64,000 nucleotides of DNA from an uncultured Victivallales bacterium (GTDB lineage: Bacteria; Verrucomicrobiota; Lentisphaeria; Victivallales; UBA1829). Position 1 is the stretch's first letter; every line of letters starts with the position of its first letter. The translations under genes and the position numbers were made by a program. The notes under the pieces were generated by a model. The model searched no databases and had not been told where the DNA came from. It saw nothing but the letters and a program-made list of their open reading frames with translations. Shown one piece after another: positions 1 through 64,000 of the stretch. The DNA is taken from the NCBI GenBank assembly GCA_944390795.1, contig CALXRI010000005.1, positions 84,842 to 148,841 of the forward strand. The letters run 5' to 3'.

Positions 1-537
1 TTCCCAGGTGTCGTTCCAGACCAGCTCGTCGTTTTCCTCGGTCGCATAGCGGAAGGAGATCGAACGGACCCGGTCGGCGAGCACCTCCCGGGTATAGGAA
101 TTCTGTTCGGAGTCGTCCTCGTTCCACTGCAGACGCGGATACTGGGAGTATTCGGCGACAAGCTGTTCATTTTCCACCTTGATGCGGAGAAATATCAGCG
201 CGCCCTTGTCATTCCGGTATGCACGGCGGAGCGCGGTGAAATGAATGTTGTCCGATTCCCCTTTGAACACGACGCGCTCCTGATTGAGATCCTCGTCGCG
301 CCAGGTGAACGGAATCATGTTCCGGACACAGTTGTCCATAATGCGGTCGATGGTCTGGTAAGTCTTCAGAAGATCGCTGATCCGGACGGAACGGCGCCAG
401 GCATTGTAGAAAGTCATGGAGGCGGAAGCGATAATCAGCGCGACGAAAATCATGATCGCCATGGCGACGATGATTTCCACGAGCGTGAAAAACGATGCGT
501 CTCTTCTACTCTTCTTCGTTTCCGATTGCGGTCTCAT
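1..537 (-). CDS. minor pseudopilin, GspJ-like (3' end runs off the window, so it is absent from the ORF track)
   Basis: My translation from ATG at 537: MRPQSETKKSRRDASFFTLVEIIVAMAIMIFVALII... This is a prepilin-type N-terminal methylation motif (FTLVE plus a hydrophobic helix). It is the last gene of the pseudopilin block. Confidence 0.7.
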   Translation of the reverse strand, partial: MRPQSETKKSRRDASFFTLVEIIVAMAIMIFVALIIASASMTFYNAWRRSVRISDLLKTYQTIDRIMDNCVRNMIPFTWRDEDLNQERVVFKGESDNIHFTALRRAYRNDKGALIFLRIKVENEQLVAEYSQYPRLQWNEDDSEQNSYTREVLADRVRSISFRYATEENDELVWNDTWE

Positions 538-931
538 AGCTGATCCTGTCGATTCTGATCTGGTCGAGCTGCTTGCCGTCGCCTTCGCGTTCCAGCGTAA
601 TCACCATGCATTTCAGCGGCAGCTGCCCGAGCAGATTGCCGTAGTCCTCCGGAATCTGCTCCTCTGAAACATCTTCGTAGGCGACAGTAATCCGGTAACC
701 CTTGTATGGGAAAAACTCCTCGGGAATGCCGCCGGGATCCTCACCCATGAGCATGAAATACTCTGCCGCCTGGGCAAGCATATGCATATGCTCCCACTTC
801 TCGTAACCGGCAGCAATCCGTTTCTGGGAGGCGATCAGAAGAGAGAGCAGCCCGGTGATGCTCAGCCCCAGAATCCCGAGTGCGACAACAACTTCAATCA
901 AGGTGAAAAGGCGCCGACCCCTCTGAATCAT
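506..931 (-). CDS. minor pseudopilin, GspI-like
   Basis: N-terminus MIQRGRRLFTLIEVVVALGILGL (prepilin cleavage/methylation motif). Size 141 aa. 4-nt overlap with the upstream gene. Confidence 0.75.
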   Translation of the reverse strand: MIQRGRRLFTLIEVVVALGILGLSITGLLSLLIASQKRIAAGYEKWEHMHMLAQAAEYFMLMGEDPGGIPEEFFPYKGYRITVAYEDVSEEQIPEDYGNLLGQLPLKCMVITLEREGDGKQLDQIRIDRISYETAIGNEEE

Positions 932-1479
932 TCTTCCTCGTCTCCCTCATTTCTCGTCAGCAGTCCCGTGAGCGGGGAAATGTCAAAAACTTTCCGAAGC
1001 GTCTGATAGCGCAATTCGAATTTGAGGCTTCCGGAAGCGCCGCCGTCAGAGAAAAAACGGAAAAGTTCGAAATATTCCTTTTCCGCTTCCCGTTCCTTGT
1101 CCGCGAACTCGGTTCCAAGTTCAAAATTTTCGGGCAGAGTCCATTCAACCGCCGCAAGGCGCAGCTTTTCCTCCTCCTCTTCCTTTGCTTCTTCCTCCTT
1201 TGCCTGAAACTCTTCCGGAATCGCCATTTTGAATGTCCTGGTCTCGGGATAGAAGACGACGGTGCGGTCCGCGCCGTTTTCCAGGGCCTGGAAACGGACT
1301 TTCGCGCAGAAGGCTTCAAATTGAAGTCCTGCGCTTTCCATCTGCTGCGCGGGGGATTCCCCCCGGAAGACGGATACGGCCAGAACCGTCGTCAGCGCAA
1401 TGATCGCAATGGTGACGACAAGCTCCAGAAGCGTGAAATGCAAAGGAAGCCGTCTCGGTCTTTTCATCTCGTTTTCCAC
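928..1479 (-). CDS. minor pseudopilin, GspH-like
   Basis: HFTLLELVVTIAIIALTTV prepilin motif. The track start at 1479 is GTG; an alternative ATG lies at 1467 (MKRPRRL). Confidence 0.7.
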   Translation of the reverse strand: MENEMKRPRRLPLHFTLLELVVTIAIIALTTVLAVSVFRGESPAQQMESAGLQFEAFCAKVRFQALENGADRTVVFYPETRTFKMAIPEEFQAKEEEAKEEEEEKLRLAAVEWTLPENFELGTEFADKEREAEKEYFELFRFFSDGGASGSLKFELRYQTLRKVFDISPLTGLLTRNEGDEEE

Positions 1480-1503
1480 GGACAGAATTCAGGGGAGGTC
1501 ATG

Positions 1504-1547
1504 AAAAAATTCCCGCGGGAGCCCGGAAACGGAAGATGCCGCGGGAA
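1504..1547 (-). terminator. hairpin plus U-run directly after gspG (internal attenuator/terminator)
   Basis: Minus strand reads TTCCCGCGG-(20 nt)-CCGCGGGAA followed by TTTTTTC. It sits in the 82-nt gap between the gspG stop (1562) and the next pseudopilin gene. Confidence 0.5.
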
Positions 1548-1561
1548 CTGCCGGAATGCGG

Positions 1562-1984
1562 TCACTCCCAGTTCGTGATGTCGGCGTTCTCGCCTTCGCC
1601 GCCAGGCTGGCCGTCGGCGCCGTAGCTCATGATGTCAAACTCGCGGTGTTCGCCGGGATACACGTAAATGTAGTCGTTGCCCCAGGGATCCTTCGGCACC
1701 GAAGGCTGGAGATAGGGGCCGTTCCATTTGGCGTTCTGATCGACGTTTTCGACCAGCGCACGGAGTCCGACGGTCGAATCCGGATAACTCCCGACATCCA
1801 GCCGGAAGCCGGTCAGAGCCTCCTCCAGAAGCTTGATCTGGGTCCTGGCGGCGCCGACATTCGCCTTCTTGACATAGTTCAGATAAAGCGGCGTCGCAAT
1901 GGACGCCAGCGTGACCAGAATAATGATCACGACGACGACTTCGATCAGGGTGAAGTCCGTTCTTTTCCATCTCTTTCTTCTCAT
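1562..1984 (-). CDS. gspG: major pseudopilin GspG
   Basis: MRRKRWKRTDFTLIEVVVVIIILVTLASIATP..., later DPWGNDYIY and SYGADGQPGG, which are typical GspG signatures. The track ORF (to 2548) is over-extended. ATG at 1984 overlaps the gspF stop (ATGA). Confidence 0.93.
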   Translation of the reverse strand: MRRKRWKRTDFTLIEVVVVIIILVTLASIATPLYLNYVKKANVGAARTQIKLLEEALTGFRLDVGSYPDSTVGLRALVENVDQNAKWNGPYLQPSVPKDPWGNDYIYVYPGEHREFDIMSYGADGQPGGEGENADITNWE

Positions 1985-3198
1985 ATCTTGGGTCCTCCTT
2001 GACTGATTGAGTTGATTTCCATCATAGCCACAAAAATCGATACCACGACAATCAGAACCACGAGCGCCAGAAACACAATCACCGCCGGCTCGAACAGACT
2101 CAGCAGGCGCTTGATCTTCAGGCGCGTGTCGTTTTCCAGATGGTTCGCGATGCGCGAAAGCATCTCGCCGACGGTTCCGGACTCCTCGCCGACCCGCAGC
2201 ATCGGCACCATGCCCGCGGGCACAAACACATTTCCCGCAAGGGCGGCGGAAAGTTTCGCGCCGCCCTTGAGCTTGCGCGAGATATCGCTGAAAGCCTTTG
2301 CCACCACGGGGTTGGAAAGAATCCTCCCGGAGATCCGCACCGTCCGGATGATCTCCACATGATTTGCGATCAGAATCGAAAGGGTGCGGATGTATTTGCA
2401 CATCTCCAAATCCACGATGATCCGTCCGAACAGCGGCAGCGAGAGCAGGAATCTGCTGTAATTGTAGCGGAACGCCTCCTCCCCGAAAAATTTCTTGAGT
2501 CCGGTCCATGCGCCGATCACCAGGCACGGAATCACCCACCATGCCCACGAGGCAAAGGCGCTGACCCCCAGCAGAAAGTTCATCGAGGGCGGCATTTCCC
2601 GCCCCATGTCCTCGAAAATCTTCGCGAAACGCGGTACGAACACGGTGAACAGAAGCACCGTCACAATCAGCGTGATCGAAAGAATCGCAAGAGGATAAAT
2701 CGAACTTGAAATGATGAAATCCTTGAGTTCCTTGCTCTCCCCCATGAACTTGTAGAGCTGCCCGACCACTTCGGGGAGGCAGCCGGTCTCCTCGCCGCTC
2801 TCGATCAGATTCGCATAATATCCCGGAAAAAGCGACCCGTGGGACCGAACCAGTTCGGAGAATTTTTTACCTTCATGAAGCCCCTGCCGGAGAGAGTTGA
2901 CAAAATCGCGCTGTTCCGGATCGACCGCGCTTTCGGCAATGATCGCGAGCGCTTTTTCCAGCGGAATGAAGGAATCCAGAAGCGGGGCGAGCTGACGCGT
3001 GAAGTCATAGGTGTCAATTCTGGAACGGCGGAACATCAGGCCGCCCTTCCCGCCGACGGAAACCTCGCCGTAGAAGCGCACGGGCGTAACCTGGCGGCTG
3101 CGAAGCTTGCCAAGCGCCTCCTTCTCGTTGTCCGCCTCGATCAGCATTTCCTGCGGCTGTTCGCCCTTCGCCGCGGCAAGATATTTGTAAAGCCCCAT
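1981..3198 (-). CDS. gspF: T2SS inner-membrane platform protein GspF
   Basis: 405 aa with the duplicated GspF-type domain layout and three hydrophobic segments. Located between gspE and gspG. Confidence 0.9.
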   Translation of the reverse strand: MGLYKYLAAAKGEQPQEMLIEADNEKEALGKLRSRQVTPVRFYGEVSVGGKGGLMFRRSRIDTYDFTRQLAPLLDSFIPLEKALAIIAESAVDPEQRDFVNSLRQGLHEGKKFSELVRSHGSLFPGYYANLIESGEETGCLPEVVGQLYKFMGESKELKDFIISSSIYPLAILSITLIVTVLLFTVFVPRFAKIFEDMGREMPPSMNFLLGVSAFASWAWWVIPCLVIGAWTGLKKFFGEEAFRYNYSRFLLSLPLFGRIIVDLEMCKYIRTLSILIANHVEIIRTVRISGRILSNPVVAKAFSDISRKLKGGAKLSAALAGNVFVPAGMVPMLRVGEESGTVGEMLSRIANHLENDTRLKIKRLLSLFEPAVIVFLALVVLIVVVSIFVAMMEINSISQGGPKI

Positions 3199-3213
3199 CC
3201 GGAATCCTCCGCG

Positions 3214-4803
3214 TTACAGTTCGGCCGTGGAGCGGTTGAGCTCCTCCTGCGTGGTGACGCCCGCGGCCACCTTTGCCGCTCCGTCCTGCTGCAGGGTCAC
3301 CATGCCGTGCCGGACCGCGATCTCCTGCAGTTCAGAACTCGACGCATTGCGGTTGACCGCCGTGCGAAGCTCGTCATCCAGAAACAGCAGTTCAAAAATG
3401 CCGGAGCGCCCCTTGAATCCGCTGCCGTTGCAGCGGCGGCACTTCACCCCGTGTTCATCCGTGCCCTTTCCATGGCAGACGGTGCAGATTTTCCGGACAA
3501 GACGCTGCGACAGCACCCCGTAGAGCGCGGATGAGACGAGAAAGTTTTCCACGCCCATGTCCAGAAGACGCGTCACCGCGCCGACCGCGTCGTTCGTGTG
3601 CAGTGTGCTCAGAACCAGATGCCCGGTAAGCGCGGCATTGATCGCGATATCCGCCGTTTCGCGGTCGCGGATCTCGCCGACGAGAATGATGTCCGGGTCC
3701 TGCCGGACAATGCTCCGCAGACCGTTGGCGAAGGTCACGCCGATTTTTGCGTTGACCTGCATCTGGCAGAGTCCGCGCATCTTGTATTCCACAGGATCTT
3801 CGACGGTGATGATTTTCTTGCGGCTGTCATTGAGCTGGCTGATCACGCTGTACAGTGTCGTGGTCTTGCCGCTTCCGGTCGGGCCGACAACAAGAATCAT
3901 GCCGTGCGGAATGCTGATGAGGCGCCGGAACTGCGCGAGATGCTCCGGCGACATGCCGAGCGTCTGCAGGTCAAAGGAGATCGCATCCTGATTCAGAAGG
4001 CGCAGAACAATGCTCTCACCCGTCAGAATCGGGATCGTGCTGATGCGCATGTCAAGTTCGGTGCGCCCGAGCTGAACGTTCGTGCGCCCGTCCTGCGGGA
4101 GACGGCTTTCGGCGATGTTGAGCCCGCCGAGCAGCTTGATGCGCGACGCAATTGCGGGAAACTGGTTCAGCGGACAGCTGATGATTTCGGTGAGCACGCC
4201 GTCCACGCGGCAGCGCACCGCGACGTGATCCTCGTCCGGCTCGACGTGAATGTCGCTGGCGCCGAGCTCGATCGCCTGTGTGAAGATGTCGTTCACGAGC
4301 CGGACGATCCGCGCCTCGCCCGCCATCGTGCGGAGCGTGTTTTCGTCATCGACGTCGACCGCCGCCTCCTCGTCTTCCTCCTCCATGCTCTGCGCCTTGC
4401 TGAGAAGCCGCTCAAGAAACGTCCGGCGCACAAAACGGAACTGTGCCTTGCGCTTCCAGCTCTTCTGGACCAGGAACGTCAGCTGATCCAGCGAATAGGG
4501 ATCCACGACGAGGAACGTGATCGAATCCTCTTCCCATTCATAGGGAAGACAGACGTTCGCGTTGAAGAACTCCAGCGGCGCATTCGGGAACGGTTCCGGC
4601 TGACGGATTTCGTCCTCGGCAAGCACCGGAACGCCGTATGCCTCAGAATAAAGCGCAATGAGTTCGGGCTCGGTTGCGGCGGAAGACTGCACGAGCGCGC
4701 GGTCCCCCTCACGGGACGGCCCGGGAGAGTCGGGAAAACGCGCGGCGAAAAGCTGTCTGAGTTTTTCGTGCGGGGAAAGGCTCTTCACGTCAGAAGAGGT
4801 CAT
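3214..4803 (-). CDS. gspE: T2SS ATPase GspE
   Basis: Walker A GPTGSGKTTT, Walker B ILVGEIRD, His box GHLVLSTLHTN, tetracysteine CTVC...CRRC. Confidence 0.93.
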   Translation of the reverse strand: MTSSDVKSLSPHEKLRQLFAARFPDSPGPSREGDRALVQSSAATEPELIALYSEAYGVPVLAEDEIRQPEPFPNAPLEFFNANVCLPYEWEEDSITFLVVDPYSLDQLTFLVQKSWKRKAQFRFVRRTFLERLLSKAQSMEEEDEEAAVDVDDENTLRTMAGEARIVRLVNDIFTQAIELGASDIHVEPDEDHVAVRCRVDGVLTEIISCPLNQFPAIASRIKLLGGLNIAESRLPQDGRTNVQLGRTELDMRISTIPILTGESIVLRLLNQDAISFDLQTLGMSPEHLAQFRRLISIPHGMILVVGPTGSGKTTTLYSVISQLNDSRKKIITVEDPVEYKMRGLCQMQVNAKIGVTFANGLRSIVRQDPDIILVGEIRDRETADIAINAALTGHLVLSTLHTNDAVGAVTRLLDMGVENFLVSSALYGVLSQRLVRKICTVCHGKGTDEHGVKCRRCNGSGFKGRSGIFELLFLDDELRTAVNRNASSSELQEIAVRHGMVTLQQDGAAKVAAGVTTQEELNRSTAEL

Positions 4804-7183
4804 TGGACCAGAACTCCTTCGTTGTCATGATGCGCGGTTTGGAAAGGAACACGCCGTTCTTGCCGGAAAGATTGTCGTCAAAGTCGTTCAGCGCCTTCAG
4901 CGCGTCATTGTAACGTTCGATCAGCTCCTCGACCTTGTTGCGTTCATTGACAATGTAACCTGTCACGAGCACGAGGATTTCCGAACGGTCCACGGAGGCG
5001 TCGGTCGAACCGATCAGGCGCCGCAGAATGGGAATCTGGTTGATGATCGGAACAGAATCAAGCTTGTCGGTCTTCTGCTCCTGAATCAGTCCGCCGAGAA
5101 TCATCGTTTTGCCGTTGGCGATCGTCATGTTCGTGGTGATGCTGCGGTTGTTCTTGTTCGGGTTGGGATTTTCCGCCGTCGAATTTGTGTAATCGACGCT
5201 GGAAAGTTCCTGTTCGACCTTCAGAGAAATCAGATCGTTGCTGGTGATCTGCGGCGTCACGGTGAGAGTCACGCCGGTGGTCTCGTAGTCATAGGTATTC
5301 GACATGCTGCCGGAAGACGAGGTGTTTGTGATCGATCCGGTGATGACGGACACCTCGGTGCCGACATTGATCTTCGCCTCGGTATGACTGGAAACCAGAA
5401 GCTGCGGACTGGAGATGATTTTCGTGTTCCCGTTTCCGGCGAGAGCGCGGATGTAGGCGAATTTGTTGCTGGGATTGTCAGGATCGGAGAGAAAATAGCT
5501 GAAGCCTGTCTGACGGTTCGTCGTTCTGGTGATTTCCCCCGTATTTTCGTCCTTGACCGTCGAGGTGGTCGGCGTGGTGAGATCCGTGTAATTGGTTCCG
5601 ATCAGCGAATGGGTCTTGCTGCCGTTGTAGGCGCCGGAGAGCTCAATGCCGAACTGGGTGGATTCCGTCAGGGAAACCTCGACGATGAGCACCTGCAGAA
5701 GCACCTGCGCGGGCACGACGTCCAGACGGTTGAGCAGCGCCTTGATCGAGGCGTAAGTGCGCGGCGTCGTGCGGACCACCAGGCGGTTCAGAACGCCGTC
5801 GGCGAATACACGCACGGGGGTGTTGAAAACGTTGGAATTCCGGTCGGTCAGCGTATTTTCCGTGCTGTTGATGTCGATCTGCCCCGCAACGGTTCTTGTG
5901 TTGGTGTTCCGGTTTCGGTTCACCTGGGCGGAATTGACGGTTTCCATTTTCGTGTTGCCGGTCGTGGTGTCGATCGTCAGGCTGGATCCCTGAATGTCGT
6001 AGATGATCGAAAGCGCCTGCGCCAGCTGGGAGGCCTTGTTGTGGCGCACCTTGTAGACGAACACACGTTCCTGATCCAGAGAATTCGAGCTGTCAAGCAG
6101 ATCCACCCACTGCTGAATCTCCTGAATTGCCTCCTCGGTCGCGGCGGAAACCACGAGAATGTGAAGACGGTCGAGACCGTTGATCTGGACGGAGCCGGGC
6201 GTCTCGGTCTTGTCCGTGATCTGCTGGACGTTGAATCCGAGCACGGGCAGAATGGTTTTTAGCTCATTGGTCAGCTTGCTCGGGAGAATGTTCGAGCAGA
6301 GAATGATTTTGCGCTTCCAGGAGCTTTTCCCGCTCATATCAATGATGTCGAGCAGCTGCTTGAGCTTCGGCATGTTTGCACGGTCGTCGGCGATCATAAC
6401 CGCATTCGGACGCGTCAGTTCAACACAGACGGCATCCTTCCCGATGAACGGCCGGATCTGGTTGACGACCTCCTTGGCGGTGGTGTTCTTAAGCGGATAG
6501 TAAAAGAGCTCTCCGGTGCCGTCGCTGGCAAGGCGCGAGTCGGACTGCTTGGCGACCTTCGGCAGCGCCATGATCCGCAGAAGGGTTCCCTCGACCGTGA
6601 CGCCGGCTCCCGACAGGTTCAGCATCTTGTCGAAGGTGTCCCAGAGTTCGCGCCTCGTCATCTTCTGGTCGATGTTCAGCGTGACAACTCCCTTGAGATC
6701 GCTGTCCGCCAGAAAGTTGAATCCGAGCGCGTCCGCAAAGGAGGGGATCACGTCCAGCAGCGGCGCGCTGTTGAACACCAGATTCACGGTGATCTCCTCA
6801 TCGCCGTTCAGGATCACGAAATCGTCGTAAAAGTGAAGCGGAGTTTTCGGCGTCTCGGGCTTCGGCGCAAGAGCTGTCACGGGAATTTTTTCAGTTTTGC
6901 TTTTCAAAGTCGAGGGAAGCTCCCGCTCCGCATCGGTCTTCACCAGTTCCTCGTTGATGGATTCCGTCGCGCCGCGCACCTTGGAAATCTCCCTTGATTC
7001 CGTTTTCAGGAATGCGAAACGGTCGGCCTTTCCGGGTTCCTCCTTCTTTTCGGAGTCGTCCTGCGTGATCTCATCCAGATCCCTCTGAAGATGGGAACAG
7101 GACTGGAGAAGCAGCACGCCCAGCGACAGCGCGGCAATCCGGAAGATCCGGAGCATCATTCGATTTTCCACAGCATCAATCAT
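4790..7183 (-). CDS. gspD: secretin GspD
   Basis: 797 aa. N-terminal lipoprotein-like signal MMLRIFRIAALSLGVLLLQSC. C-terminal secretin motif GKTMILGGLIQE...VPIINQIPILRRLIG...ILVLVTGYIV. Confidence 0.9.
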   Translation of the reverse strand: MIDAVENRMMLRIFRIAALSLGVLLLQSCSHLQRDLDEITQDDSEKKEEPGKADRFAFLKTESREISKVRGATESINEELVKTDAERELPSTLKSKTEKIPVTALAPKPETPKTPLHFYDDFVILNGDEEITVNLVFNSAPLLDVIPSFADALGFNFLADSDLKGVVTLNIDQKMTRRELWDTFDKMLNLSGAGVTVEGTLLRIMALPKVAKQSDSRLASDGTGELFYYPLKNTTAKEVVNQIRPFIGKDAVCVELTRPNAVMIADDRANMPKLKQLLDIIDMSGKSSWKRKIILCSNILPSKLTNELKTILPVLGFNVQQITDKTETPGSVQINGLDRLHILVVSAATEEAIQEIQQWVDLLDSSNSLDQERVFVYKVRHNKASQLAQALSIIYDIQGSSLTIDTTTGNTKMETVNSAQVNRNRNTNTRTVAGQIDINSTENTLTDRNSNVFNTPVRVFADGVLNRLVVRTTPRTYASIKALLNRLDVVPAQVLLQVLIVEVSLTESTQFGIELSGAYNGSKTHSLIGTNYTDLTTPTTSTVKDENTGEITRTTNRQTGFSYFLSDPDNPSNKFAYIRALAGNGNTKIISSPQLLVSSHTEAKINVGTEVSVITGSITNTSSSGSMSNTYDYETTGVTLTVTPQITSNDLISLKVEQELSSVDYTNSTAENPNPNKNNRSITTNMTIANGKTMILGGLIQEQKTDKLDSVPIINQIPILRRLIGSTDASVDRSEILVLVTGYIVNERNKVEELIERYNDALKALNDFDDNLSGKNGVFLSKPRIMTTKEFWSNDLF

Positions 7184-7218
7184 TTCAAGACATCCTATGT
7201 TATTTTTACTGCATCACA

Positions 7219-8118
7219 TTATCTTCGGCCGGCGCGTGCGCGGTTCGTCCGCATATTGCCGGTTGCGCTCGGCTGCTGCTGCCGCTGCCGCGCCTGATTC
7301 TGACGCATCATCTGCATCATCTGTCTGTTCTGGAACATCTGCATGCGCTGCATGTTCTGGAGCGTCCGGAGCATCTGGGTTCCGGTGTTCACGCGGCGGT
7401 TCGTGCGACGGACCGTCTGGGGCGCGTTTTTCGAGGCGTCAAGCAGTTCGAGTTCCAGCTTGTCGCTGCCGCGGGTCAGGAGCACGCTGTCGCGGTTCAC
7501 CTCCGCAAGCGTATACCCGTTGCTGAGCGTCTCTCCGAGCCGGACATACTGCTTGTAGGAGACCTGATTGCCGGCGGCCGCCACTGTAATATTGGAATAA
7601 ATCGCCTTCATCTGCCCCCTGACGCCGCGCGCAGCCCCGCGCGTATTCGTGGTATTGACGTTTTCCGTTCTGTTGTTCCGCGCGATTCCCATCTGCCGGC
7701 CCGGAGGCATGATTCCGGGCGGAAGCGGACCGCCGGGAGGAAACGGAGCGTTGCGCCGCGCCGGGGCGCCGGACCCCTTCTGCTTGATGATGGCCCCGAC
7801 ACAGTCTCCGATTTTAAATGTCCCGACCAGCGAAAGTTCGACACGGGTATTTCTGCCGGGCGTGCTCGCATTGGGACAGCGGTCGGCATTGAAGACATTG
7901 GCTTCGATGATCTTTGCAAGCTGCTCGTCCGGCGTCATCTCTTTTTTCCGCGTCTCGGATGCTTTCAAAACCGGCTTTACGGGAGTCTTCAGCGGACGGA
8001 CCGCGGAACGTTTCTTCACGGTGTAAACGGTTTTATCCGCAGACTTGAAATGGGAGGCCACACCCCAGAGAAGCATTGCGGCAAGAAAGAAATTGAACAG
8101 AATCAAGACGGTTTTCAT
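7219..8118 (-). CDS. GspC-like protein (N-terminal TM, HR/PilP-like segments, Q/M/R-rich tail, no PDZ seen)
   Basis: TM helix ILFNFFLAAMLLWGV. Segments LSLVGTFKIGDCVGAIIKQ and YVRLGETLSNGYTLAEVNRDSVLLTRG resemble the GspC HR domain. Operon position is directly upstream of gspD. Confidence 0.5.
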   Translation of the reverse strand: MKTVLILFNFFLAAMLLWGVASHFKSADKTVYTVKKRSAVRPLKTPVKPVLKASETRKKEMTPDEQLAKIIEANVFNADRCPNASTPGRNTRVELSLVGTFKIGDCVGAIIKQKGSGAPARRNAPFPPGGPLPPGIMPPGRQMGIARNNRTENVNTTNTRGAARGVRGQMKAIYSNITVAAAGNQVSYKQYVRLGETLSNGYTLAEVNRDSVLLTRGSDKLELELLDASKNAPQTVRRTNRRVNTGTQMLRTLQNMQRMQMFQNRQMMQMMRQNQARQRQQQPSATGNMRTNRARAGRR

Positions 8119-8798
8119 CTTCGTCCTCCACGACGCTGCGGGATGCGCGCAAGCGTCTTTCCCCCGGGCGGCAGTTCGCCGTCAAAGGCGATCACGCGGA
8201 TGGTTCCGTTGAACATGAGCGTGGTCTGGGTGGCGGCGGTTGTCGCGGTGTTCGACACAACGCGGGTATTCTGCTGATGCGGCGGACGCATCGAAAGATT
8301 CGCCGTGATGCGCCGCCAGGGAAGCGCCGGCTTGTGCGCCTGCAGTTTCGCAATGAAATGCATCAGATTTTCAAACGGTGCGCTGAAGGAGACGTCCAGC
8401 TCCGCAAAATAAAAATCATCATTGATGCGCGAGGTCCGGACGGATCCCAGATTGTTCAGACTGATATCCGTCTCTTTCGCCGTGCTTTCAACAGCCTGAC
8501 GGAGAAGCAGTTCCGGATCTCCGTCGCGTTCGAACTGCCAGCTGTTCTCGATCATGGCGCTGTATTTCTTCTGGATTTCGTCCATTTCATGAAGCTTCTT
8601 CTGCTGTTCCGTCTGTTCCGCTTCCAGTTTTTTGATCTCCTTGCGCAGCGCCTCCTTTGCCGCCTCGTTCGGGAACCAGGCGGAAAAGCTGCCGCCCAGC
8701 TGGGTCAGGAGGAAAATCCAGCTGATCAGGAGCGCGCCGCATGCGACCGTGAGCTTGCCTTTTCCGGTTTTCAGGAATTCCTTGAGCTTCTCATTCAT
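8115..8798 (-). CDS. GspM/PilO-like bitopic membrane protein
   Basis: Single TM LTVACGALLISWIFLLTQLGG followed by a coiled coil. ATGA overlaps on both sides within the T2SS operon. Confidence 0.5.
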   Translation of the reverse strand: MNEKLKEFLKTGKGKLTVACGALLISWIFLLTQLGGSFSAWFPNEAAKEALRKEIKKLEAEQTEQQKKLHEMDEIQKKYSAMIENSWQFERDGDPELLLRQAVESTAKETDISLNNLGSVRTSRINDDFYFAELDVSFSAPFENLMHFIAKLQAHKPALPWRRITANLSMRPPHQQNTRVVSNTATTAATQTTLMFNGTIRVIAFDGELPPGGKTLARIPQRRGGRR

Positions 8799-10018
8799 TT
8801 TCGTTCCTCCGAGGAAACGAGTTTCAGCATGATCGTATTCGTCGTATCATTGTTCCTCCTGCGCTGCTGAATCTGTTCAATCTTCCAGAACTTCAGGGGA
8901 CGGATCATTTCCGGCACATTCAGACTTTCGGCCTCGCTGCGCAGCGTAAGGTCGACACTGTTGTCAGTCCAGCGCAGATTTGTGACCATGACATTGTTCG
9001 GCAGGACTTCGGAAAAGCGCGCCAGTTTTCCGATCACGTCACGCTCCCCCGGAGACTGATGAATGACGCGTGTCAGCTCGCGGAGTTCCTTTTCCGCCGT
9101 CTTGAGCTTCCGCTGGGAATTCATGACCTGTGTCCGGAGACGGTTCCGCGCGGCAGTCAGCGAGGAATACTCCCTGCGGTTGGCGGAGAGACTGCCGGCA
9201 AGTCCCCATGCGAAGTTCACGAACAGCAGAACCAGCAGCAGCGCGGTCAGACGCAGCTGATTGCGCAGACGGCTCGGACGCAGCTGCCGGGGCAGGACAT
9301 TGAGCCCCGCAAATGTATGCTTCACGTCAGCGGTGGCGGCAAGACGCGCGCACAGGAGACAGCCAAGCCATTCGGAAAGCTTGAACTCCGGATCATCCGG
9401 CAGCAGGAAGCTGCCGCGCATTTCCTTTTCCCAGAAGGAAAGCCACGCCGGCGGCAAGTCTGCTGCCGGATGCCATTCCCCGTCATCAAAATAAAAGTCA
9501 CTTTCCACTTCGGGCAGATAAACGGGGCCGTCGGATTCCCGGAGCGCAAGAAGCGGATAAACGAAATAATCGGCTTTCCCGATGCTCTGCGTCAGCATGG
9601 CGGCAAGACGCTCCTTGTCCATGGCGGGAAACGCGTAGACATTCACGGGAATGTTCTCGCCCTCCCCGCCGGGAAGAGCGACGAATTCCAGCTCAAAATC
9701 CGCAGTATCCTGAAGCAGTCTCCGGGGAAGTTCAAATTCCAGGGCGTTGCGCATCGCCTTCGGAGCAAGTCTTACGCCATTGCAGCGGAAAAAAGTCCCC
9801 CCTTTCAGCGCTCCGGACAGAATCAGCGGGCAGACACGGCTGTACGATGTCTCCCGCAGAACCTGTTTCCATGCTTTCGCAGGATCGGTTCCGTCATGCG
9901 CGCAAACCGCATAAGATTTCAGCCGGACACCTTTTGAATCGCGGCGGAATGTGCAGCACCTGACGCTGTCGGAGGAAAAAAGAAGAACGGCAAACTCTTT
10001 CAACACGGAAAATTTCAT
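8795..10018 (-). CDS. GspL-like assembly protein (PilM-like cytoplasmic domain + TM + PilN-like region)
   Basis: 407 aa. One central TM LRLTALLLVLLFVNFAWGLAG followed by a coiled coil. Operon context. Confidence 0.5.
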   Translation of the reverse strand: MKFSVLKEFAVLLFSSDSVRCCTFRRDSKGVRLKSYAVCAHDGTDPAKAWKQVLRETSYSRVCPLILSGALKGGTFFRCNGVRLAPKAMRNALEFELPRRLLQDTADFELEFVALPGGEGENIPVNVYAFPAMDKERLAAMLTQSIGKADYFVYPLLALRESDGPVYLPEVESDFYFDDGEWHPAADLPPAWLSFWEKEMRGSFLLPDDPEFKLSEWLGCLLCARLAATADVKHTFAGLNVLPRQLRPSRLRNQLRLTALLLVLLFVNFAWGLAGSLSANRREYSSLTAARNRLRTQVMNSQRKLKTAEKELRELTRVIHQSPGERDVIGKLARFSEVLPNNVMVTNLRWTDNSVDLTLRSEAESLNVPEMIRPLKFWKIEQIQQRRRNNDTTNTIMLKLVSSEERK

Positions 10019-10037
10019 GAAAGACTTCCCAGCTGTG

Positions 10038-10925
10038 TTACTGTTTCGAAGGAGTGCCGCGTCCGGCCTCGGACTGTTTCAGAAGTTTCATGACACCCTG
10101 CCGGTAGGCTTCCGGATCGTCCCGCCGCAGAGCATCCAGCTTCCGCATTTCAGCAGGATATTTTTTCCGCAGCGCCATGATCTGCCGCACGGGATTCACT
10201 CGCGGCGTGCGCGGCATGACATCCTCGCCGGATCCGGCCTGAGCGAATCCGCCGCCGGAACGGCGCATCTCCGGCATTTTCACTCCGGCCTTCTGCATCA
10301 GCTCCCAGGTCTTCAGATAGGCGGCGCGCGGTTCATCGGTGCGAAGTCTTTCAATTTCCTCAAATTCCGCCCTGAATTTGCCGGAGTTCTTGAGCTCCGC
10401 CATTTTCAGCTGCACGGATTCCATCGTCGCCGGCAGTTCGACATTTGCCTTGGCCGCCAGCGCCTCAAGCTTATTTTCCGCCTGAATCCGCTGTTTCTCA
10501 ACTTCCGCATATTCCGCGGGATATTTTTTCTTCAGCTCCGCCTCCACGGCTGCGCGCCGGTTTCTCATATTCGGAAACATCCCCATGGCGCCGCGCCGGT
10601 CATGCCTCCAGCCGGACATGGAAGAACGGTCGCCCCGGAATCCTCCCCTGGAGGACGGAAGCTTCATGGAAGCTTCAGAGGCAAGCTCCCGCATTCTCTC
10701 CAGAGCCGCAAACAGATTGACTGCCTGAAGATTTTCAATTTCCTTGAACTTTTCCGGATACTTCTTTTTGAGCGCCGCCTGAATTTCAGCCCATTGCGCG
10801 GAATTGTCCTGCCGGGCACGGTCATGCTCCCCGTTCCGGAAACGCTGTCTGCCCGATTCCTGTGCGGAGAGCATGAGGCAGGCGACAGCAAGCAGCAAAA
10901 TCCCCGCTGTTGTTGTACGTTTCAT
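10038..10925 (-). CDS. secreted helical repeat protein (4 x 'KKKYPxE(F/Y)' repeats), first gene of the T2SS operon
   Basis: Start trimmed to ATG 10925 (MKRTTTAGILLLAVACLMLSAQE signal peptide, GGGAG RBS 8 nt upstream). Repeats: LKKKYPEKFKEIENL, LKKKYPAEYAEVEKQ, GKFRAEFEEIERL, LRKKYPAEMRKLDAL. Confidence 0.7.
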   Translation of the reverse strand: MKRTTTAGILLLAVACLMLSAQESGRQRFRNGEHDRARQDNSAQWAEIQAALKKKYPEKFKEIENLQAVNLFAALERMRELASEASMKLPSSRGGFRGDRSSMSGWRHDRRGAMGMFPNMRNRRAAVEAELKKKYPAEYAEVEKQRIQAENKLEALAAKANVELPATMESVQLKMAELKNSGKFRAEFEEIERLRTDEPRAAYLKTWELMQKAGVKMPEMRRSGGGFAQAGSGEDVMPRTPRVNPVRQIMALRKKYPAEMRKLDALRRDDPEAYRQGVMKLLKQSEAGRGTPSKQ

Positions 10926-11188
10926 ACGAATTACTCCCAGAATCTGATTGAACACCCATCCAGCCAAATATTCGCTTAACGTAACAACTTTGCCATTTAT
11001 TGTGCAAAAATCAAGGGGAAATTCCATTTTTCTGAAAAAAATATCTTTTCGTTTTCCGGAAAGAGTCTCTTTTTTCACGGAATCCGTCATGCGGGGGGCA
11101 GACAGGGAGGGAAAAGGCAGGCGGAACGAATACTTTCCCTGGCGGAAGCAGGCATTTCCAGGCGGAGTGCGTTCAGGAAAGAGGGGAA

Positions 11189-14092
11189 TCAGCGGGGCAG
11201 ACACTTCACGCCGGCGATTTTTCCCTTGAAAAAGGAGATGCCGTTCTGGCCGGCGCCCAGCGCCGTCGCGCGCGGCAGCATGAGGCAGCCGGAGAAAGGC
11301 ACTTCCTTCCCGGGAAGTCCGTTGACCTCCACCCGCAGGGAGCTTCCGTCGAACAGAACACGGATCATGTTCCATTCCTTCGCCCGGAGTCCGTCCGCCG
11401 CGGCTCTTACCACCGCGGCGCGCTCACCTTTCCGGTAAAAGCGGTTGCCGGAGAACAGTGCAGCCGAAACCCTGCCGCCGGTGAACGTCAGATTGAAACC
11501 GTTGATTCCGCTGCTGAAAAGGGTTTCGGGGCGCTCCGGCAACGCATCCGGCATGGCTTTGAGTTCAAGTTCAAAACCGCAGTAAGGGGGAACCACATGC
11601 AGGGGCAGACTGACATAGTTGCAGTCCCGGAACTGCAGGCTCCAGCTTCCGTCGGGTTCCCGGACATACGCGGGCGTCTGATTTCCCACGCCTGGAAGAT
11701 TTGCGCGCAGGGAACGCCACGGGAGATTGCCGTAACCGGCCTCGCCGGAACCGTATCCTGTCGCGAGCGGAACAAATCCGCCGAGAATCCCGCTGTATTT
11801 GCTTCCCGCCGCGCAGGGAACCACAGAACCGTACCGCGGATGAAAACGATATTCAAATTCCGTGAGGAGATTCACGTCCGCCTCCACAGGAAACACCCGT
11901 TCCTTTTCCATGTCAAACACGTGAATGACACGGGTTGTGCCCGACGGTCGGTAAAGAGAAACGACGCTTCCCCGGTAAATCCCGTAATCCTCGTCGAGCG
12001 CGAGAATGGAGTAGACCGCATTTTTGTCCGAAGGACGGACAATCGCGGAAAACTCCGCAGTATTTTCGAAAAGCGGTTCCGGCATGGACACCTGGGACAG
12101 GAAACGGGAGATGACCAGATTGGAACCGTCCGGACCGCCGATTCCGGAAATCCCCTGTTTCATCAGATCCGCCGTCCGGATTCTGCCATGCATCGGAGGC
12201 AGATCCACGATCAGTTCACCGCTTTCCATATCCCGTCGCTTCATTGCCAGATAGACGGAAAATGGATACAGGCTGAATTCCACATTCCGGTAGAGCATCT
12301 TTCCATCCCGGAACCTGACGCCGCGGGCGCTTTGCACAGCCTCCGGGGAACAGTTCAGCGCAATCGCGCCGTTGAATATGCGTTTTTTCGAAGCCTGATG
12401 GGAAATGCTCAGAATGACGGTGTCATCATCCTCCTTCGGGAAGCTCCGCTTCGCATGGGAGTAAATGACATTGCTTCCCTCCAGAATCTCCGCACTGCGC
12501 AGTTTTTTCGGGGAGGAAACTCTTCCTTTCAGCAGCAGCGTCCCATCCGGTCGTCTTTCCGCCACGGCAAGCTCGCTCCGGATCCCTTTCGGAAGATCGC
12601 GCAGCGGGTGTTTCACCCATTTGTAATCCATGTTCCAGTTGGCGCGGATCTCAACCGGCGCCATGGCATCGGAAAAGACAAGGCGTTGTCCGTTCCAGGA
12701 TACGGAAAATTCCGGGCGGACGACCTGATGCCGGAGCAGTTCCGCACAGGGCATCCGGAACCAGGCGGAATCTGCAAGTTCGCAGCCGCGAAGAGAAAGA
12801 GGGGAAAAGGTTTTCACCGTATTTCCCCTGAGATCCTTCAGATGCGCCTCGATCCGGAACACCGTGTCGTCCCATATGCCGTCCGGGACATTTGCAACTT
12901 CCATTTCGAGCCATTCCCCCGCACTCAAAGTCCGGCGGTAGCTGACAATCAGATTGGGGATTGACAAATCGTCGCCGGGAAGCGGTGAAGGTTTTCCGCC
13001 GGCCAGCAGCGCCGCATAGGCCCGGACAATCCGCTGTGTGGAAAAAGAGTTGCGGACCGTCGGACGGAAATGGGTATGTTCGTTCTGTTCATCCCATTCC
13101 GTCATGACGATGAAATCAGGGCGGAGAAAACGCGCGGCCTCCAGCTTGTGCCGCAGGAAAGTCGTCCCCGTGCAGTCCAGGGTATGCGTGAAACGGTAGG
13201 AATTCGAATGTTCCGCAACCACGGCATAACCCAGTATTTTACTTCGAAACTCTTCCTCGGAATAAACACTGTTCAGAATCGGAAGGATGACCTGCCGTTC
13301 AAAATCCAGGTTGAATCTGCGTTTCCAGACGGAACTCCGGTCGCTGAAGAAAATTCCGTCCGCCGCGCGCAGCTCGGTGCGCAGCTCCTCCTTCATGCGT
13401 TCAATGGTTCTCCCGTCCAGTTTCCTGTTCGGCCGGAACGTCCTGAAACTCACATAGGGCAGGTAAAGAAAACGATCTCCATAACGCTCCCGGAGTTTCC
13501 GCCTGAGTTCCCTCGAATATGCCGGGGTTCCTCCGGGATAGCGGGTAAGGACAATTTTTCCGTTGATGCAGAAGACGTTGGGAGCCTTCATGGCAAGCCC
13601 CGCCATTTCCAGATCGGTTTCAAGCGGTTTTTTCCCCATTGGAACCAGCTCCACGAGAACAGGAAGCTCCGCGCCCTTCAGAAGTGAACGGGAAAAAAGA
13701 TCGCGCCGTCCGGAAGTCGCCGGGAAAAACGCCGCGCCGTCCATGCCGCCGAGGCGGATCGTTGCAGCCATCCGGCGATAGGCGGATTCATTGATGAAAT
13801 GCCGGGGATCATTTTTTTCCGCCAGCGAGGAATCCTGCATCAGAGGCCGATCCAGCCATTTATGCAGATAGTCGTCCCGTTCCAATCCGTATTTCAGCTG
13901 CGTCCGCACAAAGAGGAACGGCCGTTCCGTATGCGCCCGGCGGCGCGGAGCCTCCCGCTTCATGCGCTCAAGCGCAGCCGCGGCGTCCGGCGCAGGCGGC
14001 ATGCAGGGAAGATGACATTCCGCTCCGGAAGCGGAGGCGGTCAAAGCCGAAAGGATTCCTGTTAAAAGCAATCCGTAATGTTTCGTTTTCAT
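11189..14092 (-). CDS. large exported protein with C-terminal LamG/concanavalin-like domain; possible glycoside-hydrolase-like core
   Basis: ATG at 14092 with GGAG 6 nt upstream. Signal peptide MKTKHYGLLLTGILSALTASASG. C-terminal LRVEVNGLPGKEVPFSG...FFKGKIAGV is LamG-like. The motif IVMTEWDEQNEHTHFRP resembles GH71/GH99-type WNDYGE/NEWHE motifs (weak). Confidence 0.6.
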   Translation of the reverse strand: MKTKHYGLLLTGILSALTASASGAECHLPCMPPAPDAAAALERMKREAPRRRAHTERPFLFVRTQLKYGLERDDYLHKWLDRPLMQDSSLAEKNDPRHFINESAYRRMAATIRLGGMDGAAFFPATSGRRDLFSRSLLKGAELPVLVELVPMGKKPLETDLEMAGLAMKAPNVFCINGKIVLTRYPGGTPAYSRELRRKLRERYGDRFLYLPYVSFRTFRPNRKLDGRTIERMKEELRTELRAADGIFFSDRSSVWKRRFNLDFERQVILPILNSVYSEEEFRSKILGYAVVAEHSNSYRFTHTLDCTGTTFLRHKLEAARFLRPDFIVMTEWDEQNEHTHFRPTVRNSFSTQRIVRAYAALLAGGKPSPLPGDDLSIPNLIVSYRRTLSAGEWLEMEVANVPDGIWDDTVFRIEAHLKDLRGNTVKTFSPLSLRGCELADSAWFRMPCAELLRHQVVRPEFSVSWNGQRLVFSDAMAPVEIRANWNMDYKWVKHPLRDLPKGIRSELAVAERRPDGTLLLKGRVSSPKKLRSAEILEGSNVIYSHAKRSFPKEDDDTVILSISHQASKKRIFNGAIALNCSPEAVQSARGVRFRDGKMLYRNVEFSLYPFSVYLAMKRRDMESGELIVDLPPMHGRIRTADLMKQGISGIGGPDGSNLVISRFLSQVSMPEPLFENTAEFSAIVRPSDKNAVYSILALDEDYGIYRGSVVSLYRPSGTTRVIHVFDMEKERVFPVEADVNLLTEFEYRFHPRYGSVVPCAAGSKYSGILGGFVPLATGYGSGEAGYGNLPWRSLRANLPGVGNQTPAYVREPDGSWSLQFRDCNYVSLPLHVVPPYCGFELELKAMPDALPERPETLFSSGINGFNLTFTGGRVSAALFSGNRFYRKGERAAVVRAAADGLRAKEWNMIRVLFDGSSLRVEVNGLPGKEVPFSGCLMLPRATALGAGQNGISFFKGKIAGVKCLPR

Positions 14093-14094
14093 CT

Positions 14095-14880
14095 TCACTC
14101 CCAGGTGAAATATTTTTCCGTGACGGCGCTGTTCAAGTGCGTTTTTCCGTTTTTGAGATATCCCGTGTGCCCGTCGGCGAAAAGAAGATTGGTTCCGCCG
14201 CTGTGCAGATCGTGAATATACAGCCCGTTGGAAAAGGAGACATAGGAGCCGGCATTGAATTCCGTCTTCGTTTCGGCAAGAAGGAAACAGCTGGAAAATT
14301 TTTTCATTTCGGAGATCTTCACCGGAATCCAGCGTCTGGGATCTCCGGATCCGAGAACATTTTTATGGGAACCGACATAATTGTTGTTATAACCGTAACC
14401 GATGAAAGTCCATGACGCGGCGCCGCCCGGACCGACCGCATGGATGAAAACGTCAAGATCCCGATGAAAATTGGATTCCGGCGGCATGATTCCCGCGGCT
14501 GTGGGGCATTTATAAATTTTTCCCGTCGGAATGTACTTTTCCCGCTGGAACATCCATGCCCAGTTCCAGTAGTTCTTGTTGATTTCCCCCCCGCTCAAAT
14601 CGCTGAGATCCGCAGGGGGAAAAAAATCCCGGCTGTCACTGACGTAGGAATGAAAGGCGGCGCCGAACTGTTTCAGATTGCTGCCGCAGCTGATCCGGTG
14701 CGCGGCTTCTCTCGCCTTCCGGAGACCCGGCAGCAGCATGGATGCCAGAATCGCAACGATTGCAATCACAACCAGAAGTTCTACCAGTGAAAAAGATTTT
14801 CTCCGGAAAGCCGATGCCGCCTGATCCCGCACAACAAAAACGGAAACCGGATAGAACAAACATGTATGATGCCGCAGCAT
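14095..14880 (-). CDS. DUF1559 'H-X9-DG' protein with prepilin-type N-terminal methylation domain
   Basis: [24 protein letters not shown], and C-terminal [13 protein letters not shown] (H-X9-DG). ATG 14880 is preceded by GGGAGG. The stop lies 2 nt before the next gene's start. Confidence 0.85.
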
Positions 14881-14910
14881 GAAAAAAACCTCCCTGTCAG
14901 GCTTTTCCAT

Positions 14911-14954
14911 TTGACTTTTTCATATCATTATACTACAATAACGCACGATGGCAA
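14911..14954. promoter_or_regulatory. overlapping divergent sigma70-type promoters (AraC gene rightward, DUF1559 operon leftward)
   Basis: Plus strand: TTGACT(14911-16)-17 nt-TACAAT(14934-39). Minus strand: TTGCCA(14954-49)-16 nt-TATAAT(14932-27). Confidence 0.45.
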
Positions 14955-14993
14955 TGATAAAAGTGATTATATTCTTTGCAGAAGTGATCAAAA

Positions 14994-15887
14994 ATGAAAT
15001 CCTTTTCTGAAAAATGTCTGAAAGCGGCTGAATCTCTTCCGGATTTTGCCTATTCCGTTCCCGGATTCCCGGATTTTCCCCCGTTCATGCCGTACCGCAT
15101 TCAGTTTTATTACCGCAGGAGGAACCGGGACACCAATACATTTTTCCATAACCGCTACATCCTGGCATGTCTTCTTGCCGGAAATGCCCGGCTTGAAATC
15201 AATAAGCGCCTCTGCTCCCTGAAACCGCTCCAGCTGTATCTGGTTTTCCCGGGAGAGTCGCACAGGATTCTGTCAGGACAAGACGAAGGAAGTTCCATGC
15301 TGTTCTGTTCCTTCCATCTGCACGACGAGCAAAAAGCCATGGATGTTCTCCGGGGGACCATTCTGGAAAGCGATGCCGGAATCCGGCGTCTTCTGCTTTG
15401 CGCGCTCCGGGATTTCCTGATCCATTATCCCGAGGGGAATCGTGAGATCAATACGACGCCCTATCTTCTGGGTGAACTTCTGGAACGTCTGCGGGTGAAG
15501 AACTGTCCCGCGCCTCCGGAAACGTTCCGCAAGACGAATTATTCCGACGAAGGAAGCGAACTTTACCGGAAAATCTCCCGGTATATCGTGGAAAATCCGC
15601 ACCGGAAAATCACGATTGCGGAACTGAGCCGCCGTCTGGGCGTTTCGGCAAGCAATCTCAGAAGATGCTTCAAAAGACAAATCGGGAAAAGTCTGGGAAA
15701 GTATCTCCGGTCCAGAAGAATGATGTTCGCCGCGGGGCTCCTGCGATCCTCCGGTCAGAACATCAGCCAGATTGCCGCATTATGCGGGTATCGCTCCGCG
15801 GCGGCATTCTCCCGCGCATTCAAACGGGAGGAGACCCGTTACAGTCCATCCGAATTCCGTAAAAAAATCCGTGCGCCGCTTTCATGA
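14994..15887 (+). CDS. AraC-family transcriptional regulator
   Basis: C-terminal double HTH: ITIAELSRRLGVSASNLRRCFKRQIGKS...ISQIAALCGYRSAAAFSRAFKRE. Confidence 0.85.
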   Translation: MKSFSEKCLKAAESLPDFAYSVPGFPDFPPFMPYRIQFYYRRRNRDTNTFFHNRYILACLLAGNARLEINKRLCSLKPLQLYLVFPGESHRILSGQDEGSSMLFCSFHLHDEQKAMDVLRGTILESDAGIRRLLLCALRDFLIHYPEGNREINTTPYLLGELLERLRVKNCPAPPETFRKTNYSDEGSELYRKISRYIVENPHRKITIAELSRRLGVSASNLRRCFKRQIGKSLGKYLRSRRMMFAAGLLRSSGQNISQIAALCGYRSAAAFSRAFKREETRYSPSEFRKKIRAPLS

Positions 15888-17627
15888 TTTCGAAATGGTT
15901 TTCCCCCCCGGATGAAACCATTTCGGTACACCGGCGGCCCGCAGTTCCGCAATCTGCCGGGCATGTTCCGTGAGAATCTGTCCGCGGGACCAGTCAAGCG
16001 AAGGATCGCGGTACGGCGTACCGGCGGTGGACTCCAGCGCAATGCAACGGTCTTTCTCCCGCAGCGGGGACAGATGGTCAAGCGCATGAAGCGATGCAAC
16101 AGTTCCGCCGCGCTTCCGTCCGAACGGGACGGATTCTGAAACAAAAAAACCGGTCCGGAGCAGCGCCCCCAGAAACGGATAGGCGCTCGAATAGGCTGCC
16201 AGAATGCCGAAGGGATTCAGAACCCGTTTCAATGCGGCGAGAAAGTCCAGCGTCCAGAGCTCCGGGTTCCGGTCCGGGGAAAATGCGTCGAGGAAAATGA
16301 AATCAAACTTTTCACCGGTCTCCTGCACATAACGCCGCGCGTCGCCCCAGGCAATTTCGATCCGGACGAAGGCGCTCCGGTAACACCCGGCGGAAGCCAG
16401 TGTCTCAAGCACATCCTTTCGCGGGAAATCCGGCAGAGACAGCGCATTGCGCAGCGTATTGCGGTCCGATTCCAGAGAGATGCAGCGGAGCATGCCCGCT
16501 CCCGTATGTTCGGCAAGTTCCGTGAGAGCGGCCGCGTTGTATCCCATCCCGAATCCGACATCCAGAACCGTGACGGAGCCTCCTTCCTTCAGACGCTCCC
16601 CGATCCGGCAGGGCTCAATGTATTTCTTCCAGGATTCCGTCCGCGCACCGGCAACGCTGTGAAAATGCTGACGGTATCCGGGATGGTAGAGCGTATAGGA
16701 CCCGTCCTCCGTCCGCACCGCGCGGACTCCGTCGTCGCGTCCGGCGGCTCGAGACTCGAAAACCGTGCGGAACATGGAAAGAAACTGCCCTTTCTTCATC
16801 CACCACTTCGGCGCGATCACCTCGGAAGCATCCGCATCGGCGCAGAGGCGCATCACAATGGTCTTTTCCGGCAGAACGGAAAGAAAATCAGCAAGCGCAT
16901 CGGCATATTCGTATTCATTGAACGCCGTCACTTCGCCGTTGTGGAACATCCGCGCCATCTCCGTACCTTTCAGAACCAGAAGGTTGTGCACCTTGATCCC
17001 GGAAAAGGGAAGTGAAGCTATTTTTTCCGCGGTCGCGCGGAAATCCGAAGCCGTCTCGCCGGGCAGTCCGAGAATGACATGCGCGGCGACTTTGATCCCC
17101 TGCGCGTCCAGACGCCTCGCCGCATCCTCGACGGCGGCGAAATCATGTCCCCGGTTGATTCTCCGGAGGGTAAGATCATTGGCGCTCTGGACTCCAAGTT
17201 CCACCCAGACTTCATAACGGCGTGCCAGCGAAGCCAGATATTCCACACACTCGCCGGAAAGACAGTCCGGACGGGTCGCAATGAGAACGGCTCTGTAATC
17301 CGCCGTGCAAAGCGCCTCCTCATACAGATGCCGGAGAACGGACACTTCGCCATAGGTATTGGTGAAAGACTGGAAATAGGCCAGATAAGGACCGTCCGAC
17401 GCATACCGCTCCCGGACATAGCGGATGCCGCGCCGGGCCTGTTCCGCAAGACTCATGCCGGGCGAAAGATGCCTCGCCGCGGAACCGTTTCCGGCGCAGA
17501 AGGCGCACCCGCCGGAACCGTCCGGATTCCGGTTGGGACAGGAAAGTCCGAGATCGAACGGAATCCGCTGGAGCGGTTTTCCATAGCGTTCAGCAAGATA
17601 ATCCCGGAAAAAACGAAGCTGTTTCAT
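15882..17627 (-). CDS. fusion protein: TIGR01212/YhcC-type radical SAM domain + MnmC2/MnmD-type SAM methyltransferase domain
   Basis: N-terminal half has LSCPNRNPDGSGGCAFCAG (TIGR01212-type cluster motif) and ELGVQS. C-terminal half has DGSYTLYHPGYRQHFHSVAGARTES, VLDVGFGMGYN, FLDAFSPDRNPELWT and PFGRKRG (compare E. coli MnmC FLDGFAPAKNPDMWT, GFGRKRE). Confidence 0.8.
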   Translation of the reverse strand: MKQLRFFRDYLAERYGKPLQRIPFDLGLSCPNRNPDGSGGCAFCAGNGSAARHLSPGMSLAEQARRGIRYVRERYASDGPYLAYFQSFTNTYGEVSVLRHLYEEALCTADYRAVLIATRPDCLSGECVEYLASLARRYEVWVELGVQSANDLTLRRINRGHDFAAVEDAARRLDAQGIKVAAHVILGLPGETASDFRATAEKIASLPFSGIKVHNLLVLKGTEMARMFHNGEVTAFNEYEYADALADFLSVLPEKTIVMRLCADADASEVIAPKWWMKKGQFLSMFRTVFESRAAGRDDGVRAVRTEDGSYTLYHPGYRQHFHSVAGARTESWKKYIEPCRIGERLKEGGSVTVLDVGFGMGYNAAALTELAEHTGAGMLRCISLESDRNTLRNALSLPDFPRKDVLETLASAGCYRSAFVRIEIAWGDARRYVQETGEKFDFIFLDAFSPDRNPELWTLDFLAALKRVLNPFGILAAYSSAYPFLGALLRTGFFVSESVPFGRKRGGTVASLHALDHLSPLREKDRCIALESTAGTPYRDPSLDWSRGQILTEHARQIAELRAAGVPKWFHPGGKTISKS

Positions 17628-17654
17628 GACGGAACGGCATGCGCGGAAACGCGA

Positions 17655-18362
17655 TCAATGCACGGGAAGCAGTTTCTGCACGTTGTGCAGACGCTCGACA
17701 GCCGCCTGTGCTCCGTCCGGCGCACGGAAAACGGCGGTTCCGGCAACCAGCATGTTGGCTCCCGCGGGAACAATCCGCTTCGCGGTTTCGCCGTCGATCC
17801 CGCCGTCCACCTCGATGTGAAGCTTCGGATTGAGCTTCCCCGCCAGGGCGCGGATTTCCGCGACCTTCGGAATCATGTCCGCCATGAACGACTGCCCGCC
17901 GAAACCGGGCTCCACGGTCATCACGAGCACCAGATCAATCCTGTCCAGATAATTGACGACCGCGGAAACGGGAGTGGCCGGCTTGATGGAAATTCCGACG
18001 GAACAGCCTTCCGCGCGGATCGCCCGGATCGTCTCGTCCGGATTGTCATCCGACTCCAGATGAAACGTGATATGATCCGCGCCCGCGGCGGAAAACGGTT
18101 TGACGTATTTGATGGGACTGGTAATCATCAGATGGGTGTCGAACGTCAGGATGGAGTGCTTCCGGATTGCCGCGATCACAGGCGGCCCCATCGTGAGATT
18201 CGGCACGAAATGGCCGTCCATGATGTCGAGATGCAGCAGATCGGCGCCCGCGGCCTCGACGCGTTTGATTTCATTGGCGAGATCGGCAAAATCCGCGGCA
18301 AGCAGAGAGGGTGACACCAGCACCCTGCGCGCATCAAAGTCCGTGACCGGTTTTTTAATCAT
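17655..18362 (-). CDS. rpe: ribulose-phosphate 3-epimerase
   Basis: LHLDIMDGHFVPNLTMG, VMTVEPGFGGQSF, EVDGGI. Confidence 0.92.
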   Translation of the reverse strand: MIKKPVTDFDARRVLVSPSLLAADFADLANEIKRVEAAGADLLHLDIMDGHFVPNLTMGPPVIAAIRKHSILTFDTHLMITSPIKYVKPFSAAGADHITFHLESDDNPDETIRAIRAEGCSVGISIKPATPVSAVVNYLDRIDLVLVMTVEPGFGGQSFMADMIPKVAEIRALAGKLNPKLHIEVDGGIDGETAKRIVPAGANMLVAGTAVFRAPDGAQAAVERLHNVQKLLPVH

Positions 18363-19314
18363 GTTCGTTATCCTTGTGCTTGTGATTTCGGTTGCAGTCG
18401 AGCCAGCGGCGGTGCGCCCAGAGCCACTGATCGGGATATTTCCGGATCAGTTCCTCGAACGCATTGGAGTAAAGCTGGGTGATCTCCCGGATGTCATGTT
18501 CCTTGTCTCCGGTGGGCGTGTAGCGGATCGGCGCCGTTCCGGTAAGCTTGAAGTGATAGCTGTCATCCTCCCGGACCGCAAGGATCGGCAGAATCGGGTG
18601 TCCGGTTTTCAGATGCAGCAGCGCAACCGTCATATGCGCCCTTGCGGGATGCCCGAAAAACGTGATTTCCACACCTTCGCGGCTGGTCGCATGCTGATCG
18701 GAAACGACAGCAATGGAATCTCCCCTGTTCAAGGCGGCAAGCAGAGGCCGGATTCCCTTTTCCTTGGAAACGGTCGTATGCTTCCTGCTCATGCGGTGCG
18801 CATAGAAATATTCCCCGAGCTTCCGGTTGGCCAGGGGACGCATGATCGAGCAGAGGTTCTGACCGGAAAACATCGTGTAGATGTTGCCGGCAAGCTCCCA
18901 GTTCCCGAGATGTGCGGAGGCAAGAATCGCCGTGACCGGATGTTCCGGATCCATGATTTTGTCCAGTTCCGGGGAATCGGAGGCATAACGCAGATGTTCA
19001 CGGAAATTCTCAGGCGTCACAATCTGGTCGAATTTCACGACCTCGACGAAAACCTTCACCATATGACGGAAATTGGCTTTTGCCAGCGCCCTCGCCTCCG
19101 GGAGCGTGGTCCGGATCCCGCTGTGCAGGATGTGGGCAATCGCCCGTTTCCGGTGTTTGAAATCCAGAAGATAGAAAAACCAGGCACAGACGTTCGCCAG
19201 CGCATAAGCCTGTTTCAGGCTCAGCGCACGGACCAGAAGCGGCAGAATCAGAAAGAGCCGGTATTCGGCTTCCATCAGAAAGGCGTTTTCCGTTTTTTTC
19301 TTCTTGTTTCCCAT
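18355..19314 (-). CDS. lipid A biosynthesis (LpxL/HtrB-family) lysophospholipid acyltransferase
   Basis: N-terminal TM and the catalytic-region motif SAHLGNWE. About 320 aa, typical of the family. Confidence 0.7.
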   Translation of the reverse strand: MGNKKKKTENAFLMEAEYRLFLILPLLVRALSLKQAYALANVCAWFFYLLDFKHRKRAIAHILHSGIRTTLPEARALAKANFRHMVKVFVEVVKFDQIVTPENFREHLRYASDSPELDKIMDPEHPVTAILASAHLGNWELAGNIYTMFSGQNLCSIMRPLANRKLGEYFYAHRMSRKHTTVSKEKGIRPLLAALNRGDSIAVVSDQHATSREGVEITFFGHPARAHMTVALLHLKTGHPILPILAVREDDSYHFKLTGTAPIRYTPTGDKEHDIREITQLYSNAFEELIRKYPDQWLWAHRRWLDCNRNHKHKDNEHD

Positions 19315-19480
19315 ATCGGTAAAATCCTCCGCGTCAGCAGATCATGCGGGAATATACACCCGGAACACCATTTTTTCCAGCGGAAACACTGCGATATGCC
19401 GGCGGATGACGGGACTTTTGCGCGCGGAGGCTGTATGGCACGCGTGTCTCCCGGATCGTCAGCCCCCTTGTTCCGGTGCG

Positions 19481-20788
19481 TCACCAGACGGAGAAACGGG
19501 AGGTCTCCAGCATTTTCGCCGCAATGATATCGCCGTTCTGCGCGGCGCGGAGCAGCCATTCCTGCGCCTTCACCGTATTCTTGTCCACCCCGAGACCTTC
19601 GGCATAGCAGAGCGCCACCCGGCGCTGCGCCGTGGGATCCTGACGCCGCGCCGCCTGCATGAACCAGTAGAACGCCGCCTGAAGGTCCTTGTTCAATCCG
19701 TTTCCTTCGGCAAACATCGCCGCAAGGTTGTACTGGGCGCGGGGATAACCCAGCTGCGCCGCCTCGTAGAAATACTGGGCGGCAAGCTGCCTGTCCGCCT
19801 CCACGCCGAAGGTGCCGTCGAAATGAATCAGCCCGAGCCTGAAAAGGGCCTGCGCGCAATGCTGATCGGCGGACTTGCGGTACCATTCCAGCGCCTCTTT
19901 CTGCCGTCCGGCGGAAGGATTCCCTTTTGCAAGCTGTTCGGCATACTTGAACTGCCCCATCGGATGCCCCAGTTCCGCCGCTTCGCGGTAAAACGCGGCG
20001 GCCTTTTCCGGGTCGGCCTTGAGAATGCGCCCGGATTCATACAGGAAGCCCAGTTTCGCCTTCGCCTCGGCGTCGCCGAGTTCCGAAGCGCGGGTCAGAA
20101 GCTCCGCCATTTTATCCGGATCGGAGGGACACCCGAAACCTCCGTAGTAACAGTCCGCCAGCATCCGCAGCGCGGCGGGATCGAACTTTTTGCGGGCGGT
20201 GACCTTGGAAAGAACCGAAAACGCGCGCGCCTTTTCCGAAAGCGGGGAATCGCGCCGCAGGAGATAGGAGGCAAGATCCAGTTCCGCAGCTTCAAACTCC
20301 TGTGCGGCAAGGCGTTCAAGGATCTCCAGCGCGCCCGCCTGCGAGGGGCGCAGGAGGGTTTTTCCGTCTTTGGAATAAATCCCGGAGGCAATCAGACGGG
20401 AACACATGTAAAGCGCGGGCTTGAAATCCCGGTCCGCCGCCTTCCGGTACCACTGATAGGCGGCAAAGAGATCTTTCTCCGTTCCGCGCCCGGTTTCGAG
20501 ACAGTGCGCATAATTGAACTGCGCCTCGGGAATTCCGCCTTCCGCCGCTTTGCGGTACCAGTGCGCGGCAAGCGTGAAATTCTGTTTCCGGTTCTCCCCG
20601 TAAAAATACTCGTTGCCGAGATAAAAGCACGCATCCAGTTTTCCGGACTGCGCCTCAGCCCGCAGTTTGTCGACGGGATTCTCCTCATCGCAGAAGGCCG
20701 GCGGGACGGCGAAAACTGCCAGAGATAACAAAAGAATTTTCCTGTTCATCAGAAGAAGCCTCCGGATACGGCGGAACACAGCAGACAC
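19481..20788 (-). CDS. Sel1-repeat (SLR/TPR-like) exported protein
   Basis: Repeated ~36-aa units such as AQFNYAHCLETGRGTEKDLFAAYQWYRKAA. Signal peptide MNRKILLLSLAVFAVPPAFC; the true start may be that internal Met at about 20749. Confidence 0.8.
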   Translation of the reverse strand: MSAVFRRIRRLLLMNRKILLLSLAVFAVPPAFCDEENPVDKLRAEAQSGKLDACFYLGNEYFYGENRKQNFTLAAHWYRKAAEGGIPEAQFNYAHCLETGRGTEKDLFAAYQWYRKAADRDFKPALYMCSRLIASGIYSKDGKTLLRPSQAGALEILERLAAQEFEAAELDLASYLLRRDSPLSEKARAFSVLSKVTARKKFDPAALRMLADCYYGGFGCPSDPDKMAELLTRASELGDAEAKAKLGFLYESGRILKADPEKAAAFYREAAELGHPMGQFKYAEQLAKGNPSAGRQKEALEWYRKSADQHCAQALFRLGLIHFDGTFGVEADRQLAAQYFYEAAQLGYPRAQYNLAAMFAEGNGLNKDLQAAFYWFMQAARRQDPTAQRRVALCYAEGLGVDKNTVKAQEWLLRAAQNGDIIAAKMLETSRFSVW

Positions 20789-20992
20789 ACGGCGGAATCC
20801 GTCCGAATTCCCCGATTGACGTAATATATCCCCGCACGCGGGAGATTGCCAGCCCGAAGCTCAGAAAGTTACATTTTTTGCGCGCTTTTTAATCTATTAT
20901 TACATTTTTGTAATAAATCAATTTTTCATTTTTCATCCATGCAAAGACATAATCAATTGATATCAATAGAGTTACAGCAATACATAAAAAGT

Positions 20993-21007
20993 TGGCATAT
21001 CTTTTGC
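20993..21007 (+). promoter_or_regulatory. sigma54 (-24/-12) promoter upstream of glnK-amt
   Basis: TGGCAT-ATCTT-TTGC matches TGGCAC-N5-TTGC. It lies 54 nt upstream of the glnK ATG, in an AT-rich region containing the palindromes ATCAATTGAT and TTGATATCAA (20952-20966). Confidence 0.6.
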
Positions 21008-21060
21008 TAATAAATAGAACCATACAAAAAAGAAATGCGCGGCAGGAAAGGAGTCTGACC

Positions 21061-21402
21061 ATGAAACTGATCATCGCCTACATCAAACCCGAACGGCTGA
21101 ACGCCGTGAAACAGGAACTTTATGCAAGGGAAATCTTCAAAATTTCCGTCACGAACACACTGGGCTGCGGTCAGCAGAAAGGATATGTTTCCACGTATCG
21201 CGGATCGGAAATCGAAGTGAATCTTCACAAGAAAGTGCGTCTCGCCATCGGCGTGAATGACGAGTTTGTAGAAAAAACCGTGGAAGGGATCATTGCCGGC
21301 GCACGCACAGGATACATCGGAGACGGAAAAATCTTCATCCTCCCGATGGAGGAATGCATCCGGATCCGGACCGGCGAACGGGGACGCGACGCCATCGGAT
21401 GA
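21061..21402 (+). CDS. glnK: P-II nitrogen regulatory protein
   Basis: [20 protein letters not shown]..., T-loop [21 protein letters not shown]. The track ORF start (20992) is trimmed to ATG 21061. Confidence 0.92.
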
Positions 21403-21457
21403 ATTCAGCAACCGTTTTTCCATCAAAAAATCAAGACACATGAAAAAGGAGTTTACC

Positions 21458-22774
21458 ATGAATCGAACGAAATTTCCTCTCTGCACGCTCATGCTGTGTC
21501 TCGCGGCATGCGCCGGAGCCGCGGAGGCCGGGACATCGGCGGAAACAGCAAAGGAAGCGATGTTCACCGTGAACAATCTCTGGATCATGATCGCGGCAAT
21601 GCTCGTATTCATCATGAATCTGGGATTCGCCACGGTGGAGTCCGGACTCGCCCGGGCCAAAAACTGCACGAACATTCTCTTCAAAAACCTGATGGTCCCG
21701 GCAATCGGCATTCTGACGTTCGCGCTCTGCGGATTCTCGCTGATGTATCCGGAAGGGCACTGGACGCTTTCCGGGATTCTGGGGTGGAACGGCTTCGGTC
21801 TTGCCGCGCCCGCCGGCGCGCCGGAAGGATACAACGGAACATTCACATACTGGACGATGTTTTTCTTCCAGAGCATGTTCGCGGCAACGGCGGCGACGAT
21901 CGTCTCGGGAGCGGTCGCGGAACGGATCAAACTGAATGCGTTCCTGATCTTCACGCTTCTCTATGCGGCGCTCGTCTATCCGGTGATCGGATCATGGGGC
22001 TGGGGCGGCGGCTTTCTGGATAAAATGCACTTCCACGACTTCGCCGGATCGACCTTCGTTCACAGTGTCGGCGGCTGGGGTGCGCTTGCGGGCGTGATTC
22101 TTCTGGGGCCGCGCATCGGCAAGTTTGTGAACGGGCACAGCATGCCGATCATGGGGCACAGCATGCCGCTGGCGACAATCGGAGTATTTCTGCTCTGGTT
22201 CGGATGGTTCGGATTCAACGGCGGCTCGGTTCTGAGCGCGGACCCGGAAAAGGTCTCCTATGTGCTGGTGACAACAACGCTCGGAGCGGTTGCGGGAATT
22301 GTCGCGGCGATGCTGGCAAGCACGGTCTTCCTCAAAAAACCGGATCTCTCCATGACGCTGAACGGCTGTCTCGCCGGACTCGTCGGAATCACGGCGGGCG
22401 CGGACTGCGTAAGCATTCCCTCCTCGCTCGCAATCGGTGCAGTCGCGGGCGTCATCGCGGTCGGAAGTGTTCTGCTTTTTGACCGCCTCCGCCTTGACGA
22501 TCCGGTCGGCGCGCTGTCGGTTCATCTCTGCGGGGGGATCTGGGGAACGCTTGCGGTCGGGATCTTTTCCACGAATCCGGAATACACATTCCTGACCCAG
22601 CTTGCGGGAGCGGGCTGCGCGGCGCTTTCCTTCCCGTGCGCCCTTGCAATCTTCTGGGTTCTCAAAAAGACGATCGGCATCCGGGTCTCCGCGGACGAGG
22701 AGCTGCGCGGACTGGATCTCGGCGAACACGGCATGGAGGCTTACGCGGGATTCCAGATCTTCAGCAATCAGTAA
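21458..22774 (+). CDS. amt: ammonium transporter Amt
   Basis: Signal peptide MNRTKFPLCTLMLCLAACAGAAEA with AAGGAG RBS. Amt motifs FATVESG, DFAGSTFVHSVGG, FGWFGFNGGS, HLCGGIWG. Confidence 0.92.
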   Translation: MNRTKFPLCTLMLCLAACAGAAEAGTSAETAKEAMFTVNNLWIMIAAMLVFIMNLGFATVESGLARAKNCTNILFKNLMVPAIGILTFALCGFSLMYPEGHWTLSGILGWNGFGLAAPAGAPEGYNGTFTYWTMFFFQSMFAATAATIVSGAVAERIKLNAFLIFTLLYAALVYPVIGSWGWGGGFLDKMHFHDFAGSTFVHSVGGWGALAGVILLGPRIGKFVNGHSMPIMGHSMPLATIGVFLLWFGWFGFNGGSVLSADPEKVSYVLVTTTLGAVAGIVAAMLASTVFLKKPDLSMTLNGCLAGLVGITAGADCVSIPSSLAIGAVAGVIAVGSVLLFDRLRLDDPVGALSVHLCGGIWGTLAVGIFSTNPEYTFLTQLAGAGCAALSFPCALAIFWVLKKTIGIRVSADEELRGLDLGEHGMEAYAGFQIFSNQ

Positions 22775-22884
22775 ACCGTCCGTCCTCTTCCCCGCAGCTC
22801 ATGCGGCGGGGAAAGGGAAATTCCATGAACTCTCTCCCGCTCCTCCGGGTCTTCTCTCTCTCCGCCCGGGGGAGCTTTTTCCGC

Positions 22885-24477
22885 TTATTTCCGATCGGAG
22901 GAAAGGATCTGTCCGTTGTCGTTGGGATCCTCCACGCGTTTTTCCAGGTCGATGAACAGGCGCCGCGCGTCATGAATGCCGCCGATCAGGAACCAGACCG
23001 TCGAGATGATTCCGACAATGGCGGGAATAATCAGCGATGTGATGCAGAATTTGACCGTCCACCATTCATGCGGCCACGGGCTGATCACATTCCAGATGAC
23101 GATCATGAGAAACACGATCCCGATCTGATAGACAATCGAGTAGCCGAAGACGGAATAGGCGATGATCCTGTCGCCGAGCGTGTATTCCTTCGTGATGCCG
23201 ATCAGCTTGCTGAAAATGTTGCGGATCGTCCAAGGTTCGGGAGGCTGCACCGCATCGTCCGGATCGGCGTAGGCGCCGCGATGCAGAAGCCTGTCCAGAT
23301 TGAAGGGCTTGTAGGTGAGATAGGATCCGACGATGTACCCGCCGACGGAAAGGATCATGGAAATGAAGTAGATTTCAAAGGAGTTGATCGGAAATTTCAC
23401 CGGATCCATGCTCCATTCAATCCAGGGATTGAAGGGCGACGAAACGGTTTCGAGAAAGGAGTTCAGCGGCTCCACCATGCCGTTCTGCTCCAGGACCGGA
23501 TAAATGTTCCTGGCCCAGTTCCGCTGGAAAATCAGTCCGAGCAGGGAAGTTCCGGATCCCAGAATGATCGCGCACCACGCGCCGGTCAGGTTGCCGAAGC
23601 GGCTGTAGAGCCCGAACACCATGATCGGCCCCGCACCGCCGAGCCAGACCGCGCACATGATCGTCGTGAACATGTTGATGTAGTCCAGCTGGGCGAAAAA
23701 GAGCGAAACGATCAGGAAGAAAACCGCAACGCCGACGCTCGTCAGACGCAGCAGCAGCAGATGCAGCTCCTGCGGCAGATGCCCTTTGAAGAGAGGCAGA
23801 ATCACGTCCTGCATCAGGGTTGACGATGCATTGAAGATCCGGCTGTCGTCAGTCGAAATCAGAAGCATGATCATCAGCAGGCAGAAGAGCCCGAGCATGC
23901 CGACGGGAAAGATCCTGCTTACCACGGCGGGCATCATCATCTGCTGATAGAGCGAGCGGTATTTCTGGAACTGGTAACGCGCCTCCGGCGTGTCGCCGAG
24001 CGTGTTTCTGACTGCGGCGAAATAAGGCGTGTCCGGATTGCTCTTCTGGGAAACGGGAGCCTCCCACGTCTCGCGGGTCAGCGTCTGCGGAATCTTGTGG
24101 ATTTCGTCGATCACCTTTGCTTTGACGGCTTTGTCGGCGATGACCTCGTCCAGGATCTTCGCGGAAAGCTCCTGGCGGATCTGCGTATTGGAGATTTTGA
24201 AGCGGTTGTCCGGATTCGCAAAATGCGGGCTTGTCATGAAAACAATGACCACGATCGCGAGCAGAAGGATCATCATGTAGGAGAAACCGTTCTTCCACGA
24301 ACCGAGCACGTTCGCCATTTTCTGTTCGTGCGGGGTTCTTCCCGTTCCGCTGGTGTCGTTTCCGATCCATCCGGCGCGGTTGAGAACGGAGCCGAGCAGG
24401 GTCACGATCAGCGCGAAGATGTTGAAGTCGCGGAGCTGCCTGATGTCGTAGGGATTCATGAAGCTCTGGCCCTCCAC
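22885..24477 (-). CDS. sodium:solute symporter (SSF)-like membrane protein, apparently lacking the N-terminal helices
   Basis: About 9 hydrophobic helices. SSF-like stretches LLISTDDSRIFNASSTLMQDV and VFGLYSRFGNLTGAWCAIILGSG. The track start is GTG 24477; an in-frame ATG lies at 24459. Confidence 0.55.
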   Translation of the reverse strand: MEGQSFMNPYDIRQLRDFNIFALIVTLLGSVLNRAGWIGNDTSGTGRTPHEQKMANVLGSWKNGFSYMMILLLAIVVIVFMTSPHFANPDNRFKISNTQIRQELSAKILDEVIADKAVKAKVIDEIHKIPQTLTRETWEAPVSQKSNPDTPYFAAVRNTLGDTPEARYQFQKYRSLYQQMMMPAVVSRIFPVGMLGLFCLLMIMLLISTDDSRIFNASSTLMQDVILPLFKGHLPQELHLLLLRLTSVGVAVFFLIVSLFFAQLDYINMFTTIMCAVWLGGAGPIMVFGLYSRFGNLTGAWCAIILGSGTSLLGLIFQRNWARNIYPVLEQNGMVEPLNSFLETVSSPFNPWIEWSMDPVKFPINSFEIYFISMILSVGGYIVGSYLTYKPFNLDRLLHRGAYADPDDAVQPPEPWTIRNIFSKLIGITKEYTLGDRIIAYSVFGYSIVYQIGIVFLMIVIWNVISPWPHEWWTVKFCITSLIIPAIVGIISTVWFLIGGIHDARRLFIDLEKRVEDPNDNGQILSSDRK

Positions 24478-24528
24478 GCGGTTCCACCATTTCTTCCTCC
24501 CGTTGTTTTTTATTTTGAAACTCTTCTC

Positions 24529-25575
24529 TCAAAACAGATAGTGACACTGATTCACAACAAGCTGCGCCTCAAGAATCTCCTTCGGGACCGGGACATTCCC
24601 GCGCTGCGCGGCGCGAATATAGGAAAGCGCCCTGTCCGTCATTTCGGCAAACGGCATTTTCAAACAGGAGATCGGGATGCGCATATTTTCCGCAATCCGC
24701 TCCACATTGTCGAAACATATCACACTGACATCCTTTCCAACGGCAATGTTCATCTGCCTCAGAATCACGGAGAGGACGGACAGCAGACTGCTGCAGGAGA
24801 CAAAAAACACCTGCGGACGCACCCGCTCGATTCTCCGGCATGCCAGATTCAGGTCCGCATACAGTTCTCCGGTCCGGAACAGAAGTTCCTCCGGCACGCC
24901 GCCCGCAACTTCGCGGTAGGCCGAGCGCCAGCCCTGCGATCTCGTGTAATCCGCAAAATACCGGTCGCCCGGGTGATCCGCCCCGCCGATCATGGCGATG
25001 CGTTCGGCGCCGTTCCGCAGAAGGCGCGCCACCAGTTTCCGCGATGTGTTCTCGTAATCCACCGCAAAATAGGCAAACCGAGGATGAACCGGCATGCGGT
25101 TGATGAAAACGACCGGACAATCCGCCCGGTATTCCTTTTCCATCCGCCGGAGCTCGTCAGGACTCGTGTTCGCAATGAAAACGGCGCCGTCGATCCCCTC
25201 TCCGCGAATCAGTTCATGGTTTTTCTTCACGATCAGTTCGCCATTCAGACGTTCCGCCGCATGCATCAAGGATTCGTAAAGCAGCGTCTGATAAGTCTGA
25301 TCCGAAGCGGAGGACAGGGAGATCCCGATCCGGAGCTTCTCGCGCCTTTCCTTTTCCGCGCGGGAAAGGACAATGCATCCGACGCCCGGCTGTTTCCTCA
25401 CATATTTCTCACGCTCCAGCAGCGCCAGCGCGCTCCGGACCGTCGTCCGGCTGATCCGGTAGGTCTCCATGAAGCTGCGTTCCGAAGGCAGTTTGTTTCC
25501 AGGCGGAATTTCGCCGTTGCGGATATGCTGCTTCAGTTCCTCGTAAAGAATCACGTATTCCGATTTCCTGTCCAT
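24529..25575 (-). CDS. AraR-type chimeric regulator (GntR winged-helix N-terminus + LacI/PBP1 sugar-binding domain)
   Basis: LPSERSFMETYRISRTTVRSALALLEREKYV (GntR HTH), followed by about 270 aa of a LacI-like ligand-binding fold. Confidence 0.8.
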   Translation of the reverse strand: MDRKSEYVILYEELKQHIRNGEIPPGNKLPSERSFMETYRISRTTVRSALALLEREKYVRKQPGVGCIVLSRAEKERREKLRIGISLSSASDQTYQTLLYESLMHAAERLNGELIVKKNHELIRGEGIDGAVFIANTSPDELRRMEKEYRADCPVVFINRMPVHPRFAYFAVDYENTSRKLVARLLRNGAERIAMIGGADHPGDRYFADYTRSQGWRSAYREVAGGVPEELLFRTGELYADLNLACRRIERVRPQVFFVSCSSLLSVLSVILRQMNIAVGKDVSVICFDNVERIAENMRIPISCLKMPFAEMTDRALSYIRAAQRGNVPVPKEILEAQLVVNQCHYLF

Positions 25576-25594
25576 GAAAAAAAGACCTTCTATT

Positions 25595-25621
25595 AGATAC
25601 CGGTATCAGATACTGGTATCT
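25595..25621. promoter_or_regulatory. tandem palindromic operator
   Basis: GATACCGGTATC (perfect 12-bp palindrome, 25596-25607), then 1 nt, then GATACTGGTATC (25609-25620). It lies between the -10 box and the start codon of the regulator gene. Confidence 0.55.
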
Positions 25622-25649
25622 ATTATACTGTAAGAAAGAAAAAAAGCAA
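25622..25649 (-). promoter_or_regulatory. sigma70-type promoter of the regulator-transporter operon
   Basis: Minus strand: TTGCTT(25649-44)-16 nt-TATAAT(25627-22), abutting the operator. Confidence 0.5.
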
Positions 25650-25698
25650 GAGGAAAAAGAGAAAAAGTTTGATTTTTCAAAAGGAAGATTGCAGCCGT

Positions 25699-27894
25699 TC
25701 AGCGGAGCGCACCGGCAGACACGTGCAAGGTTCCGCTCCCGGGCGAGAGCTCCAGGCCGCGGAGGAGCGGTTTCCTCCGGAGGATCCGGAAAAACTGGAA
25801 CAGTCCGAAAGCCGCCGCGACGCAGACAAACGGAAGCGCCGGAAGCTGGTAGCGCGGAATCGCGATCGGCCCCGGCATGAAAAGATAATACCCCGCAAGC
25901 AGAAGCAGGATCAGGAAATACAGGAAATGCCTGCGGTCCAGCGAAAGGAGCAGGAACCAGCCCAGCCCGAGCGCATAGAACATGTACAGCACGGCAGTTG
26001 CGGCAAACGCGCCCGACGCAACCGGCTGCGCCCGGGGCGAATCCGGCGGCCGGTTTCCCGTCCTGCCGATATTGAAATTTTCAAACAGCGCGCTGAAATC
26101 CGGCGAGACGATCCGCCGCAGGCTGTCGCCGCTGAAATGAAGTTTCAGATAACGCAGCGGATGGGAGAAAATCAGTTCCAGCATTTTTCTGTCACGATGG
26201 CGCAGCTGCGCGGCAATCGTGCCGTATTGTTCCGGCGCGGCGGCATACACCTTGCGCTCCTCCCGGCGGAAAGCCTCCATATGGGTGAGAAGATTTCCCT
26301 TCCCCTCCAGATCCGCCTTCAGAGCGGACGCGTTTTTCAGCAGCGCTTCCGAAGAAATGGTGTCGATCCGCCAGCCGATTCCGGCAAGATGACTGCCGAA
26401 CATCCACGGCAGAATCACGCCCGCGAAAAGCAGGAGAGAGATGACGACATAATTGAATTTCAGATGCGCGCGGAGTTTATGGAAAAAGAGAATCACGATC
26501 ACGCAGGGGATGATCCAGAGCGCGTTTGCAGGCCGGATCAGCGCGGCGCCCCCGGCAAGGAGAATCGCGCAGATCAGATTCATGCCGAACGCGCTTTTGA
26601 TGAAACGGAGGAAAAAATATCCCTGCAGCGCGACGAGAAAGGCGAACAGCGTGTCGGGCAGGAACATCGGACTCAGGGCAACCGCCGTCGGATTCAGCGC
26701 GAACAGGAGTCCCGCGCCGAGCCCGACATGCGGAGAGCCGAAGAGCCTGCCGGAAAAAAAGACCGGAAACACAATCAGCGCCCCGAGCAGACACCCCGCC
26801 AGAATGCAGAAGACAAGACTCCCGGAAGAGAGTTTGAAGAGGAGGGCCAGCCATGCGGGATACAGCGGCGCGCGGACATTGTCCAGCGACGTGATTTCGT
26901 ATGCCGGCGTGCCGGATGGAAATATCGCGATGCAGGAAGGATAGCGCGCCCGGAAAACGCCGTGTTTGAGAATCTGATTTGCGGATGTGAGGAACGCATC
27001 GCTTTCCGCGCGCATCTGAAGATCCGGGTTGCCGAGCGAAGGCAGAGCGAAAAAAAGACGAACGAAGAACGCCAGAAAAAAAACGCTCCAGAGGAGCAGA
27101 GAGATTTTCCGGTGATTGCGGAGCGCGTTCCCGAGTTCCGGCGCGGAAGCTCCGAGGGTCCTGCGGATCCCCTTCAGGGAGGCGAAACGCCAGCGGAACG
27201 CGGTCCAGAGTCCCTGCGCGCCGTCCTTCCATTTGATCTTCTTCCCTTCGGTGATTTTCCGGGGATAATAGGCGACCGGAACTTCGCGGATCTCAAATCC
27301 CGTCCGCAGGAGTTTTGCCGTAACCTCCGGTTCCCACTCGAACTTGTCTCCGTCAATCGGAAGCGAACGGATCAGGGAACCGTCAAAGGTTTTGTAACAG
27401 GTCGGCTCGTCGGTCAGATCCGCATGGTAAAGCAGGTTGATCCAGAACGTCAGCAGAAGTCCGCCGAGATAAAACGACGGCGACGAATAGAGGCGGTTCC
27501 GGTTCTCCTCCTCGCGCGAACCGTAGACGACCTTGCATTCCCCGTCGAGAATCGGCCGGATGCACGCTTCATAATTGCGCGGATCATATTCGAGATCGGC
27601 GTCCTGAATGATGACGACGTCACCCGTCGACGCCCGGATTCCCGCCTTGACTGCGGAACCCTTCCCGCCGTTCTCCTTGTTCAGGAAGACAATTTTCGCC
27701 GCGCTTTTCTTCTGTCCGGAGATCCAGTTCCGAATCAATTCCGGCGAAGAATCCGTGGATCCGTCGTTGACAATGATGAGTTCCAGAGGCACGGAAACGC
27801 CGCAGCGCATCACTTTGTCCAGAAGCGATACCACGGTCTTTTCCTCGTTGTAAACGGGAATGATGACGGAAAGTATTTTCTGTTTCTGCGTCAT
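25699..27894 (-). CDS. fusion glycosyltransferase: GT2 polyprenol-phosphate sugar synthase domain + multi-pass GT-C (ArnT/PMT-like) domain
   Basis: Start trimmed to ATG 27894: MTQKQKILSVIIPVYNEEKTV...IIVNDGSTD...IIQDADLEYDP (GT2 DxD). This is followed by more than 10 TM helices of the ArnT/PMT_2 type. Confidence 0.75.
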   Translation of the reverse strand: MTQKQKILSVIIPVYNEEKTVVSLLDKVMRCGVSVPLELIIVNDGSTDSSPELIRNWISGQKKSAAKIVFLNKENGGKGSAVKAGIRASTGDVVIIQDADLEYDPRNYEACIRPILDGECKVVYGSREEENRNRLYSSPSFYLGGLLLTFWINLLYHADLTDEPTCYKTFDGSLIRSLPIDGDKFEWEPEVTAKLLRTGFEIREVPVAYYPRKITEGKKIKWKDGAQGLWTAFRWRFASLKGIRRTLGASAPELGNALRNHRKISLLLWSVFFLAFFVRLFFALPSLGNPDLQMRAESDAFLTSANQILKHGVFRARYPSCIAIFPSGTPAYEITSLDNVRAPLYPAWLALLFKLSSGSLVFCILAGCLLGALIVFPVFFSGRLFGSPHVGLGAGLLFALNPTAVALSPMFLPDTLFAFLVALQGYFFLRFIKSAFGMNLICAILLAGGAALIRPANALWIIPCVIVILFFHKLRAHLKFNYVVISLLLFAGVILPWMFGSHLAGIGWRIDTISSEALLKNASALKADLEGKGNLLTHMEAFRREERKVYAAAPEQYGTIAAQLRHRDRKMLELIFSHPLRYLKLHFSGDSLRRIVSPDFSALFENFNIGRTGNRPPDSPRAQPVASGAFAATAVLYMFYALGLGWFLLLSLDRRHFLYFLILLLLAGYYLFMPGPIAIPRYQLPALPFVCVAAAFGLFQFFRILRRKPLLRGLELSPGSGTLHVSAGALR

Positions 27895-28006
27895 GTCTCT
27901 TCCATGTTTCAAAGCGGCAATATAGCACAGACTGCGGGAAGTTGCAAACAGCAGGCGCGAAATGGATTTTTTCCGTTCCTGACACGCGGAACGGAAACAG
28001 CAATGT

Positions 28007-28639
28007 TCACTGACGCCTGGCGGGAAGCAATGCCTGTCCCCGTTCCCGCCCGCGGAGGAAAATCCGGATTTTCTCCATGCGCGGAGGAGAAACACGGATT
28101 TCAAAGGATTCCATCCGGAGCCGGATTTCATCCGGTTCGAGACGGATGCCGTTTTTCCGGAAAAAACCGGCCACGGCGGAAATCTCCTTTTCCGTGATTT
28201 CCGGAAAACCGCCGAATGCAAGGGAGAGCGATTCCGGCGCAGCGCCCCCCGGAACGACCCGTTTTCCCGCAGCGGCGACACCAGCCCGCATTTCCTCAGC
28301 GGACTGGAAAACATCCAGTCTGACACGCCGGCGTTCGTCCGGCGCGGAGAACAGTACGGCACAGAGAACCGCCGCGCAGGCAACAAGCATCGCGGCAATC
28401 TTCCAGAGCGCACGGACGGCGGAGAAACGCCTGCGCGGACTCATCGCCCTGCGGATTTCCGCACGGTTCGAATCCGGCAATGTCCCTTCCGGCTCCCGGG
28501 TGCGGGAAAGCTCTTCGAGTTCCGTGCGGTAGGCAGGACACAATTCCGGATGCGCGCACAGTTCCGACTCCTCGTCCGGAGAAAGTTCCCCGGCGAGGCA
28601 ACCGGTCATGCGCTTCCGGCAGTTTTCACAGGCGTTCAT
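28007..28639 (-). CDS. anti-sigma-factor-like single-pass membrane protein (zf-HC2-like N-terminus)
   Basis: Start trimmed to ATG 28639 (GGGGAGGAGGGG upstream). MNACENCRKRMTGCLAGELSPDEESELCAHPELCP, then TM ALWKIAAMLVACAAVLCAVLF. Confidence 0.5.
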   Translation of the reverse strand: MNACENCRKRMTGCLAGELSPDEESELCAHPELCPAYRTELEELSRTREPEGTLPDSNRAEIRRAMSPRRRFSAVRALWKIAAMLVACAAVLCAVLFSAPDERRRVRLDVFQSAEEMRAGVAAAGKRVVPGGAAPESLSLAFGGFPEITEKEISAVAGFFRKNGIRLEPDEIRLRMESFEIRVSPPRMEKIRIFLRGRERGQALLPARRQ

Positions 28640-28815
28640 AAAAGCCCCTCCTCCCCGCAGCCGCTCCGCGGTTTCTTCAGAGCCGCGCGGCAAAGGCGGA
28701 TCAGAGCATGTTCCGCAGGCGCGTTCAATGCTTCTGTCTCCTCCTCGCTGTATCCGTCTTTCTCCATCTCCGCGATTCCGGCGCCGTTTCACCAGATACG
28801 GCAATGAGAAAAATC

Positions 28816-30606
28816 TCACTTCAGGTATTTTGCGAGCGTCCCGACGGTTTCCCCGAAGAAACACATGCACTCCTCAACAGGTTTCCCGGAGCGGAAATCG
28901 ACACCGGCATCCTTCATGATGTCGAGCACGTCGCGCGAATCGCCCGCCTTCAGGAATCCCATGTAAGGCTGAATTTCACCGGCGAGAATCTTTCTCGAAA
29001 GCGCGACGGCGGCGGAAAATCCGGTCGCATACTTGTAGACGTAGAAATCATAGTAGAAATGGGGGATGCGCGCCCATTCCCAGCGGATGCGGCCGTCGGG
29101 GCTGACGGCGTCGCCGTGGTAGAACGCGTTCAGCGCGAAATACTTTTCCGAAAGCAGGTCGGCGGTGAGCGGCGTGCCGGATTCGGAGAGGGCGGACATG
29201 TCCCGCTCGAATTCGGCGAACATGGTCTGCCGGAACACCGTTCCGCGGATCTCGTCGGCGAGATGGTTGAGGAGATACGCCCGCACCTCGTCGGAGGGAG
29301 CATTCCTCATCAGGTGGTGATGCAGAAGCAGCTCATTCGTCGTCGAGGCGACCTCCGCGACGAAAATCTTGTAGGAGGCATAGTGAAACGCCTGGCTGCG
29401 GTCGGAGAAGTAGGAGTGCATCGAATGCCCGAGTTCGTGCGCGAGCGTGAACACGCTGTCCAGCGTCCCGGAATAGTTCAGAAGGATATAAGGGGGCTTG
29501 CCGTAGCAGCCGCTGGAATAGGCGCCGGAGCGCTTGCCCCGGCATTCGGGAATGTCGATCCAGCGCTGTTCAAAGGCGTTGCCGATCGCGGAGTGATACT
29601 CCTCCCCGAGCACGGCGAGAGAGTCCTTCACGTACTTCACGGCGTCCGGCCACTCCACAAGCATCCTGCATTCGGGCAGCAGGGGAGTGTGAATGTCGTA
29701 CATGTCGAGCTTCTCCAGCCCGAGTTTTTCCGCGCGCAGACGGAAATAGCCGTGGAGGGAGGCGATGTTCGCATGGACCGTGTCGATCAGGCCGTCGTAG
29801 ACGGAAAGCGGCACGCTGTCCTCGAACAGCGAGGCTTCAAGCGCGGACGGGAAATGCCGGAGATCGGCGTTCAGCGCGGAGGTCTTGAAATTCGCGTCCA
29901 GCAGCGAGGAAAAGGTGTTTTTGAATTTCGCGTAGGTGTCGTAGGTCGCTTCGAAAGCCGCCTTCCGGACGGCGCGGTCCGGAGATTCGAGGAACTTGAT
30001 GTAGTTCCCGTGGGTCAGTTCGACTTCCGCGCCGTCCTCTCCGCGGATCGTGCCGAAGCGGAGATCGGCGTCATTCAGGAGCGAAAAGGTTTTGTAGGGA
30101 GTTCCGAGCACATCCGAACTCATGCCGAGAATGCGTTCCTCTGCGGCGGACAGGGTGTGTTCGCGCTCCCGCGCGATTTCATCGAGCGTGCGGCGGTAGA
30201 ACGCCAGAACCTCCGAGGAGCGGAAGCGCTCAAAGACGGAAGCGTCCATGGCGGTCAGTTCAGGCTGAAACCAGGCGCACTCGCCTCCGATCTCCGCATG
30301 TTTTGCGCGGATGCGGTCGAGCCGCGCCCGGTTGGCGGAGTCGCCCGTGTCCTCGTCCGCCTTCAGGTGCGCATAGACGTAAAGCCGTTCCAGGACAAGC
30401 GAGAGCGCGTCGTCCGCCTGAAATGCGGCCAACAGCGTTTCGGGGCTTTCGGCGAGGCGCCCCCGGTATTGCAGAAATGCCTTCACAAGATCGTCGATTC
30501 CTGCGAAATCGTGTTCCCATTTTGCGTCATCCGCATAGAGACGCGTAAGATCCCAGGTCATCTCCGGAGCGATTTCACTGCGTGTTTTCGTTGCATGATC
30601 CGTCAT
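28816..30606 (-). CDS. pepF: oligoendopeptidase F (M3B)
   Basis: 596 aa with the HEXXH zinc motif TLAHELGHSMH. The overall family layout is recognisable. Confidence 0.88.
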   Translation of the reverse strand: MTDHATKTRSEIAPEMTWDLTRLYADDAKWEHDFAGIDDLVKAFLQYRGRLAESPETLLAAFQADDALSLVLERLYVYAHLKADEDTGDSANRARLDRIRAKHAEIGGECAWFQPELTAMDASVFERFRSSEVLAFYRRTLDEIAREREHTLSAAEERILGMSSDVLGTPYKTFSLLNDADLRFGTIRGEDGAEVELTHGNYIKFLESPDRAVRKAAFEATYDTYAKFKNTFSSLLDANFKTSALNADLRHFPSALEASLFEDSVPLSVYDGLIDTVHANIASLHGYFRLRAEKLGLEKLDMYDIHTPLLPECRMLVEWPDAVKYVKDSLAVLGEEYHSAIGNAFEQRWIDIPECRGKRSGAYSSGCYGKPPYILLNYSGTLDSVFTLAHELGHSMHSYFSDRSQAFHYASYKIFVAEVASTTNELLLHHHLMRNAPSDEVRAYLLNHLADEIRGTVFRQTMFAEFERDMSALSESGTPLTADLLSEKYFALNAFYHGDAVSPDGRIRWEWARIPHFYYDFYVYKYATGFSAAVALSRKILAGEIQPYMGFLKAGDSRDVLDIMKDAGVDFRSGKPVEECMCFFGETVGTLAKYLK

Positions 30607-30760
30607 TTTTCACCGTTTCTGGTTGGATGGTTGAAGTTTTTCCTGAAATATAAGTGTTTGTTCCGGATTCTTCAAGCTTTTTCATTTGCTCCCGCGCAAA
30701 AGAGGAGTATATTATTTCCCTGCCGCGTCACCGGGAAAGAACAGAGAGAGGAGCTGCGCC

Positions 30761-32719
30761 ATGCCGAACAACTATTACGTCACCACGCCGATTTATTATG
30801 TCAATGACAAACCGCATATCGGACACTCCTACACCACCATGCTGGCCGACGTCCTGACCCGCTTTCATGCCGCGATGGGAGACGACACCTTCTTCCTGAC
30901 CGGGACCGACGAACACGGGCAGAAAGTGCAGAAGGCCGCCGAACAGCGTCATATGGATCCCCTGGCCCACTGCAACGAGACCGTGATCCGCTTCCAGGAG
31001 CTCTGGAAACGGCTCGGCATTCACAACAGCGACTTCATCCGCACGACCCAGGAGCGCCACAAGAAAATCGTATGCAGGATTCTGCAGGATCTCTTCGACC
31101 GGGGCCTGATCTACAAGGCCGAATACACCGGGCACTACTGCATCCCCTGTGAACGCTATTTCACGGAAAAAGACCTGCTCGAAGGCGGTCTCTGCCCCGA
31201 ATGCCGCCGGGCGACCTCGAAACTGATCGAATCCAACTATTTCTTCAAAATGAGCCTCTATCAGGACTGGCTCGTCGACTACATCAAGACCCATCCCGGA
31301 TTCATCCAGCCGGAATACCGTGCCAACGAGACGCTCGGATTCCTCCGCAAGCCGCTGGGAGATCTGTGCATCTCTCGTCCGAAATCGCGCCTTTCCTGGG
31401 GCATCGAGCTGCCGTTCGACAAGGATTACGTCTGCTACGTCTGGTTCGACGCGCTGATCAACTACATTTCCGCAATCGGCTACGGGACAGACGAGGAGAA
31501 ATTCCGGAAATGGTGGTCCGGCGCACACCACCTGATCGGCAAGGACATCCTTACCACGCACACCGTCTACTGGCCCACCATGCTCAAGGCAATGGATCTT
31601 CCGATGCCGAAGTCCATCTTCGCGCACGGCTGGTGGCTGAGCGGACAGGACAAGATGAGCAAATCGCTCGGCAACGTCGTCAACCCGATGGACATGATGA
31701 ATCTCTTCGGCGTGGACGCGTTCCGCTACTGCCTGATGGCGGAAATGGTGCTAGGAAACGACGCGTCCTTCACGCAGAGTTCCTTCATCAAGCGCTACAA
31801 CAGCGATCTGGCGAACGATCTGGGCAACATGCTCAGCCGCGCGGTCAAACTCACGATCAAATACTTTGAAGGCCGCATTCCGGCGCCGGGCGGATACGAG
31901 GCCCCCGACCGGGAGCTCCGGGACCAGGCGCTCGCGTCCATCCCCCTGATGCGCAGTGCGGTTGAAAACATGAAGATCGACCGCGGAATCGACGGAGTCA
32001 TGAACGTGGTCCGCGCGGCAAACCGCTACATGGAGAAAACCGCGCCGTGGACGCTTGCAAAAGAGGGAAACATGGCGCGTCTGGCCACCGTGCTCTACAC
32101 GACTGCGGAAACACTGCGGATCGTGTCGGGGCTGCTGCTTCCGGTCATGCCGTGCAAGATGAAGGAATTCCGGATGAAGCTCGGACTTCCCGAAGAGATC
32201 GCGGAAAAATCCGATTTCGCCGGACGCCTCGCAAAATGGGGAACGCTTGAGCCGGGCACACAGGTGCAGGATACCGATGCGCTCTTTCCGCGGATCGTCA
32301 TCGAGGAACCCATGGCGCAGCTCAAGGCCGAAGGACGGAAAGCCAATCCGAAAGCCGAAGAGAAGAAAAGCGGCACAGTGGCAGTCGGCGCGGAAACGGT
32401 CACGATCGACGATTTCGCGAAGATCAGCCTGAAAACCGCAAAAATCCTGGAAGCGGAAAAGGTCGAGGGCGCGGACAAGCTGCTGAAACTGAAAATTTCA
32501 CTTGGAACGGAAACGCGCCAGATTGTGTCCGGCATTGCGAAATATTACACGCCGGAGGAACTCGTCGGGAAAATCATCATCGTGGTGGCAAACCTGAAAC
32601 CGGCGAAAATCCGCGGGGTGGAGTCGTTCGGGATGCTGCTTGCGGCGAAAACCGGCGACACGCTCAAGCTGGCGACAATTGACGGCGGCGAGTTTCCGGA
32701 CGGCATCGCGGTCGGCTGA
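30761..32719 (+). CDS. metG: methionine--tRNA ligase with C-terminal tRNA-binding (Trbp111/EMAPII-like) domain
   Basis: MPNNYYVTTPIYYVNDKPHIGHSYTT (HIGH), KMSKS as DKMSKSLGN, zinc knuckle CIPC...CPEC. The C-terminal LEAEKVEGADKLLKLKISLG is the tRNA-binding domain. Confidence 0.95.
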   Translation: MPNNYYVTTPIYYVNDKPHIGHSYTTMLADVLTRFHAAMGDDTFFLTGTDEHGQKVQKAAEQRHMDPLAHCNETVIRFQELWKRLGIHNSDFIRTTQERHKKIVCRILQDLFDRGLIYKAEYTGHYCIPCERYFTEKDLLEGGLCPECRRATSKLIESNYFFKMSLYQDWLVDYIKTHPGFIQPEYRANETLGFLRKPLGDLCISRPKSRLSWGIELPFDKDYVCYVWFDALINYISAIGYGTDEEKFRKWWSGAHHLIGKDILTTHTVYWPTMLKAMDLPMPKSIFAHGWWLSGQDKMSKSLGNVVNPMDMMNLFGVDAFRYCLMAEMVLGNDASFTQSSFIKRYNSDLANDLGNMLSRAVKLTIKYFEGRIPAPGGYEAPDRELRDQALASIPLMRSAVENMKIDRGIDGVMNVVRAANRYMEKTAPWTLAKEGNMARLATVLYTTAETLRIVSGLLLPVMPCKMKEFRMKLGLPEEIAEKSDFAGRLAKWGTLEPGTQVQDTDALFPRIVIEEPMAQLKAEGRKANPKAEEKKSGTVAVGAETVTIDDFAKISLKTAKILEAEKVEGADKLLKLKISLGTETRQIVSGIAKYYTPEELVGKIIIVVANLKPAKIRGVESFGMLLAAKTGDTLKLATIDGGEFPDGIAVG

Positions 32720-32774
32720 AATTGCCGCCCGGAATGCGCCGCAGTCCGGCAGAACGGAGGGATGATCCGGCATC

Positions 32775-34745
32775 ATGGGTATTGTAACGGCACTTCTCGC
32801 AATTATGATCGGAGGCCTGATCGGGGGCGGCATAGCCAAACGCCTCGGACAGCCGCTTCTGCTTGGATACATTCTCGCCGGCGTCACGATCAGCCTCATC
32901 AACAGCGGAGCAAACGGGGTCGTCATCGACCAGAATCAGCTTCAGGGACTCTCGGACATCGGCGTGGCGCTGCTGCTCTTCTCCATGGGGCTTGAATTCT
33001 CGCTGGACGACATCCGCCCGGTCCGGAAACTCGCGATATGGGGATCGATCATCCAGGTCTGCGCGACACTTCTCTGCGTTTTCGGCATCCTGAAGGGAAT
33101 GTTCGGCATTTCCAGTTATCCCGCGCTGTTCGCGGGTGCGGCCTTTGTCTCCACCAGTACAGCGGTCGTGCTCAAGAGCCTGACGCTGCACAACCGCATG
33201 ATGACGCTTTCCGGCCGCTCGATGATAGGGGTCTCGCTGGTGCAGGATCTGATCGTCATCCCGCTGATGGTGCTTCTGATGAATGCGAACAACCTCAACA
33301 GCGGGCTGATGAACGCCCTGAAGCCGGTCGGAATCGGGGCGGCCTTCGTAACGGCGCTGTTCCTGATCGGACCGCGCGTGATTCCGCGCATTCTGCGACG
33401 CGTCTCCTCATGGAATTCGCAGGAGCTGTTTCTCCTCTGCATCACCGTCATCAGTCTGGGGATCGGCTTTCTGGCGGACAAAATGTGCCTGACCTTCTCG
33501 TTCGGCGCGTTCATGGCGGGCATTCTCCTGAACGGATCCGATTACGGGAAAAAAGCGCTGTACGAGATGCTTCCCGTCCGCGATCTGTTCAGCATGCTCT
33601 TTTTCGTCTCCATCGGCATGCTGATGAACGTGCCCTTTCTGATGAAGCACTTCTGGGTCATTCTGCTTCTGGTCCTGCTGACCGGACTGAGCCGGACCCT
33701 GTTTCTGGCGATTCTCGCATGGCTGTTCAAATACCGCAATGTCATTCCGACGGCCATGTTCTTCGGCATGTTTCCGACATCGGAAATCGCGTTCATTGTT
33801 CTGAGCTCCGGCTATGCGGCGGGCATCCTGTCGCAGGATCTTTACATGCTGATGCTCTGCACGGTCATCTGCTCGATGGTTCTCGGACCGCCGATCTCCT
33901 CGCTCACAACTCCCGCCTACGATTATCTGCGCAGACATTTCCCGACGGCGGTCCTGAACACCTTCACGATGCCGGAGCCGACGCTGACCAACCACATTAT
34001 CCTCGCCGGAGGCGGACGGGTGCAGCGTGTCGTGGCGAAGGTGATGGAGCACTTCGAGCTTCCCTACATCATCATCGAACCGAACTACTTCCTGTTCAAC
34101 GAAATGCGGAAGGACGGGCTGGAATGCGTATTCGGCTCGCCCTCGGAGGAGGTGATCCTCAAGGCGGCGGCGGTCGGGCGCGCCAGAATGATCATCGCGG
34201 CGGCGGAGGAGTTCAAGACGAACACGGACATCATCCGCAATGCGCGCCTTCTCAATCCGGACATCAAGATCGTTTCGCAGGCTTACTCGCAGAAAGAGGC
34301 TGACGCGATGCACGAATACAAGGTCTTCGACGTGATGCGTCCCGTGTTCGAGCTCGGACTTGATCTCTCGCGCCTCGCGCTCCACAAGCTGGACTATTCC
34401 ATGATCCAGATTCAGAACAATCTCCAGAAACTGCGCGACCGCTACTCCACTCCGCTGATGCTGAGCAGAGCCGATGCGAAACGCAGCGACAACCTGAATG
34501 CCTTTGTCGGCATGGTCGATTTCAAATGGATGGAAGTCGGCAGGGATTCGGAGCTGGCGAACCGGGCTTTCAGCGGTCCGCTCCGGGAAAAAGGCAGCGT
34601 CCACATCGTCGGCGTGATCCGGGGCAACGACCTGATCCCGAATCCGGAAGAGAACTTTGTCTTTCTGGATGGCGACCTGCTGGCGGTCATCGCGCCGGAG
34701 GAGGAACGGCGCGCCTTCGCGCTTCTGCTCGGCGGCACGGCCTGA
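32775..34745 (+). CDS. CPA2 cation:proton antiporter (KefB/C-like) with RCK/TrkA-N and TrkA-C domains
   Basis: About 12 TM helices, then IILAGGGRVQRVV (Rossmann GxGxxG-like) and a C-terminal TrkA-C-like segment HIVGVIRGNDLIPNPEENFVFLDGDLLAVI. Confidence 0.85.
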   Translation: MGIVTALLAIMIGGLIGGGIAKRLGQPLLLGYILAGVTISLINSGANGVVIDQNQLQGLSDIGVALLLFSMGLEFSLDDIRPVRKLAIWGSIIQVCATLLCVFGILKGMFGISSYPALFAGAAFVSTSTAVVLKSLTLHNRMMTLSGRSMIGVSLVQDLIVIPLMVLLMNANNLNSGLMNALKPVGIGAAFVTALFLIGPRVIPRILRRVSSWNSQELFLLCITVISLGIGFLADKMCLTFSFGAFMAGILLNGSDYGKKALYEMLPVRDLFSMLFFVSIGMLMNVPFLMKHFWVILLLVLLTGLSRTLFLAILAWLFKYRNVIPTAMFFGMFPTSEIAFIVLSSGYAAGILSQDLYMLMLCTVICSMVLGPPISSLTTPAYDYLRRHFPTAVLNTFTMPEPTLTNHIILAGGGRVQRVVAKVMEHFELPYIIIEPNYFLFNEMRKDGLECVFGSPSEEVILKAAAVGRARMIIAAAEEFKTNTDIIRNARLLNPDIKIVSQAYSQKEADAMHEYKVFDVMRPVFELGLDLSRLALHKLDYSMIQIQNNLQKLRDRYSTPLMLSRADAKRSDNLNAFVGMVDFKWMEVGRDSELANRAFSGPLREKGSVHIVGVIRGNDLIPNPEENFVFLDGDLLAVIAPEEERRAFALLLGGTA

Positions 34746-34898
34746 AGGGCAACCCGCACACCGGACTTCTTCGCGTGATATGCGCAGTTTCAGCAGGCAT
34801 TCCGTTTTCCATGCGCTGCCTCTGCCGGAAGCCGCCCTGCCCCGCAGGAAATGATCCGTAAAAATATCAAAAAAAACATTCCTCCCGGGCTTGCCGTG

Positions 34899-34927
34899 TT
34901 GAAATTCGCGGACAAAACGGTTATATT
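34899..34927 (+). promoter_or_regulatory. sigma70-type promoter upstream of fabF-lipA
   Basis: TTGAAA(34899-904)-17 nt-TATATT(34922-27), 45 nt upstream of the fabF ATG. Confidence 0.4.
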
Positions 34928-34972
34928 GCGGCGAATGAGCATAGAAAAACTGCCTGGAAAGGATCTCATGCC

Positions 34973-36205
34973 ATGACAAAGAGAGTTGTCGTAACGGGCC
35001 GCGGACTCGTAACTCCGCTCGGGAACGGTCTCGCGCAGAACGTGCGGAACCTGAAAGACGGGAAGCCCGGAATCGTATTCATGCCGGAATGGCGGGATAT
35101 GGGTCTGGAAAGCCAGGTGGCGGGCGTCTCGGACAACGAGGTCCAGTGCCCCATGTTCAATGTCAAGAATCTGCGCTTCATGTCGCCGAACTCCCGCATG
35201 GCGGCGGCCGCAGTTTACGAGGCTCTCGTCGAGGCGGGATTCGCGCCCGAGGATCTCCCGAACCGCAGAATCGCCCTCATCAACGGCTGCGCCGGAAGCT
35301 CCTACCTCACGGTCTACAAGAACATGAAGTCGTTCGAGACGACAAAACGTCTCCGCAGCGTGTCGCCGTTCTCCGTGCCCAAGATCATGCCATCATCGGC
35401 GGTGGCGAACATCTCGCTTCTTTACGAAATCACGGGAGAAAGCTACAACATCAGCGCGGCATGCACGGGAAGCGCGCTGGCAATCATCGCGGGGGCGCGC
35501 CTGATCCGCTCCGGCGAATATGAAATGGTCATCGTCGGCGGCTCCGAAGAGCTGAGCTGGGGACAGGCGCTCGGGTTCAATACGATGCGCGCACTCTCGC
35601 ACAGCTTCAACGAAACCCCGGAACAGGCGAGCCGCCCCTTCGACAAACGGCGCGACGGATTCGTGCTGGCGGAAGGCGCCGGCATGCTCGTTCTCGAAAG
35701 CGAGGAGCATGCGATGAAACGCGGCGCGGCGCCGAAAGCGGTCATCTCCGGCTACTATGCCAACAGCAATGCCGTGGACATGGTGGTGCCGAACGCGGAA
35801 TCGACGGCTGAAGTCATGGCCCGCGCCCTGGAGTGCGCCGGACTGAAGAGTTCCGACGTCACCTATGTCAACACGCACGGGACCTCGACGCCGGTCGGAG
35901 ACCCCATCGAGCTCGAAGGCATCCGGAAGGTGTTCGGCTCCGATCACGAGGTGGCGATCAACAGCACGAAATCCATGACCGGGCACATGATCGGCGCGGC
36001 TGGCGCGGTCGAGGCGATCTTCACCACGCTGATGATCGAGCACTCCTTCCTCTGCAAATCCGCGAATCTGGACGATCCGGACGACTCCTTCGCATGGGCG
36101 GACCTGATCCGCGAAACACGCGAAAACGTCGAAATCCGGCATGCCCTGAGCAACAGCTTCGGATTCGGCGGATCCAATGCAAGTCTCGTGATCTCGAAAT
36201 ACTGA
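34973..36205 (+). CDS. fabF: beta-ketoacyl-ACP synthase II
   Basis: Active-site Cys in NISAACTGSALAI. His residues in VNTHGTSTPVGD and TKSMTGHMIGAAG. C-terminal NSFGFGGSNASLV. Confidence 0.92.
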   Translation: MTKRVVVTGRGLVTPLGNGLAQNVRNLKDGKPGIVFMPEWRDMGLESQVAGVSDNEVQCPMFNVKNLRFMSPNSRMAAAAVYEALVEAGFAPEDLPNRRIALINGCAGSSYLTVYKNMKSFETTKRLRSVSPFSVPKIMPSSAVANISLLYEITGESYNISAACTGSALAIIAGARLIRSGEYEMVIVGGSEELSWGQALGFNTMRALSHSFNETPEQASRPFDKRRDGFVLAEGAGMLVLESEEHAMKRGAAPKAVISGYYANSNAVDMVVPNAESTAEVMARALECAGLKSSDVTYVNTHGTSTPVGDPIELEGIRKVFGSDHEVAINSTKSMTGHMIGAAGAVEAIFTTLMIEHSFLCKSANLDDPDDSFAWADLIRETRENVEIRHALSNSFGFGGSNASLVISKY

Positions 36206-36212
36206 GCGCGAA

Positions 36213-37091
36213 ATGAGCACCGGAAAATTCGACTTCCGCCCGAAACTGCCGCCCTGGATCCGTATCAAGGTTCCCTGCGGCGAACAGCGCGAACATGTGG
36301 ATGCGCTTCTGAAAACCAACAGTCTGAACACGGTCTGCCGCGGGGCGCAGTGTCCGAATCTCTGCGAGTGCTGGCACCGGGGGACCGCGGCGTTCATGAT
36401 TCTCGGAGAACGGTGCACGCGCAACTGCAAATTCTGCGCCGTGAGCCATGTCGAACAGCCGCTTCCGCCCGATCCCGCCGAACCGGAACATCTGGCCGAA
36501 GCCGCCGCGAAAATGCATCTGGCCTTTGTCGTCGTGACGAGTGTCACGCGCGATGACCTGCCCGACGGCGGCGCGGAACATTTTGCGAAAACAATCCGGG
36601 CGCTGAAAAACCGGATTCCCGGCGTGAAGGTCGAGGTGCTGGTTCCCGACTTCAATTTCGTGGAAAAGGATATCCGCACCGTGCTTGACGCGGAACCGGA
36701 TGTCTACAACCACAATGTGGAGACGGTCGAACGCCTGACTCCGCTGATCCGCTCGAAGGCGCAGTACCGGCGTTCCCTCGCGGTGCTTGCGAAAGCGTTT
36801 TCCATGACGGACGGACGCATTCCGGTCAAATCCGGAATCATGGTCGGCATGGGAGAGACGGATGACGAAGTGCTTCAGACCATCCGCGACATCCGCGAAA
36901 CGGGCGCGACCTTCCTGACGATCGGGCAGTATCTGCCTCCGTCCCGGGAACACTGGAAACTGGAACGCTATGTGGAACCCGCGCTCTTCGACTCCTGGGG
37001 TGCCTATGCAAAAGAGATCGGCTTCGAACACGTCAGTTCCGGCCCCCTTGTCCGCAGCTCCTATTATGCCGAGGAACTGGCAAAAAGCTGA
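36213..37091 (+). CDS. lipA: lipoyl synthase
   Basis: CRGAQCPNLCEC (auxiliary cluster C-x4-C-x5-C) and CTRNCKFC (radical SAM CX3CX2C). Confidence 0.95.
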   Translation: MSTGKFDFRPKLPPWIRIKVPCGEQREHVDALLKTNSLNTVCRGAQCPNLCECWHRGTAAFMILGERCTRNCKFCAVSHVEQPLPPDPAEPEHLAEAAAKMHLAFVVVTSVTRDDLPDGGAEHFAKTIRALKNRIPGVKVEVLVPDFNFVEKDIRTVLDAEPDVYNHNVETVERLTPLIRSKAQYRRSLAVLAKAFSMTDGRIPVKSGIMVGMGETDDEVLQTIRDIRETGATFLTIGQYLPPSREHWKLERYVEPALFDSWGAYAKEIGFEHVSSGPLVRSSYYAEELAKS

Positions 37092-37161
37092 ACGGAATGC
37101 CGTGCAGCCAACCGCCGGAACCGGGATGAGGGGAAAAAAAGAAGGGAAAAACAACGGGCGC

Positions 37162-38658
37162 CTATTTTCCGGCGGCTTTGGCTATTTCCGTTTTTGCGTC
37201 ACCCTGCGCGGCATTCAGTTCACCTGTAAGTTCCGCGAGATCCTTGTCGGACATGCTGCGGATGCCGATGGCATTCAAGAGCCGGTAGTAGGAAACGTAA
37301 TAGTTGCCAAGCGACATGATGCGCTGAATATCGCTTTCCGCCGTGGTAAGACGAATATGATCGAGTTCAAGGCGCGAAAGATCGCCGGTGATCTTCTGGT
37401 TCTTCAGAGAATTCGTCAGATGCGTGTTGTAGTTCTCAAACGTCCTGGTGTTCGTATCAAGAATCTCCTTGTTCGCCATGATGTCGGCATGGGCGATGCG
37501 GACCTGCGCCATCACGGTGATGGCCTGCCCGTAGGAACGGACCTGCTCGGCTTCGACCTGGGCGTCATAACTCATGTATTCGCCGATCTTCTGCGGAACT
37601 TTCAGAAGATTGAAGGCGGACTGGATCCCGAGCTCCCACCAGTTCTCCTTGTAAAGGAAGGAATTGTTATTGTTGTTGTAGTCTGCAAAAAGTCTTGCGC
37701 TAGGGAACATGGAAAGAAGCACTTTCCGGCATTCAATCACATTGATATGTTTCTGCATGTCGATCTCATAGAGCTCCGGACGCTTCATCAGGGCGATCTG
37801 CTCCATCACTTCCATTTCGGGGAACTTGAATTCCGGAATCTTGGCAAGAGCGGAATCGTCCACGGTGATGTTCGCCGTCGGATAGTATCCGAGCAGGGAA
37901 CGCAGCTCAATGCAGGCGTTCTGATAGTCGAGAATATAATCGGTGAGCTTCCGTTCCATCTCAATGAAACGGCTGGTCTCGTCAAAGGCGCGGAACGGCG
38001 TGATTTTCTTGGCATCGCTGAGCTTCTTGATCAGCGTGTAGCGATCGCGGCAGGTGGCGAGCAGACCGCGGGTGATATTGATTGCGCGCTGTGCGGCGGC
38101 GACCTGAAAGTAGACCCTTACAACGTCCAGCGTCAAATTCTGCGAGACGCGCTCCGTGCGCTGCTGACGCATCAGATAGCGGTCGTGCGCCTGCTGCGAA
38201 TTGAAGAAGGCAAGCCCGAAGTCCATGATGCTCAGTGCAAAGTCAATATTAAACGCGTTGATGTTGCGGTCGGAACTCGTGCTGGCTCCGTATGTCGCGC
38301 CGCCGGATTTGTAAGCCTTGCTGCTGGAGGCGGGAGTGTTGGAGCGTCCTGTAAAGCTGTTGCTGATGTTGATTTCAGGAAGCATGCCGAGGAGCTCCGC
38401 TGTCCGCATTTCATGGGCGACAGCCTCTTCCAGCCTGCTCACTTTCACGTCCAGATTGTTCTCGTGCGCCAGACGGATGCATTCCGGAAGCGTGAGCCGG
38501 ACATCCTGAGGCAGCTCCTTGAACTGCGACTGTTCAAAATGCAGTCTTGCGTAATTGGCGCGCTCCAGGCGGAAATCCTCTTCGCTTTTACAGCCGGCGA
38601 AGGCAAGCACAGCGATAACGCCAAGCGCCATGACCACTGAAAAAGATCTCTTCAGCAT
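37162..38658 (-). CDS. TolC-family outer-membrane efflux lipoprotein
   Basis: Start trimmed to ATG 38658: MLKRSFSVVMALGVIAVLAFAGC (lipobox). Two OEP-type helical repeats. Confidence 0.75.
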   Translation of the reverse strand: MLKRSFSVVMALGVIAVLAFAGCKSEEDFRLERANYARLHFEQSQFKELPQDVRLTLPECIRLAHENNLDVKVSRLEEAVAHEMRTAELLGMLPEINISNSFTGRSNTPASSSKAYKSGGATYGASTSSDRNINAFNIDFALSIMDFGLAFFNSQQAHDRYLMRQQRTERVSQNLTLDVVRVYFQVAAAQRAINITRGLLATCRDRYTLIKKLSDAKKITPFRAFDETSRFIEMERKLTDYILDYQNACIELRSLLGYYPTANITVDDSALAKIPEFKFPEMEVMEQIALMKRPELYEIDMQKHINVIECRKVLLSMFPSARLFADYNNNNNSFLYKENWWELGIQSAFNLLKVPQKIGEYMSYDAQVEAEQVRSYGQAITVMAQVRIAHADIMANKEILDTNTRTFENYNTHLTNSLKNQKITGDLSRLELDHIRLTTAESDIQRIMSLGNYYVSYYRLLNAIGIRSMSDKDLAELTGELNAAQGDAKTEIAKAAGK

Positions 38659-38749
38659 ACGATCACTCCGTTCGTTAAGATATAAGCTTCCAGAAATTCC
38701 AAACCATAACGTCCCCGGCAGGCAACGGCATGGTTTGATTCTTCTGCAA

Positions 38750-38781
38750 AGACAGAAAAACCGGACGGTTTTTCCGTCCGG
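38750..38781 (-). terminator. rho-independent terminator ending the nrdJ-mraY-small-gene unit
   Basis: Minus strand: CCGGACGG-AAAAA-CCGTCCGG followed by TTTTTCTGTCTTT, 10 nt after the stop at 38792. Confidence 0.75.
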
Positions 38782-38791
38782 CGGAACCCTC

Positions 38792-39037
38792 TTACTTCTT
38801 GACATTCGGATTCTTCTGAAGCACTCCGGCCTCCAGAAGCTTGTCAATCAGCTGCTGCATGGAATTGAACGCTGCAAGAAAGCCCTGCGGCGGCATGATG
38901 ATCCGGATGCTGGATTGCGATTCCGGCGCGGTCCCGTCCTCTTTCGGCTGCAGTGTGACAAAGTCGTAACGGACCATTCCGCCTGCGAAATGGATCTGGC
39001 CGATTCCGTCGGCATAAATTTCTTTTCTGTCGCTCAT
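38792..39037 (-). CDS. small (81 aa) conserved-looking protein, possibly DUF3467-like
   Basis: ATG 39037: MSDRKEIYADGIGQIHFAGGMVRYDFVTLQP...IRIIMPPQGFLAAFNSMQQLIDKL. The pattern resembles DUF3467 (weak recollection). GGA-rich RBS. Confidence 0.5.
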   Translation of the reverse strand: MSDRKEIYADGIGQIHFAGGMVRYDFVTLQPKEDGTAPESQSSIRIIMPPQGFLAAFNSMQQLIDKLLEAGVLQKNPNVKK

Positions 39038-39151
39038 GTTTAATGTCCTTCCGTAAATTTTTCCATTTTTTCCAGGAATTCTGCTTACACTATCGCAGTT
39101 TTGCAAAAATGCAAGCCCTGAAACGCGTCAAAAAAAATTATTCTTTCATTT

Positions 39152-40336
39152 TCAGCGCAATTTCAACGTGGCGAGCCCGATCAGGGCGCAGATTCCGGCG
39201 ATGATCCAGAAACGGGTCACGATCTGTGTCTCCGTCCATCCTTTCTGCTCAAAATGATGATGAATCGGCGAACAGAGGAAAATCCGTCTGCCTGTCATCC
39301 GGAAACTGGCGACCTGAAGCATGACCGAAACTCCTTCCATCAGGAAAACAAAGCCGATCACAATCAGAAGGAACTGCTGCCCCATCAGAACCGCGATCAG
39401 TCCGATGCTTCCTCCGAGCGGAAGACTCCCCGTGTCGCCCATGAAGACCGATGCCGGTTTGCAGTTGTACCAGAGGAATCCGATGCACGCCCCCGCCATC
39501 GCGGAAGCGAACACGCTGATCTCCCCGAGCTCGGGAATATATGGAATCGAAAGGTATCTCGCAAAGACGACGTGTCCATGCATATATGCTACCGCCGCGA
39601 AGGAAAGCACGCAGAACACCGTGCAACCCGCCGCGAGCCCGTCCTTGCCGTCCGTGAGATTCACCGCGTTGCTGAAGAACGTGACGAGCAGAATGTTCGC
39701 CGCGAAAATCAGTCCGATCGCAAGCAGCCCCCACGATGCAGGAAATGTGAACAGCGGTTCGGTCAGAAGCTGCGGCGGAAGACAGAACTGAATCGACTCT
39801 CCCGCCGGCTTCAGGCAGACCGGATCCTTGAAAAACGGGATCAGGAACTTGGTGGTCATCGTGTCCGGCATCTTGTAAATCACGCAGAGCGCGGCAAAAC
39901 TCACCAGAACCTGGATCAGAAGCTTCACTTTCCCGGACACCCCGTCGCGCACCCGGCGCTCATACTTGACCTTGATGTAGTCGTCGTAGAAACCGAGCGC
40001 CGTGAGCGGCAGCAGCAGAAGAAGGAAAACCAGCACCATGCGGTTGGAGAGATCCCCCCAGAACACCGTCGAAAAGACGATCGAAAAGATGATCAGAAGC
40101 CCGCCCATCGTCGGCGTCCTGTCCTTCGAGTGGTCCACGAAGCGCTCGTCAACCAGTCCTTCCAGACGCGCCGACTTCGGCACGCAGAACTTCTTCAGTC
40201 GGCGGATCACCCACGGGCCGAACACGATCACCAGCAGCATCGAGGTGATCAGCGCGCAGCCCGAACGGAATGTCACATATTCGAACAGCCGCAGCGGACC
40301 GAAACTCCCGCGCAGATTCGCAAGAAGATAAAGCAT
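39152..40336 (-). CDS. mraY: phospho-N-acetylmuramoyl-pentapeptide transferase
   Basis: Start trimmed to ATG 40336: MLYLLANLRGSFGPLRLFEYVTFRSG. TPTMGGLLII, GFYDDYIKV, NAVNLTDGKDGLA, GDTGSLPLGG. Confidence 0.92.
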   Translation of the reverse strand: MLYLLANLRGSFGPLRLFEYVTFRSGCALITSMLLVIVFGPWVIRRLKKFCVPKSARLEGLVDERFVDHSKDRTPTMGGLLIIFSIVFSTVFWGDLSNRMVLVFLLLLLPLTALGFYDDYIKVKYERRVRDGVSGKVKLLIQVLVSFAALCVIYKMPDTMTTKFLIPFFKDPVCLKPAGESIQFCLPPQLLTEPLFTFPASWGLLAIGLIFAANILLVTFFSNAVNLTDGKDGLAAGCTVFCVLSFAAVAYMHGHVVFARYLSIPYIPELGEISVFASAMAGACIGFLWYNCKPASVFMGDTGSLPLGGSIGLIAVLMGQQFLLIVIGFVFLMEGVSVMLQVASFRMTGRRIFLCSPIHHHFEQKGWTETQIVTRFWIIAGICALIGLATLKLR

Positions 40337-40355
40337 GGCACATCCCCTCCCGGGC

Positions 40356-42695
40356 TCAGCCGCACTTGCTGTGGCCGCAGGCAAGACATTTCACGCAGTT
40401 CTCCTGCATGATGAGCTTGCGTTCGTTGCAGACCGGGCAGATCAGCATTCCGTTGAACTGGTCTGCCGTCGGTGCGGCAACTTTCGGAACCTCTTCCGCG
40501 GACGGTGCCGGTTCGGCTTTCTTCACAGCTTTCTTCTCGTAATGCGCCGGCATGATGCCGATCTTCTCCAGATGCTTTTCAATCACGCGTCCGATGTCCG
40601 CGGCAAGCGACGGGATATAAGTGCCTTCGCTGAAGTAGCCGCCGTTGGGATCGTAGATGCTCTTGAGCTCCTCCACAAGGAAGCGGGGCGCCGGATCATG
40701 ACGGAACACCGACGAAATCAGGCGTGTCATCGCGACAATCCAGCTGAAATACTGAAGATTCTTCGTATTGATGAAGATCTCATACGGGCGACGGCGACCG
40801 TCCTCCTCGATCAGGTCGTTGATCGTCACATAGAGCGCATCCGCGGCGAGCGGCGTCCGGATTTTATAGGTCGTTCCCTCCAGTTCCACCGGACGCTTCG
40901 GCGGCTGCGGCCGGACAATGACCGGATGCTCGACGGCCTTCTTCTCCTCCTTCTCCTTCTCCTTCTTTTTCCTGTCCTCGTCGCGGACCAGAATGCCCGT
41001 GATATGTTCGGACGGCCGGAAGGTGGTGCACCCTTTGAGTCCCTTCTCATAGGCCTTCATGTAGATGTCCTTGAACGCCTCATAGGGATAGTCGGAGGGA
41101 ACGTTGATGGTCTTGGAAATCGAGCTGTCCACATACTGCTGCAGCGCCGCCTGAATGTTCAGATGTTCCTCCGGGGAGATCTCCGCGGAGCTGACGAAAC
41201 AGGCGGGAAGCTTTTTCGGATCGAATTCCGCACCGCGCAGCTTCCGGTATTCGCTGTAGGCGTAATCGACGACTTCGGCGTCGGTGGTGTCGCCCTCCTT
41301 GCCGTTCCGGATCTTCCGCGTGTACTTGAACGCGAAGACCGGCTCCAGGCCGCTGGAAACGTTGCCCGCGAACAGACTGATCGTCCCGGTCGGCGCGATC
41401 GAAGTGAGATGCGAGTTCCGGATGCCGTATTTCCGGATGCCCTCGCGGATGTCGTCCGGAAGCTGGGAGATGAACGCGCCCTCCAGATATTTTTCCTTGT
41501 CCAGAAGCGGGAAGGCGCCTTTTTCCTTCGCATTCTCAATGCTGGCGCGGTAGGCGGCGTAGGTGATTGTCTTCATGATCTCGGACGCCATCGCGACGGA
41601 TTCCGGCGAACCGTATTTGATGCCGAGCTGGATGAACAGATCCGCAAGTCCGGTAATGCCGATTCCCATGCGGCGCTTGGATTTCGCCTCGGTCTCCTGC
41701 TGCTCGAGCGGATAGTTGCTCAGGTCGATCACGTTGTCAAGCATCCGGACCGCGGTTGTGATGGTCTGCCGGATGCCCTCCTTGTCAAGTTCCGCCGAGG
41801 AGGTGAAGGGATTCTTCGCAAAGCGCGAGAGGTTGATGGAGCCGAGAAGGCAGGCTCCGAAGGGCGGAAGCGGCTGTTCCCCGCACGGATTCGTCGCGCA
41901 GATCTGTTCGCAGTAGTAGAGATTGTTCATCTTGTTGATGCGGTCGATCAGGATGAAGCCGGGCTCCGCGAAATCGTAGGTGGAGTGCATGATGAGCTCC
42001 CACAGATCGCGCGCCTTCACGGTCTTGTAGACTTTTCCGTCGAACACGAGATCCCACGGCGCGTCCGCCTTGACCGCCTCGACGAACTTGTTCGTGATCG
42101 CCACGGAGAGATTGAACATCTGAAGCGCGGCGTTGTTGCGCTTGGCCGTGATGAAATTTTCAATATCGGGATGATCGCAGCGCATCACGCCCATCTGCGC
42201 GCCGCGCCGCTGTCCCGCGCTCATGATCGTGCGGCAGGTGGAATCCAGGACCTGCATGAAGCTCAGCGGCCCGGAGGCGCTCGCTTCGCACCCCTTGATA
42301 TTGGAGCCTGCGGGGCGGATGGTGGAAAAGTCGAATCCGACGCCGCCGCCCTGCTTCTGCGTGAGGGCGGACTCCTTGACCGTTTCGAAGATGCCTTCGA
42401 TGGAGTCGTTGATCTTGTTCATCACGAAGCAGTTGAACATCGTCACCTCGGTGCGCTTCGTGCCGGCGTTCGCGATGATCCGCCCGCCGGGGAGGAATTT
42501 GAACCCGGACATGATGCCGTAGAACTCCTTCTCCCATTTCGCGGGATCGGATTCGTTCGCGGCGATCGCGTGCGCCACGCGCCGGAACGTGTCCTCCGGT
42601 GAATTGTCCTTCGGGAGATCCCCCCCGCCCTGATAACGATACTTCTTCGACCATATCTCATACGATATGTCGTACCTGCCCTGCTCCGCAGCCAT
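40356..42695 (-). CDS. nrdJ: class II (adenosylcobalamin-dependent) ribonucleotide reductase
   Basis: Start trimmed to ATG 42695 (MAAEQGRYDISYEIW...). ATNPCGEQPLPPFGACLLGS (active-site Cys/Glu region), SIAPTGT, C-terminal CPVC...C..CGHSKCG tail. Confidence 0.9.
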   Translation of the reverse strand: MAAEQGRYDISYEIWSKKYRYQGGGDLPKDNSPEDTFRRVAHAIAANESDPAKWEKEFYGIMSGFKFLPGGRIIANAGTKRTEVTMFNCFVMNKINDSIEGIFETVKESALTQKQGGGVGFDFSTIRPAGSNIKGCEASASGPLSFMQVLDSTCRTIMSAGQRRGAQMGVMRCDHPDIENFITAKRNNAALQMFNLSVAITNKFVEAVKADAPWDLVFDGKVYKTVKARDLWELIMHSTYDFAEPGFILIDRINKMNNLYYCEQICATNPCGEQPLPPFGACLLGSINLSRFAKNPFTSSAELDKEGIRQTITTAVRMLDNVIDLSNYPLEQQETEAKSKRRMGIGITGLADLFIQLGIKYGSPESVAMASEIMKTITYAAYRASIENAKEKGAFPLLDKEKYLEGAFISQLPDDIREGIRKYGIRNSHLTSIAPTGTISLFAGNVSSGLEPVFAFKYTRKIRNGKEGDTTDAEVVDYAYSEYRKLRGAEFDPKKLPACFVSSAEISPEEHLNIQAALQQYVDSSISKTINVPSDYPYEAFKDIYMKAYEKGLKGCTTFRPSEHITGILVRDEDRKKKEKEKEEKKAVEHPVIVRPQPPKRPVELEGTTYKIRTPLAADALYVTINDLIEEDGRRRPYEIFINTKNLQYFSWIVAMTRLISSVFRHDPAPRFLVEELKSIYDPNGGYFSEGTYIPSLAADIGRVIEKHLEKIGIMPAHYEKKAVKKAEPAPSAEEVPKVAAPTADQFNGMLICPVCNERKLIMQENCVKCLACGHSKCG

Positions 42696-42781
42696 TGTCC
42701 ATTCCTTTATTGTTTTGGGATTGAAAGAAAAAGTGCACATGCAAAGATAAGGAAATATGGCACGCGGCAATAAAATATCAA

Positions 42782-42806
42782 TATGGAAAAACAGGAGTTT
42801 TCCATA
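42782..42806. promoter_or_regulatory. inverted repeat in the AT-rich nrdJ upstream region
   Basis: TATGGAAAA-(7 nt)-TTTTCCATA, about 90-110 nt upstream of the nrdJ ATG. Function unknown. Confidence 0.25.
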
Positions 42807-42900
42807 CTTTTTTTCCGAAAATTTTTCTTTTGCAGGTTGACAAATCAAAAAGTGCGATTATACAACCCTTGGTATAGGACCGGGAAACAGACCACAACCT

Positions 42901-44574
42901 TTAGTATCTCACAAGAACCGAGTACTGATAACGGATTTTCGTTTCGCCGTCGGCTTTGACAAGCGTTTCCCACTTCAGGTCGCTGCGCGGATTGACCGTC
43001 GTGTAACCGTAGCGGACAAGCTCCCTGGAGGGGTTCCCGTCCGCGGAGAGAAGTTCGCCGGAGAGACGCATTTTAATCATGACCCGCGCATCACTTTTCC
43101 GATAGTTTCTCAGCGTCAGGACGCCTTCGATCTCCTGTTTCCGGTAACTGTTTCCGGCAATCCGGACTGTCACGCCGGAATTCTGTTTGACGGAGGAGGT
43201 TATCCCGGTCGCCTTTCCGGCGGACAGCTCGTTTTCGCGGATCTCGCCGATCACGGTCATGGCGCGGGTGATCCGGAGGATATTCGACTGATCGGGATTG
43301 ACCCAGTTGATGGTTGTCTGACCGAGGAATTTTCCCCCGTCGGTGATCTCGATGGGCGCAGTCGTGATCGGGGAGCGGAACGGATTCCGGAAGCGAACCG
43401 CGTCCCAGAGCGTCCCGTTATAGCGCTCGGCATTGTCGAAACGAAGCGGACGGCCCCAGTCGTCCCGGCGGTCGTCGATTGCCCATTCCACAATGCGCTC
43501 GTAGGTCGATTCGGCGCTTTCCAGCGGAAGATAGAGCCGTTCCCCGGCGTTCAGGCTGATCCGTCCGATGTTCCGGTAATGAATGTCCTCGGATTCTCCG
43601 CTCGGAGCGAGGGTCGCCCAGCCACGGGCGGCGGAATCCTCCGAAGCGGCGGTATACGCCATGTTGAACATCACGGCCGCCTTTTGTTTCGCAATGGGAT
43701 TGTATTGCGCATCCCCCTGTCCTGAAAGCTGCGCGAAAAACCGGGCAAGAGTCATTCCCGGCGCCATCGGACTCGAAGCCTTTTCAAACTGAATGTTCGG
43801 ATAACCGGAAATCAGATTCACTTCCACATCCTTCAAATCCTCCAGCTCATTGATAATGACGCAGGACATGGAAAGGCGCATTTTCGCATCCGCTCCGAGT
43901 TCCAGATGATAGGACGGCGCCCATGCCGCGCCCTTCGTCAGATACGCAATCGAAAGCGGGCCGGCAAGTTCCGTTTCCGGCGCAATCAGAAGCGTTTCCT
44001 TTTCCTGTTCCAGCGTCTGATTGAGCTTCTGCGCGCGGATGCTGAGAATCCGCGAGGAGTCTATCGAAATGATTTCCCCGTTGCTCAGACTCAAAGTCAG
44101 AAACCGTTCCGGCGCCGGAATGTAAACAGAAGGATTCCGCAAGGGCTGCGATATCCTGTTCCGTTTTTTCGTAGGAACCGGGCGGATGACCTTGCCGGCA
44201 AGTTCCGTCACAGTGCCGGAACCGTTGAGCAGGCTGATCCGGACCTCGCGGTTTTCATAGGTCGCGGTCAGATTCTGAAAAGGTTGTTCATTGGGTCCCG
44301 AAAACGGATGTTTTACTGTTTTCATGCGGAATCCGGTATAGGGAGTCAGCCATAATGTGCCGTGAATCGGCGTCATTTCGTCCTTGATGAAAAAAGGCTC
44401 GGAAAGGGGAACAGCCTCACGGACGACTGCGCCGACGCCGTTTTTAAAGAGCGCAAGTTTTGTAATGGGAGCAGGGACACAAGGGGTGTCCTTTTTTTCC
44501 TGTGTTTTTCCCGATGCAGTGACGGCAGTTGCAAGACATGCACAGAGAATTCCTGCGATCCATTGCTTTTTCAT
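42901..44574 (-). CDS. exported protein, DUF4139/DUF4140-like
   Basis: Signal peptide MKKQWIAGILCACLATAVTASG. ITKLALFKNGVGAVVREA and LSIAYLTKGAAWAPSYHLEL resemble the DUF4140/DUF4139 signatures. Confidence 0.6.
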   Translation of the reverse strand: MKKQWIAGILCACLATAVTASGKTQEKKDTPCVPAPITKLALFKNGVGAVVREAVPLSEPFFIKDEMTPIHGTLWLTPYTGFRMKTVKHPFSGPNEQPFQNLTATYENREVRISLLNGSGTVTELAGKVIRPVPTKKRNRISQPLRNPSVYIPAPERFLTLSLSNGEIISIDSSRILSIRAQKLNQTLEQEKETLLIAPETELAGPLSIAYLTKGAAWAPSYHLELGADAKMRLSMSCVIINELEDLKDVEVNLISGYPNIQFEKASSPMAPGMTLARFFAQLSGQGDAQYNPIAKQKAAVMFNMAYTAASEDSAARGWATLAPSGESEDIHYRNIGRISLNAGERLYLPLESAESTYERIVEWAIDDRRDDWGRPLRFDNAERYNGTLWDAVRFRNPFRSPITTAPIEITDGGKFLGQTTINWVNPDQSNILRITRAMTVIGEIRENELSAGKATGITSSVKQNSGVTVRIAGNSYRKQEIEGVLTLRNYRKSDARVMIKMRLSGELLSADGNPSRELVRYGYTTVNPRSDLKWETLVKADGETKIRYQYSVLVRY

Positions 44575-44609
44575 AACTTGAATCCCTCCAGAAAATTTTT
44601 TTCAAAAAC

Positions 44610-44798
44610 GGAAAAATGCAGCGCATTTTTCCCGGGGTCAAGGGCCCTCCGGCCCTTGGCGTGGTCCGGCGGCGAAACGCCGGGCGTGCGCAGCACGAAA
44701 TCCCCTTTTCGCCTCCGGCGACCAGCTTGCGCAGCTGGACCGCGGCAGGACTGAAAGTCCTGCACGATCACAAAATTGCTCCGCAATTTTTATTTTTT
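44610..44798. repeat. structured intergenic repeat, copy A (diverged)
   Basis: Shares with copies B and C the hairpin GGAAAAATGC/GCATTTTTCC, the block AAATCCCCTTTTCGC, the nested CCAGC..GCTGG/CCGCGG helix, GCAGGACTGAAAGTCCTGC (44745-44763), CACGATCACAA, and a terminal ATTGC hairpin plus T-run. Confidence 0.85.
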
Positions 44799-44819
44799 AT
44801 GCAGCTTCGCGCGCTGTTT

Positions 44820-46325
44820 TTATTTTTGTTCGTGGAAGACGATGGCCTCGAAAACCGTGAATTTCGCATCCGGCATCTTCCATGCGTCCTCTGCCAATCC
44901 CGCCTTGCGTGAAAGATATGTCAGGGTTTCCGGCAGGTCCCATCCCTGTTCCGGCGCGACCTGCGGCAGAAACACAGCCGATCGTCCGTTCTTCGTAATC
45001 GTCATCCCGTGTTTTCCGATCACGATGTCTTTCCAGGAGGCAACCGGCTTTGCCGGCGTCAATGCGGAAATCTCAATCGTCACGCGCCTGAGCTCTTCCG
45101 GTGACAACTGCGGGAAACGCGGATCGCGGAACGCCGAATCCACCGCACGCGCCGTCACCGCCTGATACAACTCACGGAAAGGTTCGATCTCCCCGATGCA
45201 GCCGCGCAGATTGTCGCCGATATTGAGCGTCACAAAACATCCCGCGACCTTCTTCATGTTCTCCGTCGCCTCGGCACGGAACAGATCGCTGCGCGGCGCT
45301 TTCCGATGTTCAAACACATATTCAATCGCCCGCCGCGCCATGGACAGAAGCGTCCGCTTCTCCTGAGCGGAAAGAAAATCCTCCGCAGCGGACTCTTCGG
45401 GAACGCCGCCCCACTCCCCCGTGACAACTCCCGAAACATAGCTGACGCAATGCGAAAAATCCCGGCTTTCCGCCGAAGACGTCGTATAGTGAAGCAGTTC
45501 CACGCGGGCCGTCTCCGGAAGCATGTAAAGAAGAATCCGGATCGGCGCCTCACCGCAGATCGTCGCTCCCGTTTTACGCAGATACGAGCCAAAAGCGGCG
45601 GGATCCTTCTTCCGGATGCATTCAAATGCCCCGAGGTCGAGTTTCCGCAGATTCTCCTCGATATCCGTCCGGAACGGCGTGTAGTCGAAATTCTCGCCGA
45701 AATGAGTGAAGTCGGAACTGATGAGAACAAGCGTCTCATGATCCGTGATCCGTTTCAGCGCCTCCGCCGCCGTTTTTGCTGTTCTGTCATCCAGACGCCC
45801 GACGACAATCGGAACGATACGGAGCTCATTTCCAAGCGCAACCTGAAGGAATGGAAGCTGAATCTGCACGCTGTGCTCTGTTCCGACGATCCGGTCGTCC
45901 GCAACAACAAATTTCTGATTCCGGAGCGTCTGAATCGCCTCCTTGTCCATCGCGAGTGCGCCAAGCGGCGTCTTCATGCCGTCCGCACCGGACGGAATGC
46001 AGATGCGGTTCTCAAGGTAAACGCGATGCGCGGGACCAAGAATGATGACACGCTTATATTGCTTCCCGGAAACCGCTTTTGCACCGTATGCGGCGGTCGG
46101 ACCGGAATAGGCATATCCGGCGTGCGGCTGAATGATTGCAATTGTTTTTTCCGGCATTCCGGCGGGCAGTTCGGCACGCGCGATCCAGGTGGAAATCTGT
46201 CTGGAAAGCTCCTTCGGATTTCCGGAATACCAGGAACCGGCGATCGTGCTTTCCAGAAGATTTCCGCCCATCAACGGCCCTGTCACCGTAATGCCGGCGG
46301 CAGCGAATAATGGATTCATGGACAC
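44820..46325 (-). CDS. fusion of MEMO1-family (AmmeMemoRadiSam protein B) and AMMECR1 (protein A) domains
   Basis: N-terminal: AGSWY, IIQPHAGYAYSGPTAAYG, GTEHSVQIQLPFL, SSDFTHFG. C-terminal: GCFVTLNIGDNLRGCIGEIEP, FRDPRFPQL, HGMTITKNGRSAVFLPQV. Confidence 0.85.
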   Translation of the reverse strand: MSMNPLFAAAGITVTGPLMGGNLLESTIAGSWYSGNPKELSRQISTWIARAELPAGMPEKTIAIIQPHAGYAYSGPTAAYGAKAVSGKQYKRVIILGPAHRVYLENRICIPSGADGMKTPLGALAMDKEAIQTLRNQKFVVADDRIVGTEHSVQIQLPFLQVALGNELRIVPIVVGRLDDRTAKTAAEALKRITDHETLVLISSDFTHFGENFDYTPFRTDIEENLRKLDLGAFECIRKKDPAAFGSYLRKTGATICGEAPIRILLYMLPETARVELLHYTTSSAESRDFSHCVSYVSGVVTGEWGGVPEESAAEDFLSAQEKRTLLSMARRAIEYVFEHRKAPRSDLFRAEATENMKKVAGCFVTLNIGDNLRGCIGEIEPFRELYQAVTARAVDSAFRDPRFPQLSPEELRRVTIEISALTPAKPVASWKDIVIGKHGMTITKNGRSAVFLPQVAPEQGWDLPETLTYLSRKAGLAEDAWKMPDAKFTVFEAIVFHEQK

Positions 46326-46445
46326 CCCCTTGCGCTAACAACACTTCACGGCATTTCAAAAAAAGAATGAAATACCGTTTTCTCCTGCCATAATTCCATG
46401 CGGATCCGCCTCCCGGAAAATTCATCCGCATCAGACCCGAAAAAC

Positions 46446-48983
46446 TTATCGTTTTTTCTTCGGCATCAGCTTCCGGTATTCGGGCAGTCGTCCGAATTCA
46501 CTTTCCAGAGCTTTCCTATCCGCGTTCTTCTGTCTCAGCGCATTGGAGAGATAAGCGGTGAAAATGGAAGACACCAGATTCCGGACCGCATTGCTCTCCT
46601 CATTGGCAACGACATGAGCGACATTGTATTCCTTGATCCAGAGGAAATAGAAGGGAACCGCCGCAGGCTTGTTGATTTTCTCTCCGACCTTCTTCACGAA
46701 ATTCATGAATGGCCGGGAACCGGTGTTCATCTCTTTGACCGGAATGGAAATTTCCTTCCCGCCCGCGGTTTCTCCGGTCAGCACGCCGTTGCGGATGGAT
46801 TTGACTTTGCAGAGATTGTAGCGGATCTCAACGGGAAGACCGACAATCGCCGGACTTCCATTCTCCAGAACGTTTTTGATCTCAAAAGCGCCGCGCATGT
46901 AATTGCGGAGCTGGTTGGACCACCAGACAAAACTGTTCGCCATTTTGCGGATTTCAGCGCTTTTCCCCTTGGTCTGCTGCAGCTCTCCGGCGTTGTTCTC
47001 AAGCAGCTTGAGCATTCCCGCCTCGTCATTTTTTCTTCCGAACTCGATGACTCCGCGCTGCGTGACAGTCTGCATCCAGTTGTATTTGTTTTTGTAGGAG
47101 GCGATTTCCTTCTGCGCCTGCCGGCGTTTTGCCTCCGCGAGACGTTTCGCCTCGGCTGCCTTGCGCTGGCGTTCCGCCTCCTCGGCTTTTCTTTTCCGTT
47201 CCGCTTCCGCGGCTTCCGCAAGAGCACGCTCCTTTTCCTCCACCTTCCGGGTATATTCCTGATGGGCGGATTCGCGTGCGGCAGCAAAACGGGATTCATC
47301 CAGAGGAATGTAAATCTGCATGAGTTCGGCAAGTTTCGCCTTTTCCTCATCCGTCTCCGGAGCGGGATGGCGCGCCAGAAATTCCTCGGCGCCCCGTATG
47401 ATTCCATCGGTGTCGGATGGTTCGGATTTCGCGTGTGCCAGAATCTGCGCGATGTCTTTCAGATAAGGACTCTGCCCGCCTTTCACGGAAAGAGATTCCG
47501 TCACCGAATAATACTGTTTCAGAATCCAGGCGCGGTAACGGAATCCGAAAAAGCCCCCCGCTCCGAGAATCACGATCACAAGCAGCAGAAAAACGGCGTT
47601 GTTTTTCTTCCCCCCTTCGGAGGTTTTTCCTTTCGCACCTTTTTTACCTTTGTTCCTCGCAGCGGCCTTCTTTGCCATTTCCTGCGCTTTCTTCAATTTT
47701 TCAGCAACGTCATCTCCCGCAGGAGCGGATTCCGGCTTGGGCGGCTCGGGCGGCGGCTTCGGTTTTTCCGGCATTTTCAGGGAAACCGGTTTCGGCGGCG
47801 CCTTTGAGGACACCGCATTCGCCGCTTCGCTGAAACTTTTGTTTTCAGCAATCGTCTCCGTCTGAGTGAACTGGGGAGCGCCCTCCTGCTGCGGGGCCGG
47901 CTGGACCGCGGCGTTCTGGGAGCGCAGTTTCAGCTGCGGCATATGAAACTGGACGTTCCGGGACGGATTGCCGTCGGTTCCCCCCTGCAGATTCATATTG
48001 GAATTGATCACCCGCAGCGTTCCGGTTTCCGTGGCGGAAAGCGGATCCTGTCCGCGCCGGACGAGACGAAGATCATCTGCAAGCTCCGCAGCATCCTGAT
48101 AACGGAGCGCGGGATCCTTGGCCATCATCTTCACGACAATGCGCGAGAGGGCTTCCGGAATGTCGGGATTGATTTTGTCCGGCGGGACCAGAGTCCCGAA
48201 CAGATGCTGCTGGGCGATTTCGGAAGCGGTTGATCCCTCATAGGGGAAACGGCCTGTGATAAAATGATAGAAGGTGGCGCCGAGGCTGTAAATGTCGCTC
48301 CGGCTGTCCATGGGCGCGCCGGTCAGATGTTCCGGACTGATGTACTGCGGGGTCCCCATGACCTCGTCATCCTCGCTGTCGTCGATTTCCCCGGCAACCT
48401 TGGCAAGACCGAGATCGGCGAGTTTCGCCCGGCCGTTCGACGTCAGCATGATATTGTCCGGTTTGATGTCGCGGTGGATCAGCTTCTGTTCCTTCCACGC
48501 ATAATCCAGCGCTTCACTGATCTGCTGAATGATGGAAATCGCCTGATCAATCGGAATCACGTGATCGCGTTTCAGCACGTTCTTCATCGTTTCGCCGTCA
48601 ATATACTCCATGGCGAAATAGAAAATGCCCTCGTCCTCGCCGACCGCGTAAGCCTGCACGATATTGGGATGATTCAGCTTTGCCGCGGCGCGCGCCTCCT
48701 TGATGAATCCGACGACGAATTCCGCATTGTTCGCATAGTTTTCAGCCAGAATCTTGAGTCCGGCGGGGCGGTCGAGGGAAATCTGGTGCGCAAGATAGAC
48801 GATTCCCATTCCGCCTCTGCCGATTTCACGCAGAATGATGAAATCGCCGATGACCGCGCCGGAAGCAACTCGCGAGGTCGGAACGGTAACCTGCACGCCG
48901 CAATGGCCGCACTGCACATCCGTTCCCATATCGGCATTGTCAACCGATACGATTCCCCGGCAAAATGGACATTGAAACCGCAT
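46446..48983 (-). CDS. Ser/Thr protein kinase with N-terminal zinc ribbon, one TM and a long coiled-coil/extracytoplasmic C-terminal region
   Basis: CPFC...CGHC ribbon. Kinase motifs GRGGMGIVY, HRDIKPDNIML, DLGLAK, GTPQYISPE. TM AVFLLLVIVILGAGGFFGF. ERKRKAEEAERQRKAAEAKR coiled coil. Confidence 0.88.
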   Translation of the reverse strand: MRFQCPFCRGIVSVDNADMGTDVQCGHCGVQVTVPTSRVASGAVIGDFIILREIGRGGMGIVYLAHQISLDRPAGLKILAENYANNAEFVVGFIKEARAAAKLNHPNIVQAYAVGEDEGIFYFAMEYIDGETMKNVLKRDHVIPIDQAISIIQQISEALDYAWKEQKLIHRDIKPDNIMLTSNGRAKLADLGLAKVAGEIDDSEDDEVMGTPQYISPEHLTGAPMDSRSDIYSLGATFYHFITGRFPYEGSTASEIAQQHLFGTLVPPDKINPDIPEALSRIVVKMMAKDPALRYQDAAELADDLRLVRRGQDPLSATETGTLRVINSNMNLQGGTDGNPSRNVQFHMPQLKLRSQNAAVQPAPQQEGAPQFTQTETIAENKSFSEAANAVSSKAPPKPVSLKMPEKPKPPPEPPKPESAPAGDDVAEKLKKAQEMAKKAAARNKGKKGAKGKTSEGGKKNNAVFLLLVIVILGAGGFFGFRYRAWILKQYYSVTESLSVKGGQSPYLKDIAQILAHAKSEPSDTDGIIRGAEEFLARHPAPETDEEKAKLAELMQIYIPLDESRFAAARESAHQEYTRKVEEKERALAEAAEAERKRKAEEAERQRKAAEAKRLAEAKRRQAQKEIASYKNKYNWMQTVTQRGVIEFGRKNDEAGMLKLLENNAGELQQTKGKSAEIRKMANSFVWWSNQLRNYMRGAFEIKNVLENGSPAIVGLPVEIRYNLCKVKSIRNGVLTGETAGGKEISIPVKEMNTGSRPFMNFVKKVGEKINKPAAVPFYFLWIKEYNVAHVVANEESNAVRNLVSSIFTAYLSNALRQKNADRKALESEFGRLPEYRKLMPKKKR

Positions 48984-49044
48984 TCAGACTCCGTTTTCTC
49001 CCGCAATAGAGCGCCAGTGTTCTGTTTTTCCTCAATTTTATGGA

Positions 49045-49072
49045 AATATATAGTTGTTTCCGGTTATGTCAA
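49045..49072 (-). promoter_or_regulatory. sigma70-type promoter upstream of the kinase gene
   Basis: Minus strand: TTGACA(49072-67)-16 nt-TATATT(49050-45). Confidence 0.45.
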
Positions 49073-49110
49073 CGTCTTTTCCGCTTTTTTCCCGCAAGGA
49101 GTTCCGGTTT

Positions 49111-49863
49111 TTATCTGGAAACCTGGAACACGTCGTCCGGGATCCCGTCCCGGGAAAGACCCGCGGATGTCTCGTCGAAGCGGATTACAGTGTTCCATGC
49201 GCCATCTCCGCCGCTGAGATTCAGGCGGCTGACCAGCCAGAAATCCTTCTCCTTGCGGAAACCGGAAACCTCCAGTGTGCGGAACGGCTTTTTTTCCAGG
49301 CTTCTGCCGTCTGCCGCAACCTTGTACCATGACGCGCGGAGCGGAAAAAAATATTCCGTGCTGATGAAAACCATGACCGCGTCCTTCCCGTTCGGCGCGA
49401 TCAGGGTGAAGACACGGCAATTCTGCCCGCGGACGGAATCCGCCGGGTTCTCCACCTTGAGTTTCCAGTAAATGAAATTCATTGTAAGATCCTCGGGATT
49501 GATTCCGTAAACGCCGATCTGCGCCTTGCCCGGCGCAAAACCGCGGCTCTCCATCGTGGACTGCGGATTTTTTCCATAAGTCTGTCCGATATTGTAAATC
49601 TCGTTCTTATTGAAGATGATCTGAGCGATCGTGCGCTCTGGCGTGAAGAGCGTGCCCATGCGGATCGGGGCGCGGACGGTGCGTGCGCCTTCACGTTTGT
49701 GCATGGCAGAGCCTTCCATTCTCGCCCAGGAGTCGCGCCCCGGCGGATTCCGGACAATGGACAGAAACTGATCCGCGCTCAGTTCTTTTGCGGCGGGTTC
49801 CGCACCGGCAAGAACGGCAGAAAAAAGTGCCGCCAGAACGACGAAACTTGATCGAAACAACAT
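49111..49863 (-). CDS. exported protein, possibly LolA-like/outer-membrane lipoprotein-sorting fold
   Basis: ATG 49863 with AGGAGA RBS. Signal peptide MLFRSSFVVLAALFSAVLAGA. The functional call is weak. Confidence 0.55.
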   Translation of the reverse strand: MLFRSSFVVLAALFSAVLAGAEPAAKELSADQFLSIVRNPPGRDSWARMEGSAMHKREGARTVRAPIRMGTLFTPERTIAQIIFNKNEIYNIGQTYGKNPQSTMESRGFAPGKAQIGVYGINPEDLTMNFIYWKLKVENPADSVRGQNCRVFTLIAPNGKDAVMVFISTEYFFPLRASWYKVAADGRSLEKKPFRTLEVSGFRKEKDFWLVSRLNLSGGDGAWNTVIRFDETSAGLSRDGIPDDVFQVSR

Positions 49864-49921
49864 TTTTCTCTCCTGTATAAAAATCAATCCTTGGAAAAAG
49901 TTCGAGAGCTCCGGGCGATAC

Positions 49922-50082
49922 GGAAGAACGCGTCTGCATTCTTCCCGGGATCAAGGGCCGCTGACCCCGGGCGCGCAACGCGCGAAATCCCCTTTTCGCA
50001 TCCGGCGGCCAGTTTGCGCAGCTGGACCGCGGCAGGACTGAAAGTCCTGCACGATCACAAAATTGCTCCCGCAATTTTTATT
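49922..50082. repeat. structured intergenic repeat, copy B
   Basis: Head-to-tail with copy C (period 170 nt) and near-identical to it over about 130 nt. Confidence 0.9.
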
Positions 50083-50091
50083 AAAGATTAC

Positions 50092-50253
50092 GGAAGAATG
50101 CGCCTGCATTCTTCCCGGGATCAAGGGCCGCTGACCCCGGGCGCGCAACGCGCGAAATCCCCTTTTCGCATCCGGCGGCCAGTTTGCGCAGCTGGACCGC
50201 GGCAGGACTGAAAGTCCTGCACGATCACAATTTGCAGAGCAAATTATTTTTTT
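50092..50253. repeat. structured intergenic repeat, copy C (overlaps the last codons and stop of lon)
   Basis: The conserved core runs 50092-50230. The lon stop codon (50225-50227) lies inside the conserved CACGATCACAA block. Confidence 0.9.
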
Positions 50254-52747
50254 GTTTCTTTCCTTTTTTCGTGACCTTTTTCTTTTCGAGAACAAGATCC
50301 AGCACCTCTTTCACGGTCGACACAAAGTGGAACGTCACCCGGTCCCGCACTTCCTCGGGAATATCGTCCACATCCTTTCGGTTTTCCTCCGGAAGAATGA
50401 TGTTCCGGATGCCGGAACGCATCGCACCGATCGTCTTTTCCTTGACGCCGCCGATCGCAGTCACCTTTCCGCGCAGCGTGATCTCGCCGGTCATCGCGAT
50501 ATCCGGCCGCACGGGCGTGTCCGTGAGAAGCGAGACCAGCGCGGTCGTCAGCGTGACACCGGCGGACGGCCCGTCCTTCGGCGTCGCCCCGTCGGGAACA
50601 TGAATATGAAAATCATGATTCGTGAAGAGCACGGGATCGATTCCGAGCTCTTCGCTCTTTCCCTTCACAAGCGAGAAGGCGGTCAGCGCGCTTTCCTTCA
50701 TCACATCGCCAAGCGAACCGGTCAGTTTCAGATCCCCCTTTCCTGGCATGGAGGCGGCTTCCACCTGAAGGATCGTTCCGCCGACGCTGGTCCACGCCAT
50801 GCCGGTGGCCACACCGACCTCGGGTTTGCGCATCGCCTCGTCCATTGTGAAGCGGCGCACGCCCAGAAGCTCGCGGACAACCTTGTCCGTCACAATGATG
50901 GGTTCGCCCTCGGGACGCTTGCCCTCGACAATCTCTCTTGCGATCTTGCGGCAGACCGCGCCGATGGTCCGTTCGAGCGTCCGGACGCCGGCCTCGCGTG
51001 TATAGTAATTGATGATTTCGTCGACAGCCTCCATCGTAAAGTCCGGATGCTTGTCCGCCAGTCCGTTCTCCTCGATCTGACGCGGAATCAGGAACTGTTT
51101 TGCAATCTGGCGCTTTTCCATGGCTGTGTAGCCTGGCAGACGCACAATTTCCATGCGGTCGAGCAGCGGACCCGGAATGGTGTCCATGATGTTCGCCGTG
51201 GCAATGAACATGACTGAGCTCAGATCATAGTCCACTTCCAGATAGTGGTCGTTGAACGAGTTGTTCTGCTGCGGATCAAGCACTTCGAGAAGCGCCGCCG
51301 CGGGATCGCCCCGGAAATCGTTTCCGAGTTTGTCGAGCTCGTCCAGCATGAACACAGGATTGGAGCTTCCGGCCTTTTTCATTCCCTGAATGATACGGCC
51401 GGGAAGTGCGCCGATGTAGGTCCTGCGATGTCCGCGGATTTCCGCTTCGTCGCGTACGCCGCCGAGCGACATCCGGACGAACTTGCGGCCCATAGCCTCG
51501 GCGATGGACTTGCCGAGAGAGGTTTTTCCCACGCCGGGAGGGCCGACAAAACAGATGATCGGAGCCTTCCGATCCTTTTTGAGCTGAAGAACCGAGAGGA
51601 ATTCCAGGATTCTCTCCTTCACGTCCTTGAGCCCGTAATGATCGCGGTCGAGAATCTTTTCCGCCTCTGCCACGTCCAGACGGTCTTCGGTAAAATCGTT
51701 CCATGGCACCGAGAGAAGCCAGTCAATGTAGGTATAGGCGATATTGTATTCCGCCGCCGCCTGCGGAATCATCTCCAGACGCTCGGTCTCCTTTTTCACA
51801 ATTTCCAGCACATTCCCCGGAAGATTGAGTTTGGAAATCCGCTCATGAATCGCGACGATGTCGGGATTCTTCGAACCTTCGCCAAGCTCTTCCTTGATGG
51901 TCTTGAGCTGTTCGCGCAGGAAGAATTCCCGCTGGGATTTGCTCATGGCGTTGTGAACCTGCGACTGGATTTCGGAACCGAGACGCAGCACCTCCACTTC
52001 GCGGTTGAGCAGAATCGTCAGCAGGTGCAGGCGCTCCTGAAGCGTCGGAAACGTCAGAAGCGCAAGCTTCTCCGGGTAGCTGATGTTGATCGTGTCGGCA
52101 ATCAGGTCGGCGATCCGCACATTGTCGGTCAGGTTGATGATCGCGATTTTAAGTTCCTCCGGAAAGTTCGGGGAAAATGACACGATCTCCTGGAACTGCT
52201 TGACCGCGTTCCGCACCATGGCAACCGTCTCAATGCTGTTGTCGGGCTCCGCGGCAAGGCGCCGCACTTTGGCAAGACGGATGCTGTTCAGGAACACGGG
52301 TTCCGCAAATTCCACGCGGTTGAGTCCGCGCAGGAGCATGCGCACCGTGCCGTCCGGAAATTTCAGGACCTTGACGATACGGCAGAGAACGCCGGTAGAC
52401 GACACCTTTTTCCCGTCCAGCTCAAGCTCGCGGACTTTCAGACCCATGCCCTGAATGTCGGAAGCAGGCGTCTCCGGATCCGGCATCTCCGGAAAGATCG
52501 CGATCAGGCGGTCTTCTCCGGCCAAGGCCTTCTCCACCAGGGAGATCATCCCGGGATTGTCGAGCACAAGCGGCGTCAGGGCGTAAGGGAACACAATCAC
52601 GCCGGGCGGCGAGATCGCCGGAACGATCGCCTCGCTGATCTCCTCGCCTCCATTCCGAACGGAATTCTCCGGATCTTCCGCATGAATCACTTCCGGGGTG
52701 TTGGACTCATTCGTATTTTCATCGAAAATTTTCTTTTCCTCGCTCAT
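50225..52747 (-). CDS. lon: ATP-dependent Lon protease (LonA)
   Basis: Walker A GPPGVGKTS, Walker B FMLDELDK, protease Ser in PKDGPSAGVT. Lys-rich C-terminal tail KKKVTKKGKKQKNNLLCKL. Confidence 0.95.
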   Translation of the reverse strand: MSEEKKIFDENTNESNTPEVIHAEDPENSVRNGGEEISEAIVPAISPPGVIVFPYALTPLVLDNPGMISLVEKALAGEDRLIAIFPEMPDPETPASDIQGMGLKVRELELDGKKVSSTGVLCRIVKVLKFPDGTVRMLLRGLNRVEFAEPVFLNSIRLAKVRRLAAEPDNSIETVAMVRNAVKQFQEIVSFSPNFPEELKIAIINLTDNVRIADLIADTINISYPEKLALLTFPTLQERLHLLTILLNREVEVLRLGSEIQSQVHNAMSKSQREFFLREQLKTIKEELGEGSKNPDIVAIHERISKLNLPGNVLEIVKKETERLEMIPQAAAEYNIAYTYIDWLLSVPWNDFTEDRLDVAEAEKILDRDHYGLKDVKERILEFLSVLQLKKDRKAPIICFVGPPGVGKTSLGKSIAEAMGRKFVRMSLGGVRDEAEIRGHRRTYIGALPGRIIQGMKKAGSSNPVFMLDELDKLGNDFRGDPAAALLEVLDPQQNNSFNDHYLEVDYDLSSVMFIATANIMDTIPGPLLDRMEIVRLPGYTAMEKRQIAKQFLIPRQIEENGLADKHPDFTMEAVDEIINYYTREAGVRTLERTIGAVCRKIAREIVEGKRPEGEPIIVTDKVVRELLGVRRFTMDEAMRKPEVGVATGMAWTSVGGTILQVEAASMPGKGDLKLTGSLGDVMKESALTAFSLVKGKSEELGIDPVLFTNHDFHIHVPDGATPKDGPSAGVTLTTALVSLLTDTPVRPDIAMTGEITLRGKVTAIGGVKEKTIGAMRSGIRNIILPEENRKDVDDIPEEVRDRVTFHFVSTVKEVLDLVLEKKKVTKKGKKQKNNLLCKL

Positions 52748-52835
52748 AAAAAATTCTCCTCGTCATTGATTTCTCCGGGACGGAGTTCCTTCCGGAGAGT
52801 GAGTGAAAGACTGTAATCTCTGTTTGTCCGTTTCG

Positions 52836-52861
52836 CAATCGGGATCCGGTCTTTTTTTCAA
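52836..52861 (-). promoter_or_regulatory. possible heat-shock (sigma32-like) promoter of lon
   Basis: Minus strand: GTTGAAA-12 nt-CCCGATTG, which resembles CTTGAAA-N13-CCCCATnT. Confidence 0.3.
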
Positions 52862-53100
52862 CTTTTTCCTGATTTTTCCTCTCCTTCCTCTTTTTTATCT
52901 TGAAATACTCTTTACAAAATTCCACATCCGATGTATTTTACCGGGATAAACCGGAAATCCGGGGGGAGGTCCCGCGGGTTTCCGCAGCGGCAGGCAGTGA
53001 GACACGGATTCCACGGAAAAAGTTCCCCGCCGCCCCGGAACGCTCTCTTTTTACCGGAAAGACGGAGTGAAAAGGGAAAACATAAACAATCAGGTGCGCC

Positions 53101-54309
53101 ATGAAAAAAACAACTGTTTCCGTAACCGGATGCTCTCTTGCCGACATCCTCTATGCAGACATCGACTTCACTTCGCAGGCCTTTTCCGCCTGCGCATCCC
53201 GGAGGGACGGCGACGGAGGGCTTGCTCCGGGAAAACTCGTTTTCGCCGATGCCCTGGAAACCTTTGCGGGAAAAGACTACGCGCAGTTGAAGCGGGAACT
53301 GACAGGAGGGCGTGCGCCCAATGCGGAAAATCTCGGAGGACCCGCCGTCGTCGGCGCGATCAACGCTTCCCAGATTCTCTCCGGCCTTCCGGTCTCCTTC
53401 CGCTTCTACGGCGCAACCGGAAATGACAGAACCGCAGACTTCGTCCGCTCAATCATCGCACGGACACCGCTGGACGCAACCGCCTATATCACGCTGCCGG
53501 GCCCGACGCCGAGCACGGACGTGCTCTCCGATCCCCGCGCAAACGGAGGCAAAGGCGAACGCACCTTCATCAATACCATCGGCGCATGTTACGCCTATAC
53601 GCCGGAGTGCCTGCCGGACGCCTTCTTCGACGCCGACATTGTCTGGTTCGGCGCAACGGCACTTGTTCCGCCGCTTCACGAGAATCTCTCCGGGCTTCTG
53701 AAGCGTTCGCACGAAGCGGGAAAAATCAATGTCGTATCCACCGTATTCGATTTTCTCAACGAGATGCGGAATCCGGACAGACCGTGGCCGATGGGCGACG
53801 GACCGGATTCCTACCGGTACATCGACCTCCTGATCGTCGACTGGGAGGAGGCCGTGCGCCTGTCCGGAAAAAACGATCTCGAAGGATTCGGCTCCTTCTT
53901 CCGCAACGCGGGAGTCTCCTCCTTTGTCGTCACCCACGGAGCCGGGGATTTCCACATATGGTCCGACGGGCGGCTCTTTGCGGAATCCCCTCTGACCGCC
54001 TATCCGGTCTCGGCGCTGGTCGACGAGGATCTCGCCGCAAATCCCTCCCTGCGGGGGGACACCACGGGCTGCGGCGACAATTTCGCCGGCGGATTCGTCG
54101 CCTCCCTGGTCGGACAGTATGCGCAGGGCGCGGCAAAAGGCTCCTTTGACATCGCCGACGCGGCGGCATGGGCGGCGGCCTCCGGCGGATTCGCCTGTTT
54201 CTGCCTCGGCGGAACTTACCTGGAAAAAACGGAAGGCGAAAAACGCGGAAAGCTCCGCAAATATCATGACGCCTATCTCCGCCAGATCGGAAAAGAGAAG
54301 AAGCTGTGA
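53101..54309 (+). CDS. PfkB-family carbohydrate/nucleoside kinase
   Basis: C-terminal motif DTTGCGDNFAGGF, N-terminal GGPA motif NLGGPAVVGA. Confidence 0.8.
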   Translation: MKKTTVSVTGCSLADILYADIDFTSQAFSACASRRDGDGGLAPGKLVFADALETFAGKDYAQLKRELTGGRAPNAENLGGPAVVGAINASQILSGLPVSFRFYGATGNDRTADFVRSIIARTPLDATAYITLPGPTPSTDVLSDPRANGGKGERTFINTIGACYAYTPECLPDAFFDADIVWFGATALVPPLHENLSGLLKRSHEAGKINVVSTVFDFLNEMRNPDRPWPMGDGPDSYRYIDLLIVDWEEAVRLSGKNDLEGFGSFFRNAGVSSFVVTHGAGDFHIWSDGRLFAESPLTAYPVSALVDEDLAANPSLRGDTTGCGDNFAGGFVASLVGQYAQGAAKGSFDIADAAAWAAASGGFACFCLGGTYLEKTEGEKRGKLRKYHDAYLRQIGKEKKL

Positions 54310-54394
54310 ATCGCATCGACTGTCTCCCGCAGAGAAAATCGCCGGGAGCGGATGATAAATCCGGGAAGACCGCCCGGCGCAGGGCGGAGAGGTT

Positions 54395-54748
54395 TTACTG
54401 CCGGTTCCGTTCGATTTCCAGCGCAATGGAACCGGCGCGCAGCGCGGCTCCGGGTTTGTCGACTGTGATTCTGACCGAAATCACCTGGGGAAAGGAAAGA
54501 CACAGCGCGGCAAGCGCTTCCGCGAGAGCTTCGAGCAGATGGAAGGATGAGTTCTCCACAAAGTCGATCACCTTCTCTTCCACCTCCCGGTAGTTGACCG
54601 AATGCTCCAGGGCATCGGTCCTTCCCGCGCGCGAGAAATCCCCGCGAAGCTCCAGATTGAAAATCAGCGCCTGTTTCGCGGCGCGTTCCCGTTCATAAAC
54701 CCCGATGACGGTCCGAAGTTCGAGATTGCGAATGAAAATCCTGTCCAT
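54395..54748 (-). CDS. folB: dihydroneopterin aldolase
   Basis: MDRIFIRNLELRTVIGVYERERAAKQALIFNLEL...VNYREV. 117 aa. Confidence 0.85.
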   Translation of the reverse strand: MDRIFIRNLELRTVIGVYERERAAKQALIFNLELRGDFSRAGRTDALEHSVNYREVEEKVIDFVENSSFHLLEALAEALAALCLSFPQVISVRITVDKPGAALRAGSIALEIERNRQ

Positions 54749-54764
54749 GAAGCACTCCTTTTCC

Positions 54765-55178
54765 TCAGGCTGAAAAACGCGACAGCAGACTGTCCAGCTG
54801 TTCCATCCGGATCGTATGGTTCAGGATTGCGTCCGCATGAATCCACTCCCGTGCACCGGACACGGAAAGATTGAACTGCAAGCCGGATTTCGCCGCGACA
54901 TCGGAAAGAATCACCGCATGAGCGGCCGGACAGACCCGGCGGAAACGGCGGCAGATGATGAAGCCGCTGTCGGCAAACTCCAGAATCAAAGCGGTGATCA
55001 GGAGGTCGAACGGACGTTCCGCAATCCATTTTTCCGCCTCCGACTGGGAAGCGGCGCAAACCGTTTCATAACCGCAGGCATCCAGATGACGGCGGATTTC
55101 CTCCCGTCGGCCGACATTGCCGTCAACCAGCAGAATTGAATGCAGTTTCAAAGCTTTCATCAGACTCCTCCCGTTCAA
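54765..55178 (-). CDS. stand-alone receiver-like domain lacking the phospho-acceptor Asp (pseudo-receiver)
   Basis: By-eye alignment to CheY: LLVDGN (D13 replaced by G), FDLLITALIL (D57 position is Ala), VILSD (T87 position is Ser), WIHAD (K109 position is Ala). ATGA overlap with the hydA stop. Confidence 0.6.
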   Translation of the reverse strand: MNGRSLMKALKLHSILLVDGNVGRREEIRRHLDACGYETVCAASQSEAEKWIAERPFDLLITALILEFADSGFIICRRFRRVCPAAHAVILSDVAAKSGLQFNLSVSGAREWIHADAILNHTIRMEQLDSLLSRFSA

Positions 55179-56899
55179 AGCGGCACATCACGTTTCCCGT
55201 ATCCGGTATGCAGAAGCCGCATGGCAATGGCGCTGTTGGGCTTCTGAAGAAAGTCCCGGTACAGAAGCTGAACGGCGCGGTTGTCATGGGCTGTGCGGAG
55301 CGATTCGCTCTGATCCGAAGCATAAAGCGAATTGACACGGGCACGGATCCGGTCGTTTTCCATGACGCTGATCGGCTGTCCGCCGCCGGCGACACAGCCG
55401 CCGGGACAGGCCATGACCTCAACAAAATGAAGATCGCGCCGGCCGGATTTCAGCTGCTCCAGCAATGTACGGACATTGCCGACACCATTGACAACCGCAA
55501 CGCCCAGCTCCATCCCGCCGATCCGGAATTTCAGTTCCCTGAACCCGTCCGGCCCGCGGACCTGATCGATCTTCAGGGATTTGAGCTCCTTTCCGGTAAG
55601 AAGCCTGTGCACCGTCCGCAGCGTTGCCTCCATGACACCGCCGGATGCGGCAAACAGTTTTCCCGCCGTGCTGCGTTCCCCGAACGGCGGGTCGGCGGCT
55701 TCCGGCTCCAGATGCTCGAAATCGATGCCCCCCATCCGGATCAGGCGCATCAGCTCCCGCGTGGTGAGCACCGCATCGATATCCGCCATGCCGTCCCGCC
55801 CGGCTTCAGGACGCTCCGCCTCGAATTTCTTCGCCGTGCACGGCATGGCCGAAACGCTGAAAATCCGGCGCGGATCCAGCTTCTCGAGCTCCGCGAAACG
55901 GCTTTTGATCAATGCGCCGAGCATCGACTGCGGGCTCTTGCAGCTGGAAAGATTCGGAAGAAACTCCGGATAAAACTCTTCGACAAACTTGACCCAGGCG
56001 GGGGAACAGCTCGTGAACATCGGAAGAGCCGTTCCGCTTCTCAGTCTGGAAACCAGCTCCGCGGCCTCCTCCATCACCGTAAGATCGGCGGAAAAGGCGC
56101 TGTCGAACACGCGCCGGAAGCCGAGACGCCGCAACGCCGCATTCAGAACGGAGGACAGGTCCGCGCCGGTTTTCATCCCGAACTCCTCGGCAAGAGAGAC
56201 GGTAACGGCCGGAGCATACTGAATCACAGGAAACACAGCAGGATCGGACAGCGCGGCAGCCACTTCGTTCAGCGAGCTTTTTTCATGCAGGGCGCCGGTC
56301 GGGCATGCCAAGATGCACTGCCCGCAGCAAATGCAGCTGGAAATGTTCAGACTGTCACGGAACGCGGGCGCAACACGCATATTTCCGCCGCGGCCGGTAA
56401 ATTCGATTGCGGAAACCTTCTGTATCTCGTTGCAGGTTCTCACGCACTTCCCGCACAGGATGCATTTGGACTGGTCAAAAACAATCGCGGGGCTGGCAAC
56501 ATCCAGCGTGTTCTCCCGTCGCCGGGGAGGAAAAATCCGTTCCCTCACGCCGTAGTCCTGCGCCAGCTTCTGCAATTTGCAGCTGCCGCTGCGCACACAG
56601 TAGAGACAGTCGTCCGGATGATCCGCGAGCAGCAGTTCGATCAGGAGCTTTCTCGCCTCGCTCACGCGGGGGGAACTGGTGAAAATCCGCATCCCCGCCT
56701 CCACTGGAGTCGAGCAGGAAGGAACGAGTCCGGTCATTCCCTCCACCTCGACAACACAGATCCGGCAGGCGCCAGTAGGCGTCAGTTTCTTCATATGGCA
56801 GAGAGTCGGGACCTCAATGCCGGCACGTGTCAGCGCCGAAAGAATCGTCTCGCCGGGCTCCGCCTCGATATTCCGGTTGTTGACAATGATTTCAAACAT
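55175..56899 (-). CDS. hydA: [FeFe]-hydrogenase catalytic subunit (HydA of the bifurcating HydABC type)
   Basis: Start trimmed to ATG 56899 (MFEIIVNNRNIEAEPGETIL, 2Fe-2S N-terminus). H-cluster motifs FTSCSPAWV, MPCTAKKFE, EVMACPGGCVAGGGQP. Confidence 0.92.
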   Translation of the reverse strand: MFEIIVNNRNIEAEPGETILSALTRAGIEVPTLCHMKKLTPTGACRICVVEVEGMTGLVPSCSTPVEAGMRIFTSSPRVSEARKLLIELLLADHPDDCLYCVRSGSCKLQKLAQDYGVRERIFPPRRRENTLDVASPAIVFDQSKCILCGKCVRTCNEIQKVSAIEFTGRGGNMRVAPAFRDSLNISSCICCGQCILACPTGALHEKSSLNEVAAALSDPAVFPVIQYAPAVTVSLAEEFGMKTGADLSSVLNAALRRLGFRRVFDSAFSADLTVMEEAAELVSRLRSGTALPMFTSCSPAWVKFVEEFYPEFLPNLSSCKSPQSMLGALIKSRFAELEKLDPRRIFSVSAMPCTAKKFEAERPEAGRDGMADIDAVLTTRELMRLIRMGGIDFEHLEPEAADPPFGERSTAGKLFAASGGVMEATLRTVHRLLTGKELKSLKIDQVRGPDGFRELKFRIGGMELGVAVVNGVGNVRTLLEQLKSGRRDLHFVEVMACPGGCVAGGGQPISVMENDRIRARVNSLYASDQSESLRTAHDNRAVQLLYRDFLQKPNSAIAMRLLHTGYGKRDVPL

Positions 56900-58880
56900 G
56901 ACCAGCCCCTCCCGCGCTTCCGCCGTCGCGGAACACCGCTCTGAATTTACAGGCCCCGACGCAGCGCCCGCATCCGCTGCAGAGCTGCGGATCAATACAG
57001 TGCACACTGCGCCGCACGCCGCGGATCGCATTTTCCGGACATCTTTTCACACAGACGCCGCATCCTTTGCAGCGCTCCGCGTCAATCCGGTATTTCACCA
57101 GCCCCCTGCATACGCCTGCCGGGCACCGGCGTTCATAAACATGCGCATCAAACTCCTCCCGGAACCAGCGCAGAATCGACAGCACCGGATTCGGGGCGGA
57201 TTTGCCCAGTCCGCACAGACTGGTGTCCTGAATCACACGGGCAAGGCGCGGAAGCATCATGACACCCTTGAAACGACGCAGGGCGTCATATCCGTTTTCC
57301 TCTCCGCGGGGACGGGTGACCTGCATCAGGATTTCCAGCATGCGGCGCGTTCCTTCCCGGCAGGGAATGCATTTCCCGCAGCTCTCGCGCTGAATGAAAT
57401 CCATGAAGAACTTCGCGGCCTCCACCATGCAGTTGTCCTCATCCATCAGGATCACACCGCCGGAACCGAGCATCGCGCCCGCCTCGCGAAGAGATTCGTA
57501 GTCCAGCCGCAGCCCGAGACATTGTTCCGGCAGACAGGCTCCGGACGGACCGCCGATCTGAAGCGCCTTGAATTTCCTCCCGTTCGGAATGCCGCCGCCG
57601 GCAGTGAACACCAGATCCCGGAGCTGCGTGCCGAATGCAATCTCCAGCAGTCCCGAACGGACAATTTTCCCGGAAAGGGAAAAAACCTTGGTGCCTTTCG
57701 AACGTTCCGTCCCGACCGAGCCGAAAGCATCCTTCCCGAAACGGACGATGTCCGGAACATTCGCAAGCGTCTCCACATTGTTGACCACCGAAGGTTTCCC
57801 GAAAAGACCGCTCTCTGCAGGATACGGCGGGCGCGGACGCGGCATCCCCCGCCGTCCCTCAATGCTGTTCAGAAGCGCGGTCTCCTCTCCGCAGACAAAT
57901 GCGCCCGCCCCCTGCGCAATGATGATCTTGAGATCGAACCCGCTGTCGAGAATGTTCTCTCCGAGCAGTCCGCAGGCAGTCGCCTGCGCGATCGCCTTTT
58001 TCAGGCGCGCAATGGCAAGCGGATACTCCGCGCGGATATAAATATAGGCCTTGTTCGCTCCGATCGCATAAGAGGCGATGGCAAGCCCCTCCAGGATCCG
58101 GTGCGGATCGCCTTCGATCATGGCCCGCGCCATGAATGCGCCCGGATCCCCTTCGTCCGCATTGCAGATCATGTATTTCTGATTGCTCAGCGTGTTCAGC
58201 GCTGCGGTCCATTTGCGCCCGGTGGAAAATCCCGCGCCGCCGCGTCCGCGAAGACCGCTGTCGCGAACCTCCGCACAGACCTCGGACGGGATCATCGTGT
58301 GAAGAGCCTTGGCAAACGCCTTGTAGCCTCCGCGCGCAAGATATTCGTCGATGCTCCCGGGATTGATGACGCCGCAGTTCCGCAGAACACGCCGCGTCTG
58401 AATATGAAAAAAGGGGTGTTCGTCCAGAAACGGGATTCCCTTCCAGCATTCCGCGTCCGTCTCCCGGCTCTGTCCCAGCAGTGAATGGCGCGACGGATCG
58501 GGATGCGGACCCAGCAGATTGCAAAGAAGCTCCGGAACCCGCCTTGCTGTGACATGGGAAAAGGAGAGCTTCTGGCGCCCGGGAAGCCGGATAGCGAGAA
58601 GCGGTTCCGCGGAACAAAGCCCGACACAGCCCACTTCCAGAAGCTCCGCGCCGGAATTGTGTTCGCGCAGCCAGTTCAGAAGCGCCGCGCGCGTCTCCTC
58701 CGCTCCGGCGCTGATGGAACAGCTTGCGACGCCGAGATACAGGACAGGATGCCGCGGATGATCGTGCCGGAGCTCCGCGGCAAGCGCCTCGTATTCGGGG
58801 GACATGCTCTGACGCTTGACTCCGCTGTGCGTCAGCGGCGTCAGCAGAAGGGGGGAAAAACGTTTGTCTTCCGGATTCAT
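56892..58880 (-). CDS. hydB: NuoF-like flavoprotein subunit HydB (FMN/NAD(H)-binding, multiple Fe-S domains)
   Basis: GRGGAGFSTGRKW, ESCGKCIPCREG, C-terminal 2x CxxCxxCxxxCP ferredoxin motifs. Confidence 0.9.
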   Translation of the reverse strand: MNPEDKRFSPLLLTPLTHSGVKRQSMSPEYEALAAELRHDHPRHPVLYLGVASCSISAGAEETRAALLNWLREHNSGAELLEVGCVGLCSAEPLLAIRLPGRQKLSFSHVTARRVPELLCNLLGPHPDPSRHSLLGQSRETDAECWKGIPFLDEHPFFHIQTRRVLRNCGVINPGSIDEYLARGGYKAFAKALHTMIPSEVCAEVRDSGLRGRGGAGFSTGRKWTAALNTLSNQKYMICNADEGDPGAFMARAMIEGDPHRILEGLAIASYAIGANKAYIYIRAEYPLAIARLKKAIAQATACGLLGENILDSGFDLKIIIAQGAGAFVCGEETALLNSIEGRRGMPRPRPPYPAESGLFGKPSVVNNVETLANVPDIVRFGKDAFGSVGTERSKGTKVFSLSGKIVRSGLLEIAFGTQLRDLVFTAGGGIPNGRKFKALQIGGPSGACLPEQCLGLRLDYESLREAGAMLGSGGVILMDEDNCMVEAAKFFMDFIQRESCGKCIPCREGTRRMLEILMQVTRPRGEENGYDALRRFKGVMMLPRLARVIQDTSLCGLGKSAPNPVLSILRWFREEFDAHVYERRCPAGVCRGLVKYRIDAERCKGCGVCVKRCPENAIRGVRRSVHCIDPQLCSGCGRCVGACKFRAVFRDGGSAGGAGHV

Positions 58881-59374
58881 CGGACAACTCCGTTTTCAAG
58901 ATCTCTGAGGCTCCTGCACTCCTTCAGCACGGCATTGAGTTTCTCTTCCGAGTCAATTCCCGCATAGAGTTTGCCGTTGACGCTCATCACCGGCCCGAGT
59001 CCGCATGCGCCGATGCAGGGAACCGCTTCCAGACTGAACAATCCGTCCTTCGTGGGAACGCCGTCCTCCCGGATGCCGAGTTTCGCGCAGAGAAGCAGAA
59101 GCAGATTCGAAGCTCCTTTGACATGGCAGGAGGTGCCGCGGCAGACAAGAATATGATATTTCCCGGTCGGACGGAAGCGGAACTGATTATAGAAAGTTGC
59201 GACGCCGTAAACGCTGCTCGCCGGCAGCCGGAGATAAGCTCCGATCCGGATGACCGCTTCGCGGGAAAGGCAGCCGCAGACATTCTGCACATCCTGCAGA
59301 ATCGGAACGAGCGTGTCGCGCGTGGCGTTCGGATATTTTTTCAAAATTTCCTCAATGTCGCATTTGTATTCCAT
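58877..59374 (-). CDS. hydC: NuoE-like [2Fe-2S] subunit HydC
   Basis: CRGTSCHVKGA...CIGACGLGPV. ATGA overlap with the hydB start. Confidence 0.9.
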   Translation of the reverse strand: MEYKCDIEEILKKYPNATRDTLVPILQDVQNVCGCLSREAVIRIGAYLRLPASSVYGVATFYNQFRFRPTGKYHILVCRGTSCHVKGASNLLLLLCAKLGIREDGVPTKDGLFSLEAVPCIGACGLGPVMSVNGKLYAGIDSEEKLNAVLKECRSLRDLENGVVR

Positions 59375-59401
59375 TGATATGTGTCCGAATGCGGCATCCC
59401 G

Positions 59402-60031
59402 TCAGGAGAGATCCGCAAAATAGGCAAGTTTCTCCAGAGAGCTGGCAATATCAATCCGGTCCACGAACACTCCGCCGGGAACTTTGAGCGGCACAGGCGC
59501 AAAATTCAGAATCCCCCTGATTTCGGCGGCAACCATGCGGTCGGCAACGTACTGCGCCTGCGCGGCCGGAACGGTGATGATCCCGAGATTGATGTTCATT
59601 TCCGAAATTTTCGACTCGAACTGCGACATATGAAAGCAGCGGCAGCCGGAAATCACGCGGTCCACCTTGTTTTCATCCGTGTCAAACGCCGCGGCAATGG
59701 TGAGTCCGGGATGACTGTACGTAAAATAGGAGAGGATGGCGCGTCCGAGATTGCCGACGCCGACCAGCGCGATGATCCGTTCCTTGGATCCGTCCAGGAT
59801 GCCGGAAATATTGCTGATGAGCTCCGTCACGTCGTATCCCTTCCGCGGACTGCCGCTGTGCCCGATCTCCATGAGATCCCGCCGCACCTGTGTCGAGGTA
59901 TTGTGCGCAAGTGCAGCGAGCTGATGGGAAAACAGTGTGTGGACGCCTTTGGACTTCAAATCAATGAGAAGGCGTTTGTAAAGAACCATCCGCTCGATGG
60001 TCCGCGCCGGAATCGGAGTCGTCTTTTTCAT
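59402..60031 (-). CDS. rex: redox-sensing transcriptional repressor Rex
   Basis: IPARTIERMVLYKRLL...SHQLAALAHNTSTQVRRDL..., Rossmann ALVGVGNLGRAIL. 27 nt upstream of hydC. Confidence 0.9.
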   Translation of the reverse strand: MKKTTPIPARTIERMVLYKRLLIDLKSKGVHTLFSHQLAALAHNTSTQVRRDLMEIGHSGSPRKGYDVTELISNISGILDGSKERIIALVGVGNLGRAILSYFTYSHPGLTIAAAFDTDENKVDRVISGCRCFHMSQFESKISEMNINLGIITVPAAQAQYVADRMVAAEIRGILNFAPVPLKVPGGVFVDRIDIASSLEKLAYFADLS

Positions 60032-60091
60032 CTTTCTGCCATGACCTTGTTCAAAACTGAAACTCTGAATGTCTGTTTTACCATTAACTAT

Positions 60092-60109
60092 ATGTGATAT
60101 ATTTCACAA
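60092..60109. promoter_or_regulatory. Rex operator upstream of rex-hydCBA
   Basis: ATGTGATATATTTCACAA versus consensus TTGTGAAnnnnTTCACAA (12 of 14 specified positions). About 60-78 nt upstream of the rex ATG. Confidence 0.65.
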
Positions 60110-60335
60110 CATGGACCGGAAACCTTTTTCCCTGATGGTGCCGGAAAATTAAAGAAGGACGGTATTATTTTTGTTGCTGAACTCAAATATAACATTTTTT
60201 CTTATTTTGTCAAGCCCTTTTCACAACTGAACAGCAAGAAAAGGCGGAACTTTTTCCCTCTTTCCTCAAAGATGAAGAAGGAAAAATGAGGACAGTGGAA
60301 ACTTCCATGGCAGACCGGCATTTTCCCAATCCGGA

Positions 60336-60363
60336 TTGAAAATCAGAAAAAAGAGAGTATATT
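60336..60363 (+). promoter_or_regulatory. sigma70-type promoter of the LacI-family gene
   Basis: TTGAAA(60336-41)-16 nt-TATATT(60358-63). Confidence 0.4.
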
Positions 60364-60407
60364 TGCCCGGCGGGAGCGAGCCGCCCCGTATCACCCCGGA
60401 GGAAACG

Positions 60408-61415
60408 ATGCTGAAAAAACGACTGACTCTGCGCGATATCGCGAAAAAGGCGAATGTCTCCCTGACATCGGCCTCCATGTATCTGAACGGAAAAGCACGC
60501 GCCAATCACATTTCAGAAAAAACCTGCGCACGGATCGAGGAGGTGATCCGCCGGGAAAACTATCAGCCCAATGTCAACGCACGCGCCATGGCGATGAAAC
60601 GCACCAATCTGGTCGGATGCGTCATGCGGGACAGTCTGGAAAGCTCCTTCTGGGCGGACATCCTCGCCGGCATCGATGAAATCCTCGCACCGGAAAACAT
60701 CCATCTTCTTCTTACCGTATCCTCCGGCGGGCTCGAAGCGGAAATGCAGGCATTTGAATTCCTGCGCGCCAAAGGTGTCGACTCCTATATCTGGATTCCC
60801 GCCGTGAAACGCGACGGCGCCAATAATTTCGAATCCATCCGCGAATTCTCCGCGGAACGGCCTGCCGTGACACTGACCAGCCTTGTGGAGGGTCTGCACG
60901 GCGTTGCGGTGGACGACGAGGCGGGCGGCCGGATCGCAGCCCGGCATCTTGTGGAAAACGGGCATCGGAAACTGGCGACTCTGGGCGGAAGCAGAATTTA
61001 CCGGCGCTGCGAATATTTTGCCGCCGAAGCAGAAAAGCTCGGAGCGGAAGTGACGGCGTTCCGGCATATGGAGGATCTCGCCCCTGCCATCCGGAATTTC
61101 AGTGCCGTCTTCTGCTTCGCGGACATGAAGGCGCTGGAACTTTACAAGTTCTGCGCCGGCGCCGGAATCCGCATTCCGAAGGATCTCTCCGTGATCGGTT
61201 ATGATAATCTGCTTTTCACGGATCTGATGCTTCCCTCGCTGACGACCATCCATCAGCCGAAAAGGGATCTGGGGCGCGAAACCGGAAAACTGGTTCTGAA
61301 GGCTCTTGCAGAAAAAAAACTTCCACCGGAACAGATCAAGCTGCCGCCGGAACTGATTGTACGGGCCAGCACGGGGGCTCCGTCCGTCAAAAAGGCAAAA
61401 GAGAAAAAAACATGA
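60408..61415 (+). CDS. LacI-family transcriptional regulator
   Basis: ATG 60408 after GGAGG. LTLRDIAKKANVSLTSASMYLNG (HTH), followed by a PBP1 sugar-binding domain. Confidence 0.88.
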   Translation: MLKKRLTLRDIAKKANVSLTSASMYLNGKARANHISEKTCARIEEVIRRENYQPNVNARAMAMKRTNLVGCVMRDSLESSFWADILAGIDEILAPENIHLLLTVSSGGLEAEMQAFEFLRAKGVDSYIWIPAVKRDGANNFESIREFSAERPAVTLTSLVEGLHGVAVDDEAGGRIAARHLVENGHRKLATLGGSRIYRRCEYFAAEAEKLGAEVTAFRHMEDLAPAIRNFSAVFCFADMKALELYKFCAGAGIRIPKDLSVIGYDNLLFTDLMLPSLTTIHQPKRDLGRETGKLVLKALAEKKLPPEQIKLPPELIVRASTGAPSVKKAKEKKT

Positions 61416-61777
61416 AGAAAACAAGCCTGCGCCACGCACGGTCTTCCCCGGCATTTTCCCTTCCGGCTTTTTTCTTTTTTCCATCCGCCGGGCGGCAGTT
61501 CTTGTTCCTGTAAAATCCTGCGGCAGCGCCGTTCCCGGCAAAACAACGGGGTTCCGCCTGCTTTGCATCCTCCGCCCCGCAGAACTCGTGATCAGAATGA
61601 TCCTCTTTTCCCTCACAGCGGATGAGATTGCCTCTTCTGATCCTCTGCATTTTCTACGAAAAAAAACATCAGGGACATGTCCTTCCGGAGGGAGCCGTTT
61701 ATAACGTGATAATATGGTGGTAATAGCAAATTTCTTCAAAATGACTTTCCCCGCTGCGATTTTCCACTTTTCAGCTA

Positions 61778-61805
61778 TTGACACTTCCCGGTTTTTCCTT
61801 ATAAT
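61778..61805 (+). promoter_or_regulatory. sigma70-type promoter of the second AraR-type regulator/DUF1559 unit
   Basis: TTGACA(61778-83)-16 nt-TATAAT(61800-05), 38 nt upstream of the ATG at 61844. Confidence 0.55.
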
Positions 61806-61843
61806 AACCATCATCAGAAACACGGAAACGGAGAACCGGTATT

Positions 61844-62935
61844 ATGGAAAATGACACGCTTTACCAGCGGATATCCCGGGAAATCATGGGACAGATATCC
61901 TCCGGCCGCCTTCTGCCCGGCGACAGGATTCCCTCCGTTACCGAACTTCGGAAATCTTACGGCGTAAGTCATATCACGGTTCTGCACGCTTTCCGTGAAC
62001 TATGTGAGCAAGGATGTATTTTCAAACGTGCCGGACGCGGTTATTTCGTATCGCGCGGCAGAATGCCGTCGTTTCCGCAGCATAAGATAATCGGCTGCCT
62101 GATGCGCGGAATATCCGCTTTGAAAACCGATCATTACTTTAATGAAATCATGGCCGGCATGCAGAAGGAAGCGGCAATCGCCAATTACACGCTGCTGTTT
62201 TCCGGACAGGCAGTCCGCTCGCTGATTCTCCATGCGTCTCCCGGAGAAGAAGCATTGGAAGCTGCTCTGGAAATCCGGAACCTTGCATGCGGATACCTCG
62301 TGGACGAAAGAATCAGCGACACGGTTGCGGAACGGATCATGCGCGAGACAGGAAAACCGCTGGTCATTGTCAACCGGCAGACAAAACTGGCCGTCAACGC
62401 GGTCTACCCCGATATCCGCGGTGCAATCGGAAAGCTTTTTGCCGCATTGAAAAGAATGGGATACGGCGCATTCATATTCTGCGATTCCGGTCAGGACACG
62501 GCATCCCAGCTGGAAATGCGGCGGTGTTATCGGATGATGATCAAAGAATTTGCCATACCGGACAGCTGTTACAGAATCGTGGAGCGGACAGGCTTTGTTC
62601 CGCTCGAAACAATCTGCAGCAGGATCAGGAAGGCGTTTGAGGAACTGAAAGGAAAGCGGACCGTGCTTCTGACCCCCGGCGACACCATCGCCCGGGATTT
62701 CTACAACAGGCTGCATCCGGACATCATCCGCATTCCGGAAGAAATGGGGCTTATCGGCTTTTTCGGTTTGCAGATCGCTCATATGCACAGTCCGGAACTG
62801 ACCACACTGCAAAGCGACACCGTGGGAATGGGCACTCTGGCGGTACAGCTGCTTCTGAATGCCGTGATGCGCGGAGCGGTCGCAGCCGCCGGACACCCCG
62901 TGCCCATGGAACTGATTTTTGGAGAAACAATATGA
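61844..62935 (+). CDS. AraR-type chimeric regulator (GntR HTH + LacI-like sugar-binding domain)
   Basis: LPGDRIPSVTELRKSYGVSHITVLHAFRELCEQGCIF, followed by a PBP1-like domain. Confidence 0.8.
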   Translation: MENDTLYQRISREIMGQISSGRLLPGDRIPSVTELRKSYGVSHITVLHAFRELCEQGCIFKRAGRGYFVSRGRMPSFPQHKIIGCLMRGISALKTDHYFNEIMAGMQKEAAIANYTLLFSGQAVRSLILHASPGEEALEAALEIRNLACGYLVDERISDTVAERIMRETGKPLVIVNRQTKLAVNAVYPDIRGAIGKLFAALKRMGYGAFIFCDSGQDTASQLEMRRCYRMMIKEFAIPDSCYRIVERTGFVPLETICSRIRKAFEELKGKRTVLLTPGDTIARDFYNRLHPDIIRIPEEMGLIGFFGLQIAHMHSPELTTLQSDTVGMGTLAVQLLLNAVMRGAVAAAGHPVPMELIFGETI

Positions 62936-62969
62936 AACATCGGAAGAGTTCGCAAGTGGAGGTGACCTC

Positions 62970-63755
62970 ATGAATTACCGCAGATTCCTTGATAGAGGGG
63001 GAAAGAAATTTCCCGATTCAGAAAAATTTCATGACACGGATTCCGGACGCCGGATTTTCACCTTGATCGAGCTCCTTGTCGTGATTGCGATCATAGCCAT
63101 CCTTGCAGGAATGCTTCTTCCCGCCCTGAACATGGCACGGGAAAAAGCCCGTGCGGTTCAGTGCATCAACAATTTCGGACAGACGGGAAAAGCCATTGCG
63201 ATGTATGTCAACGATCACGGCATGCTTCCGACAACGAAATTCTCCCCCGGATGGACGATCACGGCATCCGGAGACAAGGGTTTTCTGGCGCCTTATCTGC
63301 CGCACCTGAAAAACTATTCCGACTATCAGCTGGGAATGATTGCGCTCAAAGACGGCAGGCAAATCCGGGATCCGTTCGCATGTCCCAGCCAGCCCAATGA
63401 CGGAATTACCACTTCTTTTTACACGATGGGACTGAACTGCATGATGGGAGAATACTGGATCATCAGTGCGGGGAAGAAGGAAAATATTATGCTTTCCACC
63501 TTCAAGAGGCCATCGCAAACCAGTGTCCTGCTGGAAAAAAAGGGTTCAGACCTGGAAGTGTCCTACAACCCGTTTGCGGAAACCGGCTCCACAAAACTTG
63601 AGGGGTTGTTTGCCTTGCGCCATTCCGGAAGCGGAAATGTCGTGTATGCGGATTTTCATGTCGGAAAACGTTCCAGGTCCGATATGCCCGATGCAAAGAC
63701 CGGCTTTCTGAACGGGGACAAGAACATTTTCTGGAATCCTCACAGCACTTATTGA
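62970..63755 (+). CDS. DUF1559 'H-X9-DG'-type protein with prepilin-type N-terminal methylation domain
   Basis: ATG 62970 after [35 protein letters not shown]-terminal HSGSGNVVYADFH (H-X9-DF variant). Confidence 0.85.
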   Translation: MNYRRFLDRGGKKFPDSEKFHDTDSGRRIFTLIELLVVIAIIAILAGMLLPALNMAREKARAVQCINNFGQTGKAIAMYVNDHGMLPTTKFSPGWTITASGDKGFLAPYLPHLKNYSDYQLGMIALKDGRQIRDPFACPSQPNDGITTSFYTMGLNCMMGEYWIISAGKKENIMLSTFKRPSQTSVLLEKKGSDLEVSYNPFAETGSTKLEGLFALRHSGSGNVVYADFHVGKRSRSDMPDAKTGFLNGDKNIFWNPHSTY

Positions 63756-63896
63756 TGTCAGTCAGACGCAAAGCGTCATACAGATGAAACGCCCCGGCGC
63801 ATGCCGTACGCAGTTTGCAGTCCGGATTTTTTCATGAACAGTTTGAAACATAATCATACAGAATGGTCTGCAATGCAGCCAGGAAAGGAAAGCAAA

Positions 63897-64000
63897 ATGA
63901 AAAAAACTCTGAAGCGCCTTCTGTTGCTCGGTTTTTCCGCAGCGGCAATGTCCCTTACGGCAAGTGGAATCCCGCTCGATCACGGGGTATTGAAAATGGA
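63897..64000 (+). CDS. 5' end of an exported protein (truncated by the window end)
   Basis: My translation: MKKTLKRLLLLGFSAAAMSLTASGIPLDHGVLKM. Signal-peptide-like, with AGGAAAGGAAAG upstream. Confidence 0.5.
   Translation, partial: MKKTLKRLLLLGFSAAAMSLTASGIPLDHGVLKM

Follow-up and report, generated by a model that had tools for sequence, protein, structure and literature searches.

A three-gene set of a gut Victivallales bacterium (Lentisphaerota), consisting of genes for an AraC-type regulator, a DUF1559 pilin-like protein and a large secreted enzyme, probably represents a compact, sugar-inducible glycan-degradation cassette, in which a GH99/GH71-like enzyme would be served by the DUF1559 protein as a dedicated exoenzyme accessory. 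The set lies in a window of 64 kb (the whole stretch of DNA that was analysed), where the following features were recognized.

11189..14092, minus strand: enzyme gene (uncharacterised family, multidomain, secreted), 967 aa counted from ATG
14027..14092, minus strand: Sec-type signal peptide, about residues 1-22 (MKTKHYGLLLTGILSALTASAS), by eye from the sequence
12968..13930, minus strand: (β/α)8 barrel, about residues 55-375, putative catalytic domain, GH99/GH71-like (AF2 and Foldseek)
13088..13099, minus strand: E332-W333-D334-E335, putative catalytic dyad motif, right after strand β8 (residues 327-331)
11693..12955, minus strand: several β-sandwich domains, about residues 380-800 (all-β model, pLDDT >88; low-TM matches to GH2/GH43 multidomain proteins)
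11192..11692, minus strand: C-terminal LamG (concanavalin-A-like) domain, about residues 800-967 (family profile, homologues, model)
14095..14880, minus strand: DUF1559/H-X9-DG prepilin-like gene, 261 aa
14725-14793, minus strand: pilin-type hydrophobic N-terminus of the DUF1559 protein (FSLVELLVV read at 14793)
14170-14205, minus strand: C-terminal H-X9-DG motif of the DUF1559 protein, legible directly in the translation
14881..14993, no strand: divergent control region with promoter-like sites and direct repeats
14954->14927, minus strand: promoter-like site of the DUF1559-enzyme operon, TTGCCA-16-TATAAT (11/12 consensus matches)
14911->14939, plus strand: promoter-like site of araC, TTGACT-17-TACAAT (10/12 consensus matches)
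14961-14967 and 14982-14988: pair of AAGTGAT direct repeats with 21-bp spacing, immediately ahead of the -35 of the operon
14994..15887, plus strand: AraC/XylS-family regulator gene, 297 aa

Gene layout and control region

The DUF1559 and enzyme genes would form a two-gene operon, from which the regulator gene diverges. The stop codon of the DUF1559 gene (14095-14097) is followed, after a gap of 2 nt, by the enzyme's ATG at 14092; an alternative GTG start at 14098 would yield 969 aa and would overlap the upstream stop. For the DUF1559 gene a longer reading (271 aa from 14910) is possible; the preferred start is the ATG at 14880, which has a GGGAGG Shine-Dalgarno sequence and is conserved in relatives. 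According to Pfam, the regulator combines an N-terminal cupin-type AraC_binding domain (24.3 bits; cut-off 21.1), which would act as the sensor, with a C-terminal double helix-turn-helix (HTH_18 71.5 bits, cut-off 33.6; HTH_AraC 55.4), all scores exceeding their cut-offs. It would probably bind the repeats beside the operon's -35, thereby activating the operon and regulating its own gene; the pair of 7-mers alone may be due to chance. The control region is nearly invariant in two relatives (L012 and L013), though the enzyme of L013 is only 75% identical. The preliminary description had reported the three genes, the pilin-like N-terminus and H-X9-DG tail of the 261-aa protein, the 2-nt junction and overlapping divergent promoters (14911-14954); all were seen again, the N-terminus and tail by HMM and direct reading, the junction at 14095/14092, and the facing promoter-like sites at exactly the positions given. 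Its likening of the layout to a substrate-responsive utilisation locus gains support from the divergent araC gene and the conserved control region.

Fold and family of the 967-aa protein

The second operon gene would encode a Sec-exported enzyme of roughly 105 kDa. Its AF2 model has a pLDDT of 93 and a pTM of 0.92 (barrel by itself 88.7), with low pLDDT for residues 1-29, and the barrel is built from eight alternating strand/helix units. When the barrel alone was compared with the PDB by Foldseek, the top 43 ranks were taken by GH99 and GH71 structures, save one unrelated barrel, with GH99 chains in the majority (E 4e-9 to 2e-5, TM 0.55-0.65 for the GH99/GH71 matches); the best match was MANEA (6zfa; E 3.9e-9, TM 0.64), followed by BtGH99, BxGH99 and then the GH71 structure 9fnf (7e-7), while other TIM barrels had E values of at least 1e-4 and TM of about 0.4. 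By sequence, the barrel of the window protein has no match in Pfam or the PDB; PF16317 (GH99) likewise does not match it and gives sub-threshold hits in 2 of 20 homologues (E 0.065), and the GH71 matches (PF03659) stay below threshold in 4 of the 20 (best E 0.025).

In an alignment of 59 sequences and in one of 20, E332, W333, D334, E335, N337, E338 and T340 are invariant. The dyads of GH99 (EW[H/G]E) and GH71 (D-x-x-E) lie where the β8-α8 loop begins (PMC11025385, PMC12394665); the EWDE of the present family directly follows β8, with Asp in third position where GH99 has His or Gly. From motif identity and strand order, E332 and E335 are the putative equivalents of GH99 E404 and E407. A GH99/GH71-type barrel with an invariant E-W-D-E directly after β8 most likely denotes a glycanase of endo type with an α-linked glycan as its substrate; fold and motif are computed, and from these we infer activity and substrate.

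The Laminin_G_3 model scores 20.8 bits in the window protein, under its cut-off of 27.6. A LamG jelly-roll is nevertheless indicated by the family profile, which matches neurexin and laminin LG domains (E 1.7e-10 to 8e-8), by PF13385 in most homologues and by the β-sandwich of the AF2 model; this domain is likely carbohydrate-binding, and together with the preceding β-sandwich domains it may grip the polymer. Barrel fold, invariant ExxE dyad and LamG domain thus support a predicted carbohydrate-active type for the protein, as the preliminary description had supposed. The signal peptide and C-terminal LamG domain that it named were borne out by sequence reading and by profile and model, respectively; of its possible GH71/GH99-like WDExxE motif, the likeness holds through the fold, and the motif itself is better given as E332-W-D-E335.

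The enzyme family has few members (about 270–540 of 1.84 billion clusters) and is mainly confined to Planctomycetes–Verrucomicrobia–Chlamydiae (PVC) bacteria. Its 127 homologues, of about 950-1000 aa, come from Lentisphaeria, Kiritimatiellia, Chthoniobacteraceae and Planctomycetes, and all are labelled hypothetical or "LamG domain-containing", that is, with no annotation past LamG. The family appears to be undescribed, its predicted fold being most similar to the GH99/GH71 endo-α-glycanases. Neighbouring genes in the homologue loci encode sulfatases, FGE-sulfatase, GFO/IDH/MocA, GH20, GH42-like, GH28+GDPD, DUF4838 and NAGPA proteins; the regulators are of the LacI, GntR and AraC types, AraC often being divergent.

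The DUF1559 protein and its association with the enzyme

The 261-aa protein matches PF07596 (SBP_bac_10/DUF1559) with 41 bits (cut-off 23.3), over profile positions 2-54 of 268 only, and the prepilin models N_methyl (28.4 bits; cut-off 21.2) and TIGR02532 (18.2; cut-off 16.3); the H-X9-DG model TIGR04294 is borderline (18.9 bits, cut-off 19). It also carries a C-x-SNLKQ motif and a conserved Cys pair; F1, L3, E5, C36, C96, N202 and D207 are invariant in 17 homologues, and H209 is conserved. Its homologues number 6550 at E<=1e-5, with H-X9-DG or DUF1559 as source names. The N-terminal helix aligns with geopilin, PilE and GspG and the remainder of the protein does not; the scores for pseudopilin and pilin equivalog models fall far short of their cut-offs (GspG 23 vs 88.85, GspH 18.5 vs 80, PilA 25 vs 400). 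Position -1, ahead of the pilin Phe, holds Ser where Gly (rarely Ala) is canonical, so cleavage of the leader by prepilin peptidase is not assured; Gly/Ala occupies this position in 10 of 43 motifs from mostly Lentisphaerota enzyme loci (L012-L089), whereas a broad sample has it in 80 of 88. No paralogue family of planctomycetes is larger than DUF1559, and two copies occur within the window.

No other gene family recurs as often as DUF1559 in the neighbourhood of the enzyme gene (43 genes in 36 loci). A DUF1559 gene directly adjoins the enzyme gene on the same strand in 27 of 78 genome loci, where about 2.7 would be expected; the association with exported enzymes that the preliminary description had proposed to look for is thus present in the loci of this family. 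All 27 share the orientation of the enzyme gene; 15 precede it and 12 follow it, the gaps range from -10 to +81 nt (mostly below 30), and the pairs are spread over 7 of 16 enzyme clusters. DUF1559 density amounts to 0.19/kb beside the enzyme versus 0.019/kb farther out (Poisson 2e-18, related loci being counted as independent). The adjoining copies form separate sequence clusters, and the two partners co-diverge (Mantel r 0.38, reached by 0 of 2000 permutations). About two thirds of the enzyme-family loci, including 17 of 17 from Kiritimatiellia, lack a DUF1559 gene next to the enzyme, which indicates that the enzyme does not strictly depend on a neighbouring one.

The closest homologues of the DUF1559 protein each lie between a regulator gene (AraC, LacI or GntR) and the gene for a large secreted protein, most of which carry glycan-active domains:

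L170: AraC, DUF1559, 965-aa member of the enzyme family
L090: AraC, DUF1559, 1503-aa GH42/GH2_N protein
L171: LacI ... DUF1559, 1075-aa protein
L172: GntR, DUF1559, β-helix protein
L173: GntR, DUF1559, 1287-aa LamG+CBM9+GH123_N protein

As this design recurs with other large secreted proteins, the cassette may exemplify an arrangement that is general among PVC bacteria. The DUF1559 protein, its gene inherited jointly with that of the enzyme in many lineages and in either order, would be a dedicated exoenzyme accessory: a pilin-like partner, anchored in the inner membrane or borne on a pseudopilus, that may aid the large enzyme in crossing, or staying at, the envelope or may capture substrate or products. 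The pairing provides a testable handle on DUF1559 function.

Genes for type II secretion (T2SS) are found downstream of the enzyme gene on the same strand:

1562..10018, minus strand: T2SS genes, as context
1562-2002, minus strand: GspG (T2SSG 2.8e-40)
1981-3198, minus strand: GspF
3214-4803, minus strand: GspE
4790-7183, minus strand: secretin
7219-8118, minus strand: GspC-like (weak T2SSC)
8115-8798, minus strand: GspM-like (weak T2SSM_b)
8795-10018, minus strand: 407-aa protein

They begin about 1.2-2.4 kb downstream, closer than the 3 kb stated previously. The adjacency is seen only in L001 (the same contig) and L012 (an 87%-identical relative); its association with the cassette is not conserved. 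The link drawn earlier between the DUF1559 protein and this T2SS is weakened by that pattern and by a leader without Gly at -1, and the protein would not be a structural pseudopilin of the adjacent system. Of the previous interpretation as a whole, the carbohydrate-active type, the regulated layout and the association thus find support, and the T2SS link does not.

It is conceivable, if rather doubtful, that the DUF1559 protein serves as a pseudopilin specific to one cargo, cleaved by the prepilin peptidase and placed on the pseudopilus of the downstream T2SS, where it would draw in its partner enzyme for export through the outer membrane; this sharpens the preliminary description's suggestion that the protein might present or anchor the enzyme. 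The homology of its N-terminus to the helices of GspG, PilE and geopilin, the complete T2SS operon, which shares the strand of the enzyme gene and is not separated from it by any terminator-like site, and the tight, near one-to-one pairing of co-diverging partners are consistent with this, and hundreds of DUF1559 paralogues beside differing exoproteins would fit cargo recognition; however, even the 75%-identical relative lacks the T2SS adjacency, the GspG and GspH scores lie far under their cut-offs, and position -1 is not Gly/Ala, though the organism's bona fide GspG, with Asp at -1, lacks Gly/Ala too.

In archaea, sugar-binding proteins with pilin-type signal peptides make up the "bindosome", and in like manner, or as a stand-in for SusD, the DUF1559 protein might be a pilin-anchored binder of glycans or oligosaccharides that takes hold of the polymer or of what the enzyme releases, for uptake or sensing, without enzyme contact. 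This we consider unlikely: no transporter gene was found in the cassette, the Pfam match is limited to the first 54 profile positions, and about 200 residues are short for a periplasmic-binding-protein fold, even if the DUF1559 gene heads regulator-controlled glycan operons and the massive expansion of paralogues parallels the diversity of glycan loci. The Pfam name SBP_bac_10 also speaks for a binder, and DUF1559 has been called a solute-binding family (PMC2754498, PMC4807772). Very improbable, and already disfavoured, is an incidental adjacency of an abundant gene to a non-catalytic LamG adhesin or lectin of 967 aa; the size of the planctomycete paralogue family, the two copies in the window and a barrel that escapes all sequence models would accommodate it, but DUF1559 genes are tenfold denser beside the enzyme than in the farther flanks, always co-oriented and mostly within 30 nt, the adjacent copies cluster apart by sequence, and the confidently modelled GH99-like barrel, with its invariant acidic motif, favours catalysis.

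Comparison with known systems

Among characterized enzymes, the GH99 endo-α-1,2-mannosidases and -mannanases (human MANEA, Bacteroides BtGH99 and BxGH99) give the best barrel match (E 4e-9, TM ~0.6). The E-W-x-E with which their β8-α8 loop begins has its putative counterpart in the EWDE of the present family, and the general architecture points to an endo-acting enzyme with an extended cleft. The present family differs in its identity of about 11-13% to GH99, in the absence of a PF16317 match, in Asp at the third motif position instead of His/Gly, in some 600 additional residues (β-sandwich and LamG) and in its occurrence mainly in PVC bacteria. The GH71 α-1,3-glucanases (AnGH71C, Agn1p) are the second-best fold match, with a β-sandwich after the barrel and a D/E-x-x-E dyad at what is putatively the same position; their dyad starts with Asp (DYGE), whereas that of the enzyme starts with Glu as in GH99, and sequence similarity is sub-threshold. 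GH195, an endo C6-sulfate α-1,3-mannanase of Polaribacter, is described as distant from GH99 and works with sulfatases (PMC13063451, 2026). Likened by description alone, both families are distantly related to GH99, and sulfatases occur in some loci of the present one; GH195, however, is from Bacteroidota and has a sulfatase and a T9SS domain in the same polypeptide.

The polysaccharide utilisation loci of Bacteroidota likewise combine a regulator, a secreted glycan-degrading enzyme and a recurrent non-catalytic accessory in a substrate-specific cluster. The cassette differs from these: no SusC/SusD pair was found in it or its flanks, it has no TonB-dependent transporter, its accessory is pilin-like, and it may comprise as few as three genes. 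With the DUF1559/H-X9-DG proteins of PVC bacteria (PF07596, TIGR04294), the 261-aa protein shares the pilin N-terminus, the C-x-[SN]NLKQ motif and the H-X9-DG tail; it departs from them in Ser instead of Gly/Ala at -1 and in a central region diverging from the Pfam model. Judged from translations, many planctomycete copies precede small lipoprotein-like ORFs, whereas the present subclade precedes large exoproteins.

The cassette and its control region

A three-gene module had been noticed in the preliminary description, and its open reading frames, domain matches, 2-nt junction and promoter-like sites confirm it: a gene for an AraC regulator stands divergent to a gene for a prepilin-like DUF1559 (H-X9-DG) protein, which is followed by the gene for a 967-aa secreted protein, a predicted glycanase referred to here as the enzyme. 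The genes concerned and their immediate neighbours are the following (domain scores from Pfam/NCBIfam):

14994-15887, plus strand: araC, 297 aa; HTH_18 71.5 bits, AraC_binding 24.3 bits
14095-14880, minus strand: DUF1559 gene, 261 aa; PF07596 41 bits, N_methyl 28.4 bits
11189-14092, minus strand: enzyme gene, 967 aa
10038-11027, minus strand: gene for a 329-aa protein, secreted and highly charged, in which KKKYPxE occurs three times; it separates the enzyme gene from the T2SS genes
15882-17627, minus strand: gene for an MnmL/YtqA tRNA-modification radical-SAM protein (TIGR01212, 284 bits) fused with an MnmC2-type methyltransferase domain; convergent with araC, the 3′ ends overlapping by 6 nt

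The DUF1559 protein scores 18.9 bits with the H-X9-DG model TIGR04294 (cut-off 19), and its tail motif is legible directly in the translation. Its start, an ATG at 14880 with a GGGAGG ribosome-binding site, is kept in relatives; the ATG of the enzyme gene lies 2 nt past the DUF1559 stop codon, an alternative start within a GTGA that overlaps this stop being also possible. Closest to the window is the metagenome-assembled genome of an uncultured Victivallales bacterium (locus L012), the enzyme of which is 87% identical to that of the window; a contig identical to the window's is present in an ENA metagenome. The 329-aa protein has no family match and is kept solely in L012.

The 83 bp between the longest ORFs contain two strong face-to-face σ70-like sites, at exactly the positions reported previously. 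Across the window, L012 and L013 (the relative with a 75% identical enzyme) the intergenic region (14881-14993) is almost unchanged, its conservation exceeding that of the proteins and of the flanking coding sequence; in L013 it is near-identical although enzyme identity is just 75%. Next to the -35 of the operon, and within the araC leader, stand two AAGTGAT repeats (in 14955-14993) with a spacing of 21 bp, a geometry which we take to resemble that of AraC I1-I2 sites; they may be candidate AraC sites, for which a pair of 7-mers is by itself weak evidence. A search of the minus strand from the enzyme gene to the next gene revealed no terminator, so that read-through into the T2SS genes may be possible.

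Family and fold of the enzyme

Taken alone, the enzyme sequence has just a sub-threshold Laminin_G_3 match in Pfam and none in the PDB. Its 127 homologues (~950-1000 aa) from Lentisphaeria, Kiritimatiellia, Chthoniobacteraceae and Planctomycetes are all labelled hypothetical or “LamG domain-containing”. The family is small, since an exhaustive search of a set of 1.84 billion with a profile of the N-terminal domain returned 541, 322 and 266 representatives (clusters at 50% identity) at E<=1e-3, 1e-10 and 1e-30, respectively. Sequence searches of the PDB with the full protein, a full-length profile and a barrel profile gave nothing for the barrel; what matched was the LamG domain alone, its assignment being backed at profile level by LG domains of neurexin and laminin (E 1.7e-10), plus, insignificantly, GH71 (E 0.33).

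An AlphaFold2 model of the full enzyme (pLDDT 93, pTM 0.92) predicts a (β/α)8 barrel (residues ~55-375), β-sandwich domains (~380-800) and a LamG jelly roll (~800-967). A fold search with the full-length model was swamped by low-TM multidomain GH2/GH43 matches, and became informative once the barrel was modelled alone (pLDDT 88.7). Its PDB matches were the GH99 endo-α-mannosidases MANEA, BtGH99 and BxGH99 (E from 3.9e-9, TM 0.55-0.65) and GH71 α-1,3-glucanases (E from 7e-7), which together fill the top 43 ranks save for one unrelated barrel; other TIM barrels follow from E 1e-4 with TM ~0.4. When 20 barrel sequences were run against Pfam, GH71 (4/20) and GH99 (2/20) were the sole carbohydrate families to appear, all sub-threshold.

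In GH99 an EW[H/G]E motif is universally conserved and contains both catalytic glutamates (PMC11025385), and in GH71 a D-x-x-E opens the β8-α8 loop, the same place as the GH99 dyad (PMC12394665). The enzyme has EWDE (E332-E335) directly after its eighth strand (residues 327-331), and E332, D334, E335, N337, E338, T340 and P344 are invariant in a 59-member alignment. The likeness to GH99 lies in the barrel fold, and the motif after β8 is a candidate counterpart of the catalytic one, its third residue being Asp in the enzyme and His or Gly in GH99. We conclude that the barrel probably belongs, as a distant member, to the GH99/GH71 superfamily and has its putative dyad intact; it is filed in neither family because both sequence-model tests fail. 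GH195, a new family introduced in 2026, is called “distantly related to GH99” (PMC13063451); compared here by description alone, it could be the same or a sister family. The ~270-540 clusters, from gut and environmental PVC (Planctomycetes-Verrucomicrobia-Chlamydiae) bacteria, are uncharacterised and predicted to have a GH99/GH71-type active site; they may constitute a new glycoside hydrolase family, or else branch distantly from GH99/GH195, and they offer clear residues for mutation.

Enzyme genes often occur as tandem paralogues (L004, L009, L017, L031, L062, L079), and as many as six are present in a single genome, as in Chthoniobacteraceae SMAG_U13472; occasionally a member carries fused GH28/β-helix modules (P0022, 1675 aa). 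Among loci L057, L064, L086, L068 and L082, some members with an adjacent DUF1559 gene are assigned to “Abditibacteriia”, and copies lacking one are found in metagenome-assembled genomes of Chitinophagaceae and Armatimonadota; such assignments reflect either genuine transfer beyond PVC or errors of binning.

Besides tandem paralogues and LacI, GntR or AraC regulators, loci of enzyme homologues contain genes for sulfatases and FGE-sulfatase, GFO/IDH/MocA oxidoreductases, GH20, GH42-like proteins and DUF4838, a GH28+GDPD fusion (13 loci), and NAGPA and metallophosphoesterase. This neighbourhood is a glycan-degradation setting. The GH28+GDPD fusion, NAGPA and the metallophosphoesterase are three unrelated phosphodiesterase types that recur beside the enzyme (L002, L027, L042 and others); together with the sulfatases and FGE-sulfatase they hint that the substrate is a glycan carrying phosphodiester or sulfate groups.

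DUF1559 genes as genomic partners of large secreted proteins

DUF1559 is the commonest neighbour family of the enzyme. In 27/78 genome loci of the enzyme family, the enzyme gene has a DUF1559-like ORF no more than 250 bp away, always co-oriented (27/27; 15 upstream, 12 downstream) and with gaps of -10 to +81 nt; 2.7 would be expected (Poisson P 2e-18, a value that overstates independence, as the loci are related). DUF1559 genes reach a density of 0.19 per kb close to the enzyme, versus 0.019 per kb farther out. Pairing recurs across 7 of 16 enzyme clusters, with the two genes in either order, and distances between enzymes correlate with those between their DUF1559 partners (Mantel r 0.38, 0/2000 permutations). 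In three clades, that of the window included, AraC is divergent, the order being AraC/DUF1559/enzyme or AraC/enzyme/DUF1559. None of the 17 enzyme copies from Kiritimatiellia is paired, and no DUF1559 gene was found anywhere in their flanks.

Homologues of the DUF1559 protein number 6550 at E<=1e-5, and the five nearest loci all repeat the design of regulator, DUF1559 and large protein:

L170: AraC, DUF1559 (52% identical), 965-aa member of the same enzyme family
L090: AraC, DUF1559, 1503-aa GH42/GH2_N protein
L171: LacI, further on DUF1559, 1075-aa protein
L172: GntR, DUF1559, β-helix protein, then LamG protein
L173: GntR, DUF1559, 1287-aa LamG+CBM9+GH123_N protein

A second cassette of this design lies at the window end (61844-63755, plus strand), where a GntR + Peripla_BP_3 regulator gene (61844-62935) overlaps the start of a second DUF1559 gene (62919-63755), the downstream partner of which lies past the window end.

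The partnership of DUF1559 and enzyme is thus real genomically and general in this DUF1559 subclade, and the association of DUF1559 with regulators and exported enzymes, proposed earlier, is borne out among enzyme-family loci. A broad metagenome sample shows another kind of downstream neighbour, small lipoprotein-like ORFs, for many DUF1559 genes of planctomycete type, and therefore the large-enzyme partner marks a subclade and not all DUF1559; this sample is weakened by short contigs (28/80 loci without a clear ORF) and by noise from spurious high-GC ORFs. A planctomycete genome has 68-74 DUF1559/H-X9-DG copies; beyond genome-census remarks in the literature, no functional studies of DUF1559 or H-X9-DG were found. 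What the family gains is a statistically supported context, that is, co-oriented and tight coupling to large secreted glycan-active proteins under AraC/LacI/GntR control, which makes a vague “unknown pilin-like family” open to pairwise testing with the enzyme.

Pilin processing and the role of the cassette

The preliminary description had a utilisation locus in which the DUF1559 protein, assembled by the T2SS, might present or anchor the enzyme. Its premise of T2SS linkage fails: the T2SS operon found downstream of the cassette in the window is kept there in the 87% relative alone, neither the 75% relative nor the other loci having it, and a conserved link was rejected. Past its N-terminal helix, the DUF1559 protein is unrecognisable as a T2SS pseudopilin. 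The interpretation as a whole is partly supported, the part that holds being a regulated glycan-utilisation cassette with a GH99/GH71-like enzyme.

The residue before the mature pilin Phe (-1) is Ser in the window's DUF1559 protein (14794-14796), whose mature form would begin at Phe30, and Ile in the second one (63054-63056); it is Asp in the genuine T2SS GspG (1562-2002, minus strand) and Leu, His or Phe in the minor pseudopilins (506-931 and 928-1479, both minus strand). Gly or Ala is found there in 10/43 pilin motifs of the mostly Lentisphaerota enzyme loci (L012-L089) and in 80/88 of the broad metagenome sample. A motif search for a prepilin peptidase in the 64-kb window gave none. The rarity of Gly/Ala at -1 suggests that the prepilin peptidase acting on the lineage's pilin-like proteins may be of altered specificity, or that these proteins may go uncleaved. 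An altered peptidase in Lentisphaerota is proposed because even GspG has no Gly at this position.

It is possible, though less likely than not, that DUF1559s are dedicated pilin-like partners of single large exo-glycanases, each forming a modular display or recognition layer that links its cognate enzyme, or what that enzyme degrades, with a type IV filament or a T2SS-like machine, with the altered peptidase in Lentisphaerota as part of the scheme. If true, it would provide a partner role for the largest paralogue family of PVC bacteria, still without function, and the arrangement of regulator, DUF1559 and exoenzyme would be the PVC counterpart of the SusC/D-based PUL of Bacteroidota.

Follow-up and report, generated by a model that had tools for sequence, protein, structure and literature searches.

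A radical SAM–MnmC2 fusion from an uncultured Victivallales bacterium as a probable oxygen-independent counterpart of MnmC

Introduction

Within the 64-kb window analysed here (the whole stretch of 64,000 nucleotides, taken from a contig of an uncultured Victivallales bacterium), one gene joins a radical SAM enzyme to a methyltransferase, which raises the question of whether a single polypeptide performs both steps leading from cmnm5(s2)U to mnm5(s2)U at position 34 of tRNA. A fusion of this kind, YtqA/MnmC2, was the clue that led Jaroch et al. to MnmL (bioRxiv 10.1101/2023.12.21.572861); their fusion set, which comprises 3 COG genomes and 70 InterPro entries and forms SSN subgroup 8, was read in the same way as here, with the MnmL/MnmC2 role given as a prediction. 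The same study provides genetic evidence for MnmL activity in B. subtilis and S. mutans. More recently, E. coli YhcC/MnmL was reported to convert cmnm5s2U to nm5s2U in vitro and to need the MnmC2 domain for anaerobic completion of mnm5s2U, and genomes with MnmL only were found to skew anaerobic (10.64898/2026.05.18.725915).

Integrity and distribution of the fusion gene

The original prediction of a radical SAM domain and an MnmC2/MnmD methyltransferase domain within one ORF was borne out, as a single uninterrupted reading frame codes for the whole protein (Table 1) and Pfam and NCBIfam domains were detected in both halves. The E-values of the domain matches span 1e-84 to 4e-26, and PF04055, PF16199 and PF05430 occur together in one protein in 119 of the 120 best clusters (50-91% identity, 565-635 aa), indicating that the matches are not due to chance. 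Altogether, more than 100 protein clusters with 50-91% identity share this architecture, mostly from Lentisphaeria/Victivallales, and homolog searches also found it in Kiritimatiellota and Helicobacter; the nearest GTDB species representative is 81% identical to the fusion protein.

Because MAG-derived sequence can hold such errors, we considered whether a frameshift from sequencing or assembly, or a lost stop codon, had merged two neighbouring genes. Nothing was found in support of this, and against it stand the identical 581-aa product encoded by 18 independent metagenome contigs from independent samples, the near-uniform architecture of the best clusters, the tblastn matches to residues 1-571 in one frame in at least 20 GTDB species genomes, and the more than 70 such fusions on published lists (10.1101/2023.12.21.572861). 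An artefact was thus rejected, its probability being practically negligible.

Table 1. Features of the fusion locus (positions in the window; residues of the 581-aa protein).
Feature	Position	Strand	Details or basis
mnmL-mnmC2 fusion gene, complete	15882..17627	-	581 aa; ATG start, TGA stop at 15882-15884; ORF list
Radical SAM (MnmL/YtqA/YhcC, TIGR01212) domain, residues 1-294	16746..17627	-	TIGR01212, Pfam, Elp3-like fold
[4Fe-4S] cluster motif CPNRNPDGSGGCAFC, residues 30-44	17496..17540	-	translation checked
Variable interdomain linker, residues ~295-305	16713..16745	-	alignment A1, local pLDDT
Aquifex-type MnmC2 (DUF752/Methyltransf_30) domain, residues ~306-559, and basic tail	15951..16712	-	phmmer, Foldseek, PF05430
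Methyltransferase motif I LDVGFGMGYN, residues 355-364	16536..16565	-	aligned to Aquifex L101-N110
Motif IV FLDAFSPDRNPELWT, residues 445-459	16251..16295	-	D447-x-F449, N454, E456
rpe	17655-18362	-	TIGR01163, 263 bits
LpxL-like acyltransferase	18355-19314	-	NCBIfam
AraC-family regulator, convergent	14994-15887	+	NCBIfam

N-terminal radical SAM domain

The N-terminal half passed the NCBIfam cutoff of TIGR01212, the "tRNA modification radical SAM protein MnmL/YtqA" (284 bits against 180); the match runs over residues 6-294 and takes in positions 4-293 of the 302 in the model. Pfam Radical_SAM matched residues 39-202 (57.7 bits), and Radical_SAM_C (PF16199), an extension common to Elp3-like enzymes, matched residues 209-285 (72 bits, gathering score 31.9). 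Both sequence and Foldseek assigned this half an Elp3-like radical SAM fold, and its closest solved folds are Elp3 radical SAM domains; the Elp3 model itself scored just 62.8 bits against a cutoff of 350, and the N-terminal half contains no GNAT/acetyl-CoA domain. The atypical cluster motif that had been noted for this TIGR01212/YhcC-type domain was recovered as CPNRNPDGSGGCAFC, with the long first spacer of a Cx(n)Cx2C arrangement (C30-x10-C41-x2-C44), and C30, C41 and C44 are invariant across a 65-sequence alignment of orthologs (A2). By analogy with characterised MnmL enzymes, we infer that this domain catalyses conversion of cmnm5(s2)U to nm5(s2)U.

C-terminal methyltransferase domain

Assignment of the C-terminal half to the MnmC methyltransferase was likewise confirmed. 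PF05430 (Methyltransf_30) matched residues 414-513 with 91.8 bits, far above its gathering score of 22, and, although the MnmC2 equivalog_domain model NF033855 aligned almost from end to end (residues 314-511, model positions 2-206 of 209), its score of 102.6 bits fell short of the 136-bit cutoff, which counts against the functional reading proposed below. A phmmer comparison with the Aquifex enzyme (PDB 3VYW) aligned query residues 297-559 with residues 42-303 of the 308-residue chain (E=5.1e-41), while the match to E. coli MnmC was much weaker (E~1e-8). Foldseek, applied to the AF2 model of the fusion, gave a target TM of 0.74-0.75 for 3VYW (E=2.6e-22) and 0.71 for 2QY6, the N-terminal domain of E. 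coli MnmC. By sequence, the domain is thus closer to the Aquifex type than to the type embedded in MnmC, and none of Pfam, NCBIfam, phmmer or Foldseek returned another methyltransferase family that matches the C-terminal half better than MnmC2.

The AdoMet-binding and catalytic residues described for the Aquifex enzyme (PMC3527978) were mapped through the 3VYW alignment. Motif I (GxGxGxN), which binds the AdoMet carboxylate in that enzyme (PMC3527978), is represented by G358, G360, G362 and N364, all invariant in A2; the motif II Glu corresponds to E386, invariant in orthologs, and the motif III Asp to D429, conserved in at least 90% of them. The DxFxP signature of motif IV, FLDAFSPDRNPELWT, reads D447-A-F449-S-P451, with P451 conserved in at least 90% of orthologs. 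D447 aligns with D193 of the Aquifex enzyme and D178 of the E. coli one, the Asp on which catalysis depends (PMC3527978), and F449, N454 and E456 are equivalent to Aquifex F195, N200 and E202; these four residues are all invariant in A2. The GRKRG sequence pointed out in the original prediction occupies residues 503-507.

An additional C-terminal domain at residues 514-581 was considered and rejected, as the alignment with Aquifex MnmC2 continues through its C-terminal extension up to residue 559, leaving only a short basic tail (…LR..GVPKW) that ends in GVPKW and is conserved in orthologs. No DAO/FAD (MnmC1) domain was found in the fusion protein, and NF002480 (76 bits, cutoff 540) and NF002481 (51 bits, cutoff 600) matched its methyltransferase part only; the NCBI label "bifunctional protein MnmC" carried by one ortholog (P0012) is therefore misleading. 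Database names for these fusions are inconsistent, ranging over "TIGR01212 family radical SAM protein", "bifunctional protein MnmC" and "uncharacterized protein".

Linker and domain packing

The interdomain linker lacks conserved columns in alignment A1, and two orthologs (P0060 and P0069) insert approximately 50-60 aa at this position. In the AF2 model of the fusion (pLDDT 93.6, pTM 0.85), pLDDT dips to about 80 in the linker, the lowest value apart from the C-terminal tail, of which the last six residues are disordered. The two domains are confidently packed together in the model, and its pTM is what makes rigid packing conceivable. Such packing might let the anticodon loop visit the two active sites in turn, radical SAM first and methyltransferase second, with the tRNA unreleased, an idea that we regard as rather unlikely. 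Were it true, the protein would display true substrate channelling, unlike E. coli MnmC, whose domains act independently, and the compact fusion would offer the best route to the first tRNA-bound structure of an MnmL enzyme.

Genomic neighbourhood

The lpxL-like gene and rpe lie directly upstream of the fusion gene on the same strand, with a gap of 27 nt to the fusion gene, and the three are probably co-transcribed. The co-orientation observed in the original prediction is therefore real, but a functional meaning did not hold up: of the 25 full-length-type Lentisphaeria/PVC loci, only 8 retain the lpxL-like-rpe-fusion order, which is additionally found at the P0069 locus and is missing in P0095 and P0110, and the other neighbourhoods are unrelated. 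None of the ortholog neighbourhoods examined contains a tRNA-modification gene. With the order kept in about one third of orthologous loci and no tRNA-modification neighbours, we rejected a reading in which an operon would tie the fusion gene functionally to rpe, lpxL or the AraC gene. The predicted 6-nt overlap with the convergent AraC gene was found at 15882-15887, where it consists of two back-to-back stop codons (TCA|TGA), so that no sense codons are shared.

The 64-kb window contains no mnmE, mnmG, mnmA, mnmC1, mnmM or tRNA genes, which is uninformative for the genome as a whole. The absence of mnmE, mnmG, mnmA and tRNA genes from the window, together with the lack of a neighbourhood tie to tRNA modification, was counted against a role in this pathway.

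Proposed function and alternative readings

The gene product is very probably a bifunctional counterpart of MnmC that does not depend on oxygen and would carry out both the MnmL and the MnmC2 steps. In a host that appears to be a strictly anaerobic-type Lentisphaeria bacterium, MnmE and MnmG, which we take to be present, would put cmnm5 on (s2)U34 of tRNAs reading split codon boxes. The MnmL domain would hold a [4Fe-4S] cluster on C30, C41 and C44 and cleave SAM reductively, and the 5'-deoxyadenosyl radical would take off the carboxymethyl group, converting cmnm5(s2)U to nm5(s2)U; the MnmC2 domain, using a second SAM and D447 as the general base, would then N-methylate the free amine to yield mnm5(s2)U. 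This reading is founded here on the identities of the domains, the preservation of both the active-site residues and the fusion, and the confidently packed two-domain model, while the evidence from homologs elsewhere comprises in vitro (E. coli YhcC) and genetic (B. subtilis, S. mutans) work on MnmL and studies of MnmC2 from A. aeolicus and E. coli. The domain matches, motifs and literature on homologs thus lend support, by analogy, to the earlier suggestion that MnmL replaces the FAD-dependent MnmC1 while MnmC2 methylates.

The MnmC2 domain could be genuine while the radical SAM half performs another reaction, either at the nucleotide that MnmC2 methylates or at one next to it (for example, Elp3-like xm5U-type chemistry), nm5U being supplied by the MnmEG ammonium route as in Aquifex. 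The solved Elp3 folds closest to the N-terminal half would fit such a scheme, as would the fact that Aquifex manages with MnmC2 alone (PMC3527978), and the MnmL role of the fused subfamily is its authors' prediction (10.1101/2023.12.21.572861). Nevertheless, we consider it improbable, given that TIGR01212 clears its cutoff where the Elp3 model falls far short, that the GNAT/acetyl-CoA domain is missing, that one activity is shared by two diverged family members, MnmL of B. subtilis and YhcC of E. coli, and that a 2026 preprint questions the ammonium route in vivo (10.64898/2026.05.18.725915). The doubt may instead be directed at the other half, which would then be a Methyltransf_30 paralog acting on another amine of tRNA or rRNA and not on nm5U34. 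The subthreshold NF033855 score is in keeping with this, and MnmC2 domains are also fused to the unrelated partners TGT, YhdJ and MqnD (10.1101/2023.12.21.572861), suggesting that MnmC2 is somewhat versatile. A paralog is nonetheless very improbable in view of the resemblance to the characterised Aquifex enzyme along the entire domain (E=5e-41), the conservation of all cofactor-binding and catalytic residues and a fusion partner that makes the expected MnmC2 substrate; moreover, in the closed genome of Victivallales CCUG 44730 the fusion is the sole COG4121/MnmC-family protein, with MnmA, MnmE and MnmG present (Data S1/S3, 10.1101/2023.12.21.572861).

Comparison with known systems

The MnmL-MnmC2 fusion, Lentisphaerae examples included, is already known and was published in 2023. 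The published list (Data S3/S4, 10.1101/2023.12.21.572861) contains proteins from Victivallis vadensis (A0A2U1AFG2, 570 aa), Victivallales CCUG 44730 (WP_106054069.1, 569 aa), Lentisphaerae GWF2_44_16 (A0A1G0YX84, 579 aa) and Kiritimatiella glycovorans (597 aa), as well as from Sulfurospirillum and Malaciobacter species. The GWF2_44_16 protein was recovered among our homologs (P0088; 51% identity over 98% of the query), and one of our loci (L008) comes from GWF2_45_14, which is on the published list too (10.1101/2023.12.21.572861). Our protein is like the published fusions in domain order (radical SAM N-terminal, MnmC2 C-terminal), length class and phylum; it differs from them in sequence only, being 50-60% identical to the members named above, and comparison of architecture and motifs revealed no difference. 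Since the same fusion was the published basis for MnmL, and the list already holds orthologs from this class, the gene does not provide the independent genomic argument for a radical SAM role in xm5U34 modification that was claimed for it. The tie between TIGR01212 and this modification had already been drawn and put to use, and experiments have largely borne it out; the gene enlarges the published class by one ortholog, its host being an uncultured gut bacterium of the Lentisphaeria.

The N-terminal half shares with E. coli YhcC and B. subtilis YtqA the TIGR01212 family, the Cx(n)Cx2C motif and the proposed reaction, but those enzymes are stand-alone single-domain proteins, whereas MnmC2 is covalently attached here; in B. 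subtilis the methylase working alongside MnmL is the unrelated MnmM, and in E. coli the MnmC2 domain of MnmC partners YhcC in trans. For the C-terminal half, the best solved relative is the biochemically characterised DUF752/MnmC2 of Aquifex aeolicus (3VYW; PMC3527978), with 35% identity over the whole domain including the C-terminal extension, and motifs I-IV and the catalytic DxF identical in kind. The A. aeolicus enzyme stands alone and is thought to use the ammonium route, whereas its counterpart here follows a demodifying enzyme within one fused polypeptide. E. coli MnmC (MnmC2-MnmC1; 3AWI, 3PS9) follows the same two-step logic in one polypeptide with a homologous methyltransferase, but in reversed order, the methyltransferase being N-terminal, and its demodifying domain, an FAD oxidoreductase that requires O2, has no relationship to radical SAM enzymes. 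The fusion agrees with a recent proposal in which the radical SAM enzyme MnmL serves anaerobes in the step that the O2-dependent MnmC1 performs in aerobes.

Domain architecture and active sites of the fusion protein

The fusion gene begins with an ATG and encodes a 581-aa frame without interruption in the ORF list of the window, starting 27 nt downstream of the rpe stop codon; an ATG upstream, at 17640, lies in another reading frame. The predicted 6-nt overlap with the AraC-family gene was found, but consists only of two stop codons back to back (TCA and TGA). Pfam and NCBIfam searches confirmed both predicted domains, an MnmL/YtqA-type radical SAM domain and an MnmC2 domain, and the motifs quoted in the original prediction were all located at the expected positions (Table). 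The current NCBIfam title of TIGR01212 is 'tRNA modification radical SAM protein MnmL/YtqA'; the MnmC2 model NF033855 scored below its cutoff, with almost the entire model matched.

Table. Features of the window (nt) and of the fusion protein (residues)
Feature	Position	Strand	Remark
gspF, gspE, gspD	1981-7183	-	type II secretion, in a row
969-aa ORF	11189-14098	-	
Prepilin-type N-terminal methylation/SBP_bac_10 protein	14095-14910	-	
AraC-family gene	14994-15887	+	convergent with fusion gene
Fusion gene	15882-17627	-	581 aa
rpe	17655-18362	-	
lpxL-like acyltransferase gene	18355-19314	-	
P-II nitrogen regulator and Amt	20992-22774	+	adjoining
NrdJ and NuoF-like/NuoE-like pair	40356-42848 and 56892-59374	-	
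Flanking ORF	42901-44574	-	
Memo-AMMECR1 ORF	44820-46325	-	501 aa; Memo/MEMO1 26-300, AMMECR1 325-497
TIGR01212	6-294		NCBIfam, 284 bits (curated cutoff 180)
CPNRNPDGSGGCAFC	30-44		
Radical_SAM	39-202		Pfam
Radical_SAM_C	209-285		Pfam
NF033855 (MnmC2)	314-511		NCBIfam, 102.6 bits (cutoff 136)
Methyltransf_30	414-513		Pfam, 91.8 bits (gathering score 22)
FLDAFSPDRNPELWT	445-459		
GRKRG	503-507		
Motif I GxGxGxN	G358/G360/G362/N364		AdoMet carboxylate
Aquifex E133	E386		ribose hydroxyls
Aquifex D174/A175	D429/A430		adenine
Aquifex D193-x-F195 (E. coli D178)	D447-A-F449		catalytic
Aquifex N200, E202	N454, E456		adenine

In a search of solved structures, the best relative of residues 297-559 was PDB 3VYW (E=5.1e-41), a stand-alone MnmC2 from Aquifex aeolicus, with an alignment that runs from end to end; no other methyltransferase family matched this half better. 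The 'tail' C-terminal to Methyltransf_30 is thus part of the Aquifex-type MnmC2, and an additional domain at this position was rejected. Elp3 radical SAM domains aligned with residues 108-271.

Residue roles were taken from the Aquifex MnmC2 structure paper (PMC3527978) and transferred through the 3VYW alignment. Across an alignment of 65 orthologs, the mapped cofactor and catalytic residues are invariant except D429, conserved in at least 90%, and the cluster cysteines C30, C41 and C44 show no variation. Residues ~295-305 look like an interdomain linker, since they lack conservation and carry inserts of ~50-60 residues in two orthologs. An AlphaFold2 model built from the same 65 orthologs reached a mean pLDDT of 93.6 and a pTM of 0.85. 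Foldseek matched its C-terminal half in the PDB to 3VYW (E=2.6e-22, target TM 0.75) and to 2QY6, the E. coli MnmC N-terminal domain (target TM 0.71), and its N-terminal half to Elp3 radical SAM domains (E ~1e-13 to 1e-10), with no MnmL/YhcC structure among the matches. Domain membership, intact catalytic residues and fold are established for the fusion protein itself, as is conservation of the fusion.

Distribution and genomic context

An assembly or frameshift artefact joining two genes is refuted by the recurrence of the fusion. The identical 581-aa protein is called on 18 contigs of independently assembled metagenomes, with the same neighbours in every case. Of the 120 best clusters in a collection of 5.8 billion proteins (50-91% identity, 565-635 aa), 119 unite the three Pfam domains in a single protein; the named members of these clusters are Lentisphaeria MAGs. 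Among GTDB species genomes, full-length matches came from Lentisphaeria/Victivallales (closest species representative 81% identical for this protein), one Kiritimatiellota MAG, one 'Verrucomicrobia' MAG and a Helicobacter species (33% identity), and only the radical SAM half was matched in Desulfobacterota and anammox Planctomycetota. This distribution places the source organism among the uncultured Lentisphaeria. Database naming of this class is inconsistent: the Lentisphaeria ortholog P0012 is called 'tRNA 5-methylaminomethyl-2-thiouridine biosynthesis bifunctional protein MnmC' by NCBI yet has no FAD/MnmC1 domain, and further orthologs are named just 'TIGR01212 family radical SAM protein' or 'uncharacterized protein'.

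The order lpxL-like-rpe-fusion is retained at the homologous loci L005, L006, L009, L011, L014, L021 and L024 and for the homolog P0069, with rpe alone retained at L007; it is missing from ~16 other Lentisphaeria loci and from the closed chromosomes encoding the orthologs P0095 and P0110, where the surroundings are unrelated. Neither mnmA, mnmE nor mnmG was present in any ortholog neighbourhood examined, the larger ORFs of the window yielded no further mnm gene when scanned with NCBIfam, and ARAGORN found no tRNA gene in the 64 kb. Because of this variable order and these absences, genomic context gives no information on the function of the fusion. L004 is a metagenome contig with the identical fusion protein, but the rpe upstream of it (2362-2973) is called at 203 aa versus 235 aa with just 85% identity across the alignment; this rpe may carry an indel specific to the strain or have been misassembled.

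Other features of the window

NrdJ is an adenosylcobalamin-dependent class II ribonucleotide reductase, and the NuoF-like/NuoE-like pair stands without the remaining complex I genes, an arrangement that would be typical of modules for an electron-bifurcating hydrogenase or formate dehydrogenase. Both are compatible with an anaerobic lifestyle, which fits an O2-independent MnmL instead of MnmC1. The Memo/MEMO1 and AMMECR1 domains, AmmeMemoRadiSam system proteins B and A, share one ORF; neither Pfam nor NCBIfam gave a hit for the flanking ORF, and the third gene of the system, which encodes the radical SAM partner, is therefore not adjacent here. Directly downstream of the AraC gene, the prepilin-type protein is followed by the 969-aa ORF, which also lacks a Pfam or NCBIfam match; this pair (11189-14910), of a type typical of PVC-group genomes, is present in all four examined contigs with the identical fusion protein. 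GspF, GspE and GspD each fall below their curated equivalog cutoffs and are therefore divergent PVC-type versions. The longest ORFs of the P-II regulator and Amt overlap at 21293-21402, which suggests that the real amt start lies further downstream.

Proposed function of the fusion

The original prediction offered the fusion as a new, independent argument that TIGR01212 proteins act in xm5U34 tRNA modification. That argument is already in print, this bacterial class included: MnmL-MnmC2 fusions and ytqA-mnmM clustering led to the identification of YtqA as MnmL, with the MnmL/MnmC2 combination as the authors' prediction (10.1101/2023.12.21.572861). Their supplementary tables list fusions from Victivallis vadensis (A0A2U1AFG2, 570 aa), Victivallales bacterium CCUG 44730 (WP_106054069.1, 569 aa), Lentisphaerae GWF2_38_69, GWF2_45_14 and GWF2_44_16, Kiritimatiella glycovorans, Sulfurospirillum, Malaciobacter and others; our homolog P0088 is the 579-aa GWF2_44_16 protein, and locus L008 comes from GWF2_45_14. 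For the closed CCUG 44730 genome the tables give one MnmA, one MnmE and one MnmG, and the fusion as the sole COG4121 member, so that MnmC1 is absent there.

The chemistries of both halves have been demonstrated in homologs. In vitro, reconstituted E. coli YhcC (MnmL) depended on SAM to turn cmnm5s2U-tRNA into nm5s2U-tRNA, and the enzyme replaces MnmC1 anaerobically because MnmC1 requires O2; the final methylation still requires the MnmC2 domain, making MnmL and MnmC2 a functional pair in trans, and genomes with MnmL only are skewed to anaerobes (10.64898/2026.05.18.725915). That the radical SAM half performs some other reaction is unlikely, given its score of 284 bits with the MnmL model (cutoff 180) against 62.8 with the Elp3 model (cutoff 350), and the end-to-end likeness to the characterised Aquifex enzyme makes another substrate for the methyltransferase half unlikely too. 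Domains, residues and published homolog chemistry instead support the predicted replacement of the MnmC1 step by MnmL, followed by MnmC2 methylation. MnmEG, which like MnmA is probably encoded in the source genome, would form cmnm5(s2)U34. Radical SAM chemistry in the N-terminal MnmL domain would strip this nucleoside of its carboxymethyl group, leaving nm5(s2)U, which the C-terminal MnmC2 domain would then N-methylate to mnm5(s2)U with a second SAM and D447 as the base. One polypeptide would thereby carry out both steps, and we propose the fusion as an O2-independent functional analogue of MnmC, a property that would suit an anaerobic gut lineage.

Follow-up and report, generated by a model that had tools for sequence, protein, structure and literature searches.

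Proteobacteria, Firmicutes and cyanobacteria have well-catalogued sets of interspersed palindromic repeats. The MIRUs of the mycobacterial VNTR loci, which lie head-to-tail in the intercistronic spacers of operons and vary in copy number between strains, are 40-100 bp long, have little structure and have been proposed to contain short, coupled reading frames. The BOX elements of Streptococcus pneumoniae (boxA-boxB(n)-boxC) are modular, range from 67 to 637 bp with a size that varies among strains, and have been called as ORFs (PMC3049150; PMC3184786). The enterobacterial ERIC is a co-transcribed imperfect palindrome with an effect on mRNA decay (PMC3049150; PMC3184786). SPRITE is terminator-like and found close to the 3' ends of coding sequences (PMC3049150), and a position at gene 3' ends has been described for SPRITE, BOX and ERIC (PMC3049150, PMC3184786). 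A literature search found no description of an interspersed repeat for Victivallales or Lentisphaerota.

Here, we analyse a repeat family found in 64 kb of chromosomal DNA from an uncultured Victivallales bacterium, this whole stretch being referred to as the window. The family is previously undescribed and belongs to a familiar kind; it represents no new type of biology. The reading that we prefer, with a probability of roughly 60 %, is a new family of modular palindromic interspersed repeats resembling BOX, ERIC, SPRITE and MITEs, which is non-coding, located at gene 3' ends and probably co-transcribed, and whose arrays change in size by recombination or slippage. The basis for this is the restriction to one lineage, the dispersal, the inverted-repeat build, the modules and the size variation among strains, together with the lack of coding capacity, promoter-like sites and Rfam matches. 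A selfish repeat of the REP, ERIC or MITE kind was one of three candidates in the earlier note on this DNA, and it is the one that fits best.

Copies in the window

The earlier note had described three copies of the repeat, here A, B and C, as made up of seven parts. All three were found where it had placed them and contain the parts listed. A 29-mer from the 3' half of the unit, GCAGGACTGAAAGTCCTGCACGATCACAA, occurs three times in the window and was not found in 100 shuffles. The copies, their parts and the neighbouring genes are listed below.

42901-44574, minus strand: DUF4139-like gene
44608-44800, plus strand: copy A, a type I (centre-deleted) unit of 186 nt plus T-run, from ACGG at 44608 to the end of the T-run at 44800
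44610-44632, plus strand: copy A, hp1
44639-44658, plus strand: copy A, hp2
44666-44683, plus strand: copy A, insert helix
44685-44697, plus strand: copy A, hp3
44698-44712, plus strand: copy A, deletion junction
44718-44743, plus strand: copy A, helix 5
44745-44763, plus strand: copy A, helix 6
44763-44773, plus strand: copy A, linker
44773-44789, plus strand: copy A, A/T hairpin, followed by the T-run to 44800
44801-44827, plus strand: extra hairpin GCAGCTTCGCGCGCTGT then TTTTTATTTTT, between copy A and the Memo/AMMECR1 stop, possibly part of the element
44820-46325, minus strand: Memo+AMMECR1 fusion gene
Between the Memo/AMMECR1 and 250-aa genes in the gene order, minus strand: Ser/Thr kinase gene
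49111-49863, minus strand: 250-aa gene, function unassigned
49893-49919, plus strand: beta-module remnant GGAAAAAGTTCGAGAGCTCCGGGCGAT (27 nt), the tail of another module, directly before copy B
49920-50085, plus strand: copy B, a shorter type I unit of 162 nt, with hp2 degenerate and the insert helix absent
49922-49945, plus strand: copy B, hp1, with one C x A mismatch
49972-49984, plus strand: copy B, hp3
49985-49999, plus strand: copy B, junction
50005-50030, plus strand: copy B, helix 5
50032-50050, plus strand: copy B, helix 6
50060-50077, plus strand: copy B, A/T hairpin
50090-50253, plus strand: copy C, tandem partner of copy B
50092-50115, plus strand: copy C, hp1
50142-50154, plus strand: copy C, hp3
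50155-50169, plus strand: copy C, junction
50175-50200, plus strand: copy C, helix 5
50202-50220, plus strand: copy C, helix 6
50229-50245, plus strand: copy C, variant A/T hairpin AATTTGC-AGA-GCAAATT, which together with the T-run overlaps the end of the Lon reading frame
50225-52747, minus strand: Lon gene, with its TGA at 50225-50227

Copies B and C are 99 % identical and are arranged head-to-tail with a period of 170 nt. Alignment showed that copy A is the same unit carrying a 26-nt insertion. In copy A, hp2 is the hairpin CAAGGGCC/GGCCCTTG, and a second helix that was missing from the earlier list, the insert helix, is CCGGCG-GCGAAA-CGCCGG. Helix 6 of the window copies, GCAGGACT-gaa-AGTCCTGC, is followed by CACGATCACAA, the A/T hairpin and the T-run. 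The module of which a remnant precedes copy B is present in complete form in L017, L005, L036, L037 and L041.

Copy A is located between the stop codon of the Memo/AMMECR1 gene (44820-44822) and the ATG of the DUF4139-like gene (44574), and copies B and C between the Lon stop and the start of the 250-aa gene. All of the genes adjoining the copies are on the minus strand. The extra hairpin that follows copy A is terminator-like on the plus strand only; it is also found in L005 and L017, and is absent in the sister species. The remainder of the window is ordinary chromosome, including type II secretion genes and genes for MetRS, ribonucleotide reductase and an FeFe hydrogenase. No gene for a transposase, RAYT, Y1_Tnp-type protein, integrase or reverse transcriptase was found among the 38 ORFs of the 64-kb window, and nhmmer with a profile of the unit found no further copies in the window or at the sister-species loci.

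The full-length element

A full-length form of approximately 410-450 nt, common to four loci, was recognised by alignment. On the plus strand, the order of its modules is hp1, hp2, insert helix, hp3, beta, a variable centre, delta, a0, helix 5, helix 6, CACGA(A)TCA, and the A/T hairpin plus T-run. The beta module contains the hairpins GAGCGG..CCGCTC and GAACTTTTC..GAAAAGTTC, the delta module consists of CGAGAGCTCCGG...CCGGCGGCTCTCG, GAAGC-TTC-GCTTC and AGCGGGTGGAACCGCC, and a0 is the hairpin GGAG-ATTTCGC-CTCC.

When the left half was compared with the reverse complement of the right half, the two aligned over their whole length with a score of 79-90, the best shuffle reaching 40-48. The arms are only about 65-70 % alike, and the match extends to hp1 against the A/T hairpin. 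The counterparts in the left and right arms, respectively, are hp1 and the A/T hairpin, hp2 and helix 6, the insert helix and helix 5, hp3 and a0, and beta and delta. The full-length element is a long imperfect palindrome built of small palindromes.

The window copies are derivatives of the full-length element from which the centre has been deleted. The motif AAATCCCCTTTTCGC, which the earlier note had called invariant, is invariant within the window subfamily, where it is the deletion junction, with AAATCCCC from the start of beta joined to the TTTCGC of a0; other members of the family have AAATCTCCCGCCCGG or GGAAGATTTCGCC at this site. Ideas of a CsrA decoy or an anti-Shine-Dalgarno sequence, suggested by AGGGGA/UCCCCU, were discarded as this motif is the deletion junction and is absent from most of the family. 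Still shorter units of approximately 100 nt retain only hp1, a variant of hp2, helix 6 and the A/T hairpin. Overall, the units are 100-450 nt long and start with ACGGAAGAATGC, and among them half or more of the element is seen to be deletable.

Occupancy and size variation in relatives

The loci of relatives were reached via homologues of the DUF4139-like protein and the contigs that encode them. This protein is 61-62 % identical in the sister species and at least 89 % identical within the carrier clade, and the gene order Lon, 250-aa gene, Ser/Thr kinase, Memo/AMMECR1, DUF4139-like, RNR is conserved across the relatives. The sister species have the same gene order without the element in either the Lon-to-250-aa spacer, which is 79-80 nt and contains a normal GC-rich intrinsic terminator, or the Memo-to-DUF4139 spacer, which is 43-46 nt. 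In the carrier clade, the first of these spacers is 191 or 210, 361 or 380, or 857 nt and the second is 245 or 785 nt. An integron attC or gene-cassette array was rejected, as the flanking housekeeping genes are in the same order in species that lack the repeat and there is no integrase in the window.

The copy number is not constant among strains: some have 1 or 2 copies, others at least 3 (as in L004), and mosaic arrays reach approximately 800 nt. Some of the one-copy assemblies, and some of the copy-number differences, could reflect tandem repeats that collapsed in short-read assembly. Many contigs end within the repeat. The long arrays of L017 are mosaics of the 5' half of the unit plus beta, gamma and delta modules, and their module order is identical at both loci.

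The motif used to scan the whole collection of genomes, ATCCCCTTTTCGC-N38-62-CACGATCAC, is specific to the centre-deleted subfamily. With it, real matches were obtained only in two contigs of one uncultured Victivallales MAG. Both contigs begin inside a copy, and they contain at least three copies after Lon and at least two after Memo/AMMECR1; this was the one whole-MAG scan, made with the window-subfamily motif. All matches in JGI metagenome scans with this motif were due to chance. A phage or plasmid origin is unsupported, as three scans of viral contigs and a blastn search of plasmids and phages returned no match. As far as seen, the family is confined to one lineage of uncultured gut Victivallales (Lentisphaerota).

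Dispersal to unrelated loci

An initial impression that only two loci are occupied was wrong and arose because the scan motifs fit the window subfamily alone. Other loci were found by searching protein collections with the translated element, gene callers having made small 'proteins' from the repeat. A six-frame chimeric protein query, in which low-complexity words dominate, gave a single significant match, P0077, which led to locus L041. One pseudo-protein query, in an index-free search of 1.84 billion representatives, returned 26 clusters at 50 % identity; the flanking sequence differs among these clusters and the translated motifs are recognisable in most of them.

L037 has two arrays, one between convergent PIG-L and 570-aa genes and the other between miaA and that 570-aa gene. 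In L039 and L040, there is an array between a DUF2400 gene and a gene that we take, by eye, to be rubredoxin-like. In L041, the array is between an AraC-family gene and a convergent 124-aa gene. This brings the total to at least six loci, at least four of them outside the window-type loci. A tabulation of the gene context of the copies, as the earlier note had proposed, gave Lon, Memo/AMMECR1, miaA, rubredoxin-like, PIG-L and AraC genes, which are unrelated. The family extends beyond the three copies described in that note.

At all six loci, the array abuts a gene's stop codon at one of its ends. Four of the loci are co-directional spacers and the other two are between convergent genes. The ends of the arrays are truncated units, and units are usually preceded by (T/A)AC. 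The earlier note had named copies bounded by terminal inverted repeats and target-site duplications in random gene context as one of three observations that would count against a structured RNA, and most of this was found, with an inverted repeat that runs from end to end and gene contexts that are unrelated.

These distributions bear directly on a minus-strand leader, a riboswitch or attenuator for the DUF4139-like and 250-aa genes with hp1 plus GUUUUUG as the terminator; a cis-regulatory leader or riboswitch-like element was also among the candidates of the earlier note. The element does lie in the 5' leader in the co-directional spacers. In three lineages, the RBS at the DUF4139 locus lies 5-30 nt beyond hp1, which is followed by a U-rich stretch, GGAGGG and the ATG in that order, and hp1 of copies A and C was flagged as terminator-like on the minus strand. 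However, on this strand hp1 is followed by a U-rich, terminator-like stretch at some junctions only, with no U-run at the Lon-side, L037 and beta-type junctions, and the GTTTTTG from which the note had read a terminator-type platform is found at the DUF4139 locus alone. In the sister species, the orthologous genes lack the element upstream. Its copy number and composition vary among strains, where it occupies approximately 190-860 nt per spacer, it occurs in tandem, and it is also found between convergent genes and beside unrelated genes. Furthermore, there are no conserved junction or loop nucleotides to form a ligand pocket, and no Rfam match. The riboswitch-like leader is contradicted by the comparative data, and we regard any reading of this kind as very improbable.

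Folding and conserved pairing

The units are strongly structured, as the earlier note had stated, and fold better than shuffled sequences on both strands. Copy A gave z = -4.3 on the plus strand and -3.8 on the minus strand, copy C gave z = -3.4 and -3.3 on the two strands, and copy A with DNA parameters gave z = -6.8. For the full-length element, the minimum free energies of the plus and minus strands are -203 and -198 kcal/mol, with z = -10.5 and -8.0, respectively.

In a set of 12 distinct short units, standard pairs make up 96 % of cells, compared with 35-44 % when the partners are slid by 1-3 columns, and three pairs are changed on both sides; these pairing counts are based on closely related copies and are not a formal covariation test. 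Over all loci, compensated changes were found in at least six helices. The two double substitutions noted in the window copies, G-C to A-T in hp1 and C-G to T-A in hp3, are real, and that in hp1 recurs at several loci. The others are CAAGGGCC/GGCCCTTG versus CAAGGGTC/GACCCTTG in hp2, G-C versus A-T in the insert helix, CCAGCT/AGCTGG versus CCGGCT/AGCCGG in helix 5, for which a neighbouring copy in L040 is the G.U intermediate CCGGCT/AGCTGG, and A-T versus T-A in the A/T hairpin. The loops are hypervariable, with 11 loop variants in hp1, 8 in the A/T hairpin and 7 in b2, a beta hairpin, and a comparison over all loci found no unpaired stretch that is conserved across the family.

Pairing between the arms was considered and rejected as a conserved feature. 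The change from CCGGCG/CGCCGG to CCAGCG/CGCTGG in the insert helix keeps the local helix and breaks the pairing with the opposite arm, so it is the local hairpins that are maintained. Templated correction in DNA palindromes could produce the same pattern of compensated changes without selection. The claim that double substitutions preserve pairing is strengthened by the additional copies, and the selection that the earlier note had seen behind them is one of two possible causes.

Single-sided changes in stems give G.T on the plus strand in approximately 11 cases and on the minus strand in 4 (binomial, two-sided p ~0.12). This leans to the plus strand and is not significant, in agreement with the earlier note, which had not settled on a strand. 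A further argument for the plus strand, from a GNRA tetraloop, was dropped because the GAA loop of helix 6 is a triloop with a U-A closing pair.

It is quite improbable that the hairpins act at the DNA level, either as single-stranded substrates of a Y1 (HUH) transposase, in a REP/RAYT or IS200/IS605-derived palindrome-associated element, or as extruded sites of recombination or replication, with orientation set by the replication strand. The hairpins are equally good on both strands and fold well with DNA parameters. Perfect stems with hypervariable loops are what would be expected of extruded hairpins subject to templated correction, GC skew places the carrier genes on one replication strand in keeping with the uniform orientation of the element, and the head-to-tail arrays and the (T/A)AC before most units would also suit. 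Against this, none of the 38 window ORFs is a Y1 transposase, RAYT or other mobility gene, the units exceed REPs in length 5- to 10-fold and have no GTAG head, no defined cleavage site or target tetranucleotide was found, and the truncated units at the array ends favour recombination over serial insertion.

Transcription signals and coding capacity

The element's plus strand runs antisense to the genes in each of the four co-directional spacers. On this strand, every unit has at least five T after the terminal hairpin, including the unit with the compensated AATTTGC/GCAAATT variant, and the minus strand has 2-4 U there. The terminal A/T-rich hairpin consists of 7-8 bp with two G-C pairs, and falls below the criteria of the terminator scanner. 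A search of both strands in and beside the arrays returned no sigma-70-like promoter, the promoter types of this phylum being poorly known, and no sequence is shared upstream of the first copies.

A search of Rfam 15 at the gathering score returned no matches in the window, L017, L037, L039, L040 or L041. This included Acido-Lenti-1, for which the earlier note had advised a cmscan check, as well as the group II intron, HEARO, OLE, ROOL and the self-cleaving ribozymes. Permissive scans of copy A and of the full-length copy in L041 gave only noise (20 bits or less). There is no consistent reading frame, and a protein-coding role was rejected because unit lengths of 160, 162 and 186-188 nt break the frame; the ORFs are by-products of GC richness.

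Plus-strand structured non-coding RNA genes with transcription of their own were weighed against these data. Such RNAs would be approximately 420 nt in the full form and 100-190 nt in the short forms, would start at hp1 and end at the A/T hairpin plus U-run, would converge with the neighbouring gene and would have been multiplied in tandem like some small-RNA families. Points that agree with this are the T-runs confined to the plus strand at this length, the second terminator-like hairpin that follows copy A on this strand, the same orientation in four of four co-directional spacers with the 3' end always facing the 3' end of a gene, the excess of G.T on the plus strand, the G.U intermediate in L040 lying beside the compensated CCGGCT/AGCCGG, and the slightly better folding of the plus strand. 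However, no promoter-like site precedes any copy and nothing is shared upstream of the first copies, the terminal stem has only two G-C pairs, and the family shares no conserved unpaired nucleotides and has hypervariable loops. In addition, the hairpins are independent and lie in a palindrome, so that both strands fold, half or more of the element is dispensable, the strand bias is not significant, and there is no Rfam match. We consider such genes unlikely.

The more specific proposal that the full-length form of approximately 420 nt is a new large structured non-coding RNA of Lentisphaerota is doubtful. This RNA would be transcribed from the plus strand by a promoter of unrecognised type and end at the A/T hairpin plus U-run, selection on the RNA would maintain its hairpins, and the copies in the window would represent truncated paralogues. 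The orientation in the four co-directional spacers, the plus-strand T-runs and the G.T lean do fit a plus-strand transcript better than passive co-transcription.

A proposed history and role for the repeats

Under the preferred reading, that of a dispersed palindromic repeat, head-to-tail arrays would be the product of losses of the palindrome's centre, of slippage or unequal recombination, and of gene conversion among arrays that lie close together. Spread to new loci would need some mobilising activity supplied in trans. As in MITEs, the element has terminal inverted repeats and is dispersed at unrelated intergenic sites. We infer its mobility from the distribution only, since no target-site duplication or empty site in a close strain was found, nor a cognate transposase among the 38 window ORFs; the empty spacers of the sister species are too diverged for a comparison of target sites.

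As the copies are located directly after stop codons and, in the co-directional spacers, before the RBS of the next gene, it is most likely that they are transcribed along with the genes, as the minus strand. The distance of 5-30 nt between hp1 and the RBS means that the DUF4139-like gene must be transcribed through, or from within, the element, and this is the basis for the minus-strand co-transcription put forward here. A string of stable stem-loops would impede both read-through and exonucleases. By analogy with what has been proposed for SPRITE, REP and ERIC, the arrays probably took over the role of the ordinary intergenic terminator, and they may act as terminators or mRNA stabilisers. 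The local pairing would be maintained in one of two ways, through selection that acts on the folded nucleic acid or through correction templated by the palindrome.

The repeat has practical consequences, in that it breaks short-read assemblies at the loci where it is found and has been mis-called as protein, giving the 26 clusters in public protein sets. After Lon, the element appears to have replaced an ordinary terminator, and it separates genes that are 43-80 nt apart in the sister species and may alter the expression of operons. A palindrome of palindromes, with centre-deleted derivatives and compensated hairpins, is also a natural case in which selection and templated correction of pairing can be set against each other.

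Comparison with known repeat families

The nearest described analogues are the BOX and SPRITE elements of pneumococci and the ERIC of enterobacteria; these and the other families compared here each differ in some respect. BOX and the Victivallales element are both non-coding and modular, with a size that varies among strains, predicted stem-loops if transcribed and a narrow lineage. However, there is no sequence relation, and here there is one long palindrome, with short forms that arise by loss of the centre and not by changes in the number of middle modules. For BOX, insertion with TIRs and a TSD is known, whereas insertion of the Lentisphaerota element is judged from its distribution, and the host phylum differs.

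The enterobacterial ERIC/IRU and YPAL have in common with the element described here an imperfectly palindromic build, a location in intergenic DNA that is transcribed, either inside operons or at the 3' ends of genes, internal deletions or insertions, and a proposed role in mRNA processing and stability (PMC3184786). ERIC differs in being approximately 127 bp, single, present in both orientations and bounded by TA-flanked TIRs, whereas the Victivallales element is approximately 420 nt, forms head-to-tail arrays and has so far been found in one orientation in co-directional spacers, and the sequences are unrelated. With SPRITE, it shares a terminator-like hairpin plus T-rich tract, a location at CDS 3' termini and between convergent genes, a suggested co-option as terminator, and the lack of empty sites from which a TSD could be defined (PMC3049150). 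SPRITE is approximately 105 bp, AT-rich and a single 18-bp duplex, whereas the Victivallales element is GC-rich and has many hairpins, only the last module being terminator-like.

MITEs such as Correia/CREE, MaeMITE and NFM2, the last two reaching approximately 435-439 bp, are also non-autonomous, non-coding inverted repeats that are dispersed in intergenic regions, and their sizes overlap with those found here (PMC3184786, Table 1). In this case, no target-site duplication, matching IS or pair of occupied and empty sites was found, and the arrays of truncated units look recombinational, not insertional. REP/BIME and REPIN sequences are hairpin-forming extragenic palindromes too, with mosaics in BIMEs and operon 3' or intercistronic positions where the upstream mRNA is stabilised. 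However, a REP measures 20-40 nt, has a conserved GTAG at its 5' end and requires a RAYT gene, and the Victivallales units are 100-450 nt with no such head and no RAYT in the window. The MIRUs share the head-to-tail arrangement in intercistronic spacers and the strain-variable copy number, and differ in that the Victivallales units hold no reading frame.

Repeat array at the 3′ end of Lon

In the sister species, which lack the repeat at this site, Lon is followed by a canonical intrinsic terminator, namely GCAGGGGA...TCCCCTGC and then TTTTT, whereas the carrier clade has no terminator of this type and the repeat array occupies its place. The features are:

L019 4891-4969 and L021 3285-3364 (sister-species contigs): intrinsic terminator after Lon
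Window 50225-50262, minus-strand gene: end of the Lon frame, overlapping repeat copy C

The Lon ORF has two lengths, 840 aa (the window and some strains) and 834 aa (other strains). The strain versions differ in frame due to a run of A7 versus A8 directly ahead of the Lon TAA, and because this shifts the frame before the TAA is reached, the window Lon frame enters copy C, where it stops at a TGA within CACGATCACAA.

Arrangement of the arrays

The arrays occur in pairs with a common orientation, the two members separated by a few kb and flanking 1-3 genes, at these positions:

Window 44.6 kb and 50.0 kb: pair in the same orientation
L037 2548-3110 and 4993-5510 (two of the unrelated loci): pair in the same orientation

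In the carrier-clade contig L017, the order of the modules (named hairpin blocks) is identical in both arrays, an indication that neighbouring arrays are copied locally or undergo gene conversion.

A further hairpin separates copy A from the Memo/AMMECR1 stop codon:

Window 44801-44827, plus-strand reading: GCAGCTTCGCGCGCTGT, then TTTTTATTTTT

Only its plus strand resembles a terminator, and that strand has no annotated gene here. This hairpin is kept in the carrier-clade contigs L005 and L017, and is absent from the sister species.

Elsewhere, window 1-14900 holds a minus-strand type II secretion cluster (GspF, GspE, the secretin GspD, a GspC-like gene and a pseudopilin with an N-methylation motif). 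The large ORFs interspersed there had no Pfam match.

Repeats annotated as proteins

Gene prediction in public assemblies has turned the repeat into hypothetical proteins of 72-269 aa, which make up 26 cluster representatives (50 % identity):

L012 9663-9959 and L017 3149-3673 (carrier clade); proteins P0072-P0100: repeat annotated as protein

They are spurious products of frames that stay open in GC-rich palindromic DNA. In P0077, a 394-aa 'protein', the caller joined the AraC-family gene at L041 (an unrelated locus; region 90-1274) to the downstream repeat. This gene appears to be frameshifted and, as we read the sequence, its true frame ends ...PPQKYRSLRLQ* near position 886.
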